Positions 1 to 64,000 of a stretch of 64,000 nt of DNA are shown here, piece after piece. Location: positions 186,001 to 250,000 of the IMG/VR virus record IMGVR_UViG_3300047476_002078, one strand, 5' to 3'. A program made the position numbers and the translations under genes. Position 1 is the stretch's first letter. The number at the start of each line of letters is the position of its first letter. Under the pieces are notes generated by a model. That model made no database searches. It was not told the origin of the DNA and was given only the letters and a program-made list of their open reading frames with translations.

Positions 1-1
1 C

Positions 2-466
2 CCATTAAAAGGTTTAGCTACAACCAAGTCGAGATTGATTGCTGATTTTGGCGATTTAAAAATTATGACTCCTATGCCAGAAGATAGATTCGTTAATCCT
101 GAAAACGCTTTTGCTACTCCAAAAGATAGTAAAATTGTAGGATTTAACAGGAAGCAATTAATTGATGCTTTGAAATACACTCGTGCAATGGCGGATAAGC
201 ATGATTTGAAATCTAAATTTATTGTGAATGGTGATGTAACAGAGATTACTTCTTATACTGAAAATTCAAAATCAAAAGATTCTTTAAAAAGCAGAAGTAA
301 TGAAAAAATGACTTTTTCTTTAAATTGTGAGTATCTTATTGAGTTACTTTCATGCTTAAATAAAGAAGACGTAGAATTTCATGTTGTAGGTAAGGGAACT
401 TCGGGTCAAATTACTTATAGGACTGACAATTACCAATACGTTACTTCAATGTATAGCCAAGGATAG
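2..466 (+). CDS. dnaN: DNA polymerase III beta-type sliding clamp, C-terminal part (5' truncated by window edge)
   Basis: Frame is open from position 2. FNRKQLIDAL and FSLNCEYLIELLSCL resemble beta-clamp domain II/III motifs; lies directly upstream of dnaX. Confidence 0.65.
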   Translation, partial: PLKGLATTKSRLIADFGDLKIMTPMPEDRFVNPENAFATPKDSKIVGFNRKQLIDALKYTRAMADKHDLKSKFIVNGDVTEITSYTENSKSKDSLKSRSNEKMTFSLNCEYLIELLSCLNKEDVEFHVVGKGTSGQITYRTDNYQYVTSMYSQG

Positions 467-474
467 AGGTTAGC

Positions 475-1893
475 TTGTTATCTAAGAAATATAGACCTTC
501 TACATTTGCAGATTTAATCGGACAAGAGGATAATGTAATCATTCTAAAAGAGTACATCAAGAATGGTTTAATTACTCCTCTTCTCTTTACAGGTCCTTTC
601 GGTAGTGGAAAAACTTCAGCTTCTCGTGTAACAGCTAAAGCTATACTATGCCACAATTTAACTGAAGAACTAGAGCCTTGTTGCAAATGTCAAAGCTGTA
701 TTGATTTCTCAGAAGATAGAAATATTAATTATACAGAGATAGACGCAGCTTCAAACGGCGATGTTGAATCAATAAGAAATCTTAGAGAGCAAGTAGGGTA
801 CTCTTCAGTAGGTTCAAAGTTTAAAATTACAAATATTGATGAAGCACATAACATAACTAAAGCAGGTTATAACGCCTTATTAAAACAATTAGAAGAAGGT
901 TACGAGCATCATATTTTTATGTTTTGTACAAATGAGCCTGAGAAAATGTTATCCACGGTTCGATCTCGCTGTTGGAGAATTCATAGTCAAGCAGTCTCCT
1001 CTGAAAATTTATTTGAATACGTAAAAAACATTGCAGCGAAAGAAAAAATAAATGCTGAAGAAGAGGCGTTGAAACTAATCTGTGATGTTACCGCTCCGCA
1101 TATAAGAGATACTCTAAACGCAATAGATTTTCTAAACTATAAAGGTAGTGTTAATAAATCTGACGTTGAAGTTTATTTCCAAATATCTGACAAAAATAAA
1201 TTTTTAGAAATGTTGATATATTTAAAAACAGATTTGCCTAAAGCTATATACGCTTTGGATGAATTATCGAGTAGATATGATATTGATACTATTTTTTCAA
1301 AATTGGTTGAACAGTGTTTAATCCTAGAATCAAAAATAAAAGGGGTTAATTTAAAACATGACTATGTTGATTCTGAATTATTGGAACAAGCCCTTTCTCT
1401 TAAAATTGATTTTTTAGGAGTATCTTCATATCTGTTAAAAGTAGATAGACATGTTGATATGATCTACCTAAAGCACTTACTTCTTGAACTTAATAGAATT
1501 TTAAATGACGAAACCACGGCACAGTATGGAACCCCTGTTCATATTATTCGTGATATTCAAGTAATAAATTCGACACAAATAGGCGATATACCTAAAAATA
1601 TTGAAAAACCTATTGAAACGACAACTATAATATCTCCTGAAGAGGCATCGTTTAGCGGTTTTGATATAAGCAACATAATGAAGTTGTCTGACGCAAAACC
1701 TAAAAAATTGAACGATACCCAAAAACTGAAAAGTGTAAATGTTAAAACCGCATTTGGAAGTACAAAAGGGGCTGTCGAAAACGAACAATATCTTACAAAC
1801 AAGATCGGAAATAAACCTGTTCCTGTTTCAGATGTTAAAGCGTATTTAGACAAAGTGTTGGCGAAAAATGATAGCAAGAAAAAACAAATTTAA
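475..1893 (+). CDS. dnaX: DNA polymerase III subunit gamma/tau (clamp-loader ATPase)
   Basis: KYRPSTFADLIGQE start, Walker A GPFGSGKT, Zn module C..PCCKCQSC, EIDAAS, Walker B-like IDEAH, TVRSRC (SRC motif). Confidence 0.93.
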   Translation: MLSKKYRPSTFADLIGQEDNVIILKEYIKNGLITPLLFTGPFGSGKTSASRVTAKAILCHNLTEELEPCCKCQSCIDFSEDRNINYTEIDAASNGDVESIRNLREQVGYSSVGSKFKITNIDEAHNITKAGYNALLKQLEEGYEHHIFMFCTNEPEKMLSTVRSRCWRIHSQAVSSENLFEYVKNIAAKEKINAEEEALKLICDVTAPHIRDTLNAIDFLNYKGSVNKSDVEVYFQISDKNKFLEMLIYLKTDLPKAIYALDELSSRYDIDTIFSKLVEQCLILESKIKGVNLKHDYVDSELLEQALSLKIDFLGVSSYLLKVDRHVDMIYLKHLLLELNRILNDETTAQYGTPVHIIRDIQVINSTQIGDIPKNIEKPIETTTIISPEEASFSGFDISNIMKLSDAKPKKLNDTQKLKSVNVKTAFGSTKGAVENEQYLTNKIGNKPVPVSDVKAYLDKVLAKNDSKKKQI

Positions 1894-2539
1894 ACCTACC
1901 GTAAAAAAGAAAGCATCTTCCGTAAAATCTAAGTCTAAATCCCCTCCTAAGAAACAAGTTAAAAAACAAATTAAAATTTTTGAAAAAACATCTAACTGGG
2001 TAGCACTAGAGCTAACCCAGCGAGGAGAAACGGAAAAAGACGTTCAAATACTTGTTGATCTCATCAAAAGAAGTCTGGGCGACCCAAATTTAGAAATATT
2101 CGTTCCCATTTACTATGAAAATGAAGAATTTTTTGAAAAAAATGTTTCTCTTTTTAGCGGTTACTTCTTTATACGTCATGCAAAAGGATTGCCTTACCAC
2201 AAGTTAAAAGAAACTAAGTATTTTGAAGGGGTGGTTTGTAATCCTATGACAAATGAACCTGAAATAATCCCAAATTCTCAAATAGACTCACTTAAAGAAA
2301 AGTTTGAAAATTTAATTGAACAAGCATCACAAATAAAAGTTGGTCAAACTGTTAGGCTTTTGGATGGTCTTTATAAGAATTTAACAGGCAAAGTTACAAG
2401 AGTAATTAAAAAAGAAAAAATGTGCATCATTAAAATTACAAGTTTAAAAAGCCGGAATATCACAATATCTGCTCCTTTTATGAGTGTTCTTGTGGAAGAG
2501 GATATGGAAGACAATTCAGATGTTCCGACATTTTTTTAA
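1868..2539 (+). CDS. nusG: NusG/RfaH-family transcription elongation/antitermination factor with Lys-rich N-terminal extension
   Basis: NGN-like WVALELT..GE, IFVPI, LFSGYFFI; KOW motif IKVGQTVRLLDGLYKNLTGKV. Confidence 0.8.
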   Translation: MIARKNKFKPTVKKKASSVKSKSKSPPKKQVKKQIKIFEKTSNWVALELTQRGETEKDVQILVDLIKRSLGDPNLEIFVPIYYENEEFFEKNVSLFSGYFFIRHAKGLPYHKLKETKYFEGVVCNPMTNEPEIIPNSQIDSLKEKFENLIEQASQIKVGQTVRLLDGLYKNLTGKVTRVIKKEKMCIIKITSLKSRNITISAPFMSVLVEEDMEDNSDVPTFF

Positions 2540-2545
2540 GGGGTA

Positions 2546-3178
2546 TTGATGGGTTCAATATTTGTTCAAGCTATTGATTCTAATGAATTAGAAGCACGAT
2601 TTAGCAATGATGACAGGTTAATGTACTTTGGTCAAAGTAAGTATTCTCTTGATGATGTAAAACCTTACTTGGCAATGCTACCGAAAAAAGAAGCTGATTT
2701 GATTTTGATGTATTACATACTTAAAAAAGATCAAAAAGAGATAGCAAAAATTTTAAATTTATCCCAAGGCGGAGTATCTCACCGAATCGCTCGTGCCCGT
2801 GAAAGACTTAAATTTCTTATTTCTATTCCTAAATTTTCTCGATCTGAACTATTTGAAGACCTAAAAAACATAATTGAAGAAGAAGTTGATTTAATTATCA
2901 TGTGGGAGCTTTATAAAACTACATGTCAAAGCCAAGTTGCGGAAGTTGTCGGAATGACCCAATCAAGAGTCAGACACCGCTTTATGAAGTCTTTAAAGAT
3001 ACTTGAAGATAAATCAGAAACATGTGAAAAATTAAAAATATACTTTGAAGCTTTTCACCAAATATCAAAAAATTTCAATATTCTGCATGAAATTAGTCTT
3101 CCTAAGTGGGCACATAAGAATAAGGACTACAAAGATATTCGTTTGAAGAATGTAAAGAAGGCTAAAAAATCGAAGTAA
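2546..3178 (+). CDS. Protein with two sigma70 region-4-like HTH domains
   Basis: LPKKEADLILMYYILKKDQKEIAKILNLSQGGVSHRIARARERLK is a typical sigma-4 HTH; second copy TCQSQVAEVVGMTQSRVRHRFMKSLKIL. No region 2 seen. Confidence 0.7.
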   Translation: MMGSIFVQAIDSNELEARFSNDDRLMYFGQSKYSLDDVKPYLAMLPKKEADLILMYYILKKDQKEIAKILNLSQGGVSHRIARARERLKFLISIPKFSRSELFEDLKNIIEEEVDLIIMWELYKTTCQSQVAEVVGMTQSRVRHRFMKSLKILEDKSETCEKLKIYFEAFHQISKNFNILHEISLPKWAHKNKDYKDIRLKNVKKAKKSK

Positions 3179-3203
3179 TTGTCTAATAATTAATATTTTT
3201 ATT

Positions 3204-4076
3204 ATGAAAATAAGCCTTAAAAAAAGGTCTGACACTGACCCATCTTCTCCAAATAGAGCGTTTGATTGGCAAACAGGCAAGACCTATACGCAATTTCAAA
3301 GATTCCGTATGCCCGGTGAAGATAGAAACACTCATAGCGTTCTACCGGGCGACTCACTGGCAAACCCTTTTCTTAAAATACATCCAAAGTATTTGAGAAA
3401 AATGTATCAAATAGAAACTGACATCAAAGTAAAGAAGTTAATTTGGAAGGCTTTGAAGCAATGGGCACGTTTGTATAGTGATTCACTAATAAATCCTTAT
3501 AAATACGATAAATATTTCAATGATATAAAAAATGATTATAAATATTTAGATAACGTGGCGGAAAAAATATCTTCAAAATTCGCTGAATTTTATCCTTCAC
3601 GGAATTTATTTTATTATCAGTCAGGAGAAACTAACCAATATCCTAACATAGATGATGGTTATTTAGAGCCTACTGTTGGAGATTCAGATGAATTACATAA
3701 CCGTAAATTATTTGTATATCCAAATAAATATGAGCAAAATAGACCTGAGAATCCTTCGTGGGGTGAGGGAGATTTTCAAACCCCTTATGATGGAGAAATT
3801 AACAAAGACTTGGACATTAATAGGGGAGCGAAAATGAGTTTTTTTGATACATTCGTGTGGGGCGAGGTAGAAAATCTCGATAACCTATTCAATAAAAATA
3901 AAAAAGCTTCAATGAAGAAAGTATCTAAAATAGTTAAAGTTGCTGATTTAGAAAATTTCACAAAAATAGGTGAAAACCTTTTGGTTCATAAAAGCGATAA
4001 AGACCTTTGGGCTATGGAAACAGATGATAATGGAAACATAGTTATTAGCAGACTTTTTGAAGGCGATATAATTTAA
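3204..4076 (+). CDS. Hypothetical protein (head-module neighbourhood)
   Basis: 290-aa ORF collinear with its neighbours; no family recognised. Confidence 0.6.
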   Translation: MKISLKKRSDTDPSSPNRAFDWQTGKTYTQFQRFRMPGEDRNTHSVLPGDSLANPFLKIHPKYLRKMYQIETDIKVKKLIWKALKQWARLYSDSLINPYKYDKYFNDIKNDYKYLDNVAEKISSKFAEFYPSRNLFYYQSGETNQYPNIDDGYLEPTVGDSDELHNRKLFVYPNKYEQNRPENPSWGEGDFQTPYDGEINKDLDINRGAKMSFFDTFVWGEVENLDNLFNKNKKASMKKVSKIVKVADLENFTKIGENLLVHKSDKDLWAMETDDNGNIVISRLFEGDII

Positions 4077-4088
4077 GGATAAAAGTAT

Positions 4089-5555
4089 ATGTCAAAAAAC
4101 ACAATCGACAATTTTTTTAACGACGCTGTAGCAGACCATGAATGGTTGGATGCTAATGATAAGGTGAACGCACCTTTTAGCGATTACCCAAGCTACAATA
4201 AACTTCCTGAATTAGCTTTTCAAGAAATGCCTCAACCTTTACATAAAGATTTTTTGAAAACCAAAGAAGCTAACATTGAAAAGGTTTCCAACGAAGTTAA
4301 AAAACAACTTATGTTAGGAAAATCTTTAAAACATGTTAAAGAGTCTGTGATTGATAACTTACCTGTGTCTATTAAGGTTTCTGCTTATCATGAACTAACT
4401 AAAATCGCAGAAGAGTTTCCTTTATTAGGAACGGTGTATATTGAACCTTCAGCATTTGGAGATAATGCAAAAAGTTGTGTTAATGGGTCTAATATACTCA
4501 ATCAAAAAAATTCTAGTAAACTTGCTATCTATGCCAAAAAGATGGCTTCTTGCGGTGGATGCTCTTATAACCAAGGTGGGGTTTGCAGACTTTACAAAAA
4601 AGCCTTAGTAGAAGAAATTCCTTATACTGAAAAAACATTTAACCATTATAAAAATCATCTCGTAGTCGCAAATAAAGTCGCTTCATCAAAGCAAATAACT
4701 TCTAAAGAAGAGTTAAAAAACGCTTTAATGTCTATCAACAGTGTTAAAAAAGAAGCTTCATCTGTTGTTTACCACAATGAATCTAAGCGTACAGCTACTA
4801 CAAAATCAGCAACATATAATTTTGAAAATAAAGAAAAGATAGATATTTCAAAAGATTTATCTTTGAAACTCGCTTCGGGAATTGAAGCAAGTATTTTTAA
4901 AAATTATGTAACGACTAAATATTCTTCTGAGTATAAAAAATATCCTGAAGTTTTTTCTAAATATGCAGGATTTGTAGGAAGTTTAGGTCGAGTTTTTATT
5001 GAATTATCCGCTTTTAATTCTTTAGCAGAAGCTAAAAATTTTATTGTCAGAAATGCAAGTAAAGTTCCTTTTGTTTTATCTGATAACAAAAGAAAATATA
5101 CTGATCTTGATGAAAAATTCTTGGGTAAAAAAATCATATCTTCTTTAAAAGAAATCCCTATGAAATATTGGGAAAACAATTTAAAAGGTTTCTCTTTCAA
5201 TCCGTCTGATTTGAAGTCTAACCCTCTAGCTGTCACGAAAAAAGCTTTTCTCAAAACAGAGAAAGTCAAAACTGCTTCCCATGTAGAAACTTTTGATATG
5301 GAAAGAGAAATTGATATTAATGGTTTTGACCCATCGTATAATAATTCTGATAAAAAGATTCAACCTAAGATTAAAAAGGAAAGAGAAGTAAAAAGCTCCA
5401 AGCCCGTGCCTGCCGAAGGTTTTAAGAAATCAGCTACATCTTTAGTCGAAACTGTTAAAACAGAAGACGCAAAGGTTAAGGTTAGATTAGATAAATCATT
5501 AGAAGTTGAAATGGAATCAACTGATTTCGATCAGAGCATATCAAAATACTTATAA
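4089..5555 (+). CDS. Hypothetical protein with Cys cluster, rich in [KR]-x-A-[ST] motifs; possible head/internal protein
   Basis: 488-aa ORF; C..CGGC..C cluster; nine [KR]xA[ST] motifs; upstream of the terminase genes. Confidence 0.55.
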   Translation: MSKNTIDNFFNDAVADHEWLDANDKVNAPFSDYPSYNKLPELAFQEMPQPLHKDFLKTKEANIEKVSNEVKKQLMLGKSLKHVKESVIDNLPVSIKVSAYHELTKIAEEFPLLGTVYIEPSAFGDNAKSCVNGSNILNQKNSSKLAIYAKKMASCGGCSYNQGGVCRLYKKALVEEIPYTEKTFNHYKNHLVVANKVASSKQITSKEELKNALMSINSVKKEASSVVYHNESKRTATTKSATYNFENKEKIDISKDLSLKLASGIEASIFKNYVTTKYSSEYKKYPEVFSKYAGFVGSLGRVFIELSAFNSLAEAKNFIVRNASKVPFVLSDNKRKYTDLDEKFLGKKIISSLKEIPMKYWENNLKGFSFNPSDLKSNPLAVTKKAFLKTEKVKTASHVETFDMEREIDINGFDPSYNNSDKKIQPKIKKEREVKSSKPVPAEGFKKSATSLVETVKTEDAKVKVRLDKSLEVEMESTDFDQSISKYL

Positions 5556-5567
5556 ATCTGACTCTCG

Positions 5568-5599
5568 AAGCTACAATAGACTATGTACTATTGTAGCTT
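5568..5599. promoter_or_regulatory. Perfect 12-8-12 inverted repeat (terminator, operator or packaging-related site)
   Basis: AAGCTACAATAG-actatgta-CTATTGTAGCTT, intergenic, just upstream of the AGGAG ribosome-binding site (RBS) of the putative terS. Confidence 0.55.
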
Positions 5600-5614
5600 T
5601 GGTTTAGGAGTCTT

Positions 5615-6268
5615 ATGTCAAACGATAAAAAATATAAAGAAATAGATTTAGATAATATCGAAAATGATGATGATTTAAAAAGAAAGGCTGAAGCTCTGAT
5701 CGAGCAAGAAGTCTCTAAAAACTCCTCTTATACTTCAAGCTACAGTCAACCTATTATACCTACAACAATACACGGCTCAGTACCTTCCCCTTCACAAAAA
5801 ATTGATGCTGATAAATACAAAAGCGAAAAAACTAACTTTATCGTGGAGGATAATCTTTTAAAGATGATACGTGAAGGTTCCAACAGCTTTGCTTTGCTAG
5901 ATAAAGTGATTGAAGAGATAGCCGAAGAATCAGCCAGTTTAAAATTTGATCGTAATTTCAGTGAAAGCCTTTTCGCTTTAGCTGGAGAGAACACTAAAGT
6001 TTCAAAAGCTAGAGCACAAATTCTGAAAACAATTGGTGATCTTCTTGTTACTAAGAGGGAGCTTGCAAAAAACGATGTTATTAATTTGAAGGGCAAGAGG
6101 ATGCAAGCAGTCTTCAAATATTTTATGACAGTCATCAAAACATCCATAGATCAAACTGAATCAATACTTCCAGAGCAAAAAGAACTTTTTTGGTCTAACC
6201 TGCAAAAGAATTTAGTTGATTTTGAAGAAAACGCTGAAAAAGTTATGTCAAAAGTAGAGGAAGAATGA
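5615..6268 (+). CDS. Probable terminase small subunit
   Basis: Directly upstream of TerL with ATGA overlap; helical/coiled-coil character. Assignment rests on position only. Confidence 0.45.
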   Translation: MSNDKKYKEIDLDNIENDDDLKRKAEALIEQEVSKNSSYTSSYSQPIIPTTIHGSVPSPSQKIDADKYKSEKTNFIVEDNLLKMIREGSNSFALLDKVIEEIAEESASLKFDRNFSESLFALAGENTKVSKARAQILKTIGDLLVTKRELAKNDVINLKGKRMQAVFKYFMTVIKTSIDQTESILPEQKELFWSNLQKNLVDFEENAEKVMSKVEEE

Positions 6269-8982
6269 GCATTGCAAATTTAGCAGGTTCTTTCATCCAG
6301 CAAAATGATGATGGAAGAGTTGCAGACATTATTACTTTTTGTGAGGCTCCTTGGGGTTTAAATATGAACCTCAAGACAGGTAACACAACTTTAAGACCTG
6401 TTCAAAAATTAGTAATGAAGTGTTACTACAATCTTGAACTTGATAATAAAGAAAAATCAATTATCGTTCGAGACTTCTTGAACGAAGAAGAAAAATACAG
6501 ATTCACAGAACAAGAATATCTTCACTTCCTTTATAACGAAGGAAGAACAAACATAAAAGAAGTTGGAAGTAAGTTAAGAAACGAATTAGTTTTAGTGGCT
6601 GGTCGAAGGGGAGGAAAATGCCTCAAAGAAGGAACGCTTATTTTAACTCCCAAAGGTCCTGTAGAAATTGAAAAAATTAAAGCAGGCGACACAGTTTATG
6701 GATACAATGCAGATGGTTCAGTAAGCCCTACTAAAGTTTTGAATGTAGCCGATCAAGGTATTCAAGAAGTTGTTGATTTAACTTCAGGTACAGAAGTTAT
6801 TCAAACTTGTACATTTAATCACAAATGGTTGACTATAGATGAAATAAACGACAAAAAAACTGAAAAAACACCTTCAACTTTTTGTAAAAGAGAGGGGAAT
6901 CAGTATGCAAATATTGTAAGAAAAATAATTAAAATACCTTGTGGAGATGTTGAAGAGTCTCATGCTTATGGTATCGGAAAATATCCGTGGGGAAAAATTG
7001 TAGATTTAGATGTCGTTAAAAAATGGAATCGTGAGTCTTTGTTAAATTTTTTAGCAGGTTTTCTTGATACTGATGGAAGCGTAAGCGTTTCAGAAAATAC
7101 AATTTCAATAGAATTTTTTTGTCAATCAAAGTCGATTCTTGAAGCAGTAGATTACGCTTTTTTAACTTTGTTCCAATATAAACTTAATTGGAGCATTGAT
7201 AAACGAGATGTAAATGAAACTGTTTATCGACTAAGAATGAAAAACAATTTTTTTGCTAAAGCCGCTTTGCGTGAACTTAATGATTATTTGGTTAATCCTG
7301 CAAGAAAATGGAAACCTGAATATGAATCATTTTTGGAAAATAACTCTAATCCTTATTATGTCGGAGTAAAATTAGGTAAAAAATATGAAGCTAGAACTTA
7401 TGATATTGAAGTAGATAATGAAACAAGTCTTTATGTTTTAGCAAACCAAGGATTAGTAACACACAATAGTAAATTAGGTGCTATTGTTTCTGCTTACGAG
7501 GCATACAGCTTAATTAAAAAACAACATCCTCAAAGAGCTTACGGTCTTACAGACAACGCTGAGATTTATCTTACAACCGTTGCAACATCCACAGAGCAGG
7601 CGGAACTCCTCTTTAATGATATTGCTGCTTATATAGACAGTTCTCAATTTTTTAACCGCTACAAGAATGACCCTACTCTTCAGTTCATGAAGTTGAGATC
7701 ACCTTATGATATTGAAAATAGCGGTCAAGATGGTCGAACTTCAATCATTATTAAAGCCGCTCCGTGTTCCGGTCGAGGTCTTCGTGGTATGGCAAACATT
7801 GTTATTATCATGGATGAGCAAGCCCACTTTATTGATTCTTCTACCAACAAATCTGACGCTGCTATTTATGAAGCTGTAACACCTTCAACTCTTTCATTTG
7901 GTAAAGATGCTAGAATTTTAAATATTAGTTCTCCTCTTAACAAACAGGGAAAACTTTGGGAATTATACAACGCATCATTTCAATCTGAAAAGATTTTAAT
8001 GTTTCAAATACCGACGTGGGAACTTTACCCTCAAGTTGACTCCTCTGAATTAAGAGAAAGATACCGCCGAAATCCAGATGTATATTGGTGTGAAATTGGA
8101 GCAAAATTTTCTGATACCGTAAAATCTTGGATGCCTGTTGAACAGTTGGTAAAATGTATAGAGCCTACCCTCAAGCCAAAGCTTAGAGGTCTTCCAAAAA
8201 CGGAACACTTTATGGGGATTGATATAGGTCTTAAAAAAGACCAAACTGCCATAACTGTTCTTCATGTTGAAAACAAGAGAGAGCCTGTTTTCAATGTAAA
8301 CGGTCAATTAATTGACGAAATCATAGTTCCAAAATACGAGCTTGATTACCAAGAGGTTTTACAAGCAGGCGTTGGTAAACACGTAGGTAGAGAGTTTTTA
8401 GATTTCGATAATATCGCTGACAGGATTGAAAGTGTCTGTAAAGATTTTATGGTCGTGAAAGGTTTATTTGACCAATATAACGGCGTTCCTTTGATGCAAT
8501 CTCTCCAGAAAAAAGGATTGAACCAGTTTTCTATGGTGTATTTTGACCGTAGATTCAATTCAGAACTTTACAATAATTTTATGCTTCAAGTCATTGATGG
8601 GAAATTAGTTTTATTCGACGACCCTGAATCAAGTCAGCCCTTGGCTGAAGGTAAGCATGGACCTTTTATTTCTGAAATAATTGACCTTCAGAGTGAATTT
8701 ATATCAAAATATATTACACAGGTGTTTGCTCCCGAAATTGAAGGTAAGCACGATGACCGCTCTGACTCATTTGTTCGAGCTTTGTGGTGTGCGACGGAAT
8801 GGCTTACAAAAAATAAAGATAATTCGGGGCAGTTTTTACCGTCTTTGCAATTTACGGAAAATGGTAATTCTTCAGGTATGCAAGCAAGGAAGCATAGACC
8901 TTACATGAATCAAAGAGTTGGAACGTCTAACAATAGAGCTAGTCCATACTCCGTGTTTTTTAATAAGAGAGGAAGGCGTTGA
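6265..8982 (+). CDS. terL: Terminase large subunit containing an intein
   Basis: Walker A LVAGRRGGK/S split by the intein, Walker B IVIIMDEQ, RNase H-like nuclease motifs MGIDIG, FDQYN and HDDRSDS; upstream of portal. Confidence 0.92.
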   Translation: MSIANLAGSFIQQNDDGRVADIITFCEAPWGLNMNLKTGNTTLRPVQKLVMKCYYNLELDNKEKSIIVRDFLNEEEKYRFTEQEYLHFLYNEGRTNIKEVGSKLRNELVLVAGRRGGKCLKEGTLILTPKGPVEIEKIKAGDTVYGYNADGSVSPTKVLNVADQGIQEVVDLTSGTEVIQTCTFNHKWLTIDEINDKKTEKTPSTFCKREGNQYANIVRKIIKIPCGDVEESHAYGIGKYPWGKIVDLDVVKKWNRESLLNFLAGFLDTDGSVSVSENTISIEFFCQSKSILEAVDYAFLTLFQYKLNWSIDKRDVNETVYRLRMKNNFFAKAALRELNDYLVNPARKWKPEYESFLENNSNPYYVGVKLGKKYEARTYDIEVDNETSLYVLANQGLVTHNSKLGAIVSAYEAYSLIKKQHPQRAYGLTDNAEIYLTTVATSTEQAELLFNDIAAYIDSSQFFNRYKNDPTLQFMKLRSPYDIENSGQDGRTSIIIKAAPCSGRGLRGMANIVIIMDEQAHFIDSSTNKSDAAIYEAVTPSTLSFGKDARILNISSPLNKQGKLWELYNASFQSEKILMFQIPTWELYPQVDSSELRERYRRNPDVYWCEIGAKFSDTVKSWMPVEQLVKCIEPTLKPKLRGLPKTEHFMGIDIGLKKDQTAITVLHVENKREPVFNVNGQLIDEIIVPKYELDYQEVLQAGVGKHVGREFLDFDNIADRIESVCKDFMVVKGLFDQYNGVPLMQSLQKKGLNQFSMVYFDRRFNSELYNNFMLQVIDGKLVLFDDPESSQPLAEGKHGPFISEIIDLQSEFISKYITQVFAPEIEGKHDDRSDSFVRALWCATEWLTKNKDNSGQFLPSLQFTENGNSSGMQARKHRPYMNQRVGTSNNRASPYSVFFNKRGRR
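6619..7467 (+). other. Intein (283 aa) with partial LAGLIDADG homing endonuclease
   Basis: Starts CLKEGTLILT (block A, Cys1), ends LVTHN followed by +1 Ser; internal FLAGFLDTDGSV motif. Removal restores GRRGGKS. Confidence 0.93.
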
Positions 8983-9344
8983 AAATTAAAAACCAAGATG
9001 AAGCCAGAAAGGTTTTGAGCAAAGTTAATGAGAAAAGCCGCCAAATGCTTGCAGACTTTTACGAACTTCAAAAAAACCTGACTGAATTAGAAAGGTTTTT
9101 TAGATCAGACTCGGAAAATTACAAAAATTTTACTAATGTTAATTCTATTCGGATTGCAGGGAACGAAATAGCTAGAATCAGTCGTAAAGTTCCTCCTGTA
9201 GGTTCGGTTTTAAAGCACCTATCTAACATTACATACCCTTTGACTTTTACGGAAGAACCTTTTGTGTATCCAAAAAAAGAATCTCCTAATAAAATCAATA
9301 AGAATGTAGTTGTACCTAAAATAAATTTGGAAGATGAAGAATAA
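8979..9344 (+). CDS. Hypothetical protein
   Basis: 121-aa ORF overlapping the terL stop and abutting the portal start. Confidence 0.6.
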   Translation: MKIKNQDEARKVLSKVNEKSRQMLADFYELQKNLTELERFFRSDSENYKNFTNVNSIRIAGNEIARISRKVPPVGSVLKHLSNITYPLTFTEEPFVYPKKESPNKINKNVVVPKINLEDEE

Positions 9345-11050
9345 TGGAAAATAATAAGAAAAAGATGCCTGTAGTTCAGGTAAATAAAAATCCACATCCC
9401 TCAAAAGTTAAAAATAACCGTAAGTACGCTACCGCTCAGTTGACTCGAAATAAGACGGCAAGCCCTGATACAATGTTATCTTCCGCTAGTAATATATTTT
9501 CGTTTCAGTTAGGTACAGACTTTCTTGAAAAACCACAAAACCTTAAAGAGAAGCGAGCGGTATATAGATACTTGGCTAGTTCAGATGAGTTCGTAAATCG
9601 TGCTTTAGAACTCAAGGTTTCGATACCTTTATCTAAAGTCAGACTTAATCCTCCCGATGGAAGAAACTTTGAAAAGAATCAATACATTTTAGATTTTTAT
9701 GAAAAGATGTGTAATAGAATCAAACTTTTTGAGCGTTTATGCCAAATTGTTTACGAGTATTATCTTCATGGAGTTTGTTACACTTTTACAGAAGATCAAG
9801 ATGAAGACGAAGAACTTGATCTTGAAAATTTAGATGCTGAATTAGCAAAAATGCTTGAAGATGAGAAAAAAGAATTAGCAAACGGTCAACCTCTTGCTAA
9901 AGATAAATATGACGTAGTTGAGCCTTCTTATGAAGGGTGGAAAAGACTTGTAATTCTTCCTCCAGACGCAGTTGAAGTAACAACATATCCATTTAGTGAC
10001 AGGGTTGACGTTAGAGTAATACCTCCAGTCAACACGAAGAATAATCAGCTTTCTCCTGACGAAGAAGGGGTTCTATCCGGAATACCTGAAGAAATTAAAA
10101 ATTCTATGCAGGAAGGAAAAATTCCTCTCGATACAGACCCTAATACAGGTTCATTTGTTCACGTATTAAAGAGAGGGGGAAGTTATTACGATGATTTAGG
10201 TCAATCTCTGTTAGACCCTATTCTCGGAACAATGGTTTATAGAGAAAAACTTCGTCAAGCTCAAACATCAATTGCTTCAAGACACATGACTCCTATTAGA
10301 GTGGTTTGGGGTGAGAATTTGTCTTCTTTCCACGTTGATGATTTAAGAGCACAGGTTGATCTTGCCTTGCAAGACCCTGATTATTCAATCATCGCTAACT
10401 ATGAAATTAACTGGCAAGAGTTCGGCTCTAACGACAGATTAATGGATTTAACTTCTGAGTACGAAGAAACAGAAAAAAGAATGATGGTAGCATTAGGATT
10501 CACTTCTGAAATTTTAAGAGGTGAGGGAACCTATGCAGGAAACAGACTTAATCTTGAAATTATCAACACTGAATTTTTACATCTACGTCAAATCATATCT
10601 TCTTTTATTGAAGAGTATATCTTTGCCCCAATTGCAAAGAGGAAAGGTTTTTACGAAATAGATAAATTCGGGAACAAAAAATTGCTTTATCCTAAATTGA
10701 GCTTTAGCCGTCTTGCCCTTAAAGACAACCAAGAAGTGTTTAGCTCCTTACTCGATTTATATCAGAAAGGTGCTATACCTATCTCTTATGTTCTTGATTT
10801 ATTTAACATTGATGATAAGTCAGCCTTTAAAGAAATGAAAGATGACTTATTTACGCCTAGAGACTCTACGTATAATGAGTTTTTACGAGGTATTAATCAG
10901 TCTGTTTCTCAAAAATTTGCAGATGAAACCAATATTTTTGATCTTTTTGTAGATAAGCTAAAAAATGTGGGTATTAAAAAGCAAGAGGCTCCTCAAGAAG
11001 GGGGAGGAGATATGGCTAGATTTGCAAACAAAAGTCAAAATAAAGTATGA
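9344..11050 (+). CDS. Portal protein
   Basis: 568 aa, downstream of TerL, helical portal-like pattern (RMMVALGFTSEILRGEGTYAG, FIEEYIFAPIA). Confidence 0.75.
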   Translation: MENNKKKMPVVQVNKNPHPSKVKNNRKYATAQLTRNKTASPDTMLSSASNIFSFQLGTDFLEKPQNLKEKRAVYRYLASSDEFVNRALELKVSIPLSKVRLNPPDGRNFEKNQYILDFYEKMCNRIKLFERLCQIVYEYYLHGVCYTFTEDQDEDEELDLENLDAELAKMLEDEKKELANGQPLAKDKYDVVEPSYEGWKRLVILPPDAVEVTTYPFSDRVDVRVIPPVNTKNNQLSPDEEGVLSGIPEEIKNSMQEGKIPLDTDPNTGSFVHVLKRGGSYYDDLGQSLLDPILGTMVYREKLRQAQTSIASRHMTPIRVVWGENLSSFHVDDLRAQVDLALQDPDYSIIANYEINWQEFGSNDRLMDLTSEYEETEKRMMVALGFTSEILRGEGTYAGNRLNLEIINTEFLHLRQIISSFIEEYIFAPIAKRKGFYEIDKFGNKKLLYPKLSFSRLALKDNQEVFSSLLDLYQKGAIPISYVLDLFNIDDKSAFKEMKDDLFTPRDSTYNEFLRGINQSVSQKFADETNIFDLFVDKLKNVGIKKQEAPQEGGGDMARFANKSQNKV

Positions 11051-11069
11051 ATTTTTACCTTTATAGAAA

Positions 11070-11300
11070 ATGACTGTAGCAGAGAAATTTATTAAAAATT
11101 TAAAGGCGTTAGCAGATAAAAAAGTATTTACTGAAGAAGAAGTATCTTTCATTCTTTTGTCTTTACAAGAAACCGCTACTTTATCGCCATTAGAACTCAT
11201 AAGTCTGCTAGATAATGTAGATGTCTGCTTTGAGGAAGCATTAAAAGAAATGCCCCAAGATGAGTTTGACGCTTTGAAAAAAGAATTGCTTGAGGAGTAA
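11070..11300 (+). CDS. Hypothetical protein
   Basis: 76-aa acidic ORF in the operon; its 3' end carries the RBS of the next gene. Confidence 0.5.
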   Translation: MTVAEKFIKNLKALADKKVFTEEEVSFILLSLQETATLSPLELISLLDNVDVCFEEALKEMPQDEFDALKKELLEE

Positions 11301-11302
11301 AA

Positions 11303-13078
11303 ATGTCATTCGTTAAACGCTTATCACCTTTAGTAACAGTTAAAAGAAAGACAAATACGGATAAGGTTCCCACAGGTCTTCTTGGAACTAATGCTGTAAG
11401 CACAAATATGTTACAGAATGGTGCTGTGACTCTTGAAAAGCTCTCATTTGATATTGGTGGATATGTTGGAAGTTTTACTAACCGAATTCCAAGTGTTGTA
11501 ACAAGCGGAACAGAGGGACAAGCGGTTTATTTCAACGGCACTTCTTATGTTCCTTGTATTGCGGATGATTTATCAACATCTAAGTTTTCAGGTATTTTAG
11601 TTTTAAATACGTTTACGAATCAATTAGACTTAGTAACTTCTGGAGTAGTTTCAGGATACACTGGTTTAGTAGCAGGGACGATTTTTTATTTAAGTCAAAG
11701 TAATGCAGGTGAAATAACAGACGTGCGTCCTTTTACTGGAATTGTTCGTCCTATCGGAATTGCAATTTCTAATTCTGAAATTCAAATAATCCAACCGATA
11801 ACGCAAAATATTAGTAATGAGTCTTCGATTATACGAAAAGCCCCGATGGCAGATGTAGGCTTAGGTAAAGCTGTTTATTATAATTCATCAACAAATGCTT
11901 TTGAATTAGCCGATAACACATCATTCGCTCTTTCAAGAGTTGTAGGTCTTTCGCTTTTAAATGAATTAGGAGTAGCCACAGATATATTACTATCAGGAAT
12001 TATTGAACTTTCTGGATTATCTGTAGGCTCGACTTATTTTTTAGATGCTTCAGGAGAGATTACAGACACTTCACCAAGCTCAGGTTTTGCAGTTGAGATT
12101 GGAAAAGCTATCACGGAAACGAAACTTTTAGTTGATATTAAATATCTTGGTATTTATAGTGCAGGAACAGGTCCGACTACGATTAACTGGAACAATGGTG
12201 ATGTTCAATCTTGTAGCGTGACTGCTAACATTACAACATTTAGTAACGGCGTATCTGGTAAAATTTATACTTTAATTACGACTACTAACGGAACTCAATA
12301 TAGTTTTCCTAGCTCAGTAACGCCTTCAACATCTAGTAGTTCTTTACCTAACGGCTCAGTAGTTGTTTATCAATTTCTTTGTGAAAGCCCCTCAGTTTAC
12401 AGAAATATTTCTTATGGGGAACCTACAACATTTTTTAGTGCAGGAACAGGTCCGACTACGATTAACTGGAACAACGGTTCTACTCAATCATTAACTTTAA
12501 CTGCTAACATTACAAGCTTCAACAATGGAGTAGCTGGCAGGCTATACACTTTGCTCGTTACCTCTAATGGTACTTCTTATACCCTTCCAACATCTTTAGT
12601 AAATTGGGATGGAATAGTTCCTCAATCAGGAGCGACTTTTACCCTCCTTATATTATGTATTGATTCATCGACATACAGAATTTTAAATACTCCGTACATA
12701 ACTTCAAACGAGTATGATTACGTTGTTGGTACTTCATCACAAGTAACTAACGGTCTGGCTACACATTCAAGTTTACAGTCTGCAATCACACAAGCTGCTG
12801 CTAACTCTAAAATTTTAATTTTAAAAGGTTACTCCCTTTCAGAAAATGTTACCTTGAATAAAACTATGAATATCGACGGCGAAGGTAGAACTTCCGCCAT
12901 AACAGGTAATTTGACTCTTGGAGCGGACTGCGACTTTAGCATAATTAGAGATATAAGAGTTACGGGAAATGTCGTTTTTAGTGCAGGCTCAAGTTTTAAT
13001 TTTTTACGAGACTCTTGGGTGGGAGGAACTGTTACTGATTCCGGAACAAGTAATTCAGTATTAGTAATACAGGCTTAA
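11303..13078 (+). CDS. Virion fibre/decoration protein (two cement-like repeats, two 93-aa repeats, C-terminal beta-helix-like segment)
   Basis: Gly/Thr/Ser-rich; repeated G.AVY...G....SG...GL..G..Y.L...G.IT modules; tandem TTINWNNG..QS..TANIT.F.NG..G..YTL units. Confidence 0.65.
   Translation: MSFVKRLSPLVTVKRKTNTDKVPTGLLGTNAVSTNMLQNGAVTLEKLSFDIGGYVGSFTNRIPSVVTSGTEGQAVYFNGTSYVPCIADDLSTSKFSGILVLNTFTNQLDLVTSGVVSGYTGLVAGTIFYLSQSNAGEITDVRPFTGIVRPIGIAISNSEIQIIQPITQNISNESSIIRKAPMADVGLGKAVYYNSSTNAFELADNTSFALSRVVGLSLLNELGVATDILLSGIIELSGLSVGSTYFLDASGEITDTSPSSGFAVEIGKAITETKLLVDIKYLGIYSAGTGPTTINWNNGDVQSCSVTANITTFSNGVSGKIYTLITTTNGTQYSFPSSVTPSTSSSSLPNGSVVVYQFLCESPSVYRNISYGEPTTFFSAGTGPTTINWNNGSTQSLTLTANITSFNNGVAGRLYTLLVTSNGTSYTLPTSLVNWDGIVPQSGATFTLLILCIDSSTYRILNTPYITSNEYDYVVGTSSQVTNGLATHSSLQSAITQAAANSKILILKGYSLSENVTLNKTMNIDGEGRTSAITGNLTLGADCDFSIIRDIRVTGNVVFSAGSSFNFLRDSWVGGTVTDSGTSNSVLVIQA
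12157..12474 (+). repeat. Intragenic tandem duplication, period 279 nt, with a 39-bp identical core
   Basis: TAGTGCAGGAACAGGTCCGACTACGATTAACTGGAACAA at 12157-12195 and 12436-12474. Confidence 0.9.
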
Positions 13079-13082
13079 CCAA

Positions 13083-15140
13083 ATGACTATTTTAGAATCC
13101 AGAGTTAGGACATTAACGACTACAGAGCACTTGTCAAATTTGACAACATTATCTTCTGGAACTCTTTCTTGTTCTATTACTGCTTCTGCGGTGAGTGTAG
13201 GTTTAGCTTGGTCAGCTTCAGCGTCTATATCATCTGCCCGTTACCATGTTTCAGGCTCAGGGAGCCAAAATGCTGCCTTTGTAGCTAATGGTATTACTAG
13301 CACCGCCCCTTCTCCAACTGGTGCTCAAAGTCCAATGTCTCTACTAACAGTTGAAGCTTTTAATGGAACCAACTGGTTTTCAAGAGCCGACACCTTAGCT
13401 CGAAGATTCCAAGGAGCTTCTTTTGGTAATTATGCTGGAACGATTGTAGTCGGCGGAGAAAATTATGCTATTGGCGTAGTTACTATAAACGGCGTTGCGA
13501 CAAATTATGAAATCACTTTAAGTCAATCTGAAATTCATACAATTATATTAAACTCATGGAGATCGTCATCTAACCTAAACACAGATAGAAGATTGTTATC
13601 TGCCTGCGGTACAGTCAATGCAGGTTTGACTGTGGCAGGATACAGAATAAACTCTGTTTCAAATGTTACCGAAAAATTTAATGGTCTTGTTTGGTCTAAT
13701 AGCGGAGCAGTCACGGCTAGATACGGTTCTGCTTCAACAGGCTCTCAAAATGCAGCTTTATGTTTCGGTGGATTTACTACAGGAGTCTTATCAATAACTG
13801 AAAAATTTAATGGGAATACTTGGTCATCCACAGGGTCAATGCCTACAGCTTTACACGCTCATTCAGGAGCAGGAAGCGGAAACTATGCTCTTTCTATTTC
13901 AGGATACACGACTGTAGGAACTACTGTATGCCAAAGGTTTAACGTATCTACTTGGTCAACATCTCAGTCAAATATAACAGCTAGATGGTGGACAGGGGGA
14001 GCAGGTACACAAAACAAGGCTTTAGTATTTGGAGGCTCCTCTACTACAATATCTGAAAAATATAATGGTAACGCTTTACTTCAAATAAAAGTTTATTCGA
14101 GACATGAAGAGGATAACAGTAATCAATCCACTTCAATAAAAGTATTAGAAGAAGCTCACATAGAGATTACGAACTTTCCTTACGCTAATCTTTTAGAAAG
14201 AACTGAACTTCAAGAAATAAGTTTATCAGAAGATGATGGATGTTGGTCTAGTTCTTCTGGAGCTATGACTGTCGCTAGACAAGGTTGTATGGCTACAGGA
14301 ACATATAGAACAGCATTAATTTTTGGGGGTTTTACATCTTTAGGAGTTACTGTTCCAGTCAGTTCAATAGTCACAGAAAAATTTAATCTTGATGTAGTTA
14401 CAGCTTCAGCTAACATGCTCTTAGGAACTTGGAATATGGGGTGCTCTGGTACTCAGAACGCTACATTTAGTTTTGGGGGGAATGCTTCTCAAAGCCCTTT
14501 TATAAGAAATAATTCATATAGTTTTAATGGAACATCTTGGAGCAGTAGCTCTGCTACTTTAAATGTTAGCAGACAGTCTTTAGCAGGATTAGGGGCTTCA
14601 TTATCAGCTTTTGCTATTGGAGGAAGTTCTGGTACAGAAATTTTTAGATCAACTGAAATTTATAATGGAACATCTTGGAGTAATTCACAAAACTTAAATA
14701 TCCCAAGAGAGGCGGCAGAAGGAACAGGAAGTGTGAACTCTGCTATTATTGTAAATGGTAGATTTGAACTTTCTGGTAATAGAACTAGGTCAACTGAAAA
14801 ATTTAATGGGGTTTCTTGGTCTTCTTCTGATATGCCTGTTGTTTCTTTTGCTTCTGGTGGAATATCAGGAACACAAAACAATTGTGTATTTTTTGGAGGT
14901 TTCTCTACTTCAGTTACTTCTCTAACACAAGTTTATAACGGTACAACTTGGTTTTTAACTGGAGCTATGGTTTCAGGAAGACATCAACATGGAGGTTGCG
15001 GAACGCAATCTTACGCAATTGCGACGGGAGGATTTACTACAGCTATAGCAAACTCTATAGAAAGAAGACTTGATAGATTTGCACCTACCGTTACAGGAAC
15101 CTTATCGTTAAATAACTTAACGAGTGGTACAATATCATAA
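13083..15140 (+). CDS. Kelch-like repeat (beta-propeller) virion protein
   Basis: About a dozen repeats of type TE.FNG..WS..G.M..AR....G.GTQN.AL.FGG, in two blocks separated by an acidic linker. Confidence 0.8.
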   Translation: MTILESRVRTLTTTEHLSNLTTLSSGTLSCSITASAVSVGLAWSASASISSARYHVSGSGSQNAAFVANGITSTAPSPTGAQSPMSLLTVEAFNGTNWFSRADTLARRFQGASFGNYAGTIVVGGENYAIGVVTINGVATNYEITLSQSEIHTIILNSWRSSSNLNTDRRLLSACGTVNAGLTVAGYRINSVSNVTEKFNGLVWSNSGAVTARYGSASTGSQNAALCFGGFTTGVLSITEKFNGNTWSSTGSMPTALHAHSGAGSGNYALSISGYTTVGTTVCQRFNVSTWSTSQSNITARWWTGGAGTQNKALVFGGSSTTISEKYNGNALLQIKVYSRHEEDNSNQSTSIKVLEEAHIEITNFPYANLLERTELQEISLSEDDGCWSSSSGAMTVARQGCMATGTYRTALIFGGFTSLGVTVPVSSIVTEKFNLDVVTASANMLLGTWNMGCSGTQNATFSFGGNASQSPFIRNNSYSFNGTSWSSSSATLNVSRQSLAGLGASLSAFAIGGSSGTEIFRSTEIYNGTSWSNSQNLNIPREAAEGTGSVNSAIIVNGRFELSGNRTRSTEKFNGVSWSSSDMPVVSFASGGISGTQNNCVFFGGFSTSVTSLTQVYNGTTWFLTGAMVSGRHQHGGCGTQSYAIATGGFTTAIANSIERRLDRFAPTVTGTLSLNNLTSGTIS

Positions 15141-15159
15141 ATATAGATGGAGAAAAAAT

Positions 15160-15903
15160 ATGTCAGAAATAATTCCAATTTTAGGAAATGCTACAGTATC
15201 AGAAGTAATTGAAGCTGTTAAGCATATACCTATCCTTAAAAATGAAGATATTTCTTTTTTGCAAGAAAACTCTCGTCATCTCGCAACAGTAATTGAAAAG
15301 ACACACATTTGGAGAACAGATACTCAAAAACTATCTATCATTAATGATGTTCAGTTTCCAACAGCACACGCTAAACTGCACCAATCTATGTTAGAGCAAA
15401 AAGTTCAGTTCGACCAAGCTATGTATCTGGCGAAAGATTTTGAGTTTAAAAAATTAGAGGCAGAAGAAAAACAATTAGACTTGTCAGAACTTGGTGATTC
15501 AGCAAGGGATAAAATTAAAAAGAAAAAATTAGAAATTGAACTTCAATTTATAAACTATGAATTGAAGCAAATGCAAATTTCTATGCACTATAGGATGGAA
15601 GAAATTAAAGGTTGGCAAAAGATTCAAAATGAACTTTTAGATGATCTAAGAGCTTCAGGTATGTCTGAAGAGGAAATTTGGTCTAAAAACGCAGGCGAGC
15701 TTAAATTTATGTTTTACTACGCTCTCAACAATCTTCAATCACTTCCAACTACAACTGATAGTGCTGAACGCTCGAATCTTATTTCTATTGCACTTTTTTC
15801 TTACAAGAACGCTCAAAGAGCAGGTATGTTGGAAGAATTTAAAAAAGGTTGCAATTCTATTCAATTAGATTCTTTAAACTGGTTAGAAAAACAATTGGGG
15901 TAA
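15160..15903 (+). CDS. Coiled-coil protein of the type often found beside Kelch-repeat phage fibre genes
   Basis: Start moved to ATG 15160 (GGAG RBS). WRTDTQ..SIINDVQFPT.HAK..Q resembles phage proteins adjacent to Kelch genes (recalled, not searched). Confidence 0.55.
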   Translation: MSEIIPILGNATVSEVIEAVKHIPILKNEDISFLQENSRHLATVIEKTHIWRTDTQKLSIINDVQFPTAHAKLHQSMLEQKVQFDQAMYLAKDFEFKKLEAEEKQLDLSELGDSARDKIKKKKLEIELQFINYELKQMQISMHYRMEEIKGWQKIQNELLDDLRASGMSEEEIWSKNAGELKFMFYYALNNLQSLPTTTDSAERSNLISIALFSYKNAQRAGMLEEFKKGCNSIQLDSLNWLEKQLG

Positions 15904-15906
15904 AAT

Positions 15907-16329
15907 ATGTGGGAAAATTTAATCGCTAAAGCGAGAACACTTGCAATGTACTATCATACAGCACATTGGCAAGTTCATGGTTCACTTTATTATTCAGATC
16001 ATTTACTTTTTGAAAGACTTTATAATTCTTCAACAGAAGACATTGATAAGCTTGCGGAAAGAGCTATAGGAATCACAGGCGATATTGGGGTTGTTAATTT
16101 GAATAACATCTTATCTTTGATGTGTGCGGAGGCTGTAAAGCTACCTTATGAGTGCAAAGAAAATATTCAATACGCTCAAGCAGCATTACTTTTAGAAAAA
16201 GACTTTATATCTTGTTTAAATGAATGTGAGGCTAATGCTGAATCCGCAGGAACTAAAGATTTGTTAGCAGGAATATCAGATAAACATGAAGAACATATTT
16301 ATCTTTTACAGCAAAGAGTTTCTAAATAA
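15907..16329 (+). CDS. Dps/ferritin-like protein
   Basis: HTAHWQVHG, HLLFERLY, DIDKLAERA and KHEEH give the Dps-type four-helix ferroxidase pattern. Confidence 0.75.
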   Translation: MWENLIAKARTLAMYYHTAHWQVHGSLYYSDHLLFERLYNSSTEDIDKLAERAIGITGDIGVVNLNNILSLMCAEAVKLPYECKENIQYAQAALLLEKDFISCLNECEANAESAGTKDLLAGISDKHEEHIYLLQQRVSK

Positions 16330-16592
16330 TGTTTGGTAATATCCCAGAAGAAGTTTTAAATGCAATAGTTCCAGATGTTGATAGTGAAACTACACTGAGA
16401 CAACATCTGGAGTTTTTCAATGCTGAAATTGATGTAGCCTTGTGGCAAACAGAGTATTCTGATTATTTATCACGTTTAGTTTTAAAAGAATTTATCGCTT
16501 GGTCTAAAGATTATATCTATCTTCAAAGCATGAATGTTTTTGGAGAGACTATTTTAAAAATACCTAAAAATCCACCACAAATATCAGAATAA
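16329..16592 (+). CDS. Hypothetical protein
   Basis: 87-aa ORF coupled by TAATG overlap. Confidence 0.5.
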   Translation: MFGNIPEEVLNAIVPDVDSETTLRQHLEFFNAEIDVALWQTEYSDYLSRLVLKEFIAWSKDYIYLQSMNVFGETILKIPKNPPQISE

Positions 16593-17501
16593 ACTTTCGA
16601 TTGTTGCCATCCACTTCTTAGTTATTTCACAAGTTTTATAATATTGAACTGCTTGATTACCGTTCTCAATAATTTGTTTGTGGTTTATGTCTGAAAGCTT
16701 TTTTAAAATATCTGTAACGTCTTCAAAGCTGTGGTACAGGTATCCATTAACAGCGTGATCTATTGTGGCTCTATAAGAAGGAATTGGCGAAGCTAATGGT
16801 ATCAAGCTGTTTGCCCAAGAAGTAACGACTTTGATTACGCTTTTATTGACACCTGTAACAAAATCATGAGCACAAATAGCTACATGACACTTTCTGTATT
16901 CATCTAGCCACCAATAAGGATTGCCTCCATAATCATCCTCTTCTCTGAAATAATCTCTGCCATCATTGGGGTATCCTATGACTTTAAAATCCCATCCAGC
17001 TTCTTCTACATGTTTACGATACATGTTAGCTAGTTGTGGATTACCTCCACTGTAAACGGCTGTTAATTTTTCATGTTTCTTTGGATAATTAGAGCAATCG
17101 TAAAAAACATCATCGGCAGGGTCATCTATATGAACACATTTACCTAGTTTATGTGTAGTCTCTGTGTGATAAGCAAGCATTGGGCTTACACATATAACAA
17201 AGTCCACAAGAGAAAATATTTCTTTCTGATACGGAAAAGAAAATATACTCTCCATGTGGTGAAAGAAAGTTTTTATTCCAGCATCTTTACATTTTTTAAC
17301 TGTTTGAAGAGTTATCTCATCAACAGAGCAGAAAATGACAGCATTGAGTTTATTATCAAAAATTTCATTTGGATGACTTACTATAAAAGACTGCCACCCC
17401 AATAAGTTCATATTACTATGAACGAAATTTTTAATTCTTAGGTTTGGGTCTTTTAAATTGAAGATGCTTGCACCAAACATCCACCCTATTTTTCTAAACA
17501 T
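16584..17501 (-). CDS. Glycosyltransferase (GT-B, GT4-like)
   Basis: Start moved to 17501 (TGATG overlap). KVVTSWANSLIPLASPIPSYRATIDHAVNGYL is a typical GT4 C-terminal motif. Confidence 0.75.
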   Translation of the reverse strand: MFRKIGWMFGASIFNLKDPNLRIKNFVHSNMNLLGWQSFIVSHPNEIFDNKLNAVIFCSVDEITLQTVKKCKDAGIKTFFHHMESIFSFPYQKEIFSLVDFVICVSPMLAYHTETTHKLGKCVHIDDPADDVFYDCSNYPKKHEKLTAVYSGGNPQLANMYRKHVEEAGWDFKVIGYPNDGRDYFREEDDYGGNPYWWLDEYRKCHVAICAHDFVTGVNKSVIKVVTSWANSLIPLASPIPSYRATIDHAVNGYLYHSFEDVTDILKKLSDINHKQIIENGNQAVQYYKTCEITKKWMATIESLF

Positions 17502-18091
17502 CAAATTAAACCAAGACGCTTTCTTTCTTGCGTCCAAAAATCAGGTTTTACTACTCTGATATGATATTTTATTTCATCTACCACGTTCCAATATCTATGT
17601 CTGGCAATCTGTTGTTCTTCCTCTGACCTATTTTCTAAATATTTAAAATCCGGAAAATAGCCAAACTCTATTTTTTCAACTTCTACTGTGCATAGAATCC
17701 ATGTTTCAGAAATACTCCCTTTCCTTACTAGAGTGTTACCGCAAGGTTTGTGAGTTCCGCTAAAGAAGCTAAAGGCGTATTCATTAAATCTATTATTGAT
17801 ATGGAATGGGTTAGCTATAGTGTGATGAGAATGAGCATAAGGGACTTTAATGAGCCATTTAGCGTCAGGCTTACTTACTCTATACATTTCTTCCAAGCAA
17901 TGAACATAGCCTTTTACAGGGTCTAAATGTTCTAAGCAATGCGAACTATAAATTTCATCAACAGAATCGTTTTCAAAAGGTAATTTATCTACGTTGAAAT
18001 CCATCACATGATTTACTTTTGGATGAACCAAGCAATCAATATTGAAATAACCTTCTAGCGGAATAGGACCGCCTCCAATTTCTACTTTCAC
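17501..18091 (-). CDS. Class I SAM-dependent methyltransferase
   Basis: VEIGGG motif I, GYFNID, LPFENDSVDEIYSSHCLEHL, RVSKPDA. Confidence 0.85.
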   Translation of the reverse strand: MKVEIGGGPIPLEGYFNIDCLVHPKVNHVMDFNVDKLPFENDSVDEIYSSHCLEHLDPVKGYVHCLEEMYRVSKPDAKWLIKVPYAHSHHTIANPFHINNRFNEYAFSFFSGTHKPCGNTLVRKGSISETWILCTVEVEKIEFGYFPDFKYLENRSEEEQQIARHRYWNVVDEIKYHIRVVKPDFWTQERKRLGLI

Positions 18092-19377
18092 ATTAGCTCC
18101 TGTACGATTGCAAACCCGTTGCCTTCTTTAAATTCAAAATAGGATTTATTCTTTTTATACTCATTAAAGAAATTTTTATTGTCTTCTTGAGTATTGCTAA
18201 TAAGAAGCAATCCACCTTTTTTGAGTTTTGATAAAGCTACTCTTAGGTCTGTTGGATTTGTTTCTCTAACAACATGAATTAAATCATACTGTTCGTCAAA
18301 ACCCAAAACACTTTTAGAAAAGTTTTGATAAGTTTTATTAGTTTCTTTTAATGGATGTTCGCTATACGAGGATATTTTAGAATTAGAACCGCTTTTTAAT
18401 AGTGCTTCGCACATTGTATAATATAACTGCCCCTGATTTGTCCCTAGTTCTAAAATATTTATGTTTTCACTTTTTGCTTGTAGGTAAATAAGATTGAAAA
18501 CTGTGTCTATTAAATGTTTTGTAGGCTCAAACCATTTTAACCAGTTCAAGTCAAAAGATGTTTTAAAACATTCTATTTTTTTAAGAAGTTTTTCTAATTC
18601 GGAGTCAGGGTATATATCACAAGATTCTAATTGATAATTTGATTTATCTATAGAAATAGCTTTTTTAAAAGATGCTGTATTAGACTGATTTGGATGTAAA
18701 TTTTCCATCTCTTCATTCCATTTAAGCCAAACATCTTTATACCAAGATTCCATTGAAGGGTCAGCATGAGAAAAGGTTCTTATTTTTCTCAGCATAGACT
18801 CATCACTTCTGACGTAACTATAATGATGACAAATTAAATCTTGAGGAAAAAAGGTGTACCATTTCCCTCTTGTGATAATAGCTCTAGCCTCATTGAAATA
18901 AAGTAAGTCTTGCTCTGTACTAGCAAAAGAAGGTAAAGCTGCTACAGTATTACTTATACAATGCTTTGTATCTTTCCAATAAACTTGGTGCGGTGATAGA
19001 TAAACCGAAAAATCCTGCTTGAAAACTCTTTCATGTAATTGGTTTTTTAAATCAGCATAATTATACATCTCGTCGTCATCAATTATAAAATTCCACTGAA
19101 TACCTTGTTCCCGACATCTTTTTAAACCAAAATTTCTTTGTTCTGCTTCAGACTTCCAGTATCCTGAAACGACCTCAATTTTATGGTGAGGGTCATACAT
19201 CTTTAAAATGTCGGAATAAGTTTGTTCGACAATTTTGTAATCACCTTCACCATTCCAAGGCTTGAAATTTAAGAGAAAAAGAATTTTATCCATCAATGGG
19301 TAAACTCTTCTTACGGACTCGGCTAAAAAACCAGAATTTTCATATACACAATATACGGCGGCTACTTTTTGCATCAT
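18088..19377 (-). CDS. Glycosyltransferase family 2-like domain fused to a methyltransferase-like domain
   Basis: N-terminal GT-A pattern (VYENSGFL, QRNFGL, IIDDDE DxD, HHYSYVR); C-terminal ILELGTNQG, YDLIHV and LKKGGLLLI. Confidence 0.7.
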   Translation of the reverse strand: MMQKVAAVYCVYENSGFLAESVRRVYPLMDKILFLLNFKPWNGEGDYKIVEQTYSDILKMYDPHHKIEVVSGYWKSEAEQRNFGLKRCREQGIQWNFIIDDDEMYNYADLKNQLHERVFKQDFSVYLSPHQVYWKDTKHCISNTVAALPSFASTEQDLLYFNEARAIITRGKWYTFFPQDLICHHYSYVRSDESMLRKIRTFSHADPSMESWYKDVWLKWNEEMENLHPNQSNTASFKKAISIDKSNYQLESCDIYPDSELEKLLKKIECFKTSFDLNWLKWFEPTKHLIDTVFNLIYLQAKSENINILELGTNQGQLYYTMCEALLKSGSNSKISSYSEHPLKETNKTYQNFSKSVLGFDEQYDLIHVVRETNPTDLRVALSKLKKGGLLLISNTQEDNKNFFNEYKKNKSYFEFKEGNGFAIVQELM

Positions 19378-19398
19378 AATTGATACTATAGGAAAAAG

Positions 19399-19409
19399 TT
19401 TACCGTAAA
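19399..19409. promoter_or_regulatory. Palindrome TTTAC-C-GTAAA; on the minus strand followed after 8 nt by TATAGT (-10-like)
   Basis: Intergenic, upstream of the minus-strand GT/MTase operon; the same palindrome recurs elsewhere in the window. Confidence 0.45.
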
Positions 19410-19430
19410 TCTAATATTTATTTTAAAATC

Positions 19431-19967
19431 TTAATCCGAAAGAAGTTTATCTAAATATTCCCACATTTTTGTTGACTCTGTGCAACTTGAATTGAATAGA
19501 TTTTGTCTGAATTGAGAGTATTCTTTTTTATACTTACGCAACATTTTACCCCCGTCATACTTGGAAGATACGATAGAGGTTTCAACATTAGTAATTCTGT
19601 CTGCTAATTTTAAAATAACAGCGTAACGATTTTGTTTTAACTTTGCGTAAGTTTTTTGAAGTTTTTCTTCTCTGTTTGAACTCGGCTCATTTGTAACACA
19701 CCATACAAGTTCAGCAATCTCTTTTCCGAACTTTTCTTCAATAAATTCTTTTGTTATCTCAGTGTCTTCCACAATATCATGGAGCCATGAAGCTACACTT
19801 AGTCTGGCGTAATTTTCATTTTTGTGGTCAGGATGGAAGCCGAACCTGATAAGTACATTTTGAACATTTTTTAAATGCTCAGTGTATGGCTCATTTCCAT
19901 ATCTTTGATCTGCATGGTTTTCAAAAGCAAGTTCAACAGCTAGTTCTAATAATTTTGAGTAGTTCAT
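19431..19967 (-). CDS. HD-domain (p)ppGpp-hydrolase-like protein (SpoT/Mesh1 small alarmone hydrolase family)
   Basis: H.DQRY, EPYTEH, WLHDIVEDT, FGKEIAELV..VT and KLADRITN match RelA/SpoT hydrolase-domain motifs; no synthetase domain. Confidence 0.85.
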   Translation of the reverse strand: MNYSKLLELAVELAFENHADQRYGNEPYTEHLKNVQNVLIRFGFHPDHKNENYARLSVASWLHDIVEDTEITKEFIEEKFGKEIAELVWCVTNEPSSNREEKLQKTYAKLKQNRYAVILKLADRITNVETSIVSSKYDGGKMLRKYKKEYSQFRQNLFNSSCTESTKMWEYLDKLLSD

Positions 19968-19969
19968 TT

Positions 19970-20194
19970 TTATTTATTATACTTATTTTTAGCATAATCC
20001 CAAAGAAGATTTTGTTTTTCGTCATCTAGCTCACATAGACCTACAAACAGATTTTTCCTTAAACCTTGAAATTTGTTAAGCCAGTATTCTTCGCTAAATT
20101 CATCTGACACCTCTACATTCAAAGCCTTCGCAAATTCTCTAAAATCCATACAATAAATAACCTTTAATACTTTCATGGCTTCATCACCTTTCAT
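19970..20194 (-). CDS. Hypothetical protein
   Basis: 74-aa ORF with AAGGAG RBS. Confidence 0.55.
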   Translation of the reverse strand: MKGDEAMKVLKVIYCMDFREFAKALNVEVSDEFSEEYWLNKFQGLRKNLFVGLCELDDEKQNLLWDYAKNKYNK

Positions 20195-20233
20195 AAAAAC
20201 TCCTTAAATAGCTGCTTTTATTAGCCTCACTTA

Positions 20234-20277
20234 CTATACCGATTCCACTCATAGAGGCAATAGTGGAATCGGTATAG
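20234..20277. promoter_or_regulatory. Perfect 16-12-16 inverted repeat between divergent operons
   Basis: CTATACCGATTCCACT (20234-20249), spacer CATAGAGGCAAT, AGTGGAATCGGTATAG (20262-20277); imperfect extension to CTCA/TGAG. Confidence 0.85.
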
Positions 20278-20305
20278 CACTTGAGAAAAGGACAAAGGAG
20301 CCTGT

Positions 20306-21244
20306 ATGAATGACAAAAAATTCGGTATTGAAATTGAGTTTATTAGCCCTATGAAAAGAAGTTCTATTTTTCAGAAGTTGGTAGCAAGAGGTATCAAAGT
20401 AGTTTCCTCTGATAGCTATGCTTCTAACTATCACCAAAAAAACAATGATTACACTAATTGGATGTTAGCAAGTGATAGTTCAGTCAGAGAGTCAGGGAAT
20501 GACGGACACGAACTTACTTCTCCTCCTCTTGTTGGTGAAGAAGGTATGAGGCAATTAAAAATTGTTTTAGAGGTTTTATCTTCTGTTAAAGCTAAAATCA
20601 ATCGCACTTGCGGTCTTCATGTTCATCACGAAGTTGATAGACTTATGGCTAGAACTGCCCTTGCTAAAATGTTTGTAAAATACCAATCAGCTTTGTATGC
20701 AGTAATTTCAAAAAATAGAGAAAGTAACCACTACTGTAAACCTCTTCCTGACGACTTCATCAAAATTGCAAATCCAAACGGTGACAGAAGTCAGCGATAC
20801 TATGGATTGAATTTTTTACCAGTAGATAAAGGTCATATCGAGTTCCGACTGCATCACGGTTCTATATGTTACGCAGAAATCAGAAATTGGGTTATACTTA
20901 CTCAAAGACTTGTAGAAGTTTCTCAAAAGCCTCTTATTAGAGATGAACTAAAAGTAAAAATTATAGAGATTCTTTCAAACCAAATGCTTTCATTCGACAA
21001 TCTAGTAAGAGAGATATTTAACCAAGGTTTGAGATTTACTGAACAGGAAATTAAAACATGCCTTGAAAAAAATTACTTCAGCAAAATTTCAGACGGTTCT
21101 AATGAATGGTTTACCGCAATCGAACACAAATCTCTAGTTGAGGAAATGCTAGAGGTTCTTGATCTTAAAGATAGCGACATTGAATTGTTTTACCGAGCTA
21201 GAGAAGAAATGAGAAATGTATTTGGAGATGCGAGGGCAGTATGA
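20306..21244 (+). CDS. Putative amidoligase (Amidoligase_2 family)
   Basis: FGIEIEF, W.L.SDSSV, ELTSPPL, INRTCGLHVH, RYYGLNF, IEFRLH.G. Confidence 0.85.
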   Translation: MNDKKFGIEIEFISPMKRSSIFQKLVARGIKVVSSDSYASNYHQKNNDYTNWMLASDSSVRESGNDGHELTSPPLVGEEGMRQLKIVLEVLSSVKAKINRTCGLHVHHEVDRLMARTALAKMFVKYQSALYAVISKNRESNHYCKPLPDDFIKIANPNGDRSQRYYGLNFLPVDKGHIEFRLHHGSICYAEIRNWVILTQRLVEVSQKPLIRDELKVKIIEILSNQMLSFDNLVREIFNQGLRFTEQEIKTCLEKNYFSKISDGSNEWFTAIEHKSLVEEMLEVLDLKDSDIELFYRAREEMRNVFGDARAV

Positions 21245-21795
21245 CAAGTAGTTTAACCGAAAAGAAATTTTTAACCGATGAAGAAAGAGAATCTCTCTTT
21301 GATCTTTTGAACAGGCACAAAGGGGAGAGGGATTCTATCATGATTCGATTGGCTTTATTTACTGGAGCCAGAGGAGCTTCAGAAATATTACCGCTAAAGC
21401 CTAAAGATTTTGGTAACAATAGTGTAACGATTAAAGCTTCTAAAAATTCTTTCGATAGAACAGTTCCTCTCGACGTTTCTTTTTTCAGGGAAATCCAAGC
21501 CTATATCTCTTCAAATAATATTGGAAGAGATGAAAGAATATTCCCTATCTCAGATAGGCAATGGAGAAGAATTTGGGATTATTGGCGACCTAATTCATCC
21601 AAAGGTTCGCATTGTCTAAGACATACGGCAGGAACATTACTATATATAAATTGTAGAGATTTAATGACCGTTAGAGCCTTTCTAGGTCACAAACAAATAA
21701 ACAATACTATGATATATTTGCAATATGTTGAGGGGGCTAGAAGTCTCAGATCAAAAATGAAAGGTATGTGGAAAAAGAATATTGATGACGCATAG
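21241..21795 (+). CDS. Tyrosine recombinase, catalytic domain only
   Basis: R (TGAR), K, HCLRH (H-x-x-R), LGH and TMIY catalytic Tyr; 184 aa. Confidence 0.9.
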   Translation: MTSSLTEKKFLTDEERESLFDLLNRHKGERDSIMIRLALFTGARGASEILPLKPKDFGNNSVTIKASKNSFDRTVPLDVSFFREIQAYISSNNIGRDERIFPISDRQWRRIWDYWRPNSSKGSHCLRHTAGTLLYINCRDLMTVRAFLGHKQINNTMIYLQYVEGARSLRSKMKGMWKKNIDDA

Positions 21796-21847
21796 CAATT
21801 TTTCAATTTTTACACTACTGTATATTATTTCTTAAAGAGGTAAAGTC

Positions 21848-22504
21848 ATGGATAAAATGAATCTTTCAGACTATTTTCATAAAGGTTACACATCTACGAA
21901 TATTCCAGAAGTAGAAGAACTTTTGCCTTTTTTGAGAAGCCAAAAATGGCACACTGTTGAAAATAGTTATCAGGAATTTGCTGAAGGTAATACTTTTACT
22001 TTACCTTTGTCTGCGGATTGGGACTTCAAATCTCATCAAAACAAAATACCTTCGTCGCTGTATGAGGCTATTAAAGATTTAGCCAGTTCTGGTTACTACG
22101 AATGGTTTACTCAAATATATGGCAATTTTACTCAAATTACCGTAATGCTTACAAAAATGGAAAAGGGTTCGGGATACGATTGGTATCAAGACACAAAACT
22201 TGGTGCTTTTAATGGAAACCTTTTATTTATTACGCCAGAAGTTTTTGATGAATCTGACGGTGGAGAAATTTCTTTAGGTATATGTGACTCTTCCCCAACA
22301 GGAAAACCTTTGTCTGATACAGTCATACCTCTTGAACATTTTATTCCTACGAACGGACTTATGATTACCAACTATAACATTAACCCGAATGTTATAAGAA
22401 AAATAAACCCATTAAAAACAGACAAGGAGCTTTATATCCTTCATTTTTATCTAGGCTATGTTGAAAATACGCTTATGAAGGAAATGAATGTTTCACATAG
22501 TTAA
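21848..22504 (+). CDS. 2OG-Fe(II) oxygenase-like protein with degenerate metal ligands
   Basis: Aligns by eye with 47578..48237, but WHQD is WYQD and the distal His is Arg. Confidence 0.6.
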   Translation: MDKMNLSDYFHKGYTSTNIPEVEELLPFLRSQKWHTVENSYQEFAEGNTFTLPLSADWDFKSHQNKIPSSLYEAIKDLASSGYYEWFTQIYGNFTQITVMLTKMEKGSGYDWYQDTKLGAFNGNLLFITPEVFDESDGGEISLGICDSSPTGKPLSDTVIPLEHFIPTNGLMITNYNINPNVIRKINPLKTDKELYILHFYLGYVENTLMKEMNVSHS

Positions 22505-23366
22505 TGACTGTTATCTGGATTTAATAGGTTCACCAAAAAAAGAAAATTGTAAGGTAGTACAACTTTTAACTTTTGAAGATAGTTCATTTTTCAAAAGTAT
22601 TGAAGATATAAAAGAAAAAGTTTGTTTTCACTTGTCTAGCAATGATCTTTGTTTTGCTATCGTGTGTTTTTTAAAAGAAGTTTACCCAAGTATTCCAAAA
22701 GAAGAAATTAAAAATCTTTATGATTTAACAATTGAAAGGTTTGTCATTCAAATTTCTTTAATAAACAATCAAGACTATAGCTCTTTAAAAAATAAAAATT
22801 TTAATACTATGTATGAACAAGCGGTTGTTCATAAATCAGTAAATAAAAATTTAATAGGTGTTGAATATTTGATTGGTAATTTTTTTGCACATACAGGTTT
22901 TTATGGTGCAGAAAATTATCCAAATCGAAATGTTTTAGTTAATAGATTAAAAAAGTTTTTCGATGACTCAAAGTATAAAACTGTAGATGAGATAAAAAAA
23001 GAATTAATCTATAAAATAGACCGTATTGATAAAAGTATAATCCCTTTACTTACAAAAGATAAATTGAGCAACTTTGAAATTAAAACTCTTTCCAACACTT
23101 TTGCTAGTTTTTATAAAAAGTATGCGGAAGGTTATTCAAGTAAATACCAAGAACTATCAACTTTGAATGATTTTCTTTTATCTGTAGAGGAAGCTGAAAT
23201 TGAAGATGAAGGTTATTTAAAATTCTTATTAAAAGATGTTAAAAGACCTCATAGCATACTGTTTTGCACTCATACCTATATCAATAAAGTTAATCTTTTT
23301 TTAATCAATTATTTTTATGATTCTTTTCTGAATAAAGGTATCGCAAACAGGCACTACTTCTTATAA
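22488..23366 (+). CDS. Hypothetical protein
   Basis: 292-aa ORF overlapping the preceding gene. Confidence 0.55.
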   Translation: MFHIVNDCYLDLIGSPKKENCKVVQLLTFEDSSFFKSIEDIKEKVCFHLSSNDLCFAIVCFLKEVYPSIPKEEIKNLYDLTIERFVIQISLINNQDYSSLKNKNFNTMYEQAVVHKSVNKNLIGVEYLIGNFFAHTGFYGAENYPNRNVLVNRLKKFFDDSKYKTVDEIKKELIYKIDRIDKSIIPLLTKDKLSNFEIKTLSNTFASFYKKYAEGYSSKYQELSTLNDFLLSVEEAEIEDEGYLKFLLKDVKRPHSILFCTHTYINKVNLFLINYFYDSFLNKGIANRHYFL

Positions 23367-23367
23367 A

Positions 23368-23398
23368 GAAGCCTCTCGTTTTTTAGGCGAGAGGCTTC
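23368..23398. terminator. Probable bidirectional intrinsic terminator
   Basis: GAAGCCTCTCG-ttttttagg-CGAGAGGCTTC 11-bp stem between convergent genes; followed by TTT on the minus strand. Confidence 0.7.
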
Positions 23399-23431
23399 CG
23401 ACACCTCGACGGTAGCGAATCCTTCGGGGGT

Positions 23432-24715
23432 TTAACCGTATAAAGTCAGTGTAGCAAATTTGTTTGGATAAATAATAAAACTATCTAATCTAACAGTTCC
23501 AGCATTTGCAGATATTTCAATGCGAGGTTGTAGCCAACGTGTGTTTGTCGGTAATGTACCTGCGGTTGAGCCTTCTTTTGTACTTATATTTTGAACATAA
23601 GCGTATGTCGTACTGTTATAAACTACACCATTAGCTAGAAAATTATTTTGAACAGCATTATGAGAAATTTCTGTTTGTGTTGAATCAAACCCTCTATATC
23701 CAAGGCTAATTGTAGCACTCGCAGTTGAGGCGTAGTTAGCGAATCCTCCGATTCCTACATCTGGATTAACAGCATATACTGTATTTAAAACCCAGACTCC
23801 TGTTCCAGTAAATTCAAACGCACCTGTTCCCATTTTTGAAGGAGCGGAAGCATTGTATGTAACAGTTCCCGTCCCTGAAATTAACTGAAAAAAAGCAAGC
23901 CCTGAAGATTTTTGAGCATAGTTAATTGGGCAAAAAACTTCATTACTGTATGATTGAAAAAACATTGGAGTAATGTTTATTCTGATTCCATCTGTTTCAT
24001 CGGTATTTCCAACCAGAACTACTAATCCATGATCGGGTTTTTCAGAAGTAACTGCACCTGCTACTGTTTGACTAAGATAACACGAAGCATTTGAACCTAT
24101 AGGAATTATTGTGTTTGAAAACGGTAAAGAAGATGCGGTCAGTCCTGTGCTTGGTGCTAATCCAGAGATGTAAACATCTCCAGTACCTCCGGAAACATTT
24201 TGAATAATACCAACAGCTTTCGCATTGGTAAGACTATCAGCTATCGCAGGAACATAAGAGGAACCATCAAATCTGACTATATTTCCGTTAGAGCATCCCA
24301 CTTGAGGAACTTGTCTCAGTACGCTCCCGATTTCATTTTTAATTGATGTTATTATTGTAGAGCTATTTAACGCTATGCCTAAAAAAACAGGTAGGCTAGG
24401 TTTTGTGCTTGTTAATCCACCTGCCGTAGTTGAACTCAGATAATATGACGTTCCTGCCGTTAATCCACTGAATCCAGACAAAATTCCATTAGCGATAATT
24501 AAATCACCTGTATTTGTATCAGAATTTTTATTTACAATAAAACCTATAGCATCGGCGTTGGTTGAGGTGTCTGCTTGAGCTTGGACAAAAATGGTTCCGT
24601 TGAACCGAACAACATCTCCATCATTAACAGAAGGGTCGATTGCCACGCTTAAAATATATTGTGTATTTACTCTAGGGTCGTCGCCCTTAATCCACCAGAT
24701 CGTAGGTTGTGTCAT
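23432..24715 (-). CDS. Virion fibre/decoration protein with two cement-like repeats and a C-terminal beta-sandwich (CBM-like) region
   Basis: Start moved to ATG 24715 (GAGGA RBS). GDVVRFNG..A.AD....AIG..G...GL.AG..YYLS repeats like those of 11303..13078; last gene of the baseplate operon. Confidence 0.65.
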   Translation of the reverse strand: MTQPTIWWIKGDDPRVNTQYILSVAIDPSVNDGDVVRFNGTIFVQAQADTSTNADAIGFIVNKNSDTNTGDLIIANGILSGFSGLTAGTSYYLSSTTAGGLTSTKPSLPVFLGIALNSSTIITSIKNEIGSVLRQVPQVGCSNGNIVRFDGSSYVPAIADSLTNAKAVGIIQNVSGGTGDVYISGLAPSTGLTASSLPFSNTIIPIGSNASCYLSQTVAGAVTSEKPDHGLVVLVGNTDETDGIRINITPMFFQSYSNEVFCPINYAQKSSGLAFFQLISGTGTVTYNASAPSKMGTGAFEFTGTGVWVLNTVYAVNPDVGIGGFANYASTASATISLGYRGFDSTQTEISHNAVQNNFLANGVVYNSTTYAYVQNISTKEGSTAGTLPTNTRWLQPRIEISANAGTVRLDSFIIYPNKFATLTLYG

Positions 24716-24759
24716 ATTTAAAATCCTCAATTCATTGAAAAATTAGCCAAATATCACGT

Positions 24760-26808
24760 TTATATAGTGTTACATGTAACCGTTACTGCACCTATCAGAG
24801 GTAAACCTGTTAGATAATCCTTGTGCCCTGCGGGACCGGAATTCACAACTCCTCCTTGTGTACTACTGCCTATTCTTACAATAGGAGCTTTTGCAGTAAT
24901 TTGGAGAGCTTTCATAGTTATCGTTAAAGCCTCTAGGCTCATTTGCCCGACTTTTGTTCCAATACTCACGTTTCCTAAAAGAGTCTCAATATTGATATTT
25001 CCAAGTTTTACTCCAACTTTAAAATTACCAATACCTACATCTGTGGTTTTTCCGCCAACTAAAATCTGTTCTTTATAGTTACCTGCTACTAATTTTTGAG
25101 TATAACTTCCTAGAAGCATTTCTAGTTCTTTATCTCCTAACAAAATTCTTTCTTTATCGGCGGCTAAACCTCCAGCCGCTAAGTTAGGAGCAGCAATAAC
25201 TACTTTTCTTCCTGCTCCAATATTTGATTGGTAGTCTGCGGTAACATTTTCTTTTAAACCTCCACCGTAGTTATTAGATTTATCATTGATAAAGTTATCA
25301 ACTTTTTTACCTAAAACACGATGTTCTAGCTTTCCATGTATAAGATAAATGTCATCTCCTTTAACTTCAGTAAACCTATTACCGTCAATTACAAGATCAA
25401 CATTATTTTTTATTCTTCCACGAATTGAATTTTTTCCTGCGTCTGAACCAACAATTTCAAAATTTAATCCGTTAGTCATTAGAACATCAAGGCTTCGATT
25501 GTTTGTAGATTCCCCACCTATAAATACTTGTGCTCCTCCAAGTAGATCAAGTATAAGAGATTTTCCATCTGAGGCTTCTTTACCAATCATCATTTTTAAA
25601 GAGCCTGCCATACCAATATTTGCTGATCTTCCAGCACCTAAAGGATGAATTGAACTACTCTTATCTAAACTAAACTCTAAAACTCCTTCTTTGGTAAAAT
25701 TGAAAGATGTTAAAGTGTTTGGTATTTTAACTTGAAAAGCACCTGCTTGAGTTTTTTCTCCATTGATTCCGTTTTCATTAACTACTTGTTGTTCTGTGGC
25801 AATGATATTGTCAGGAGTTCTTGTTTTATTATCTGCAAAAGTTACAGGCATTAAAATTTTGCCGTAGTTCTTTCTACCTTCTGAAGAAATAGCATCATTT
25901 CCTACTAAGGTTCCAACTACAAGAGATACGAGAGGCTTAGTTACCTTCCCACTTTCTTGTGAATTGTTTGCCTTGTATAAAGGGCTTAAATTAGCTCCAC
26001 CACTAGATTCTTCTGGTAAGTCTAAAGAAAGGTCTGAATATTCTTTTAAATCAAGTCTAAACTCGGTGTATCCGTTTATACCGTTATTGTCTATGGAAAG
26101 GGTTCCGTAAGGGTTTTGAGCGGTTTTAGGAGCATCTGTGACTCTATAAAAGAGTCTTCCATCTGTAAGATATTGAGAAGCATCTAGGAACTGAGTTCCA
26201 AAATCTTTGTTACCTATAAGTTCATTTCTATGAATAAAACCGAAGTTTATTCTTCCTGCTTTGGAGTTTAAAACTTGGTTCTGAGACATAATAGAAGCTA
26301 TTTGAGAAAAAGGGTCGAGATTTATTTCATTCATTGCTGAATTTTGTAAAAACACGCCTTCATCTAACCTTAAATCTGCTCCTGCTTTTGAGGACACCCA
26401 AAAGTCTCCGGGGTATAATTTCCAGTTTTTAAATCTTTGTGTTAGAGCAATTTGGTCTGAACTATTTTCTATATTACTTCTTAGATAAACAGGTTCAAAA
26501 TCGTAAGAAAAGAAAATATTGCGTGGAATGAATCCAAGAATACATGGGTATCCTTGATTATTGGCAAGTCTAAAATAATAACAAACTACAATTGAACCAA
26601 TATCAGGCATACCTCCCATGAAACTGTTAGGAGCGATAAATGGATTTGCTACCATTACGTCAGTAGCGTAATTTTCTCCATCTAAGTATTTAATATCAAC
26701 AGTGTGTTTAAAGTAATCAACTCTAGTGATTTCTGCGAATCTTAAAAAATCAAAACTTGTTCCACTACTTTTGAAATTGCTATAAGGTTTATTATCCCAT
26801 TTTGCCAT
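24760..26808 (-). CDS. Baseplate central spike (gp5/gpV/VgrG-like)
   Basis: N-terminal OB-fold pattern (AEITRVDY..TVDI, GGMPDIGSIVVC) and C-terminal Gly/Ile-rich beta-helix repeats; follows the hub gene. Confidence 0.7.
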   Translation of the reverse strand: MAKWDNKPYSNFKSSGTSFDFLRFAEITRVDYFKHTVDIKYLDGENYATDVMVANPFIAPNSFMGGMPDIGSIVVCYYFRLANNQGYPCILGFIPRNIFFSYDFEPVYLRSNIENSSDQIALTQRFKNWKLYPGDFWVSSKAGADLRLDEGVFLQNSAMNEINLDPFSQIASIMSQNQVLNSKAGRINFGFIHRNELIGNKDFGTQFLDASQYLTDGRLFYRVTDAPKTAQNPYGTLSIDNNGINGYTEFRLDLKEYSDLSLDLPEESSGGANLSPLYKANNSQESGKVTKPLVSLVVGTLVGNDAISSEGRKNYGKILMPVTFADNKTRTPDNIIATEQQVVNENGINGEKTQAGAFQVKIPNTLTSFNFTKEGVLEFSLDKSSSIHPLGAGRSANIGMAGSLKMMIGKEASDGKSLILDLLGGAQVFIGGESTNNRSLDVLMTNGLNFEIVGSDAGKNSIRGRIKNNVDLVIDGNRFTEVKGDDIYLIHGKLEHRVLGKKVDNFINDKSNNYGGGLKENVTADYQSNIGAGRKVVIAAPNLAAGGLAADKERILLGDKELEMLLGSYTQKLVAGNYKEQILVGGKTTDVGIGNFKVGVKLGNINIETLLGNVSIGTKVGQMSLEALTITMKALQITAKAPIVRIGSSTQGGVVNSGPAGHKDYLTGLPLIGAVTVTCNTI

Positions 26809-26812
26809 ACGA

Positions 26813-28963
26813 TTACTTCTTTTCTTTCACATTAATATTAGTCATATCTTTAGCTTTAGGATTCTTTGATTCTTTTCTTGTTGTAGATACTGTAGCTCTT
26901 TCTTGTTTTCTGCTAGTTATATTCATGTTTGCAAGGGCTTCGGCAGGTCTTCTTCTTGTAATATCTTCTGTCAATAAAGAAGTATCTAAATCTAATGCTC
27001 CTGCTTTAGGTTGTAATATTCCAAAAGAGTCTAATATTAAATCTGCCCCGTGAGATATAATTCCAATAAGCTCATATCCATCATAGTCTGTTATGTTTTG
27101 AACTTGATTATTATAGAAAGGTACTTGTTTATCTGAACTTCTAGCTTTTGATACTGTTCTTACTCTTGAAAAGTTTGTAGCCGTTCCAACTATTTGACCT
27201 TTTCTTTCTGCTTCTAAATGCTGTCTATCTATAAAAGTTTTAGGAAGATTGCTTGAAACGTCTTGTGCAGGTCTTAGCGTCATGCTTGAACCCAAGTCTG
27301 ATTTATATCTAAACGCTTCGACTGTTAATGTGGTTTGAAAAGAATTACCGAAGGAGAAGCTATGGTTTATTCCTGTTACATAAGCATAGCAATCTCGTGA
27401 TTCAAAATAAATTGGAAAGCCCAATTTTATTTCAGGGGTTCCAATAATAGTTATAGTTCCTTGAGTTCTTCTTGAATTATAAATATCCATTTGATTTTGA
27501 GCATAGATAGCTAACAATTGAGTAAATGATATTTTACCGCTTCTTCTAACCATCATTTGCATGTCGGTTTGTTGTGAACGTATTCCAAACTGGCGAGCGA
27601 GTTTTGCATCTAAAGCAGAACCCATTTCTTTTATTTCAGAAGTCATTCCTACTTCTTGAGATATGTTTCCTCTAACAGAAAAAACAGTCATCACATCATC
27701 TGTTTCTTGAAGAGAAAAAGACATTACATCTTCATCTTTAACAACAAAAGGTCTGTAAGTTTTTACATCTAAATTAAACAAAGGAGGTTTAAAATAAATT
27801 GTTCCATCTAGTGACATGAAGAATTCATACCCTATATAGTCTCTACAAATAATACAAATATCTAGTAATGCTTGGTACTCAGAATTGATGACATCTATTC
27901 CAACTAATTGTCCAAAAGGTGCTGCGTTTTCTATTAGTTTATCTAACTCACGCTCAATGGTATTATCTCTAAAATTATTTCCTATAGCTCTTGACTCAGC
28001 ATCACTAATAACATTTATTTGACCTTTGAACACGTTAGAATCAGCTTCTTCAATTAGTTCTTCTCTTTGATCGTAAACTTCTTTTTTTCCAGTTACTTGT
28101 TTTTCGTCAGTGTTTAATTTTTTCTCATTCTTTTTAACAAGACTAGCTGGTGGAGTGTACCCGTATATAATCATGGATAGTAGATTTGTATCTGACCTCT
28201 CTGGAACAGAACCATCAAAAATCAACTGGAACCTGTTTCTCCAGTAACTTTCAACCATAGCATCTCTTTGAATATCTTTAAAGGTTTTAGCCTCGGCTTG
28301 AGGGTCAAATACTACATTTCGTATAGCAAAAGCCACGTTGTTAAATGTTTCCGGAACTACTACAGCATTTATGAATTTATTTCCGTAATCTCCTCCACCT
28401 AATGCCCAATTTACTAATTTTTTAACTAACTCTTTTGGACTCTCATCTTTGAAGTTACTTGCAAAAACCGTTGCCGAAGCCCCTGTTGATACAGCATTAA
28501 GAATACTTGGATGATGATTGGTTTTTACTATTTTTAACCAATATAACAAATCTTGACACTGGAATGATAGACTATGTTGATCTCCAGAGTAGTCATCTGA
28601 AATTGAAGTAATGATTCCATGAAATTGCTGATAAGCTTTTGGTAAACTTAAACTTCCATCATCATCATAAAGGTAAAACCTACCTTTGATGAATATTTTA
28701 ATTTCACTCATTACAGGTATGAGACACTTACCGTTTTTAAAATACTTAAATTCTTCATTTCTAGGAACAATTATTGTAAAGCTTGCTGTAGATGGAGGGC
28801 TATCGACGTTACCATTGATATTTATCTGCGATATATCGTCGTTAAAAGGTACTCGTTGCCCATTAGAAGATGAAATAAAAGATTCTTGGTTTATGATAAC
28901 AAATGCGTCTGGAGCGACACGTTTTAAATTTTTTTGTTTTTGACCGTTTTTTATATTCTTCAT
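26813..28963 (-). CDS. Baseplate hub protein (gp27/gpD-like)
   Basis: FHGIITSISDDY, LSFQCQD, FFMSLDGTIYFKPP, GTITIIGTPEIKLG, YVTGINHSF pattern. Confidence 0.7.
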   Translation of the reverse strand: MKNIKNGQKQKNLKRVAPDAFVIINQESFISSSNGQRVPFNDDISQININGNVDSPPSTASFTIIVPRNEEFKYFKNGKCLIPVMSEIKIFIKGRFYLYDDDGSLSLPKAYQQFHGIITSISDDYSGDQHSLSFQCQDLLYWLKIVKTNHHPSILNAVSTGASATVFASNFKDESPKELVKKLVNWALGGGDYGNKFINAVVVPETFNNVAFAIRNVVFDPQAEAKTFKDIQRDAMVESYWRNRFQLIFDGSVPERSDTNLLSMIIYGYTPPASLVKKNEKKLNTDEKQVTGKKEVYDQREELIEEADSNVFKGQINVISDAESRAIGNNFRDNTIERELDKLIENAAPFGQLVGIDVINSEYQALLDICIICRDYIGYEFFMSLDGTIYFKPPLFNLDVKTYRPFVVKDEDVMSFSLQETDDVMTVFSVRGNISQEVGMTSEIKEMGSALDAKLARQFGIRSQQTDMQMMVRRSGKISFTQLLAIYAQNQMDIYNSRRTQGTITIIGTPEIKLGFPIYFESRDCYAYVTGINHSFSFGNSFQTTLTVEAFRYKSDLGSSMTLRPAQDVSSNLPKTFIDRQHLEAERKGQIVGTATNFSRVRTVSKARSSDKQVPFYNNQVQNITDYDGYELIGIISHGADLILDSFGILQPKAGALDLDTSLLTEDITRRRPAEALANMNITSRKQERATVSTTRKESKNPKAKDMTNINVKEKK

Positions 28964-30120
28964 TATCTTTGTTGTATTCTTTTAGTTAATGATGCTACGC
29001 CTCCAGAAGTCTGTTGACCGAACTGATAAGGCTTTCCGTTATTACTAGAGTTCGCTAAGTTTTGAAGTCTCAAACTTTCTTGAGTGTTATTAGCTATTGT
29101 AGATAAAAAGTTTTGTCTTGCTATTCTGTTTTGCTGTTCTAAGAAATTTGATTGTTCTACTGTTGATTGAGTAGGAACTAATCTGACAGCACCTTGTCTT
29201 AGTTGCTGTACGTTAGTCCCAGAAGGAGTGATGTCATGGATGCTGATAGATTCAGAAACATTAAAGGTAAATGTATATTCTAATGTAAAAGGTTTATCTA
29301 CAGATTCGGTAATTGAAAACGAGTCAAAAGTACCTCTGAATAGTTCATATCCGTACAATATTTCAATATACCCTACATCCAAAATTCTTCTATTAGTGCT
29401 AGGAGCGTCTTCTGAGCCTTCGTAGCTGTTACCGTATAAGCACCCATTATTTCTGAATATCTGAATTAAATTCATTAAATTTGTAAAAGACGGTGTTTGT
29501 CTTTTATATGTTCTCGTTAAACCTGTTTCTTGAGTATAAAAACCTCCAATAGAACCAGTAGCAGTTATTTGTTCTAATTCTTCTCCCCACCTTTCAGTCT
29601 TGATTCCATTACGAACATAGTTATTATTTTGTACTTTATTATTCGCTCTTGACCAATTAGCTGGATTTACAAATAAAAAAAATGGGGGCGGAGCTAAAAA
29701 ATTTTCAGCTTGAACAACTCCGGGTAAAATAACATTAAAAATCATAGGCATTAGTGGTATTCGTGAAGGAATTAAACCTTTTAAATATTTAGCCTGCAAA
29801 GAAACCTTGTATGTGTCTAATGTTTGAAGTCTTGTAAAAGCTTCATTGCTTTCATTAATATCACTTCTATCAAACAACCTATTACCACGTATTTGATTGA
29901 TTCCTGACCGTGAAACTCTAGGGTCTAAATCTAATTTATATTGAGACATCAATTGATTTATTCTTGTTTGAGTAGAGGCTGTAAAAAGAGGCTCACCTTT
30001 TGTACTTGTAGCATTAAAAATCTGTTTGTTTAAATTTAATAGTCGCTCATCTGCCGATTTTTGAACCTCTTCTTTGAAAGTTCCTAAACTTTGTGCCCAA
30101 GACCTTAGTGTTCCACTCAT
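28963..30120 (-). CDS. Baseplate/tail-tube initiator-like protein with N-terminal extension
   Basis: FLFVNPANW, ERWGEELEQITATGS, FRGTFDSFSITES.KPF..YTFTF; paralogue of the next gene; lies between tape measure and hub. Confidence 0.55.
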   Translation of the reverse strand: MSGTLRSWAQSLGTFKEEVQKSADERLLNLNKQIFNATSTKGEPLFTASTQTRINQLMSQYKLDLDPRVSRSGINQIRGNRLFDRSDINESNEAFTRLQTLDTYKVSLQAKYLKGLIPSRIPLMPMIFNVILPGVVQAENFLAPPPFFLFVNPANWSRANNKVQNNNYVRNGIKTERWGEELEQITATGSIGGFYTQETGLTRTYKRQTPSFTNLMNLIQIFRNNGCLYGNSYEGSEDAPSTNRRILDVGYIEILYGYELFRGTFDSFSITESVDKPFTLEYTFTFNVSESISIHDITPSGTNVQQLRQGAVRLVPTQSTVEQSNFLEQQNRIARQNFLSTIANNTQESLRLQNLANSSNNGKPYQFGQQTSGGVASLTKRIQQR

Positions 30121-30644
30121 ACTATAACCTGTGTCCTTTTAACTTCAAAAGCAAAATTAAATACATATCTAAAAGGATTATCTATAGTTTCGTCCCAATT
30201 GAATGATTGAAATTGACCAAAAAGTTTATAGGTATCATATTCAATGAAAACATCTCCTTGGTTTACAATGTTTCCAAGATTGTCATACACACAAGCGTTA
30301 TTTTTATAAATGGCTAGTATTTCTTGAAAATTTATCATGGATAAAGTTTCGTGCCTTCTTGTTACATTTAAACCTGTTTCTAAACTGAGAAAAGAGCCAG
30401 TAGATGCTTCAATGTTTACAACGTCTAGTTCATCGCCCCAATGCTCCTCAATCCACCCACCTCTCGTTCTTTGTCTTGTGATTATCTTTTTGTATTGAAA
30501 ATTTATGCTTGTCGGGTTTATGTGAAATTGAATAACAGGAATGAAAACTCTTCTATTAGAAGTATCAACAAGATTTTCAATACCTATCTTAAAAGGTATC
30601 ACTTCTAGTTTACTTGAAGGTCTGGCAGGGGTTCTAATTCTCAT
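30117..30644 (-). CDS. Baseplate/tail-tube initiator-like protein
   Basis: FHINPTSI, EHWGDELDVVNIEASTG, LFGQFQSFNW.E..PF..FNFAF. Confidence 0.55.
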   Translation of the reverse strand: MRIRTPARPSSKLEVIPFKIGIENLVDTSNRRVFIPVIQFHINPTSINFQYKKIITRQRTRGGWIEEHWGDELDVVNIEASTGSFLSLETGLNVTRRHETLSMINFQEILAIYKNNACVYDNLGNIVNQGDVFIEYDTYKLFGQFQSFNWDETIDNPFRYVFNFAFEVKRTQVIV

Positions 30645-33262
30645 TAACTATTTCTCTGTTGCTCGTAATTAATTTTTTTGACAATTGTTTTTAAAGCTTC
30701 TCCATTTTCTAGTTGTAGGACAGCATCTATATTAATAACGGTTTGACCTTGAGATGTTCCTGCTTGATTTGCGGTTTTGTTTTTAGCACCGTCTTCAATA
30801 TAAGTTGTAGATTTTTTTTCAGGTAAATCATCCCATGAACCAGTAGAGCCTTTTCCTTTAAATGTTCCACCTTTTGTATCAAAAGGCATAGTTCCCCAAG
30901 GATTAAACTCTTCAGGTTTTGTTTCAGGTCTAGGAAAAATTAAACCGTCTTGTTTTTCTATTGAAGGTGAAATCATATTCTCTTTTAACATATTCTTTTT
31001 TTGTTCAGGGGTGGCTCTATAGTAATACATACTTTTTTTAATATCTGAACCTGCTGCCGATGTTTGATTACTATAAGCCCTTTCTTTAGATTGTTGTATT
31101 AATCTTTCTGCTTCACTTCTTAGTCTTTCTTGATTTTTTTCTGTGTCTCTAGCATTTTTTAGTCTTTTGTCTCTTTCTTCTCTATTTCCTTTCCATCCAA
31201 ATAAATCTAAAATTACATTTACAGCTTCTTCTAGTAAATTAGCTATGCTTACTAGAATGTTATTTGTCATATCCCCAGCACCACTTATCGCTGTGACTGT
31301 TCTTGAGGCTATATTTTTTGCTTCTTCTGTTGCCTCAAGCTGTGCTTTAAAATTCTTATCAAATTCTGCGGAAGACATAACCTCCGCAGGGGTTTTTCCA
31401 GTCTGAATAGCTAATGTTTGAACTGTGCTTAAAAGAGTTCTCATGTCTTCAGCGGAACGGTCATACATCGCACCCATTACTTTTAATCTTTCTGGATTAA
31501 AAATAGCTTTATCTAAATCTTCATTAGTGTTTAGTTTTTGAGCATTTAGCATTGCCTTAACTTCGCCTGCAACACCTAAACCCCTTTCTATGGCAGCACC
31601 GCCTCTTAATGTTCCGCCTTTTTCTATTTCTTGAAGGTATCTCTGTCTTTCAAATAGCTGGTTTCTTTCTGCCTCAGACATTCCACCGATACCTCCCTCA
31701 ATCTGTTTTTGGATTTCTTTAAGTTCTATTTGAGCTTGTTTTCTATAAGCTCCTCCACTTAAAGCCATTCGACGAAATCCCTCGTCCATACCTTTAGTAG
31801 AAAAACCTGCTAAAGTATCCATCATTTTGGCTATTTGTTTTTGTGAATATCCTCCTCGGCTTCCTAAGTCGGACAGAACTTTAGAAAAAGTTTTTGTTTG
31901 ATCTACAAATATATTAAATTGTGCTGATACTGACTGAATCACAGATAAAAAATTATTTGCAGTCATGCTAGAATTTTTAATGTCGTGATTTAATGTTGCA
32001 AAAGTATCTTGAATAGAATCTATACCTTTTGCATAAGAGGAATAATACTCACCGACTATTTTTCCGCCTTCTTCAATATCTAATCCAAAATTTCTAGCAG
32101 CCGTAGCTGAAATTTCTGTAGCTCTAGTTAAATCTTTATACCCTCCAACCAAATTTTTAACACTCATTCCACTTTGCATTAAAGCGTTCATAGTGTTTTG
32201 GATTTCTTCACTTGTTAATCTAAGATTATTCACTAACATAGGATTTTGTGCGTAAGACATTTTGTTTACTTCTTCGTTCAAATCTAAAATATCTCGATTT
32301 GATAATCCTGCACTACCTATACCTTTGGCTAAGTTTCTATTTATTTCTTTTTGAGCAGCGTCAGCGGCTATCAATATACCACCTAAAGCAAATGCCCATC
32401 CCCCTAAAACATTTGTTAAAGTCGAAACAACTCCTGATAAAACTTTAAAAACTCCTCCAAGCTTTCCTCCAACCCCAGCTAGTTTACTGAATGTTTTTGC
32501 AGTATCTACCATTCCTTCTCTAACTTTAACCCCTTTACCTGACATACCTCCGCTTAATTTATCCGCTACTCCTGATAAGAAACTTTTAGTTTGTGTTTTT
32601 AAAGCAACCTTGGCACTTTGTTGAGAATATTTAAGACGTATCTCTTCTAACTTTGACTGCCTTTCAGAAGAATCTTCTATGTTTTCTAAAGTTGATAGCT
32701 GTTCTTTTAAATTACCTAGCTCTTTATCTATTAATTGGTTTCTTTTTTTTAAAGAATCCTCATCGTCAGATTCAAAAGTAGCCTGACTTCTTAATTGTTT
32801 TTCATACTCTGCGACAGCTTCATTCGCTTTCTGAAAGCCTTGCATGTCCCTGTTGTATTTTACTGTTTCGGTTTTTAATTTTTTGATATTAGCTTGTATT
32901 CTTTCAGCCGCTTCATTTTCAGCTTTACCGATATTTCTACCATCTTGAACTTTTGCAAGTATTTCTTGGTCTTTCCTGATTTGCTGATTAATTTTTAAAG
33001 CTCTATTTTGAAATCTCAATGCTTTTTTAGAATTATCAATGTTGCTAAAGCCTGTTTCTTTAAGAGCGTCGTTCAACTCTTTGGTTATTTTTATTGCGTC
33101 CATTTGGGAGGTTTTAAACCTCTTAGAACTTAAAGCATTTAATTTACTGATAAGTTTGTTAGATTCAAGGGCTGTTTTAGTAACAGAATTTATGGCGGAA
33201 ATGGCTTCACCTGACTCCACTTCAAATGATAATTCAATACTTTGTTCGTCTTTTTTTGCCAT
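30644..33262 (-). CDS. Tape measure protein
   Basis: 872 aa, helical coiled-coil with a central Gly/Ala hydrophobic segment (LGGWAFALGGILIAA); upstream of the baseplate genes. Confidence 0.7.
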   Translation of the reverse strand: MAKKDEQSIELSFEVESGEAISAINSVTKTALESNKLISKLNALSSKRFKTSQMDAIKITKELNDALKETGFSNIDNSKKALRFQNRALKINQQIRKDQEILAKVQDGRNIGKAENEAAERIQANIKKLKTETVKYNRDMQGFQKANEAVAEYEKQLRSQATFESDDEDSLKKRNQLIDKELGNLKEQLSTLENIEDSSERQSKLEEIRLKYSQQSAKVALKTQTKSFLSGVADKLSGGMSGKGVKVREGMVDTAKTFSKLAGVGGKLGGVFKVLSGVVSTLTNVLGGWAFALGGILIAADAAQKEINRNLAKGIGSAGLSNRDILDLNEEVNKMSYAQNPMLVNNLRLTSEEIQNTMNALMQSGMSVKNLVGGYKDLTRATEISATAARNFGLDIEEGGKIVGEYYSSYAKGIDSIQDTFATLNHDIKNSSMTANNFLSVIQSVSAQFNIFVDQTKTFSKVLSDLGSRGGYSQKQIAKMMDTLAGFSTKGMDEGFRRMALSGGAYRKQAQIELKEIQKQIEGGIGGMSEAERNQLFERQRYLQEIEKGGTLRGGAAIERGLGVAGEVKAMLNAQKLNTNEDLDKAIFNPERLKVMGAMYDRSAEDMRTLLSTVQTLAIQTGKTPAEVMSSAEFDKNFKAQLEATEEAKNIASRTVTAISGAGDMTNNILVSIANLLEEAVNVILDLFGWKGNREERDKRLKNARDTEKNQERLRSEAERLIQQSKERAYSNQTSAAGSDIKKSMYYYRATPEQKKNMLKENMISPSIEKQDGLIFPRPETKPEEFNPWGTMPFDTKGGTFKGKGSTGSWDDLPEKKSTTYIEDGAKNKTANQAGTSQGQTVINIDAVLQLENGEALKTIVKKINYEQQRNS

Positions 33263-33341
33263 GTACAGAATTCCTAAAAAATATGCCTACATATCTATAA
33301 TAATTAAAGAACTAATTTGAGCGGTAAGAAGGAGAAATTAA

Positions 33342-33569
33342 ATGGAAGTTGTTGGTTTTTTCCCGTCCAAAGGTAAGATTGAATTTATTGTAGTTAAAAA
33401 CACAAATAATCAATATCAGACCATTTCAAAAAACTTAAATTGGTATATTTCCGACAGATGGGGAGCTAAAGCTATTCTTGATTTCGCTATATCAAAAGGC
33501 TTTTTAGAGCTTCCAAAACCTATGGATTTTGACTTTTTTATCCATAACTTATCTCAATTTGAAAAGTAG
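33342..33569 (+). CDS. Hypothetical protein
   Basis: AAGGAG RBS; TATAAT at 33296-33301 upstream. Confidence 0.55.
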   Translation: MEVVGFFPSKGKIEFIVVKNTNNQYQTISKNLNWYISDRWGAKAILDFAISKGFLELPKPMDFDFFIHNLSQFEK

Positions 33570-33577
33570 GTATAACC

Positions 33578-34360
33578 ATGAAATACTTAATTTTTATTCT
33601 TTTTTTAACAGGATGTGCTTCTATAGCACCTCAAAAATTAAACCCTTCTGTTTACTATAAAAACGACATCTGTTTTACCTATCAAAGAGATATATCTAAG
33701 CATGGAGAAGCTCCAACTTGGTATAGAAACAAGATTAAAAGAGTTCCTAAAGTTTTCAAACGTGACAAAATATATCAAGAAATTGAAATATGCGGTTCCG
33801 GAGTTTTACCGTTTGATGACTCTTACAATGTACGAGTTAATCACTCCGCAAACATGAATTTTTTTGCAATGAATACATGTCATAGAGAGATTACGACAGA
33901 AAATCCTGACAGAGGTTTCTTTAAAAAAGATGGTCAATATTTCGTAGATTACAAACCTACTATGGAATCAGGAAAAGCATGTCCTTTGTTTGTAGCTACT
34001 TACAACCGTGAAGGTAAACACGGTTGGGGCGTTCTGGCTTTTGAGCACCCTAGATTCAAAATGAAGTCTAAAATGCAATGTAACGGTGATGAATTAGAGT
34101 TCAATGGTGTTTCTCTATGTGAGTCAAAATTAGGTCTTTTGCAAAAAATAGAATTCCCTGAAGAAGTGGTGTCTGCCGAGCCTGTAAACGGCTCTGCCGA
34201 AAGAAAAGAACCTTGTCCAAAATTATCATCTTCCGATAATAAAACTTTTGAATTTATTATGCCTCCGAGAGAGTGTATTTACGGTTTTGTAGGAAAAACT
34301 TCTAAGCAGTTACACAAATTATACACTATCGGATACGAAGAATTAATCGTTAGGGAGTAA
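33578..34360 (+). CDS. Cys-rich lipoprotein
   Basis: Signal peptide MKYLIFILFLTG-C (lipobox); eight further Cys residues. Confidence 0.7.
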   Translation: MKYLIFILFLTGCASIAPQKLNPSVYYKNDICFTYQRDISKHGEAPTWYRNKIKRVPKVFKRDKIYQEIEICGSGVLPFDDSYNVRVNHSANMNFFAMNTCHREITTENPDRGFFKKDGQYFVDYKPTMESGKACPLFVATYNREGKHGWGVLAFEHPRFKMKSKMQCNGDELEFNGVSLCESKLGLLQKIEFPEEVVSAEPVNGSAERKEPCPKLSSSDNKTFEFIMPPRECIYGFVGKTSKQLHKLYTIGYEELIVRE

Positions 34361-34364
34361 AATT

Positions 34365-34559
34365 ATGATGGAATTAGTAGCCACTCTTGTACTAGGTATC
34401 TTGAAGTGGGTGTTTCAGATGCGAAGCAATAAAAAATTAAGTAATGAAGAATTTCTGGCACATATAAAAGCACACCAAGACCGTAGAAGTAATGCAGGTA
34501 AAGCTGCTCTTGATTTTGAAGAATCTATGAAAAAAGCCGAGGAAGAAGCTAATAAATGA
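34365..34559 (+). CDS. Small membrane protein (N-terminal TM, coiled-coil tail)
   Basis: LVATLVLGILKWVF hydrophobic segment; GGAG RBS. Confidence 0.55.
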   Translation: MMELVATLVLGILKWVFQMRSNKKLSNEEFLAHIKAHQDRRSNAGKAALDFEESMKKAEEEANK

Positions 34560-34594
34560 TTGCTTAATGAGTAAAAATTTATAAACTTTGTTTT

Positions 34595-34807
34595 ATGGAA
34601 ATTAAAAAACCTAGAGGCTATAGATTCGTAGATAAAGTCAACGATACTTACATATTTTGTAAACCAAAACCTAACGGATTTTCTTGGAAGGTGATAGGAG
34701 CGGAAAATTCTGAAGGGTTGAGAGCAAAATATGATGTCTTATCAGAAGATTCTTACGAAACTACTTTAAACACTATCAAATTAAATGCAGAGAAAGGTAA
34801 GTATTAA
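34595..34807 (+). CDS. Hypothetical protein
   Basis: 70-aa ORF in the operon. Confidence 0.5.
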   Translation: MEIKKPRGYRFVDKVNDTYIFCKPKPNGFSWKVIGAENSEGLRAKYDVLSEDSYETTLNTIKLNAEKGKY

Positions 34808-35027
34808 CGGTATTCTATAAGCTGAATTAATTCTTTGGCTTGATTAGAAATATCTTTTAATGATCTTACCATTTTTGAGGTAGCACTTGAGCTTTCTTGC
34901 CAATCCCAGCTAAATGGATTGTCTGTTCTTTTTTCAATGTTCTTTTTTAGCAAATTTGATTGATAAGATAATTCTTTTAATTCTCTTTCAGCTTGAATTA
35001 TAAAGTCGTTTATTTATTTGAAAACAT
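34804..35027 (-). pseudogene. Small ORF with an apparent 1-bp frameshift after codon 5
   Basis: ATG TTT TCA AAT AAA TAA; adding one A gives MFSNKINDFIIQAERELKELSYQ...IEYR*, filling the gap between annotated genes. Confidence 0.5.
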
Positions 35028-35031
35028 AGTT

Positions 35032-35322
35032 TTAGCAAACAACAGTTGCGACTTTTCCGTAATTCATAAAAATTTGATAAGCTTTTAAAGCTATTGAAGG
35101 AGGAAGGATTTCTTTAGCAGCCTCGGCACGTCTTTTTGCCTTGAGTGCGTCTTTAATAGATTTTGCCATTTGTCTGCAAAGCTGAAGCATCTTGTCTTCG
35201 CTTCCTTTAGACTTTGTAACAATATCTTCAAGACGTTTATAGTCTTTTTCTTCAGGTTCGTCGGTTTTACCGTCAGTTAGTTTAGCTTCAAGAAATCGAA
35301 TTTGATCTATTAAGTTTTTCAT
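35032..35322 (-). CDS. Hypothetical protein
   Basis: 96-aa helical ORF in the minus-strand run. Confidence 0.55.
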   Translation of the reverse strand: MKNLIDQIRFLEAKLTDGKTDEPEEKDYKRLEDIVTKSKGSEDKMLQLCRQMAKSIKDALKAKRRAEAAKEILPPSIALKAYQIFMNYGKVATVVC

Positions 35323-35346
35323 ATACTGATTAAATAAATTAAACTT

Positions 35347-35622
35347 TTATGAAATCTTTTCCATTTCCCATACAGAATTTACGGTATCTATGACAAATGA
35401 AGTTTTTACTTTAGTTATTTTTTGAATAGTATCTGTAGAAAACTGAAAAGGTTTTTCGTCGAAAACAGTATTTTCTAATTTTAGAAATAAGCTCTTTTCT
35501 ATTTTTTCTGGTTCTATTTCGATACCTTCTACGTTTACCAATATTCCTTGAATTTCAAAACCTACAGGAAAAAGTCCTTGGTTATTGCTTTTGCTTGATC
35601 TTTTTTTAAGATAAACTCTCAT
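35347..35622 (-). CDS. Hypothetical protein
   Basis: 91-aa ORF abutting the next gene. Confidence 0.5.
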   Translation of the reverse strand: MRVYLKKRSSKSNNQGLFPVGFEIQGILVNVEGIEIEPEKIEKSLFLKLENTVFDEKPFQFSTDTIQKITKVKTSFVIDTVNSVWEMEKIS

Positions 35623-35961
35623 TTAAGCCCCTGTATTTCTGTCTCTAAGATGTTTAATAACTTGAATAAGGTTTCTTTGCAGTTCTTCTTGATTAGTAAA
35701 ACCTCTATTGATTAAAAGATTTTCAATAACTAATATCGAACCTCTGACAATTTCCCATTCTGTTAAATTCATATCTTTCATTTGGTCAAAAAGAACCTTT
35801 TTACGTTCTTCCCCAACAATAACTTTGATAAGCTCTATACGCTCTTTTAATTTAACCATCTGGAGAGTTTGTTCTCCAGATGGTGTAGTTATGGATGAAA
35901 GAGCTTTCAATTGATTTTTATAATCCTCTAGCATCAAAGTTAGTCTGTTTTCATCTAGCAT
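35623..35961 (-). CDS. Hypothetical coiled-coil protein
   Basis: 112-aa ORF coupled to phoH (TAATG overlap). Confidence 0.55.
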   Translation of the reverse strand: MLDENRLTLMLEDYKNQLKALSSITTPSGEQTLQMVKLKERIELIKVIVGEERKKVLFDQMKDMNLTEWEIVRGSILVIENLLINRGFTNQEELQRNLIQVIKHLRDRNTGA

Positions 35962-36836
35962 TACTCTTCCTCAAATATTTTTGTGAACAGTTCTGCTACG
36001 GGACCTCTTTCAACTTTGAGAAGATGTATGTGACCTGTAATTGGAGACTGTTTAAATATTTCACTCTCAATGACTTTCATAATTCCGGGCTTAAACCCCT
36101 TAGTTTTTACATCTACTTGATTATAGTCTCCTGATATGATTAAACGTGACTCTTCACCAATACGTGTTCCAAGAGTCTTTATGATGTGGTCATCTACGTT
36201 TTGAGCTTCATCTAAGTAAACAACAGTGTTTCCAGAAAAACTTACACCTCGCATTAATTCTAAAGGCATAAATTCTATTAACCCTTTCGTTAAAAACATA
36301 TCAAAATAAGATTTACCTTTATCGCCAGCAAGTTTATCAAAAAGGTACTTAAAATTAAGCAGGAAAGGGGCAAATTTCTCATCGCTATCGCCCGGAACAG
36401 TACCGTAATACTTCGACCCTCCGACAATTTCCATCGGTTTACTTATGACAATTTTATCAATTTTCTTTTTTGTTAATGCGTCGCACAAGTAAGAGCCAAT
36501 GAGAAGAGATTTTCCTGTTCCTGCTTTTCCTGTAACTGTTACAACTTTAAGAGATTCGTCTGCCAGTACATTAAATAGCATGATCTGTTCTTTATTTTTT
36601 GGAACAACTCCGAAGAAATCCCAGTTTTGTTTGATCGGAACTATTTTCTTTCCGTCAGTTGATATTTTAGCAAGGGCGGAAGTTTGACCAGCGGATTTTA
36701 AAACTAAAAATTGATTAGGGTATAAATCCGCTTTTAATTTTAACGTAGATAAATCAATAAAACCATTTTCATAAAATTTTTGGATGTCATTAAAATCTTC
36801 AAGAACAGAGACTCCAGTAAACTTATCTTTCATCAA
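35961..36836 (-). CDS. phoH: PhoH-family ATPase
   Basis: GKAGTGKS Walker A, KIVISKP, PG...EKFAPF, IEFMPLELMRGVSF, LDEAQN, LGTRIGE.SR...GD..Q.D. Confidence 0.92.
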   Translation of the reverse strand: MMKDKFTGVSVLEDFNDIQKFYENGFIDLSTLKLKADLYPNQFLVLKSAGQTSALAKISTDGKKIVPIKQNWDFFGVVPKNKEQIMLFNVLADESLKVVTVTGKAGTGKSLLIGSYLCDALTKKKIDKIVISKPMEIVGGSKYYGTVPGDSDEKFAPFLLNFKYLFDKLAGDKGKSYFDMFLTKGLIEFMPLELMRGVSFSGNTVVYLDEAQNVDDHIIKTLGTRIGEESRLIISGDYNQVDVKTKGFKPGIMKVIESEIFKQSPITGHIHLLKVERGPVAELFTKIFEEE

Positions 36837-36848
36837 ATTTCCCTTTAT

Positions 36849-36866
36849 AAAAAGCCATTAGTGGCT
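36849..36866 (-). terminator. Possible weak intrinsic terminator after the sigma gene
   Basis: Minus strand AGCCA-ctaa-TGGCT followed by TTTT; only a 5-bp stem. Confidence 0.3.
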
Positions 36867-36893
36867 CCTATAATAATAAAAACAAAAGGATTA

Positions 36894-38042
36894 CTAACCT
36901 GTGACGAGTTTCTTAATATCTTTGAGAATGAAATCCTTTGTTTGATTTAAAGATGAATTGTTTACTTGATAAGTTTTTGCTATTTCTTTGTTAGTTTTTC
37001 CGTTCAACATCATTCTAAATAATTTATATGTAACGTCTGACTGAGTATTCAAAAAGTATTTTCCTTCCACCATTTCAAAAAGCTCTGAATGATTTTCTTG
37101 AAAATAAGAAATTATAAACCAAGTTAAATTTTCAATTTGATCGAATACTAAGTGAGATTTAAAATTAGTTTGATAGACGTAAGGTTTCCCTTTTTTATAT
37201 CTCATAACAACTCTGTGTACAAAACCGTTAGATTCTAGCTCTGTAAGTATTTCATCTATCTTTTCAGAAGAATAATCTAAAACAGTTTTACATTCCATTA
37301 GCGTAGGCTGACAGTTTGATATGAAATTAAAAACGTCAGAAGCTTCGTAAGAGAGTTTGCTAAAATCTAAAATTCTTTTTTTAACCCCTGCTACATTTTC
37401 CCACAAGTTATTATTTTCCGAAGTTTCAATCGAACCTTTTTTAAACTTTTCCCAAATATCATACTTAATTTGATCTTTCTTTGGATGATAAGGATTAGAT
37501 TGAAAAGCTACTTTTTTGTCTTCTATAAAATTGCATATTTCTTTTGTACTTCTCGGTGTTTCAAAAAACTCCCATAGAGCACTATATATGGTTCCTTTTT
37601 TATAAGGATTATGAATTTTTAGATTTTTCTTTTTATGCTCTAAATGCTCTTTTATTTTTTCATCTACATCTAAAATTTCTAGTTTGTCTGAAAACGTGAA
37701 ATCAGAGTTGAAGTCTTTAATGTCAAGAATGGTTGTACCACTGTCTTCAAACATAGGAACATCAAGGCTGAGTGCGTGAGTTACCAACTCTTTATCTTCT
37801 TTAACTTTCTTACCTTTTAAGAACTTAAACAAATATGTGTAGAGATAGGTACTAAATTGAGCTTTTGTTGAATCATAAGTTTCAAAAAATTTCTTTTCTA
37901 ACAGATGTGCGTAAACATCGTTTTTAATCTCTGGTAACTCTTCAACTTTTATGTAGTTTTTGAAAGACCTACATAATATTCTTTCCAAGTCTTTATCATA
38001 TTTTTGGACAAATTCATCCAAAGTTTTACAAGGTCGTAGCAT
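36894..38042 (-). CDS. Sigma70-family factor with inserted winged-helix domains
   Basis: Region 2-like FFETYDSTKAQFSTYLY, region 3.2-like LSLDVPMFED, C-terminal HTH GKTNKEIAKTYQV; central insert with TrmB-like LSYEASDVF...LTELESNGFV.R..GKP..Y. Confidence 0.65.
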   Translation of the reverse strand: MLRPCKTLDEFVQKYDKDLERILCRSFKNYIKVEELPEIKNDVYAHLLEKKFFETYDSTKAQFSTYLYTYLFKFLKGKKVKEDKELVTHALSLDVPMFEDSGTTILDIKDFNSDFTFSDKLEILDVDEKIKEHLEHKKKNLKIHNPYKKGTIYSALWEFFETPRSTKEICNFIEDKKVAFQSNPYHPKKDQIKYDIWEKFKKGSIETSENNNLWENVAGVKKRILDFSKLSYEASDVFNFISNCQPTLMECKTVLDYSSEKIDEILTELESNGFVHRVVMRYKKGKPYVYQTNFKSHLVFDQIENLTWFIISYFQENHSELFEMVEGKYFLNTQSDVTYKLFRMMLNGKTNKEIAKTYQVNNSSLNQTKDFILKDIKKLVTG

Positions 38043-38063
38043 CCGTGCCTCCCTAATGTTATT

Positions 38064-40847
38064 TTAAATATTCAAATAATCTGCCAGAGTATCAAACCTG
38101 TTAGCGTCTAAATCATTACCTTGAGCAATGATTTGCTGTTGCATTGTTATTTTGTAAGGGTTCGTTCCTTTACACATTTTTATCAATGCTTCTATTTGGT
38201 ACATTTTTTGTTCTGTGATAAAAGAACTTTTCATTTTGTACTCATAGCTCATCCAAGCTGTAGGCTTTTTTCTTATTTCATTTTGTATTTCTTTTCCTAC
38301 AACTTTTAAAGAATTCAAATTTTTAATATATTCTGATATTCCAACTAAAAAAGCTTTTTCAGGGTCTTTAGTACAATAGTTTTTAAAAGATTCAATGGCA
38401 TTTTTTAAAGAGTTCTCATCAAAATTATCCATCGCTATTATTTCGTGTTCAGGCAATAAATCTACATGTTCTTGAGGAATAGTATGTTGATCTTCTGTCA
38501 ACATTTCTACAGCTTTAGCAGCATTTTCGGAATTTAAAGATTCAACATCAAAAAAGTCATCGTTGATTGTTTCTTCTTTAGGAACACTAAGTTGTTCCAT
38601 TTTTTGTTCTATTTTTTCTGTGACTGGAGTTGGGTCTTCCCCAACAGGTTTTAAAGTTTTTGGGTCTAAAGACATAGCGAGTGCTTTTACTAATCTAAGG
38701 TTATCGTTAAGCTTTTCTAATAAATGAGGATTTTTTTGAAAATATTCATATTCAACGTCCCAATTATCTCCTACTTCGCAATCCATTGAAAGAGGAACCG
38801 CCCATTTTAAAACCCCTTGAAGAATAGTGTCCATGGACATTAAATTCATCAACTCCGGAATATGGACATCCATTTTATCTTCTTTGATCTCAAAAACTAA
38901 TTCATCGTGAACCGTAATGAGCATACGAACTTCATCATTAGACTTTGCTATGTATTCATTTGTGCGAACCATAGCCATTTTCATAATATCTCCACCTGCA
39001 CCTTGAATTGGAGTATTAATCGCTAACCTTTCAGACTCGGCTCTTTCTCTATTTATTTCTGATTTAATCATAGGAAGAGGTCTTCTTCTTCCTAATGGGG
39101 TGGAAGCGTACATGTTTTTATGAGCTTTTTTCTTGGTAGTATCCATCCACCTTTTTAAATCGCCAAGACCGCCAATCATTCGTTGTTGAAACTCTTTTGC
39201 CTCTTCAAAACTAGATTTAATTTTTCTTGAAATAGCAGAAGGACCTCCACCATAAAGGGTTTGGAAGTTAATTGCTTTTGAGGCATCCCGTTGATGCCCA
39301 TCTGGATTTTGAGTCTTAAATACAATTTTTGCTGTTTCTGTGTGAAGGTCGCCTGTGCCTTCTAAGAACTCTTTAATCCATATTTTTTCTTGAGAGACGT
39401 TAGCCGCCACCCTAAGCTCTTGTCCTGAATAGTCAATTGCGGCTAATTTATATCCGGGTCTGGCTCTAATACACGATCTGAGAAAGAAACCTGAGCCTTT
39501 CTTTTTTACTAATTCTAGGATTGGAATCGGATTTCCATTCTTGTCATATTTGTCTTTCTTTTTGAGAGGTTTGGTCAAAGCTTGAATGTTGACCCCGGAG
39601 TAACCTTCGTGAGCCTCTCCACCTTGGGACGCAAATCTGCCTGTTTCCACTCTCCAAGGAACAAACTTAAATTTAACTTCATTAAACTCGTCAGCCCTTG
39701 TTAAAAAATTATCAAGGTATGTGCCAACCGTTTTATTTATATCACGTAAGGTAAGAATTATATCTATCAAAGGGCATGTATCTATAAAAGGTTTTAGAGC
39801 CTCTTCGCCAGTCTCTATCTTCTTTTCACCCTTTTCTATAATGTAATTACCCTTGTCATCTTTAGCATAAATATCAAGATTGAAAGGAGGGCTAGTTAAA
39901 ATTTTTCCTACTTGAGCAGGAGAGGCGAGATTGGCAGAATACCCAAGAATTTTTGCAGCTTCATCTTGCAGTTCTAATTTTAATCCTAATAGGATGGATT
40001 TAAACTCTTTAATTTTTTCAATATCAATTAAGCATTTGTTTCTTTCCATTTGCCTAATAGCAAAAGTACAGCGTCTTTCTAGGTAGTAAATAAAAGCTTG
40101 TTCGTCAGCAACATGTTTTAATTTTTGATATAAATGATAAGTACATATAGCATCGGAAGCGGCGTACACAGTAGTCTTCTCATCATTGATAGGGTCTAAA
40201 GTGTAAAATTTAATATCTTTTTTGGTTTGAAAGATGTCAGTCAATTCCAACATTTTCATACCTAATAAACTTTCAGATAAAGCTTTTAGACCTTTTGATT
40301 TTAAAGAAGAATCCCACAAGTAAGCTAAACAGAAAGTATCATGAAACATTAGCTCTTTTATTTGCAATCTCTTATTGCTATCCACAGGAACCATTTTGTG
40401 TTCCTCTGGCTTTTTTACTTCTGGTATCTGAAAATTATTAGCGTGTAGTATTTCGTGATCGTATAGAGAGTTATGATAAATTGTTACACAACCATCCAGT
40501 ATTTTTTGTATTTCAATTTTAGCTAAGTCGTAATCAATATTAAGTTCAGATAATCTATGAAAAACTCCCTCATCTTCATAACCGTGATTTACTGGAACAT
40601 AATATCCAGTTTCCCCGTCAAAGCATAAAGCGTAGCCTGCGATAAATGTGTTGCATTTACCATTATAAACACGGGAATCAAGACCTGAAGTTTCCAAGTC
40701 AAGAACACACATGCCTGCTTTAATAGCCTTGTCTGCGATCTCTCTAAGTTGATGAATATCTTTTACACATATAAAAGATTTTTCCTTCATCCAAGGAAAT
40801 CTGTCAAAAAGTGAAACGCCTGTAATTTCTTCATCTGATAATAGCAT
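38064..40847 (-). CDS. polA: Family A DNA polymerase (3'-5' exonuclease plus polymerase) with ~230-aa C-terminal extension
   Basis: ExoI DLETSG, ExoII HNSLYD, ExoIII YAASDA; motif A DYSGQELR, motif B R..SKAINF..LYG, motif C TVHDELVF. No 5'-3' exonuclease domain. Confidence 0.95.
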   Translation of the reverse strand: MLLSDEEITGVSLFDRFPWMKEKSFICVKDIHQLREIADKAIKAGMCVLDLETSGLDSRVYNGKCNTFIAGYALCFDGETGYYVPVNHGYEDEGVFHRLSELNIDYDLAKIEIQKILDGCVTIYHNSLYDHEILHANNFQIPEVKKPEEHKMVPVDSNKRLQIKELMFHDTFCLAYLWDSSLKSKGLKALSESLLGMKMLELTDIFQTKKDIKFYTLDPINDEKTTVYAASDAICTYHLYQKLKHVADEQAFIYYLERRCTFAIRQMERNKCLIDIEKIKEFKSILLGLKLELQDEAAKILGYSANLASPAQVGKILTSPPFNLDIYAKDDKGNYIIEKGEKKIETGEEALKPFIDTCPLIDIILTLRDINKTVGTYLDNFLTRADEFNEVKFKFVPWRVETGRFASQGGEAHEGYSGVNIQALTKPLKKKDKYDKNGNPIPILELVKKKGSGFFLRSCIRARPGYKLAAIDYSGQELRVAANVSQEKIWIKEFLEGTGDLHTETAKIVFKTQNPDGHQRDASKAINFQTLYGGGPSAISRKIKSSFEEAKEFQQRMIGGLGDLKRWMDTTKKKAHKNMYASTPLGRRRPLPMIKSEINRERAESERLAINTPIQGAGGDIMKMAMVRTNEYIAKSNDEVRMLITVHDELVFEIKEDKMDVHIPELMNLMSMDTILQGVLKWAVPLSMDCEVGDNWDVEYEYFQKNPHLLEKLNDNLRLVKALAMSLDPKTLKPVGEDPTPVTEKIEQKMEQLSVPKEETINDDFFDVESLNSENAAKAVEMLTEDQHTIPQEHVDLLPEHEIIAMDNFDENSLKNAIESFKNYCTKDPEKAFLVGISEYIKNLNSLKVVGKEIQNEIRKKPTAWMSYEYKMKSSFITEQKMYQIEALIKMCKGTNPYKITMQQQIIAQGNDLDANRFDTLADYLNI

Positions 40848-40863
40848 TTAAAAAGAATATGAA

Positions 40864-40874
40864 ATTACGGTAAA
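40864..40874. promoter_or_regulatory. ATTAC-G-GTAAA palindrome variant upstream of polA
   Basis: Lies in the 39-bp intergenic gap; one mismatch to TTTACSGTAAA. Confidence 0.35.
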
Positions 40875-40886
40875 AAAAGCAAGAAC

Positions 40887-41612
40887 TCAAAATGCCATAA
40901 AAATAAACGCACCGTTTCTTTTATTCTTTTCATCCATGCGACTAAACAAACAGTCCTGTTCATTAAAGTACATAATTGGAGATTTATTTGGTGTGGCATA
41001 AAGAACATTGAAAGATAATAAGAACTGTTTACCGTAACATTTAAAGATCGGAGATTGTAACGGTATTTTCAAAAAACCTTTTTCATAATTTTCAGATAAA
41101 GATACTTTCCCAACACGTAAAAGTTTTTGGCTTAAAGTATCATAAAGATTATAAGACAGTATCGCATTGTGTCTTAGAGCGTCTTCAGTTTTTATCTTTA
41201 TTTTTATCTCTTCTAAAGTGGGTTTAAAGTAATCGAAAACTTGACCGAATTTTTTATCTTTAGTAAGAAGGTATTCTAATTCTCCATGAGGCTGGTAACA
41301 TCCTAAAATTGATGGGATGTCGGGGGTTTTATTCCAAAATTCTTCAATCAAACGGTATGCTTGTGTGAGAGGGTCTGGAAATTCGTTTATAAATTTGTAT
41401 TTATTGGTATCTTTGTTCAAAAGTATCTTATCACAAAAATATTTCTCAGCTTGGTCAAAACCGTCAGGAAGTAGTAAGCAAAAGTCGTATAAAGAGCTAT
41501 CTAAAAAATCTTTATAGAAATACTGTTTGGTGATAACACGACTTTTTAAGTTCAAGTAAATTGGATGGTTTTCATATTCACGTTTAAAATAAACGAAAGC
41601 TAATTTAATCAT
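40887..41612 (-). CDS. Hypothetical protein
   Basis: 241-aa ORF between the GT cluster and polA. Confidence 0.55.
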   Translation of the reverse strand: MIKLAFVYFKREYENHPIYLNLKSRVITKQYFYKDFLDSSLYDFCLLLPDGFDQAEKYFCDKILLNKDTNKYKFINEFPDPLTQAYRLIEEFWNKTPDIPSILGCYQPHGELEYLLTKDKKFGQVFDYFKPTLEEIKIKIKTEDALRHNAILSYNLYDTLSQKLLRVGKVSLSENYEKGFLKIPLQSPIFKCYGKQFLLSFNVLYATPNKSPIMYFNEQDCLFSRMDEKNKRNGAFIFMAF

Positions 41613-42399
41613 TTAAAACCTCTATCCAATCTACTGCTCTATTGTAGTTCAAATGATTTTTTAAAACGTAATCTCTAGTTATTTGAGAAATATATTCAAA
41701 AGATTCTGGAGATACCTTATAAAACTCTAAGAAGTCTTCTAATTCATTGTGTTTAGAAGGTCTAAAAAATTCTTTATAACTTAAAGGTATGTCGAACTGA
41801 CTGTATATTTTTTCAAATTCGTTTTCTATTTCTGGAGTGCTTAATGAAATAACAGGTATTTTTCTAACCCAAGCTTCAAAAAGTGCTTTTAAGTTTGTCG
41901 CAAGTACAAAATCCGCTTTATATTCATAAGTAAATTCAAAATTTAAGTTTAATTCTTTGGCATCTTCTAACGAATCGGTACATACAAAAATTTTTTTACC
42001 TTTTAAAAATTTTTTACAATCTTGGAGAAGTTTAACATCTTCTTTAAAACCTACCCACAAGCAAGTATTTAACTCTAAATTTTTTGATTTTCTAGGAACT
42101 CTGTAATCAACTCCATAATTAAAATTACGTTGATTTTTAAAAGTTTTAATATACTTTTCTGATAGACCGTCTATGAAAATTTTGTTTGTTTTTTGCCTAA
42201 GTATCAAATCAATATTTTTATCAATTAGATCAGAGGATATTACTAGATGGGAATAATTACCAAAAGGTATAAAAGACTCTGCTGAAACACCTTCAAAGGT
42301 ATTTAAAATTTGGACAAGGCTACTGAGACGTTGGTAGCTTTTAGACATTTTTTCAGATTCAAACCAAATACCTATTTTCATTCTAATAATTTTGACCAC
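41605..42399 (-). CDS. Divergent GT-B-like glycosyltransferase
   Basis: ADFVL...EAWVRKIPVISL and YVLKNH...RA..W resemble the GT-B C-terminal domain; inside the sugar cluster. Confidence 0.5.
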   Translation of the reverse strand: MVKIIRMKIGIWFESEKMSKSYQRLSSLVQILNTFEGVSAESFIPFGNYSHLVISSDLIDKNIDLILRQKTNKIFIDGLSEKYIKTFKNQRNFNYGVDYRVPRKSKNLELNTCLWVGFKEDVKLLQDCKKFLKGKKIFVCTDSLEDAKELNLNFEFTYEYKADFVLATNLKALFEAWVRKIPVISLSTPEIENEFEKIYSQFDIPLSYKEFFRPSKHNELEDFLEFYKVSPESFEYISQITRDYVLKNHLNYNRAVDWIEVLND

Positions 42400-43394
42400 T
42401 TTTCATAAAACTTGTTCGTTGAAAATTTTTTCAACATGGTTTTTCTAGCGTTATAACCCATTTCGATAGCACGTTCAGGATTTGCAAGAAGATATATTGC
42501 ATAGTTTCTGAGTTCATATACATTGTTGCTGTAAAAACCATTATAACCGTTTTTAATTACCTTAGATTCACCAAAATAATTTGTGGTAACAGGCACACTT
42601 CCTAAAAGCATCGACTCATATAAGTTATGATGCCAAGGTTCTCTGACATGAGTATTTAAGTAACAACTGTATTGACCTATGAAATCCAAATAATCATAAA
42701 AATTTATGATAGATTTCTCATTTGAATTTTCTTCAATTGAAGGGGGAGTTATTTCTTTTGCTATCCCTATTGGGTCTTTTCCTATAACTTCCACGCCTAA
42801 ACCTAAGCAAACTTTGTCGAATATTTTATATCCAGAGTATTGAGGATTCGTTGCCAAGAAAGGAGAAACGCTTACAAATTTACTCTTAGTTTTTGGAACA
42901 TAAGGATAATGTTGATAAGATAAGGTGGGTTCTATTATCAAAGAATTTTTGAAATTCCATTTACTTTGGGCTTCAAAGTTTGGAAATATAACCAAATCAT
43001 CTTGAATAAAATCTTCTAACTCTTTTTTTGCTTCTTGGTCTATTTTTAAATTATCTTCAAAATAAAAATCTGGCTCAAATCTTCCTTCAAGAGCAGGAAC
43101 GCCGTGGCATACAAAAACTTTTTTAATAGGGATTTTTGCTAATTTTCTAAAAACTTCTCCAAAATCACTTCTAACATTTTTTCCGGGATTTAAAACCATT
43201 TCGTTAAAATGAAGAACAAAAGCTTTATAGTTTTTAAGATCAATGTCTTCTATTTTTACAACTTTACAATTTTCGGAAAAAGGTCGAGCAGAATGGTTCC
43301 AAGGAAAAACATTAGGAAGATCAAGGTAATGGAATTGCCCTATTTTGTTTAACTCATATTGATAAATCACGTTCCATCGGTAAGTTAAATACAT
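42378..43394 (-). CDS. Glycosyltransferase family 4-like
   Basis: YESMLLGSVPVTT, IKNGYNGF, MGYNARK...KFS..F.EKW. Confidence 0.85.
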   Translation of the reverse strand: MYLTYRWNVIYQYELNKIGQFHYLDLPNVFPWNHSARPFSENCKVVKIEDIDLKNYKAFVLHFNEMVLNPGKNVRSDFGEVFRKLAKIPIKKVFVCHGVPALEGRFEPDFYFEDNLKIDQEAKKELEDFIQDDLVIFPNFEAQSKWNFKNSLIIEPTLSYQHYPYVPKTKSKFVSVSPFLATNPQYSGYKIFDKVCLGLGVEVIGKDPIGIAKEITPPSIEENSNEKSIINFYDYLDFIGQYSCYLNTHVREPWHHNLYESMLLGSVPVTTNYFGESKVIKNGYNGFYSNNVYELRNYAIYLLANPERAIEMGYNARKTMLKKFSTNKFYEKWSKLLE

Positions 43395-44227
43395 TTTCCC
43401 AAGTAGCTTGCTAGATGTTCATCCCATGAATACATCGGAGCTTGCTCTTTCTCCATTTTTGTTACATCAAGAACTCCGAACTTAGGTCTTTTCGCAGGTC
43501 TTGGAAACTCTTCTGAGTTACAAGGAATAACTTCTACTTTTTTGTTTTTAAGAATCTCTTTAGCAAAATCATACCAAGAACAGTAATCTGAAGCCCCTAA
43601 ATGAAAGCACCCTTTAGCATTGTTTGTTACTAAATAATGAATCGCCTTTGAAAGTAAAAACGTGCTTGTAGGTCTTCCAAACTGATCGTTTACTACTTTT
43701 ATTACTTTATTTTTTTCTGCAATTTTTAACATAGTATCAACAAAATTAGGTCCGTTTATTCCAAAGAGCCACTGAACTCTTAAAAGTAAATAATCTAGCC
43801 CTTGCTCGTTTTCTAAAGCAAGTTCACCCAAAAATTTTGAATGACCATAATGATTTATTGGCGATCTCTCGTCATTTTCCTTGTAGAAAGAAATAGAGTT
43901 GCCGTCAAACACGTAGTCTGTACTAAAATGAACGAACTTAGCTTTTATTAAATTACTATACTTTGCTAAGTAATGAACCGCAGTTGAATTTACTTTGTAA
44001 CAAGTAGGGTCTATTTCACAGTTATCTACTTTAGTGAAGGCAGCACAATTCACTACAATGTTTGGTCTAATTTGTAGTAAAGCTGTTTCAACTTCTTTTT
44101 TATTTGTAATGTCTAGCTGACTTTTATCAAAAGCATATACGTTAGCATCTCCAAATAAAGGGATTAAATCCCTTGCTAACATTCCGTTTGAACCTGTAAA
44201 AAGAATTCTTGTCTTGTTCATTTCCAC
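43385..44227 (-). CDS. rmlD: dTDP-4-dehydrorhamnose reductase
   Basis: GSNGML, VVNCAAFTKVD, STDYVFDG, YGHSK (YxxxK), V.DQFGRPT, RPAKRP...LD. Confidence 0.93.
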   Translation of the reverse strand: MEMNKTRILFTGSNGMLARDLIPLFGDANVYAFDKSQLDITNKKEVETALLQIRPNIVVNCAAFTKVDNCEIDPTCYKVNSTAVHYLAKYSNLIKAKFVHFSTDYVFDGNSISFYKENDERSPINHYGHSKFLGELALENEQGLDYLLLRVQWLFGINGPNFVDTMLKIAEKNKVIKVVNDQFGRPTSTFLLSKAIHYLVTNNAKGCFHLGASDYCSWYDFAKEILKNKKVEVIPCNSEEFPRPAKRPKFGVLDVTKMEKEQAPMYSWDEHLASYLGKCI

Positions 44228-45180
44228 ACAGCCTTATAATTTTCTTCTAACCAAATCCAATTTTCTTTGTACCATTTAACGGTTTTTTCAAGACCTGTTC
44301 GGATGTCAACTTGTGGTTCCCATCCAAGTTTTTTAATTTTCGAGCAGTCCACACTGTATCTAAAGTCATGCCCTTTTCGGTCTTCTACAAAGTTTATCGA
44401 ATACGATTTATTTAAAATACCGCCCAAAATGCTGATAATGGATAGATTTGATTTTTCATTTTCAGAACCTACATTGTAGGTTTCCCCAATAATGCCTTTT
44501 TCGGCTACTACTCTAACTGCTCTTGCAGCGTCTTCTACAAACAACCACTCTCTAATATTTTGCCCTGTACCGTAGATAGGCAAGTCTTTTTCTGTTTCTA
44601 TTAAATACATCATTCGTGGTAATAATTTTTCTGGTAATTGTCGAGGACCGTAGCAATTAGATGGGCATATATTAACTACAGGTAGATCAAATGTTTCTTT
44701 AAATGCGTTAGCGAAGAGAAGCTGAGAAGCTTTTGAAGCTGAGTAGATATTCCTCGGATTAATTGGGGTATCTTCAGTAAAACTTGAATCTTCTCTTTTA
44801 AGATGACCGTAAACTTCATCGGTTCCAAAATTAACAATTTTCGGCACTTTATATTGAAGGCATACTTGAAATAGATTAGCAGAGCCTAGAATATTAGTCA
44901 TAATAAAGTCTTCGTAACCTTTAATTGATTTATCAACTGAAGATTCTGCGGCAGCGTGAATTACTAAATCAAAACACCCATGCTCAACGAAAACATCTTT
45001 TATATCTTCTATATTTTTTAAATTTCCTTGAAAGAAAGTACAATCTACTTCATTCAAATGTTGTTTAAAACCGCTATACTCTAGGCTATCAAAAACTACT
45101 GTTTTGTATCCAGCATTTACAAACTCTCGAACTACTTGAGAGCCTATAAATCCACACCCTCCTGTTATAAGAACCTTCAT
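44218..45180 (-). CDS. rmlB: dTDP-glucose 4,6-dehydratase
   Basis: GGCGFIG, HAAAESSVD.SI, GTDEVYG, YSASK, SNCYGPRQ.PEKL, REWLFVED, DRKGHD.RY. Confidence 0.93.
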   Translation of the reverse strand: MKVLITGGCGFIGSQVVREFVNAGYKTVVFDSLEYSGFKQHLNEVDCTFFQGNLKNIEDIKDVFVEHGCFDLVIHAAAESSVDKSIKGYEDFIMTNILGSANLFQVCLQYKVPKIVNFGTDEVYGHLKREDSSFTEDTPINPRNIYSASKASQLLFANAFKETFDLPVVNICPSNCYGPRQLPEKLLPRMMYLIETEKDLPIYGTGQNIREWLFVEDAARAVRVVAEKGIIGETYNVGSENEKSNLSIISILGGILNKSYSINFVEDRKGHDFRYSVDCSKIKKLGWEPQVDIRTGLEKTVKWYKENWIWLEENYKAVWK

Positions 45181-46044
45181 TTATACTCTCCACTTATCTA
45201 ATTTTTTTATGTGTTTTTTTAATTCATCTTTTATTTCTTCAGAATTTTTTTCGATTAGTCCTTCAGCTTTTGTTTTTGAAAAAGGTAATGCTAAGTCTAA
45301 CGAAAAGTGTTTATCAAAACGCTCTTTGTATTTATCTTTATTAGCGTGAATAAAATTAGCCCCATTAAGAAGTGTTTCAGGCGAGCCTAAATCTGTCCAG
45401 TATCCTTTTAAAAGACCCCAATTAAGATTTTGCTGATCGTGATAATGCTGAATAATGTCAGTAACTTCTAGTTCCCCTCTATTTGAAGGTTTCAAAGTCT
45501 TGATAATATCAAAAACATCTTTATCGAAAATATAAGCTCCTACAATTGCTAAATTAGATTCTGGATTTTTTGGTTTTTCTACAATTTTTGTAATTTTACC
45601 ATCAACAACAGTTGCCACGCCGTAAGCGGAAGGGTCTGTGACTTCTTTTAGAAGAACCTTTCCTCCGCCTTTATAATCTTTAACGAAATCAGTTAAATCA
45701 TCTTCAAATAAGTTATCCCCAAGAATGACACATACAGGTTTACCTTCAGCGAAAGGTTTAGCACATCTTAGGGCATCACCGATTCCACCTTCACCATACT
45801 GTCGAGCATAGTTTAGAGATTTAAGACCAAATTCACGACCATTTCCTAGATAATCCATAGTGTCTCCACTATGTCTTCCTCCAGTAACAATAACCACTTC
45901 ATCAATCCCTGCTTCCACTAAACTTAGAAGAGGATAGTCCATCATAGGTCGGTTATAAACATAACATAAATGCTTGTTTGTTATTCTATGAGTGTAGTAA
46001 CCCATTCTTGTTCCTAATCCACCAGATAAAATAACACCTATCAT
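45181..46044 (-). CDS. rmlA: Glucose-1-phosphate thymidylyltransferase
   Basis: ILSGGLGTR, TNKH..VY.RPM, Q...GGI.DA, ILGDN.F, EKP..P.SNLA..G.Y, PS.RGELE.TD, W.DLG. Confidence 0.93.
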   Translation of the reverse strand: MIGVILSGGLGTRMGYYTHRITNKHLCYVYNRPMMDYPLLSLVEAGIDEVVIVTGGRHSGDTMDYLGNGREFGLKSLNYARQYGEGGIGDALRCAKPFAEGKPVCVILGDNLFEDDLTDFVKDYKGGGKVLLKEVTDPSAYGVATVVDGKITKIVEKPKNPESNLAIVGAYIFDKDVFDIIKTLKPSNRGELEVTDIIQHYHDQQNLNWGLLKGYWTDLGSPETLLNGANFIHANKDKYKERFDKHFSLDLALPFSKTKAEGLIEKNSEEIKDELKKHIKKLDKWRV

Positions 46045-46060
46045 AAAAATCCTCCGTAAA

Positions 46061-47200
46061 TTATTTAATGTTCAAAACTGAATTATAAGCGTTCATCCAA
46101 AGGTTTACATTGTTTGAAATGTTATAATCTTTCAAAGCAGTTAAATAACCGTTTTCAGCTAAAAACCCTTGTTGAATTGGATTTTGAATAATTAACTTTA
46201 AATGCTTGTACCAATCTTCTGCAATGCCGTCAGAGTTTAAATCATTAGAGCAAAGATAACCATTTATGCCATGAGTGATTGTTTTTGAATAATTTTCAAC
46301 TTTTGATGCAATTACTGACGCTTTCAAGGCAAAAGACTCTATAACTTTAAGATTGCTTTTTGCTCTGTTAAACGGGAGTTCAACTATCGGGCACACTGAA
46401 ATAGTCGGACCTATTTTTATTAAAGTGTGTAAAACTCCGTGAAAATTATTAACTGCAATAGGGTCAACAATGACTAATTGATCTGGAATATCCTTCATGT
46501 AATCTAAAAATTCGGCAGTACAGCACCCAACTTTCATGATAATTAATTCTGGGTTTTCATGAGCTAAGAGAGCTAACGTCTTATCTACTATTTTTAAATC
46601 TTCCCGATGTGTAGGTGAACCCCACCACATGATTTTTAATTTACCTTTTAGTTTACGCATAACTTCATCTTGAGGCAAAACTTGATTAGTTTTGTTTCGA
46701 GATAAAATATTTTTTGGGTCTTTGAACACTATATACTTATAAAAATGATCGGAAGGCAGTCCTGAGAAATTTTTTATCTGCTCTATGTCCATACTGTTCG
46801 GTAAAACAAATATGTTTGGATTAAGAGCTAAATTAACCTTTCTAAGATAATCTGTTGTGACTGTGCAAGCGTCACAATTTTTTATAAAATTTATTATCTT
46901 TTCTTTTTTATCTTTATAAAAACTGTGAGCAGAATTCCATTCTGGTATTTCAGTCATTAAATCATCAAATTCTAAAATAACAGGCTTGTTTAATGATTTT
47001 GCAATCTCAATATACGGAAAAACACTATCTTGGTACTGCTTTTGTATGATGATAATGTCTGCCCATTCCAATTCTTCTTTATCGTACTTAAAAGATATAC
47101 GAGCAGTAACATTAGGAATTTTATTCAAATATTTAAAAGGTATTTGAAGTCTAAACAGACCACACCCATCAAATCCTGAAATGTATCCTAATATTTTCAT
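46061..47200 (-). CDS. Glycosyltransferase (GT-B, phage type)
   Basis: GCGLFRL..PF, E.DDL, CD..TVTT.YL, V.PNS, WWGS.TH..DL, FNRAKSNLK..E, ASKV..YS. Confidence 0.85.
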   Translation of the reverse strand: MKILGYISGFDGCGLFRLQIPFKYLNKIPNVTARISFKYDKEELEWADIIIIQKQYQDSVFPYIEIAKSLNKPVILEFDDLMTEIPEWNSAHSFYKDKKEKIINFIKNCDACTVTTDYLRKVNLALNPNIFVLPNSMDIEQIKNFSGLPSDHFYKYIVFKDPKNILSRNKTNQVLPQDEVMRKLKGKLKIMWWGSPTHREDLKIVDKTLALLAHENPELIIMKVGCCTAEFLDYMKDIPDQLVIVDPIAVNNFHGVLHTLIKIGPTISVCPIVELPFNRAKSNLKVIESFALKASVIASKVENYSKTITHGINGYLCSNDLNSDGIAEDWYKHLKLIIQNPIQQGFLAENGYLTALKDYNISNNVNLWMNAYNSVLNIK

Positions 47201-47262
47201 TTTTTCTCATTGCATTAAATAAATTTTTATCTTTTTAACTATAATAGCAAAGAAGAGGTTTA

Positions 47263-47490
47263 ATGAAATCTTTTTTAATTGCAAATTTGAATGATCTGGA
47301 AACCTTGAAAGGTTCGAGTGTTAAAGATTTAACTGTTATTGCTAAAAGACTTGAGGATGTTCTTGTTACGGATTTTTTTAATTTTCCTGAAAGAAGTATT
47401 ACCGTAAATTTTAATCCTTTAAATGGTCGTATATCTTTAGAATTTTGTCTTAAAAACAATGAGTTTTTGGCTATAGGTGACAAGGAATGA
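47263..47490 (+). CDS. Hypothetical protein
   Basis: GAGG RBS; TATAAT at 47240-47245; lies in the gap between two minus-strand genes. Confidence 0.5.
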   Translation: MKSFLIANLNDLETLKGSSVKDLTVIAKRLEDVLVTDFFNFPERSITVNFNPLNGRISLEFCLKNNEFLAIGDKE

Positions 47491-47591
47491 AAAAATTACT
47501 TTTTTTAGGTCTTGTTATCAGTGTCATAATTTTTAAAGGTTTTGCTATTGAAAGTTGTGAGAAAATAAAAAGTAAATTCAAAAAAGGTTAG
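47487..47591 (+). CDS. 34-aa membrane peptide (not in the ORF track)
   Basis: ATGA overlap with the previous stop; MKKLLFLGLVISVIIFKGFAIESCEKIKSKFKKG; AAGGA upstream. Confidence 0.5.
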   Translation: MKKLLFLGLVISVIIFKGFAIESCEKIKSKFKKG

Positions 47592-48237
47592 CTATTTTAT
47601 TTTTATCTGTATTTTCTTTATAACCGAATCTACATATTAAACTGTATCTTTCAATGTCAGCATTTAGTTTATTTACTTTATGGCAAAATATAGGAACTAC
47701 GTTACATATCGACACAAGCACTCCATGAACAGGTAATACTTCACCTGTTTTAATAACACTTGATGCTATGCCCCATCCGTTATTATCTAAATTCCATTTA
47801 CCTAGTTCTAAGTGACCTCCCCAGTCTAAGTTCCAAACCTTCTGGGTTGTTAAATATAAAACATTGGTAATGTGTACACCTTCATGCACATCTTGATGCC
47901 AATTTAATCCTGTTCCTTGATTATACTTATGTAGCATTACATTGAATTGACTGAATTCACCGTAAATTAAATTAAAGTAATCAAAGTAAGGCTCTTGTGA
48001 AAGTTTTTTCCAAAAATTTAAAAATTCACTAGGAACAATATTATCAGATGTTTTATTACTGTAGCCTGTATCCCAAATAGGAATAAGAGGGTTTGTATCA
48101 ATTAGCTGTGATTCTCTGTTGAATTTTTCTTGGAAAACAAGGTTTAGAAGTTTATCACTTTCGATCTCATCTAAATAATTAACAGTGAAGCCTTTTGTAA
48201 AATACTCTTCAATATTAAATTGTTTATTTTTTAACAT
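47578..48237 (-). CDS. 2OG-Fe(II) oxygenase (prolyl-4-hydroxylase-like)
   Basis: WHQD (HxD), VLYLT..W...WGG.LEL, distal HKV and 2OG-binding R (ERYSL). Confidence 0.85.
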   Translation of the reverse strand: MLKNKQFNIEEYFTKGFTVNYLDEIESDKLLNLVFQEKFNRESQLIDTNPLIPIWDTGYSNKTSDNIVPSEFLNFWKKLSQEPYFDYFNLIYGEFSQFNVMLHKYNQGTGLNWHQDVHEGVHITNVLYLTTQKVWNLDWGGHLELGKWNLDNNGWGIASSVIKTGEVLPVHGVLVSICNVVPIFCHKVNKLNADIERYSLICRFGYKENTDKNKIANLF

Positions 48238-48763
48238 TTAAAATCTCTTGAGCTTTTAACTTGACTTTATCAATCAATTCAAAGTTATTATTTTTAAAAG
48301 CGTCATCTAAAACGTATAAGAGCTTTGAATATTTCTCTAAGCCTATTTCCTTTTTCTTATCAATCAAAAATTTTTCGGTTCTATTGAATTCATACTCGAT
48401 AGAAACTTTTGGTTTTTCTATTTCATCTGAAAATATTTTTTCAACTTCTTCTTCAACTTCTTCTAGTTTGGGTATGTTGTACTTTTGTTCTAAAGCTCTT
48501 AAAGCATTTGGTAGTTTTTCTATATGCTCTTTTTCTTGAAAGAAAGAAATAACATCAAAGTGCCTATGACAAGCAAAACAATGAAAGTGCCCTTCTGCAT
48601 ATACGTGAGCCGATGGAGTGTTGTCTCTTCCATGAAAGGGACAACGCATTTGGAACTCATCTCCGACGTATTGATTAGGAAGTAGTCCGTAGTCTTGTAT
48701 TAAACTTCGTATTTTTACACGACTTTTTATGTTATCTATACGTTTTTTTAATAGATCACTCAC
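48224..48763 (-). CDS. Stand-alone CHC2 zinc finger (DnaG primase zinc-binding domain)
   Basis: CPFH..D.TPS..V....FHCFAC....DVI.F; no TOPRIM domain. Confidence 0.85.
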   Translation of the reverse strand: MSDLLKKRIDNIKSRVKIRSLIQDYGLLPNQYVGDEFQMRCPFHGRDNTPSAHVYAEGHFHCFACHRHFDVISFFQEKEHIEKLPNALRALEQKYNIPKLEEVEEEVEKIFSDEIEKPKVSIEYEFNRTEKFLIDKKKEIGLEKYSKLLYVLDDAFKNNNFELIDKVKLKAQEILNVKK

Positions 48764-50268
48764 AAGCTTGCTTCAACTACTTTTCCTAGAGGTACATCAT
48801 AGTGGTCAGCGTTAAACCAAATTCTACCACAAGATAAAGCAGTTTCTCCTATGAAAGGTTTAAAAATGGCTCCATGTCTGTTTTTGATACAACCTATATG
48901 AATTGTATTACTATCTCTCAATTCTTGGTTTAGGTAAGTGTAAATAACGTAATCTGCCGATCTTTCAGCTTCGTTGGCGTAAGATAAATGGAAGGTGTTA
49001 TAAACAGGTTTATCAATATCTTTAAAGGATTTGCTTTCTCCTTCTTTCTCTGTTCTTTTAACAACATCTTTTTTACCTTCACGGTTAATTTGGAAAGGGC
49101 ATAGCATTGCTACTCCTTCATTACCGTTAAAGGTCAGAGCTAAGTTTTTTAGCTTCTTCATGATCTGGTTGAGTGCTGCACCTTCATTCATATTCTTTGA
49201 ATGGTCGTCAGGAATCATTAGTCCGGGGTAATCCACAATAACTAAATGTATTGGAGCGATTCTATTAAAGTAGTTTAATTTTGCAGCCAACAGAGTTGGA
49301 GTCAATTCTGAGTTAGGTTCCCACACAGTAAAGTTTCCGTATGGAACAGTTTTATCTTTTCTTGTAGCTCCTCTCAATGACCAGTCTGTAAGAGCGAACT
49401 TGTACCAAAATTCTTGCCTTGGTGACATTTCTCCGTTCTTTATCTCATCACGAGTCATAGTAATATCGCAGTTATTTTCTCTTTGTAGAACTGGATTGTT
49501 AGCATGAATACAATAAAGAATATCTTCAAGGTTCTCTTTGGACATTTCGAGAGTTACGTATAGAACATTAAATCCGCCTTGTACGCAGGCATTATAAGCC
49601 CAGTTTATTGCGAGAGTTGTTTTACACTCACCTACGGAGCCAGCGATCAACATCATCTCTTTTCGCTTGATACCTTTGACATTGACATCAATTTCTCTCA
49701 ATCCACTAAGAATACCGTAATTTGCTAAAGAGTTTTCTTTGGCTGCTAAATAACGCTCGTAAGCAGTATTAGTTGCTTTAGAAAGTTCTACTTCTGTTTT
49801 TTCTTGCAAAGATTGATAGTAAAACTGTTCAGAATTTTCAATCACATAATCAAGAGCATCTTTTGTTCCTTTAAGGAGTCTTTTACCGATTTTAAATTCT
49901 TGATTGTTAATATCATTAGCTTCTTTTAAAACCTTGTTAAAAGATTTTCTGTGAAGTTCAGTGATACACTCTTTTATGATAAACTTAAAACCTGAGCCTG
50001 TATGAAGAGGGTAATTTTTTAAGTCTTCTAATTCGTCTTTTTCATCGAGCATGGCTCGTGAAACAAACTCTTCTTGTAAAAAATTAACAGTAGGGTAATC
50101 GTTTAGATCATTGTAATAGCTTTTAATAAAATCATATACGTTCTGTAAGGAAGAACTAACTTCTTTAAAGTTTACAGGACTATCCAATACTAAAAAAGCA
50201 TTGTCAGCTAGATTATCATTTTCGTTAATTCTAATTAAGCATCTTAAAAATCTTCTTGCTACTTCCAT
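48760..50268 (-). CDS. dnaB: DnaB-like replicative helicase
   Basis: Walker A variant GSVGECKT, VTLEM, IVDYPGLM, FQINREG, AERSAD, KNRHG. Confidence 0.88.
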   Translation of the reverse strand: MEVARRFLRCLIRINENDNLADNAFLVLDSPVNFKEVSSSLQNVYDFIKSYYNDLNDYPTVNFLQEEFVSRAMLDEKDELEDLKNYPLHTGSGFKFIIKECITELHRKSFNKVLKEANDINNQEFKIGKRLLKGTKDALDYVIENSEQFYYQSLQEKTEVELSKATNTAYERYLAAKENSLANYGILSGLREIDVNVKGIKRKEMMLIAGSVGECKTTLAINWAYNACVQGGFNVLYVTLEMSKENLEDILYCIHANNPVLQRENNCDITMTRDEIKNGEMSPRQEFWYKFALTDWSLRGATRKDKTVPYGNFTVWEPNSELTPTLLAAKLNYFNRIAPIHLVIVDYPGLMIPDDHSKNMNEGAALNQIMKKLKNLALTFNGNEGVAMLCPFQINREGKKDVVKRTEKEGESKSFKDIDKPVYNTFHLSYANEAERSADYVIYTYLNQELRDSNTIHIGCIKNRHGAIFKPFIGETALSCGRIWFNADHYDVPLGKVVEASL

Positions 50269-50269
50269 A

Positions 50270-51118
50270 CTACTTGCCCTTTTTGTTTTTAGCTTTTTTG
50301 GCTAGGGCGGTGATTGATCTATTTATATCGCCACTTGTAGGAGTTGATATTGAAGTTACGGCTAAAGTTTCTTCTATGTAAAAATCATCTTTTTTACCTT
50401 GAAACTCGCTAGAACCTAAATTTACTTTTGGTAATTTTTGAATTCGATTACGTAAGTCAGAATCTACATGTTTATTTGTAACGGTTGGAGTTTTATTTAG
50501 AAACCAAATAGGTAAAAAGTTTCGCTCTCTATGGGTCATTAATTCACTCAAATGGGGAACATCTGAAACATTGAAATGACTTTCTTCTTCTAAATCAAAT
50601 ATCAATAATTTGTATCTATCTAATTGGTTAAAGTTACTACTATCACCATCAAATTTTAAACTACGCAAATCTGGGACAGTTAAAAATTTATAATCGAAAT
50701 CTGTGCATTTAAAGTCCCAAATTAAATCTCGTATAAATGTTTTTAAATGCAAACAAAAATGAGTGTATTCACTAATAACAAAAGAATGTGAAAGCATTTT
50801 TGTATTTGGGTTGTAGAGTTTTAACAAATGTGTTGTTTCAGGTGTTTCAAACTTTAATTGTTTTAGCCTGTTATCATAGTATAAGCTGGCTTTAAACTCT
50901 TTTTCGGCTCCACATCTTATTCTGAGAAAGTCTTTCTTTTTGTCATCCCAGACTCGATGAGATTCGTCGAATCTTGAAATTTTTTTACCGTATATTTTTA
51001 GGCAATACGGACAAAGCATAGATTCGTCTCTGTTTGAGGCATCATCGTTTGGTAATGAATTGAAAGCTTTTAAAGCTTCTTCTGCTACCTTCATAAGTTT
51101 TTTAATGTCATCTGCCAT
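50270..51118 (-). CDS. Degenerate DnaC/DnaI-like helicase-loader candidate
   Basis: N-terminal CPYC...C; KLLIFDLE (Walker B-like) and LSELMTHRE..LPIWF resemble DnaC/IstB; no Walker A seen; directly upstream of dnaB. Confidence 0.4.
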   Translation of the reverse strand: MADDIKKLMKVAEEALKAFNSLPNDDASNRDESMLCPYCLKIYGKKISRFDESHRVWDDKKKDFLRIRCGAEKEFKASLYYDNRLKQLKFETPETTHLLKLYNPNTKMLSHSFVISEYTHFCLHLKTFIRDLIWDFKCTDFDYKFLTVPDLRSLKFDGDSSNFNQLDRYKLLIFDLEEESHFNVSDVPHLSELMTHRERNFLPIWFLNKTPTVTNKHVDSDLRNRIQKLPKVNLGSSEFQGKKDDFYIEETLAVTSISTPTSGDINRSITALAKKAKNKKGK

Positions 51119-52670
51119 GAGCGTCTCTCACCATTTCATTGAAGAGGTTACTAGAAAAGTCTTCATCAAAAGCCAATTCTCCTGTTTTCATCTCTCCAAA
51201 AACCGAGGCTACCAATCCCTGTTTACTTTTTAGAGTCTTTAAAACGTGTTCATCAATCGTTTTACGGTTCACTAAATGAAGAACTAGGATGGAAGAATGT
51301 TCACTTCCTATCCTTTGTGCTCGTCCAACGAGTTGTAAATAATCACCGTAACTCCAAGGATTGTCAAAAAATATAAAAGTTGAAGCAATTTGTAAGTTAA
51401 TGGATTCACTTCCAGCACGGTTAATAAAAATAACATTGACACCGCTTTCTTTATCTTGGAAGGACTTTTTATTTTCTTCCCGTTCATCGGAGTCTTCATC
51501 TCCGGTGATGCGTGTCATTTTTATTTTTTTCTTATTAAAAAGTTCTTCAAATCTGTCGATCTGTTTTTTGAAATTAGTAAAGATGATTACTTTTTCATCA
51601 ATCAACTCATCTTCTAATAATCTAAACAGTTCTTCTTCTTTTGAAGAATCAGCATCAATTCCAACAATGTTTGGAGAATTAGAAATTTGTTGGCAATATA
51701 TTAACGCTGACAATCTTTCTACTTTCTTTTCTTCTCCATTATCGAGATTTAAAATACCTTGTAATGCCTCTTGATATATTTCTTCTTGCCTAGTTTTAAG
51801 CTCTAACTCAATCGTTTTGCTAATCAATACAGGCAATTCTTTTGCTACATCTTCTTTTTTTCTTCCTAAAAAATAAGGGTCAATATTTAGTCTGAACTGG
51901 TTCAAATTTTTGTACCCTACGACTTTTGGTATTTTTCTTTTAACTTTTCCAAAAACCATGGGCATTAACACAGTACGACAATAATCTTTTCGGAATTGAG
52001 TTATGTTCTTAAACAGTCCCGGAACTATCGCAGAATAAATAGAAAAAGCTTCTTCTAATCTGTTTTTAATGATTGTAGCACTTAGCCCTACAGACCTTTT
52101 TGCTTTGAATGACGTTTCTTTTACGGCTCTAAAAGTTATAGTCTTTTGATTTTTAAAATATGAAGCCTCATCAAAAATAACCATGTACTCCCCTAATTGA
52201 GGTACTAAGGTTTCATATTCTTCAATCAAAGTATTGTAATTCATAATCATTACATCTACGTTGTTTTTGAAGAACTCTGATATTTGATATTTGCGTGATT
52301 CCCCTGATTTTAAAACAACTTTATCTACTTTTACGGTGAAAGAGCCTATGACTTGTGCTGTCAAAACCGTAAATTTTTCAACTTCAGACTTCCATTGATA
52401 CAAAGCAGACTTTGATGCAATAACTAATAATTTTAAATTACGGTTTTTTTCTTTTTGGTAGCAAAAGGCTGCTAAAGATTGAAGAGTTTTTCCAAGACCT
52501 GCCGCATCCCCTAGAACCATTCGAGAACATGCTATTAGGTGATACACTCCTATAGCTTGATAGTTTCTAAGTTTGACTTCTTGTTTTATTAATGCACAAT
52601 GTTTTAGAACAAGATTGTCTTGTTGTCTTATTTCTAAAAGGCGTGTATAGTTTTCTGGAACAGGGAGCAT
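51108..52670 (-). CDS. SNF2-family (SF2) helicase
   Basis: LRNYQ, LGDAAGLGKT, IFDEAS, GLSAT...N...E, GSESINLQ.A...F...W, Q..GRAQRIG. Confidence 0.92.
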   Translation of the reverse strand: MLPVPENYTRLLEIRQQDNLVLKHCALIKQEVKLRNYQAIGVYHLIACSRMVLGDAAGLGKTLQSLAAFCYQKEKNRNLKLLVIASKSALYQWKSEVEKFTVLTAQVIGSFTVKVDKVVLKSGESRKYQISEFFKNNVDVMIMNYNTLIEEYETLVPQLGEYMVIFDEASYFKNQKTITFRAVKETSFKAKRSVGLSATIIKNRLEEAFSIYSAIVPGLFKNITQFRKDYCRTVLMPMVFGKVKRKIPKVVGYKNLNQFRLNIDPYFLGRKKEDVAKELPVLISKTIELELKTRQEEIYQEALQGILNLDNGEEKKVERLSALIYCQQISNSPNIVGIDADSSKEEELFRLLEDELIDEKVIIFTNFKKQIDRFEELFNKKKIKMTRITGDEDSDEREENKKSFQDKESGVNVIFINRAGSESINLQIASTFIFFDNPWSYGDYLQLVGRAQRIGSEHSSILVLHLVNRKTIDEHVLKTLKSKQGLVASVFGEMKTGELAFDEDFSSNLFNEMVRDAHGR

Positions 52671-52675
52671 ATTAT

Positions 52676-53644
52676 ATGAGTAATGATTTTAACGTAAAAA
52701 CACAAGAAAATTTTGATAGTCAATTTGACGGTAATAACACAGATAACGTAAAAGCGTTACAAAACATCCTTCAAACTACGGAAAACCCAAATCAAGTTAT
52801 ACGGTCATTAGTAGGTGATACTGTTTATGATTTTTATTTTGGTGAAGATAATAGCAAAGACGTTGCTAATTTATTGTCCGATTGCATAAGTAAAGATAAA
52901 TGGGGAGAGTTCCTAGACAAGTTCAAAAACGGGGAAGTTTCAAAAGATGATATGGTAGATGTTGTTCTATTGTCTCATCTACATGCCGTAGAAAGAGCAA
53001 ATCCAGTTTCTTCTCCAGAAGAAATCGTTGATAGAGCTTTTGAGTCTAAACTGAAAGGTAAATTAGGTCGTAAGCTTATTGCTAACACTATATCTACTTT
53101 ATCTGAAGCTAAACTTTTAAACGCCCCTAAAGAAGCTGTACAGGCTTTGCTTAGTTTTGAAATGAATAAAAGCGATACGAGGGCAGAAGATCAAGCTAAA
53201 CTTCTCCCTACTATCGGTGAACAGGTTAAAGAAGCCGTTGATAAGTCTTACGAATCTTTCCTTAACTCTTTTAATGTTTACGATAATATTAGAGATATTA
53301 CGGTAGAAGAACTTTTAGGAAGATTAGAGAATCAAGAAGACCCTTATTTTGGTATAACTCACCATATTATATTCGATATGGGGTGGGAGTCTGTAAGTCG
53401 AAACAAACCTAATGAAAAATGCTTGTCTATTTACGTTTGTGAACTTGATAAGGCTTGGACAGATTCAATGGAATCTAATGTAAAGCAATCTGATCGACAC
53501 ATGACTAGGTATCTCGTTAGAGATGTTCAAAAAGGCGACATTGAAACTATTAACACTATTAAAAATAAAATTTTTGAAGTGTACACAAGCAGAATTCAAG
53601 AAAAAATTGATTTCTTTAATGTTATTTGGAGCAGGGAGAATTAA
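52676..53644 (+). CDS. Hypothetical protein
   Basis: Start moved to ATG 52676 (GGGAG upstream) to avoid a head-to-head overlap with SNF2. Confidence 0.55.
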   Translation: MSNDFNVKTQENFDSQFDGNNTDNVKALQNILQTTENPNQVIRSLVGDTVYDFYFGEDNSKDVANLLSDCISKDKWGEFLDKFKNGEVSKDDMVDVVLLSHLHAVERANPVSSPEEIVDRAFESKLKGKLGRKLIANTISTLSEAKLLNAPKEAVQALLSFEMNKSDTRAEDQAKLLPTIGEQVKEAVDKSYESFLNSFNVYDNIRDITVEELLGRLENQEDPYFGITHHIIFDMGWESVSRNKPNEKCLSIYVCELDKAWTDSMESNVKQSDRHMTRYLVRDVQKGDIETINTIKNKIFEVYTSRIQEKIDFFNVIWSREN

Positions 53645-53646
53645 TA

Positions 53647-53988
53647 ATGGAGTTTGTTGATACACTTCCAAAGTTAGAAATTGATTTAGAAAATCAAAAA
53701 TTAAGAATTTCCGATTTAGAAGTAAAACTTATAAAAAAGTTACTTATTGATTCTGATAAAATTATTGTTGAAAAATACAGGGTTTTTGTCCCTGATTTTA
53801 AGTTTGAAAATGATTGGGAAAATTTCATAGGTTCGGATACCGTGAGTCAAGATGAAGCTGTAGAAGATTGGGATAAACAACCAAGCCATGTTTTTCTTGA
53901 TAGAAAATCCAGAAAACCTCTTCTTTATACATTCATAATCGACAAAGAAAACAAATTATTTTTTGAAAGCAAAAGAGTTGAAAGCTAG
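53647..53988 (+). CDS. Hypothetical protein
   Basis: Start moved to ATG 53647 after the previous stop; GGGAG upstream. Confidence 0.55.
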   Translation: MEFVDTLPKLEIDLENQKLRISDLEVKLIKKLLIDSDKIIVEKYRVFVPDFKFENDWENFIGSDTVSQDEAVEDWDKQPSHVFLDRKSRKPLLYTFIIDKENKLFFESKRVES

Positions 53989-54007
53989 GTTTAACTAACC
54001 TAGCTTT
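53981..54007. terminator. Probable bidirectional intrinsic terminator
   Basis: AAAGCTAGGTT-taact-AACCTAGCTTT perfect 11-bp stem spanning two convergent stop codons. Confidence 0.65.
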
Positions 54008-54348
54008 TTATTTATTTCTTGATTGAACTTATTTTTAAAGTGATTAAAAGATGAGATTATTTCAGGGTAATAGATAGCTATTTTTTGATAGTATGGATTT
54101 TCAAAGTCAGAATTAAAACTTTCATGAATATTTTTTAAATTCTTTTTACATTCTTCAAACTGCATTTCTATTTTTTCTTTATTTTCTAAAGAACAGTTGG
54201 TAAGTCTTTTTTCATATCTACTGATTTGAGGTATTTCAGATTGCAGTATATGTATCTTGTTGTGCATTTCATTAAGAAACTTTTGTAAGGACATTAGCCC
54301 AAAACGTAAAGGTCTTCCGCAAACTTCACAACAAGAACTACCTGCCAT
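53995..54348 (-). CDS. Hypothetical protein with N-terminal CxxC knuckle and coiled coil
   Basis: SCCEVCGRPL at the N-terminus. Confidence 0.5.
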   Translation of the reverse strand: MAGSSCCEVCGRPLRFGLMSLQKFLNEMHNKIHILQSEIPQISRYEKRLTNCSLENKEKIEMQFEECKKNLKNIHESFNSDFENPYYQKIAIYYPEIISSFNHFKNKFNQEINKKLG

Positions 54349-54352
54349 GCTT

Positions 54353-55354
54353 TTAACCTAATCTGAGTAATATTTTTGAAGCTATTTTTTTCTTAGCTAC
54401 TAATATTTCTCTAGCATCTTCAAAAGAAGATAACTCTAGTTTTTTGAAAATCTTTCCTAAATCTTTAACGAAGTATTGAACAAAATCTGAAAACTTTTTA
54501 TCGTCCATATTTAGTTCGTTCATGAATTTCTTTTGATCTGCTTTAACAAACGGGTCGAATCCGTCAGCTATGAGATTTAAAGCCTTTTCATATAAAGGAT
54601 TTAACTTTTTAACTTCTTGATAAAGTTCTTTTTTTATAGCTTTTGCTTCGTTTTTAGTGTGGCTTGATTCATCTTGAAAAAGTTTATCTTCTCTCACTCC
54701 ATCAAATGACTCATCATCTCTTGATATTATCCTTACGGCAGTATTAAGAGCATCTTCTGTTTTGTTAGTTTTTTCTAAAATTTTGATAGCCATATTTTTT
54801 GCAGCCGTGTACCAAAATTTAGTGAAAGAACCTATTGAAGGATTGTAGCTCTTAAATATAGCGTCTCTTATTCTTTTACCTTGCATTACTTTTTCAGGAC
54901 TAATTTTTTTTGTTGGTGTTTTTTCACCGTCATAAAATTTCTTTAAATAAGACAAATCTGGTATGTTGTATTCTTTGGATAGACTAACAATCCAGTCATT
55001 ATCAATTATTTGTTCAAAGCTTAAACCTTTTGATTTAAGGTTTATGACAGCTACAGGAAGCATTTGAAATTTTAAGTATTTGTAATCAAACTTTTTTTCT
55101 TCATCTGTAAGATTTGGGAATATTAAACGATGTACAGCATCTATAGCTATATGTTCATAATAATCTTTAGCTCCTGCATCTTTGGCAGCTTTGAACGCTA
55201 AGTTCATTAAATTTGTATTTTTAGGTAAGTTTATTTCGTGTTCTTTTGCTAACTCAATTAACATATTGTTAAATCTAGTTATTTCTGCGTTTGCAAAAAT
55301 CTTTCGTTTAATTTTTTCAAAAACTGAGTTTGCTATTTTTTTATAATTTATCAT
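54353..55354 (-). CDS. Divergent ECF-like sigma factor candidate
   Basis: FKSYNPSIGSFTKFWYTAAKNMAIKIL resembles region 2.3-2.4; AKD...EHIAIDAV resembles 2.1-2.2; C-terminal LYEKALNL.ADG..QKKFMNELNM resembles a sigma-4 HTH. Confidence 0.5.
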   Translation of the reverse strand: MINYKKIANSVFEKIKRKIFANAEITRFNNMLIELAKEHEINLPKNTNLMNLAFKAAKDAGAKDYYEHIAIDAVHRLIFPNLTDEEKKFDYKYLKFQMLPVAVINLKSKGLSFEQIIDNDWIVSLSKEYNIPDLSYLKKFYDGEKTPTKKISPEKVMQGKRIRDAIFKSYNPSIGSFTKFWYTAAKNMAIKILEKTNKTEDALNTAVRIISRDDESFDGVREDKLFQDESSHTKNEAKAIKKELYQEVKKLNPLYEKALNLIADGFDPFVKADQKKFMNELNMDDKKFSDFVQYFVKDLGKIFKKLELSSFEDAREILVAKKKIASKILLRLG

Positions 55355-58300
55355 AACTTACCTAGAGGTCTTCCTTTAATTTTGAATAAATCAAACGAGT
55401 TATTTGAAGAGAAATCAGAGTTGGTTATTTCAACGCTTGTTTCTGTAGTCATTCTTGTTTCAACTCTTAAAACGTACTCACCTCTTTCAAAATTTCCTGT
55501 AGGGTCTTCTAAAACTTGTTCGAGCATAAACATAACAGTTTGTTTCTTAACAGAGTTAATAGTATCCATACCAACTGAATAGAAATTTGAACCTTTAAAA
55601 GTACCTCGGTTATTGATTACATTATCTTTAGAAATGTAATTTTCTCTGCCTGATACATAAGGTTGTACTCTAGTCGAGGTTTCATCGTTAATACCAGAAA
55701 CAATAGGCACGTCAAAAGAATAGGCTCTGTTTTTGAAGAAATTGATACCTGCCCCGTCACTTAAAGGATAGCTTCCTTTTTGACGTAAAAATTTCATAAT
55801 TCTTTGTTCTTTTTGACCATACCAAATTTCTCCATCTTGAGGAGCCACAACATTTGGATTATCTATTTCAATATATGGAGGAATGATATTAAACCCATAA
55901 ACTTTTTCCGAAGGAGAGTTTACTAAACTAATAAATTTAACTCTAACAACTGTGGTAGATGAAGAATCTCCTCCAGTTCTTGAAGTAAACTCTAATCTAT
56001 TCCAACCTGTTACAAAATTTAAAGCTTCGTAAGAATGGAATGTATCGTCTTCACAAATTAAGTGCATTGAAAAGTTTTCAACTTTAGATTGATCTGGTAT
56101 AAAAACCCAGTAAACTAAACGGCTTCCAGCCACTACATTTCCATCAACATCAATTAGTGCTGACCAGTCATTGTAAAATGTTTCTTTTGAAATCTCTGCA
56201 AGACTTCCGCTTGTTCCTGTTTTGTTAAATCTTAAAGTAGGTCTTAGATACATACTTCTAATATCATCTGTTCTGATTCCAGACGTATCTAAATTATCAG
56301 ATTCCCAGTCATGAAGAACTTCAAAATCATTGCTAGAAAACCCTCCGCTTATTGTGTAGTCAGCGTCAAGACTTATGCCTTTATGATAAGGGTAAATTTC
56401 TGCACCTAAAGGTTCGTTTCCTAAATCAGAATCTTTATCTGAGAAAGCCTTTGGTAATTTTACAGAGATAGGGGAATAAGCATCTGGAACGGTAGAGTTA
56501 AATCCATTTGTTCCAGAAGTGTGAACTAAGAACCCTCTTGCTTGATCTATCAAACGTGTTCTTACGAATGAATTTACTCCATTACCAAATGATTGCTTCG
56601 CAGTAACTCCTTGGTATGGCGTAAACATATAAAAAATTTGTAATTGCTGATTTGAATCTAAAGCTTTTGATCTATTTACTGTGATAGAAATTGTGTTGTT
56701 TTGACTTACTCCTATAGGAGAATCAAGTTGAACAGTAATAAAATTTCCATCAATAGTGGTAGTACATGGAGTTGCAAGACCATCAATGTAACAAATGTCT
56801 TGGTAGGTGCTTAAAGATAACTTTTCAGATTGAGCAGAATAGATAATTCCTGTAGAAGCAATCGTTATTTGAGTTAAATTTTGCCCGTTAAGAACAGTCT
56901 TACTTAAAATTTCAATTTGAGAAAGATTTGTAATAGATTTGGTTTTTTCTTGAATAAGAGCAGCATTATTAGCAAGACCTACTGCAAAAACCATAGGAGT
57001 ATTTACAGGTACAGCGTTATTAAAAATAACTGTAATCGTATTATCAAAATTTTGATTTATCTGTTGTATGCTCAATGGAGAAGTTGATCTGGAAATTAAA
57101 GTTCCACTGACTGTAATATAATGAACATGAGTAATAGGGATAGTGCCGTAATTGGCAGGTAGTGTATAACTTTGAGTACCGTCTCCAAATACTTGTAAAA
57201 ATCCTAAAGTAGTGAATCCTTCTTTTTCATTCTTCCCGATTCTGTAGTCTTGTGCTGTTAAATTTGAAACTAAAGAACCTGATCTGATTCCATCAAGATC
57301 ATTTTCGGATACAAAGCTAAAATTAACATTGTCACGTACTTCAAAAATTCTTTTTATTTCAGTTGGAACGAATGTTAATCCGTTTCCATTAGGATAAGCA
57401 ATTTCATACTCAACATAAAGCTGTTGATTAGAAACACCTGTAGGAACTTCTCCTAGTGTTATGATTAAAGCTGTATCCCCAACAGGTTCAATTACACTTG
57501 GAATTTCAACTTTTGATTCAGAAGCTCCTGATTTTACAACTGCGAAAACCTTTAAAGGGTTTCTTCCAAATGTCGTTCCTACTGGGTTTGAACCAAGCAA
57601 GTTTAGATTGAATTGATCTCCTAGAGTCCAGTTGATACCTTTAACTTCTGTTCTATCAGTAAGAGAGAATCTTTGAATTGTTTTTTGAATTGTGTCAGCA
57701 TCACTGAATACACGTCTTTGACCATTTGGGGCAGCTATGTCTAATGCTCCAGTCTGGTCAACTGTGGAAATACCATCTACATGAAGACCTGTAGCATTAA
57801 ATGATAAATCTGCTCCTAGAACAGATTCAGTTAAAACAGTATTTAGGTTTCCTTCGAGTAGGCTTTTAAAAGCAAAATCAAGTTGATGTGTATTTACACT
57901 AATAACGCAAGTATGTCTTAAATCTTCAATATCCCCGATTTCTATTTTATCGTTAAAATATCCGTCTGGTCTGTCTGAATTTCCTTGAGCAATTGTTTTT
58001 CCTGCTCCGTTAAGATTCAGTAAACTAAAAGGGGAAGCGTTTCTTCTGTGTATTCTAAAAAGAGGTATAGCGTATGAATAACCATCAACTGTACCTAAAT
58101 CTGAAATAGAAGAAGAGTCTCCATTACCTGCTCTGTATAGTCCGGAATCATCTAATGCTTTTTCAAAAGAATAAGCTAAACTCGTATTCCCTCTTCCTGC
58201 TTGAGCTTTGACGTTGTTAGTGTCAAGAATACCTTCAGGAAAACCTGCAAAATTAACTCCAGTGACTACACGGATACGATACTGCATTTGAACACGTTGC

Positions 58301-58857
58301 GTAGTATCTGTTCCGATAGGGCTGTAATAAATGTCATCATCAAGATGTTCCATTCCGCTTTGGACGTTACCAAATTTATAAATTTTTCCACTTTCAGGAC
58401 GGTTTGCTAAAGAGTTTGGAAATAATTCTTGATACCACACTTCAAGAAAAACTAAATCTTGTCTTGAACCTGAAGATGGAGCGGGAGGCAAAGTAATTGC
58501 TAGTTTTGATTGATCGCTTGTATTAGTTCCGCCAACATCAAGAACTTCACCTAAAACATTAACCTTAAATGGTAGTCCAAGAAAATTTCTTACTATAAAT
58601 TGATTGGGAGTTTCAGTTAAGTTTACTCCGTAGGCGTTACCATTATTATCATATCCAATTTCAAAAGCGTTTACATCCATAGGATAGAAACCGCTCGTCA
58701 TTAGCTCACGAACTTGCATTTTATTTAAGTCGTGTGCTAAATCTCCAACGAAGTTAAGTTCTGAATCCAGAGGCGGTTTACTTGGTTTGAAAATTACACT
58801 TCTGTAGCTTGTGTTGTTTGATTCAAGAGTTCTAGTTGTTCCAGTATAACTTTTCAT
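55351..58857 (-). CDS. Large virion structural protein (baseplate/fibre-associated), paralogue 1
   Basis: N-terminal F.P.KPPLDSELN reminiscent of DUF6519-type proteins; D.VFLEVW, R.Q.QYRIRV, LGTVDGY.YA.P; beta-rich body. Confidence 0.65.
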   Translation of the reverse strand: MKSYTGTTRTLESNNTSYRSVIFKPSKPPLDSELNFVGDLAHDLNKMQVRELMTSGFYPMDVNAFEIGYDNNGNAYGVNLTETPNQFIVRNFLGLPFKVNVLGEVLDVGGTNTSDQSKLAITLPPAPSSGSRQDLVFLEVWYQELFPNSLANRPESGKIYKFGNVQSGMEHLDDDIYYSPIGTDTTQRVQMQYRIRVVTGVNFAGFPEGILDTNNVKAQAGRGNTSLAYSFEKALDDSGLYRAGNGDSSSISDLGTVDGYSYAIPLFRIHRRNASPFSLLNLNGAGKTIAQGNSDRPDGYFNDKIEIGDIEDLRHTCVISVNTHQLDFAFKSLLEGNLNTVLTESVLGADLSFNATGLHVDGISTVDQTGALDIAAPNGQRRVFSDADTIQKTIQRFSLTDRTEVKGINWTLGDQFNLNLLGSNPVGTTFGRNPLKVFAVVKSGASESKVEIPSVIEPVGDTALIITLGEVPTGVSNQQLYVEYEIAYPNGNGLTFVPTEIKRIFEVRDNVNFSFVSENDLDGIRSGSLVSNLTAQDYRIGKNEKEGFTTLGFLQVFGDGTQSYTLPANYGTIPITHVHYITVSGTLISRSTSPLSIQQINQNFDNTITVIFNNAVPVNTPMVFAVGLANNAALIQEKTKSITNLSQIEILSKTVLNGQNLTQITIASTGIIYSAQSEKLSLSTYQDICYIDGLATPCTTTIDGNFITVQLDSPIGVSQNNTISITVNRSKALDSNQQLQIFYMFTPYQGVTAKQSFGNGVNSFVRTRLIDQARGFLVHTSGTNGFNSTVPDAYSPISVKLPKAFSDKDSDLGNEPLGAEIYPYHKGISLDADYTISGGFSSNDFEVLHDWESDNLDTSGIRTDDIRSMYLRPTLRFNKTGTSGSLAEISKETFYNDWSALIDVDGNVVAGSRLVYWVFIPDQSKVENFSMHLICEDDTFHSYEALNFVTGWNRLEFTSRTGGDSSSTTVVRVKFISLVNSPSEKVYGFNIIPPYIEIDNPNVVAPQDGEIWYGQKEQRIMKFLRQKGSYPLSDGAGINFFKNRAYSFDVPIVSGINDETSTRVQPYVSGRENYISKDNVINNRGTFKGSNFYSVGMDTINSVKKQTVMFMLEQVLEDPTGNFERGEYVLRVETRMTTETSVEITNSDFSSNNSFDLFKIKGRPLGKL

Positions 58858-58861
58858 TATT

Positions 58862-61800
58862 TTAAACCTTCTGATTTATACTCAGTCTTCTGTTTTTAGT
58901 GTAAAAGAAATCCGCAGCTATTACGACACGGTTAGCTTCATTCAAGGTTCCCTCTAAGCTAGTAACCTCTAAATTATTGTTAAAAATTAAATGATTAGCT
59001 GAACCGACTTTTAGTAAGTTAAATTCAGGTCTATTCACACTCTCGATATTTGATGTGGTGGTTATGACAAAAGACAAAAGCTCTCCTTCTAAAACGCCTT
59101 TTCCTATAGCTAAACCGTGAATAATATTTAAAGTATTGCTTCCAGTTCTATATTTTATAACCACTTTATCAGTCAGAGCAGGAGCTTCCCTTAAAACAAT
59201 CATTCCTTCATTTCCAAAAACTTCCAGAATATCTTCTGGTTCTAGTTCTACACCATTTTTCACTACAACTAAATCAGGTGCATATATTTCCCAATCTGCC
59301 GTTGTTGAAGATTCTGAAAAAGGAGTTTTAATTACTAAGGTCGCATCATCGGTAATTTTTGAAACTTCATACCAAGTAGTAGAACCCATAGGTCTGATTA
59401 AATAGCCCGGTCTTAAAGAGCGTGTGAAAAAAGCGTTTAATCCGCTTACTGTAGTTGAGGCATTGTTGAAAACAGCTAATCCTACCATTTTCCAAGTACG
59501 ACTTAAACATACGGTATTATAAATAGCCATTATTTTTCTTGAAACTTTAAATATTCTGTTTCCACCATTTACTTGTAAAGTTACGTTCTCTTCTAACCTT
59601 TCAACAAGGTCGTCAACTCTGTACGAAATTTTTGGAGAATTTAAAGAACATCCTCTTTGTACGGCGTATGGAGAAGCATCACTTTCTTTTTTAAGAACTA
59701 AAGTGTCTCCAATTTTAAGAGATTTTGTTTCAGGATAACCGTCATATCTATAAGTTAATTCTTTGATACTTCCAATAGCTTTGCTGTTAGGAATCAAAAG
59801 ATTTGAATTATCTAGCTGGTAGTCATAATCCGTTGAGTTTAACGGAAGCCTTGTGGAAATTCCGTAGATACCTTCACTGATCTGTGATGGAATTTGTGGA
59901 GCACCTTCATAATTTTTAGGATTGCTACTGCCTGTACCATTAGTTGTTATTTTTGCATTGTCGCACAAATAAACAACTTCAGCTTCTAATGTTTCACCTG
60001 TTGAAATTAAGCTACTAAGACCTTGATAAGGAACATAATCGTAGGTGATTGTGTATTGGTCTGTAGCTAAAGGGGCAAAGCTACCTATCATAGGAATGTA
60101 GATAATTTTTCCTGCTTCAGGAGCTAATGGAAAGTTAATCGTAATTCGTGATGAATTTAAGCCTATAACAGAGCTTATTTCAACCCACTTACCATCGCTT
60201 GTTTGAGTGTCTGCTACGTAAGCGTGAGCCTTATAAGAACTACCGTCGTAAAGCCCTGCCACTCCATAAACAAATTCCATTTTGTTTAAAACTTGAGTGA
60301 CTGGTGAAATGTTATATTGATTTGCCCCTGTTGAGGTCAGTTGATACATCAAGGTCTGAGAAAAATTTTCTAAACCTTTGTTCTTTCTATTTATCTCACA
60401 AGCATATCCACTCATTAAGACAGTTACTTTTATAATGTCATTTAAAGTCGGGAAATAAGATTGAAAATTTATTTCAAAAGACCCGTCAGCACGTCTTAAA
60501 ACTTTAGGATTGTTGGAAAATCCTAATGGTATGTCTTGCCCACCTGAAAACTGCACTCTTCCAATTGTGAGAACAGTTCTTCCATCAATAGTAGAAGGTA
60601 TAGTTACTTTGCCTGAACCGTTTCCAGTAATGTGGTAAACTCTCTCAATGACACCGCCTCTAAAATTTTCTTGTTGAGAGGTAGGGTTTATAAATCGGCT
60701 TACTGGAAAAATTGTTTGAGAGTCTCTCCAAGTGCCTTGAACTACTCTATTTAATTCTTGTGATATTACTTTTTCATCTTCAGTGAAAACTACATCCGTA
60801 GCTTTCATATCATCTCTTATATTATAAACATTTCTAGGTATTTGAAAAAGTCCGGAACCCGAAGGAATCACTAAATCATATTCTATGATGATAGGTTTTC
60901 CTGCTAAGTCTCCAGCGGCGGATGGTCTGAAAGTGACTTTATCTTTATTTGTTCTGTCTCCGAGATTAGACCAACCATTAATTCCCACATTGGCAGGGAT
61001 TATTTCTAGCCCTGTCTGAGCGTTATATATCTTTGGAACATTTTCTGCTCCTATAAATGGATTGTAACTTCTATACTGTTCAGAATCAGTTACCGTGTAA
61101 AATTGCGGAGGAAATATTTCTAATTGGTTTACCGAATTTAAAGTAGCGGCAGCTAAATAAATTACAGTTCTTTGAGTTTTTTCAGAGTCAGTAAAATTTC
61201 TTTTTACGTTGTTAGGTCTGCGTAAAAAACTCTCATTGATATTTGGTCGATCTGTTGCTGAAATACCGTCAATTTGGATATTAACTGAAGAAAAAATATC
61301 AGGTCGATCTCCTAATATTAATCTGTCAGGGATACCTCTAATAAGATTATCGAAAGATTCCTCACAAATAGCTTTTAAATCTTCTTCTATGGCTACAGTG
61401 TGTCTTAAATCTTCTATGTCAAAACGATATATTTCATCTCCGAAAATACCGTCAGGTCGATCTGAATTTCCTTGTGATAAAAGCTTGGAAGCTCCATTTG
61501 GATTTGAATTTGAATAGATTGTTTTATTTTTTCTGTGAAGGCTACATAAAGGCAATGCGTACACATATCCATCTACAGTTCCAAGATCATTTGCAGACTG
61601 TTCTGTTCCATTCCCTGCTACATAATGACCCATCTCTGTTTTTTGGAAAACATAGTTAGGATTTGAGACAGGTAAACTTTTAGCACCTTGCCCAAAAATA
61701 GACGGATGCCCTAATCCTTCTCGATAAGATACTAAATCTACCCCTTCTGAGACTCTAATTCGGTACTTAGTTTGTACTCGAACGGAGGTTTCTCTATTTA

Positions 61801-62323
61801 CGGAAGGGTCAATCAAATCATTCGTAAAAGGAGATAAAGCGGTTTGAGCATTTCCAAATTTGTTGATAGCACTTGAAGGGTTTACTAACTCGTCCCACAC
61901 TTCTAAGAAAACGACATCATCTCTGGAACCTGATTCAGGTCCATCTCCAACAAGAAAAACTAATTCATCTTCTTGGTTTGATAAAATCTTCCAGATGTTA
62001 TCAGAAGCTCCAATTTGGAATTGGTTTGTACCTGCTCCCAAGAACAATATTTTTCCATTGATTAAAACTAAAGGGTTTTTAATCTTGATGGCATTTTTCC
62101 AAAAACTACTTCCGTTTTCAGGTCGAGTAGTGATCTCACCACGAGTAATGAAACCAGATTTGTGAAAAGACCGTAAAATATCACTAATAATAGTATTTTG
62201 AATATTTTGAAGTAAATTGAACTCAGAGTCCAAAGGCGGTCTAAGTGGTTGAAAAACAACTGAATTAAAAGATTTATCTTTTGCTTCAAGAACTCTTGAG
62301 ACTTTGTTTCCTAATTTCTGCAT
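58862..62323 (-). CDS. Large virion structural protein (baseplate/fibre-associated), paralogue 2
   Basis: Shares PPLDSE.N, DDVVFLEVW, LGTVDGYVYA.P and QGNSDRPDG...DIEDLRH blocks with the adjacent gene. Confidence 0.65.
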   Translation of the reverse strand: MQKLGNKVSRVLEAKDKSFNSVVFQPLRPPLDSEFNLLQNIQNTIISDILRSFHKSGFITRGEITTRPENGSSFWKNAIKIKNPLVLINGKILFLGAGTNQFQIGASDNIWKILSNQEDELVFLVGDGPESGSRDDVVFLEVWDELVNPSSAINKFGNAQTALSPFTNDLIDPSVNRETSVRVQTKYRIRVSEGVDLVSYREGLGHPSIFGQGAKSLPVSNPNYVFQKTEMGHYVAGNGTEQSANDLGTVDGYVYALPLCSLHRKNKTIYSNSNPNGASKLLSQGNSDRPDGIFGDEIYRFDIEDLRHTVAIEEDLKAICEESFDNLIRGIPDRLILGDRPDIFSSVNIQIDGISATDRPNINESFLRRPNNVKRNFTDSEKTQRTVIYLAAATLNSVNQLEIFPPQFYTVTDSEQYRSYNPFIGAENVPKIYNAQTGLEIIPANVGINGWSNLGDRTNKDKVTFRPSAAGDLAGKPIIIEYDLVIPSGSGLFQIPRNVYNIRDDMKATDVVFTEDEKVISQELNRVVQGTWRDSQTIFPVSRFINPTSQQENFRGGVIERVYHITGNGSGKVTIPSTIDGRTVLTIGRVQFSGGQDIPLGFSNNPKVLRRADGSFEINFQSYFPTLNDIIKVTVLMSGYACEINRKNKGLENFSQTLMYQLTSTGANQYNISPVTQVLNKMEFVYGVAGLYDGSSYKAHAYVADTQTSDGKWVEISSVIGLNSSRITINFPLAPEAGKIIYIPMIGSFAPLATDQYTITYDYVPYQGLSSLISTGETLEAEVVYLCDNAKITTNGTGSSNPKNYEGAPQIPSQISEGIYGISTRLPLNSTDYDYQLDNSNLLIPNSKAIGSIKELTYRYDGYPETKSLKIGDTLVLKKESDASPYAVQRGCSLNSPKISYRVDDLVERLEENVTLQVNGGNRIFKVSRKIMAIYNTVCLSRTWKMVGLAVFNNASTTVSGLNAFFTRSLRPGYLIRPMGSTTWYEVSKITDDATLVIKTPFSESSTTADWEIYAPDLVVVKNGVELEPEDILEVFGNEGMIVLREAPALTDKVVIKYRTGSNTLNIIHGLAIGKGVLEGELLSFVITTTSNIESVNRPEFNLLKVGSANHLIFNNNLEVTSLEGTLNEANRVVIAADFFYTKNRRLSINQKV

Positions 62324-62378
62324 CTTCTATCTCTTCATTTCAATTTGTAGAATAATAACTATGATTTATAAATGTAAA

Positions 62379-62660
62379 TTAGTCGAAAATGCACTTTACA
62401 TAAATACCGTCATGTAAAATTATTCGTACTCCTTGTATTTTTAATTTTCCTGCTTTTGTACATTCTGGACAGAAAACTCCATCAAAATGTTCATAGATTC
62501 CCATGATTGAATTTGTTACTTTGTCTCCAATTTTAAAATATTTTTCTTTATCTTCAAAAAAGGAAGGAGTTCCTAATTCAACAGAACCTTTATAGTCACA
62601 AGTAGAGCACTTGAAACCGTCACAAAAAAATTTGTTAATCTTTATTGGAAAGTTATACAC
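62379..62660 (-). CDS. Small Zn-finger-like protein
   Basis: FKCSTC ... FCPEC paired CxxC motifs. Confidence 0.5.
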   Translation of the reverse strand: MYNFPIKINKFFCDGFKCSTCDYKGSVELGTPSFFEDKEKYFKIGDKVTNSIMGIYEHFDGVFCPECTKAGKLKIQGVRIILHDGIYVKCIFD

Positions 62661-62689
62661 AGAGATATTGTAGTAAGCAGAAAGAATAA

Positions 62690-63037
62690 TTATTCATATA
62701 AATTATAATTATTCCAATGATCTGCTTCTATCCAGCGTATTTTTTGAACACCTTTATAGTTTGGATTGTTTTGAAAAGAAGAAACTTCTTTAATCTTTTT
62801 AACAGATAATTGTTTGTAACAAGTATCACCGAAATTATCAGTGATACAAAGAACAACACAATCTTCATCGTTCAAACAATTAAAGACTTCTTCAAATATA
62901 CCGTACCCTCTATTTTGGATAGAAGGTACACAATACCATAAAACATTCCTATCAGTTTTTTTAAACTGACTCGCAGGAACAGGATTACCAGCAAGTTGGA
63001 TTAATTTAACCCAACCAGCTTCATCAACTTTAACCAT
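62690..63037 (-). CDS. Hypothetical protein
   Basis: 115-aa ORF. Confidence 0.5.
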   Translation of the reverse strand: MVKVDEAGWVKLIQLAGNPVPASQFKKTDRNVLWYCVPSIQNRGYGIFEEVFNCLNDEDCVVLCITDNFGDTCYKQLSVKKIKEVSSFQNNPNYKGVQKIRWIEADHWNNYNLYE

Positions 63038-63115
63038 TTTGAAAACATTTAATATTTATTTTTGATTACAAAGGGAAATATTAAAACCCTTTTGCCGGAC
63101 TAATTCGGTCTTTCT

Positions 63116-63530
63116 CATGAAGAACATGAAACATAAGCATGAGTTGTTTTTGTTATTTCTCCTACTACCGTTTTTTCTTCTTTAGCTTTTCTTCTAGCAA
63201 GTTACCTGCCCCCTCAGAGTCTCATAGGTTTAGTCTTTTGGAGAGTATAGTATTAAATACATCATCTCCCTAGCATCCTAATACAGGTGAGTTGCAATTT
63301 GATTATTCATAAAAAAATATTCAATTGCAATAGTATAGTTGAAAATTTTTTAAAATTTTTATTTTACGGTATTTTGTTAAATTATTTACGGTAATCTATA
63401 ACGTACTATGTTAAATTTAACAGAATTAATAACACGTATTGTTATTTTATTTTGCCATGAAGAACATGAAACATAAGCATGAGTTGTTTTTGTTATTTCT
63501 CCTACTACCGTTTTTTCTTCTTTAGCTTTT
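63116..63530. repeat. Two identical 75-bp direct repeats 340 bp apart
   Basis: CATGAAGAACATGAAACATAAGCATGAGTTGTTTTTGTTATTTCTCCTACTACCGTTTTTTCTTCTTTAGCTTTT at 63116-63190 and 63456-63530. Confidence 0.95.
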
Positions 63531-63642
63531 TTAATGCTTAAAAAAGAAAGAGAGAGATAATATATAATATAATATAGTAAAACATATATTGTTCTAATTT
63601 GACTTATTTTGTCAGGATAATAAATAAAGATTTTACGGTAAA
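63363..63642. promoter_or_regulatory. Cluster of TTTAC-G-GTAAA palindrome copies
   Basis: TTTACGGTAtt 63363-63373, TTTACGGTAAt 63384-63394 (21 bp apart), perfect TTTACGGTAAA 63632-63642. Confidence 0.55.
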
Positions 63643-63718
63643 TCAAGCTACAGTAAATTAATTAATAAACCCGTGATTAGTTTTCTTTAAAGGAATATAA
63701 ATCGGAGGGATACTTATT

Positions 63719-64000
63719 GTGGTTAAGGATGAGTTAAAACGAACCATAAAGTTTGCTGAAGGTTTAGGATTAAAAATCCGTTTTGTGAAAAGAAACGGAG
63801 ATTATCATGGTTGTTATGTTCATCCTGATAAAAAACAAACAGGTGAAATAGAAATATGTCGTGGACCTAGAACGACAGTTACATTTCAAATAATAACCCT
63901 TTTGCATGAAATAGGGCATCATTTAGATTATACGGAAAGGTTAAAGATTCCTGACGCATACTGCAAGGTAGGGGATAATTCAACCCCTAAGTGGGCAAGG
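63719..64000 (+). CDS. HExxH metallopeptidase, ImmA/IrrE-like (3' truncated by window edge)
   Basis: GGAGG RBS then GTG; frame open to the window end: MVKDELKRTIKFAEGLGLKI...ITLLHEIGHHLD. Confidence 0.7.
   Translation, partial: MVKDELKRTIKFAEGLGLKIRFVKRNGDYHGCYVHPDKKQTGEIEICRGPRTTVTFQIITLLHEIGHHLDYTERLKIPDAYCKVGDNSTPKWAR

What the first reader, a model, noticed from the sequence alone, without database searches (positions are those of the whole stretch)
54353..55354. Second sigma-like gene at the end of a structural operon, with K-x-A-[N/S] motifs at both termini
It overlaps the stop of the 1168-aa virion gene, has an ~85-aa insert between regions 2.2 and 2.3, begins YKKIANS and ends KKKIASKILL, echoing the motif seen in head-region proteins. 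Hypothesis: a late-expressed, capsid-packaged and processed sigma factor injected to start early transcription with host RNAP, a lighter alternative to the virion RNA polymerases of phiKZ and N4.
Basis: inference. Interest (0 to 1): 0.6.

Follow-up and report, generated by a model that had tools for sequence, protein, structure and literature searches.

The report
Divergent sigma factor in jumbo phage
This gene of a 356-kb freshwater jumbo phage most likely encodes a very divergent sigma factor that redirects the host's RNA polymerase, with an unusual ~86-residue insertion in its core-binding domain; nothing found here supports the idea that it is packed into the virion and injected.

Summary
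The ORF is real: window 54353-55354, minus strand, 333 aa. Its ATG overlaps the stop of the 1168-aa gene (ATGA). It begins MINYKKIANS and ends KKKIASKILLRLG. Pfam and PHROGs are blank. It belongs to a small family (24 representatives among 1.84 billion proteins). 12 of 21 members give sub-threshold hits to the sigma-70/ECF superfamily model and 4 hit Pfam Sigma70_r2. An AlphaFold model (pLDDT 72) searched against about 48,000 PDB chains returns mostly sigma factors: sigma-2 domains on residues ~26-207 and sigma-4 domains on ~232-316, at modest Z (5-6.7). No beta/beta'-type RNA polymerase was detected, so a sigma for host RNAP is the best reading. The block (two giant paralogous DUF4815-like genes, the sigma-like gene, a 117-aa gene, a terminator) is conserved down to 26% identity. 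Other family members sit in integrase or resolvase islands without the giant genes. The terminal K-I-A motifs are family-wide and also occur in those islands, which argues against phage-specific cleavage sites. Packaging and injection remain untested and unsupported. This is a new variant of a known kind.

The parts
54353..55354 (-). Target gene, 333 aa (P0001): divergent sigma-70-family (ECF-like sigma-2 + sigma-4) protein
   Evidence: ORF and translation; homolog family of 24 representatives; sub-threshold sigma HMM hits; fold matches
55118..55279 (-). Residues ~26-79: N-terminal helices of sigma-2 (regions 2.1/2.2-like; 'YYEHIAIDAVHRLIF' pairs with ECF 'ADDVFQATFLKLH')
   Evidence: VIA sigma-2 matches start at model residue 26-30; hhalign after deleting the insert aligns 45-79 to ECF regions 2.1/2.2; pLDDT 75-93
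54860..55117 (-). Residues 80-165: ~86-aa insertion inside sigma-2, four short helices, conserved 'LKsKGlSfEqI' and 'KPNK' segments; fold not assigned
   Evidence: Alignment A2; model secondary structure; sigma-2 matches align only 72-85 residues over a 180-residue span; deletion test
54734..54859 (-). Residues 166-207: region 2.3/2.4-like loop and helix ('FKSYNPSIGSFTKFWYTAAKNMAIKILEK'; F167, F177 and N187 nearly invariant)
   Evidence: TIGR02937 alignment from profile position 42; conservation; hhalign; pLDDT ~90
54407..54661 (-). Residues 232-316: sigma-4-like helix-turn-helix domain ('KKLNPLYEKALNLI...FMNELNM...')
   Evidence: VIA matches to sigma-4 of the phiEco32 sigma complex (9m7y_F, Z 6.7, rmsd 3.0, 76 aa), SigH, SigL, CnrH, SigW and sigmaE region 4; hhalign collinear with ECF region 4
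55328..55342 (-). N-terminal KKIAN (residues 5-9), in a low-confidence helix
   Evidence: [KR][ILVM]A within the first 22 aa in 14/21 family members; pLDDT below 50
54377..54394 (-). C-terminal KKKIAS (residues 321-326), in a low-confidence helix
   Evidence: [KR][ILVM]A in the last 45 aa in 12/21 members; pLDDT below 50
55351..55354 (-). ATGA stop/start overlap between the 1168-aa gene and the target (translational coupling)
   Evidence: Sequence; overlaps of 4, 1 and 4 nt in relatives L007, L010 and L032
55351..58857 (-). Giant gene B, 1168 aa; beta-rich; N-terminus DUF6519/DUF4815-like; probable virion (tail-fibre-like) protein, unproven
   Evidence: no Pfam or PHROG hit
58862..62323 (-). 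Giant gene A, 1153 aa, paralog of gene B (27% identity over ~900 aa, E 4e-65)
53995..54348 (-). 117-aa helical protein starting 4 nt after the target's stop; conserved only in the jumbo-phage members; candidate partner or co-factor (inference)
53980..54008 (.). Bidirectional intrinsic-terminator-like hairpin that closes the operon

Best explanation
The gene encodes a highly divergent member of the sigma-70 superfamily with ECF-like architecture (sigma-2 plus sigma-4, no sigma-3). Its sigma-2 domain is interrupted by an ~86-residue helical insertion between the region 2.2 helix and the loop and helix of regions 2.3/2.4. The phage has no detectable RNA polymerase of its own. The protein therefore most likely binds the host RNAP core and directs it to a class of phage promoters, as one of several phage transcription factors. 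The others are a sigma-4-only protein at 2546-3178, a NusG/UpxY-like protein at 1868-2539, and possibly a third sigma-like ORF at 36894-38042. The gene is co-transcribed and translationally coupled with two giant, probably tail-fibre-like, paralogous genes and a conserved 117-aa gene. Shown: the ORF, the operon layout, the family, its conservation and its synteny. Supported at moderate strength: the sigma fold, the sigma homology and the position of the insert. Inferred: binding to host RNAP core, promoter specificity, and timing of expression.
For: Sequence. TIGR02937 (sigma70-ECF) gives 18 bits, E 0.0017, at residues 166-261; the 30%-identical P0004 hits the same profile positions. 12/21 family members hit it (best E 7.6e-6) and 4 hit an RpoE-like model. 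4/21 hit Pfam Sigma70_r2 (best 1.9e-5), and no other family recurs in more than two members. P0009 carries a precomputed faint Sigma70_r2 hit. hhalign against a 41-sequence ECF alignment is collinear from region 2.3 to 4.2, and extends into regions 2.1/2.2 only when residues 80-165 are removed. Structure. The AF2 model has pLDDT 72, with domains at 75-93. In a Foldseek-independent search of 48,161 chains, about 30 of the top 50 rows are sigma factors. Sigma-2 domains map to residues 26-207 (2mao Z 6.0; 5uxx_C Z 5.8, rmsd 2.7; 3ugo Z 5.6; T4 gp55 7d7d_F Z 5.0). Sigma-4 domains map to 232-316 (9m7y_F Z 6.7; 3mzy 5.9; 3hug 5.8; 4cxf, 5wuq, 2h27). Sigma chains also head the non-significant Foldseek list. 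Context. No beta' or beta domain in the 356-kb genome and no DxDGD motif in ORFs of 80 aa or more. RNAP-less jumbo phages are known to rely on their own sigma factors (PMC7824862, PMC13282480). Family members also occur next to an ECF sigma and integrases in mobile islands, so the protein works independently of the giant genes.
Against: No curated threshold is reached (18 bits against a 42.9-bit cut-off; Pfam is blank for the target itself). hhalign probability is only 2.7-3.6% and pairwise E 0.012-0.017. Structural Z scores of 5-6.7 lie in the range the tool warns can reflect generic helical arrangements. Foldseek and Atlas shape searches show nothing significant. A profile search of PDB sequences found no sigma factor. 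Docking to the E. coli beta' clamp helices gave no verdict. The host is unknown and no promoter could be assigned to the protein. A sigma gene translationally coupled to presumed late structural genes is an odd place for an initiation factor.
Confidence: 0.6

Rival explanations
1. One reading: the sigma-like protein is made late with the virion genes, targeted to the capsid, trimmed at the K-x-A-[N/S] motifs at both ends by the prohead protease, and injected with the DNA. There it lets host RNAP start early phage transcription at phage-specific promoters.
For: Translational coupling to probable virion genes, conserved down to 26% identity. K-x-A-[N/S] at both termini is unlikely by composition (3.7e-4, post hoc). 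Both termini are predicted to be flexible (pLDDT below 50). One ORF near the terminase carries six copies of the motif. The phage has a private, non-sigma70-like 16-nt promoter-like motif in front of ~33 small, early-looking genes, and some phage-specific factor must read it.
Against: No virion data exist, and no cultured relative carries the gene. The terminal [KR][ILVM]A segments are conserved across the family, including members in integrase, resolvase and R-M islands without giant genes; the [N/S] position is not conserved. The motif is not enriched genome-wide, and the cited 'head-region' proteins include NusG-like and sigma-4 proteins. The whole region is collinear in relatives, so the adjacency carries little specific information. 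The literature searched shows no precedent. The virion nature of the giant genes is itself unproven.
Confidence: 0.05
2. The protein has a sigma-derived fold but does not act as an initiation factor. It could be a DNA-binding transcription regulator, or an RNAP-binding modulator (for example a sigma competitor or appropriator) that uses its HTH domain. The 117-aa neighbour could be its partner.
For: Sigma-4-like HTH folds are shared with many regulators (one search also lists RepA, StyR and TFIIB-type winged helices at similar Z). The sigma-2 domain is disrupted by a large insertion next to the -10 recognition loop. Curated sigma thresholds are not met. A 117-aa gene is co-conserved downstream in the phage clade.
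Against: The region 2.3/2.4 signature residues (F177, N187, aromatic FW) are nearly invariant in the family. Both sigma domains are present in the canonical order with a linker. The phage lacks its own RNAP and needs promoter-specificity factors.
Confidence: 0.2
3. The protein is unrelated to sigma and is an assembly chaperone or accessory for the two giant fibre-like proteins. Genes directly downstream of tail-fibre genes often have that role. The sigma resemblance would then be a generic all-helical similarity.
For: Its position immediately downstream of, and translationally coupled to, the giant genes, conserved in at least four lineages. The similarity statistics to sigma factors are weak.
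Against: At least four family members (P0004, P0008, P0009, P0012) lack the giant genes nearby. The giant-gene family is large (more than 850 hits) while the sigma-like family is tiny (24 representatives), so most giants do without it. The sigma hits are recurrent, collinear and two-domain, and rest on independent sequence and structure methods. There is no match to any chaperone family.
Confidence: 0.12

Closest known systems
ECF-type (group 4) sigma-70 family factors, e.g. E. coli sigmaE, M. tuberculosis SigL, SigH and SigK
   Same: Two-domain sigma-2 + sigma-4 architecture without sigma-3. Region 2.3/2.4 signature 'F..(d/n)p..gsF..W...a.N'. Region 4 'Lp...r.....' followed by an HTH. These are the best structural matches and the only recurrent HMM hits.
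   Different: About twice the size (333 vs ~170-200 aa). An ~86-aa insertion between regions 2.2 and 2.3. ~25-residue N-terminal and ~15-residue C-terminal extensions with conserved K-I-A segments. An extra ~10-residue insertion inside region 4. Scores fall below every curated cut-off.
Phage-encoded sigma factors for host RNAP: phiEco32 gp36 (PDB 9m7y, PMC12276001), T4 gp55, SPO1 gp28/gp34, and the 'complete' sigma factors of group 2 jumbo phages (PMC7824862)
   Same: A phage gene product with a sigma fold in a phage that has no RNAP of its own. 9m7y chain F is the top sigma-4 match (Z 6.7), and T4 gp55 matches the sigma-2 part (Z 5.0). I take chain F to be the phiEco32 sigma from the abstract of PMC12276001; I did not verify the chain assignment.
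   Different: No detectable sequence relationship to those proteins (no tblastn hit in 50,697 phage records). The gene sits in an operon with giant structural-looking genes, unlike the early or middle regulatory position recalled for those phages (from my own knowledge). It carries the sigma-2 insertion.
Injected virion proteins that reprogram transcription: T4 Alt, N4 vRNAP, phiKZ/AR9 virion RNAPs
   Same: Only the idea: these are the known ways a phage brings its own transcription specificity in with its DNA (from my own knowledge; PMC13282480).
   Different: Those are enzymes or whole polymerases with proteomic proof of packaging. Here there is no evidence of packaging, and the protein would need the host's core enzyme.
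Group 1 sigma non-conserved region (NCR) and other sigma insertions
   Same: A lineage-specific helical module inserted into the sigma-2 region.
   Different: The NCR lies between regions 1.2 and 2.1 (from my own knowledge). Here the insertion lies between 2.2 and 2.3, next to the loop that ECF sigmas use to read the -10 element.

Membership tests
Sigma-70 superfamily (ECF-like, group 4) | Score above the curated family cut-off (TIGR02937 42.9 bits; Pfam Sigma70_r2/r4 gathering scores) | tested here: not met
   Target scores 18 bits, E 0.0017 on TIGR02937; Pfam gives no sigma hit for the target. In the family, 12/21 members match below the cut-off with best E 7.6e-6, and 4/21 hit Sigma70_r2 with best E 1.9e-5.
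Sigma-70 superfamily (ECF-like, group 4) | Sigma-2 domain fold (helices of regions 2.1-2.4) | tested here: met
   VIA-align: 2mao Z 6.0; 5uxx_C Z 5.8, rmsd 2.7, 75 aa; 3ugo Z 5.6; 4nqw Z 5.4; 8b3z Z 4.8, all on model residues 26-207. Z is modest and the domain is split by an insertion.
Sigma-70 superfamily (ECF-like, group 4) | Region 2.3/2.4 sequence signature (aromatic/W and invariant N in the DNA-melting helix) | tested here: met
   'NPSIGSFTKFWYTAAKNMA': F177 and N187 are at least 90% conserved in A2. It aligns to TIGR02937 from position 42 and to ECF 'F.PWLFTICRS' by hhalign.
Sigma-70 superfamily (ECF-like, group 4) | Sigma-4 helix-turn-helix domain C-terminal to sigma-2 | tested here: met
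   Model residues 232-316 match 9m7y_F (Z 6.7, rmsd 3.0), 3mzy, 3hug, 4cxf, 5wuq, 3vep, 2h27 and 5fgm. The hhalign alignment is collinear with ECF region 4. Z is modest.
Sigma-70 superfamily (ECF-like, group 4) | Statistically significant profile-profile homology | tested here: inconclusive
   hhalign A2 vs A5: E 0.017, probability 2.7%, 105 columns. With the insert removed: E 0.012, 147 columns.
Sigma-70 superfamily (ECF-like, group 4) | Binds RNAP core (sigma-2 to the beta' clamp helices, sigma-4 to the beta flap) | tested here: inconclusive
   Complex prediction with RPOC_ECOLI 220-345 gave no verdict (score 0.00). The host is unknown.
Sigma-70 superfamily (ECF-like, group 4) | Confers promoter-specific initiation | not testable with these tools
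   Candidate phage promoter motifs were found, but none can be assigned to this protein.
Capsid-packaged, protease-processed, injected proteins (T4 Alt / internal-protein type) | Present in purified virions | not testable with these tools
   The phage is uncultured. No relative was found in GenBank phage records or IMG/VR.
Capsid-packaged, protease-processed, injected proteins (T4 Alt / internal-protein type) | Terminal targeting or cleavage motif shared with head proteins of the same phage and specific to that phage's protease | tested here: not met
   The motif is near the rate expected from composition genome-wide. The terminal K-I-A is conserved in family members from non-phage islands, and the [N/S] position is not conserved. 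The proteins cited as head-region include NusG-like and sigma-4 proteins. Only ORF 4089-5555 is enriched, and its function is unknown.
Tail-fibre assembly chaperones | Similarity to known chaperone families, and strict co-occurrence with the fibre gene | tested here: not met
   No Pfam or PHROG chaperone hit. Four family members lack giant genes nearby. The giant family has more than 850 members against 24 representatives for this family.

The most novel reading that the evidence does not exclude
The sigma-like protein is a virion cargo. It would be made with the tail-fibre-like proteins, packaged and injected, so that host RNAP core can immediately read the phage's private 16-nt promoters (GTGGAATCGGTATAGC) in front of the cluster of small early-looking genes. 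That would be an injected promoter-specificity subunit in place of an injected polymerase. The evidence does not exclude this, but nothing found here supports it beyond operon position and flexible, motif-bearing termini.
Probability: 0.05. Interest if true: 0.85.

Novelty: new variant of a known kind. Interest (0 to 1): 0.42.

Why it matters
Most jumbo phages lack their own RNA polymerase and are thought to reprogram the host enzyme with phage sigma factors, yet few of these factors have been characterised. This family escapes all curated models and is rare (24 representatives in 1.84 billion proteins). It carries a sizeable insertion next to the loop that ECF sigmas use to read the -10 element. 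It could therefore show how sigma-2 tolerates, or makes use of, an extra module, perhaps to read an unusually long contiguous promoter. It also adds a case where a sigma-like gene is locked into an operon with giant structural-looking genes. That raises a testable question about the timing and purpose of its expression. If the packaging idea were true, it would be a new host-takeover strategy.

Tried and rejected
- Pfam and PHROGs on the target: nothing usable.
- tblastn against 50,697 GenBank phage records: no match.
- IMG/VR scans with family alignments: none, or no pattern could be built.
- Profile search of PDB sequences: no sigma factor, only chance-level hits.
- Foldseek against PDB: nothing significant.
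- ESM Atlas shape search: TM below 0.25, uninformative for a multi-domain model.
- hhalign of the family against single sigma sequences: uninformative.
- Complex prediction of sigma-2 (residues 21-210) with E. coli beta' 220-345: no verdict. It counts neither for nor against binding.
- AlphaFold of the giant protein's N-terminal 420 aa: pLDDT 47, so it was not used for fold search.
- Pfam on the giant N-termini at E up to 10: nothing.
- Promoter typing of the operon: the 16-nt motif is absent upstream of it. The TACCGTAAA motif is half intragenic and often tandem, so it is ambiguous. -10-like k-mers gave no clean class.
- The exact 16-mer in IMG/VR: only single chance-level hits, so no co-occurrence test was possible.
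- T7-type RNAP search: no hit, but the control rang nowhere, so it is inconclusive.
- Metatranscriptome contigs: they show the locus in RNA libraries, including one contig across the boundary between the target and the 117-aa gene, but cannot prove transcription, level or timing.

Full report
**The observation.** The window is part of a complete 355,874-bp virus record with direct terminal repeats, i.e. a jumbo phage. It was recovered from freshwater and lake metagenomes. The finding's coordinates hold a 333-aa ORF on the minus strand. Its ATG (55354-55352) overlaps the TGA (55353-55351) of the 1168-aa ORF upstream. A 117-aa ORF starts 4 nt after its stop, and a bidirectional terminator-like hairpin follows at 53980-54008. 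K-x-A-[N/S] occurs exactly twice, at residues 6 and 323.

**Is it sigma-like?** Pfam and PHROGs give nothing, and no GenBank phage has a relative. A word-based search found three relatives. An exhaustive profile search of 1.84 billion representatives found only 24, nearly all full-length at 320-380 aa.

- NCBIfam's sigma70-ECF superfamily model hits the target at 18 bits (E 0.0017; cut-off 42.9) over residues 166-261. It hits the 30%-identical P0004 at the same profile positions.
- Across the 21-member alignment A2, 12 members hit this model (best E 7.6e-6) and 4 hit an RpoE-like model.
- Four members hit Pfam Sigma70_r2 (best E 1.9e-5), and no other family recurs in more than two members.
- An AlphaFold model built on A2 has mean pLDDT 72. 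Domains score 75-93; both termini and the linkers score below 50.
- Foldseek finds nothing significant, though sigma chains head its list.
- The Foldseek-independent VIA search of 48,161 chains returns a top 50 in which about 30 rows are sigma factors. Sigma-2 domains fall on model residues 26-207 and sigma-4 domains on 232-316, with Z of 5-6.7. The tool warns that such Z values can be generic for helical proteins.
- What persuades me is the agreement of two independent methods on the same two domains in the canonical order.
- A profile-profile comparison with a 41-sequence ECF alignment is collinear from region 2.3 to 4.2 but statistically weak (E 0.017, probability 2.7%).

I rate sigma homology at about 0.75, and function as a sigma factor for host RNAP at about 0.6.

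**The insertion.** Three lines place an ~86-residue insert at residues 80-165.

- The HMM alignment begins at profile position 42, the loop after the region 2.2 helix, at residue 166.
- Sigma-2 structures of 80-100 residues align only 72-85 residues across a 180-residue span of the model.
- Deleting 80-165 from A2 extends the hhalign alignment from 105 to 147 collinear columns. It then pairs residues 45-79 with ECF regions 2.1/2.2, while same-length control deletions do not extend it. The score barely changes.

The insert contains conserved segments (LKsKGlSfEqI, KPNK), and its fold was not assigned. From my own knowledge, the loop just after the insert corresponds to the -10 specificity loop of ECF sigmas. 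An effect on promoter reading is thus conceivable, but it is inference.

**Context.**

- The gene is the third of a tight minus-strand block: giant A (1153 aa), giant B (1168 aa), the sigma-like gene, a 117-aa gene, and a terminator.
- The giants are paralogs (27% identity, E 4e-65).
- They have no Pfam or PHROG hit.
- They resemble DUF6519/DUF4815 by language-model features (0.93). DUF4815-like phage proteins are variously annotated as virion, baseplate, neck or tail proteins (PMC8341000).
- They share an N-terminal domain with phage G gp211 and with a Tunturi_5 protein annotated as tail fiber and located among tail genes.
- Their family has more than 850 unnamed members, on contigs of up to 480 kb.

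'Structural' is therefore plausible but not shown; my fold of the N-terminus was too poor to use. The four-gene block, including the start/stop overlap, recurs in relatives at 96%, 33% and 26% identity. In the 26% relative the downstream replication module (SNF2, DnaB, primase, sugar-modification genes) is collinear as well. The adjacency may therefore simply reflect conserved genome order. Other family members lie in integrase, resolvase or R-M islands or among small genes, without giants. The 117-aa protein is conserved only in the phage clade.

**Transcription strategy.**

- No beta' or beta domain and no DxDGD motif were found. A T7-type search was negative but its control failed.
- The phage encodes a confirmed sigma region-4 protein (2546-3178). 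Next to it are a NusG/UpxY-like protein (1868-2539) and a clamp loader.
- A 382-aa ORF beside the DNA polymerase gives a weak sigma region-2 hit plus an HTH match.
- This fits the published picture of RNAP-less jumbo phages that use minimal and fuller sigma factors (PMC7824862; PMC13282480).

**The packaging hypothesis.**

- The strict motif is near the rate expected from composition genome-wide.
- Both-termini occurrence is unlikely by shuffling (3.7e-4), but that test is post hoc.
- [KR]-[ILVM]-A occurs near the N-terminus in 14/21 members and near the C-terminus in 12/21. It includes island-borne members, and the [N/S] position is not conserved. These are inherited family features, and that argues against cleavage sites tuned to this phage's protease.
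- The 'head-region' proteins are partly transcription factors. Only the unassigned 488-aa ORF 4089-5555 is truly enriched, with six copies.
- No virion proteome or cultured relative exists, and I found no precedent in the papers searched.
- Metatranscriptome contigs lie on the giant gene, on the target, and across the boundary between the target and the 117-aa gene. They cannot show timing.

I put the hypothesis at about 5%.

**Verdict.** This is a real gene and a new, rare and very divergent variant of the sigma-70 family, with an insertion in sigma-2. It most likely acts as a host-RNAP specificity factor.

Noticed in passing
window 20233-20248 (-) and 20263-20278 (+); otherwise genome C1:116,000-166,000 (outside the window): A 16-nt motif, GTGGAATCGGTATAGC, followed by N3-4 YGARA, occurs about 36 times (up to 2 mismatches). 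Nearly all copies are intergenic, co-oriented with the downstream gene, and end ~20-30 nt before an ATG, with a GGAGG Shine-Dalgarno sequence between. They cluster in front of small ORFs. It looks like a phage-specific promoter unlike sigma-70 consensus. The exact 16-mer occurs only as single chance-level hits in other IMG/VR contigs. The factor that reads it is unknown.
   Followed up: partly
window 63363-63371, 63385-63393, 63632-63640 (-); 53 copies genome-wide: TACCGTAAA(A/T) is enriched upstream of genes and often occurs in tandem 12-22 nt apart. Three copies lie in the 680-nt region upstream of the target's operon. Half of all copies are intragenic. It may be an operator or a promoter element.
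   Followed up: partly
window 63111-63190 and 63451-63530: An 80-nt direct repeat (98% identical, spacing 340 nt) in the long intergenic region upstream of the operon. No Rfam match.
   Followed up: partly
window 475-3178 (+): A clamp loader (475-1893), a NusG/UpxY-like KOW protein (1868-2539) and a 210-aa protein with one clear and one weak sigma region-4 stretch (2546-3178) lie side by side. This looks like a transcription accessory cluster reminiscent of T4's clamp-dependent late transcription.
   Followed up: partly
window 36894-38042 (-): A 382-aa ORF next to the DNA polymerase gives a weak sigma70-ECF hit over profile positions 3-111 (E 0.0028) and an Lrs14/Sta1-like HTH hit at residues 246-298. 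It may be a third divergent sigma-like factor.
   Followed up: partly
window 4089-5555 (+): A 488-aa ORF just upstream of the terminase region has six K-x-A-[N/S] motifs (about 0.4 expected) and a Cys cluster (CGGCSYNQGGVC). It has no family match. It could be a protease substrate or a scaffold-like protein.
   Followed up: partly
window 55351-62323 (-): The two giant paralogs belong to a family of more than 850 unnamed proteins of 830-1800 aa, found on contigs up to 480 kb. Their N-domain is strongly conserved (PPLDSE, FLEVW, RVQ.QYRIRV, SDRPDG, DIEDLRH) and is shared with phage G gp211. It is a widespread, uncharacterised huge-phage protein.
   Followed up: partly
L010:12312-15362 (relative's contig): The SNF2 helicase ortholog in the 26%-identity relative carries an intein with a LAGLIDADG endonuclease (1016 aa). 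The window's copy has no intein (520 aa at 51108-52670).
   Followed up: no
window 15907-16329 (+): A ferritin/Dps-like 140-aa protein is encoded at the end of the terminase-portal gene block.
   Followed up: no
genome C1:306688-307590 (-), outside the window: A 300-aa ORF with repeated HTH stretches resembling the CRISPR repeat-binding protein Cbp1 (E 8.6e-7) and weak sigma-4 hits.
   Followed up: no
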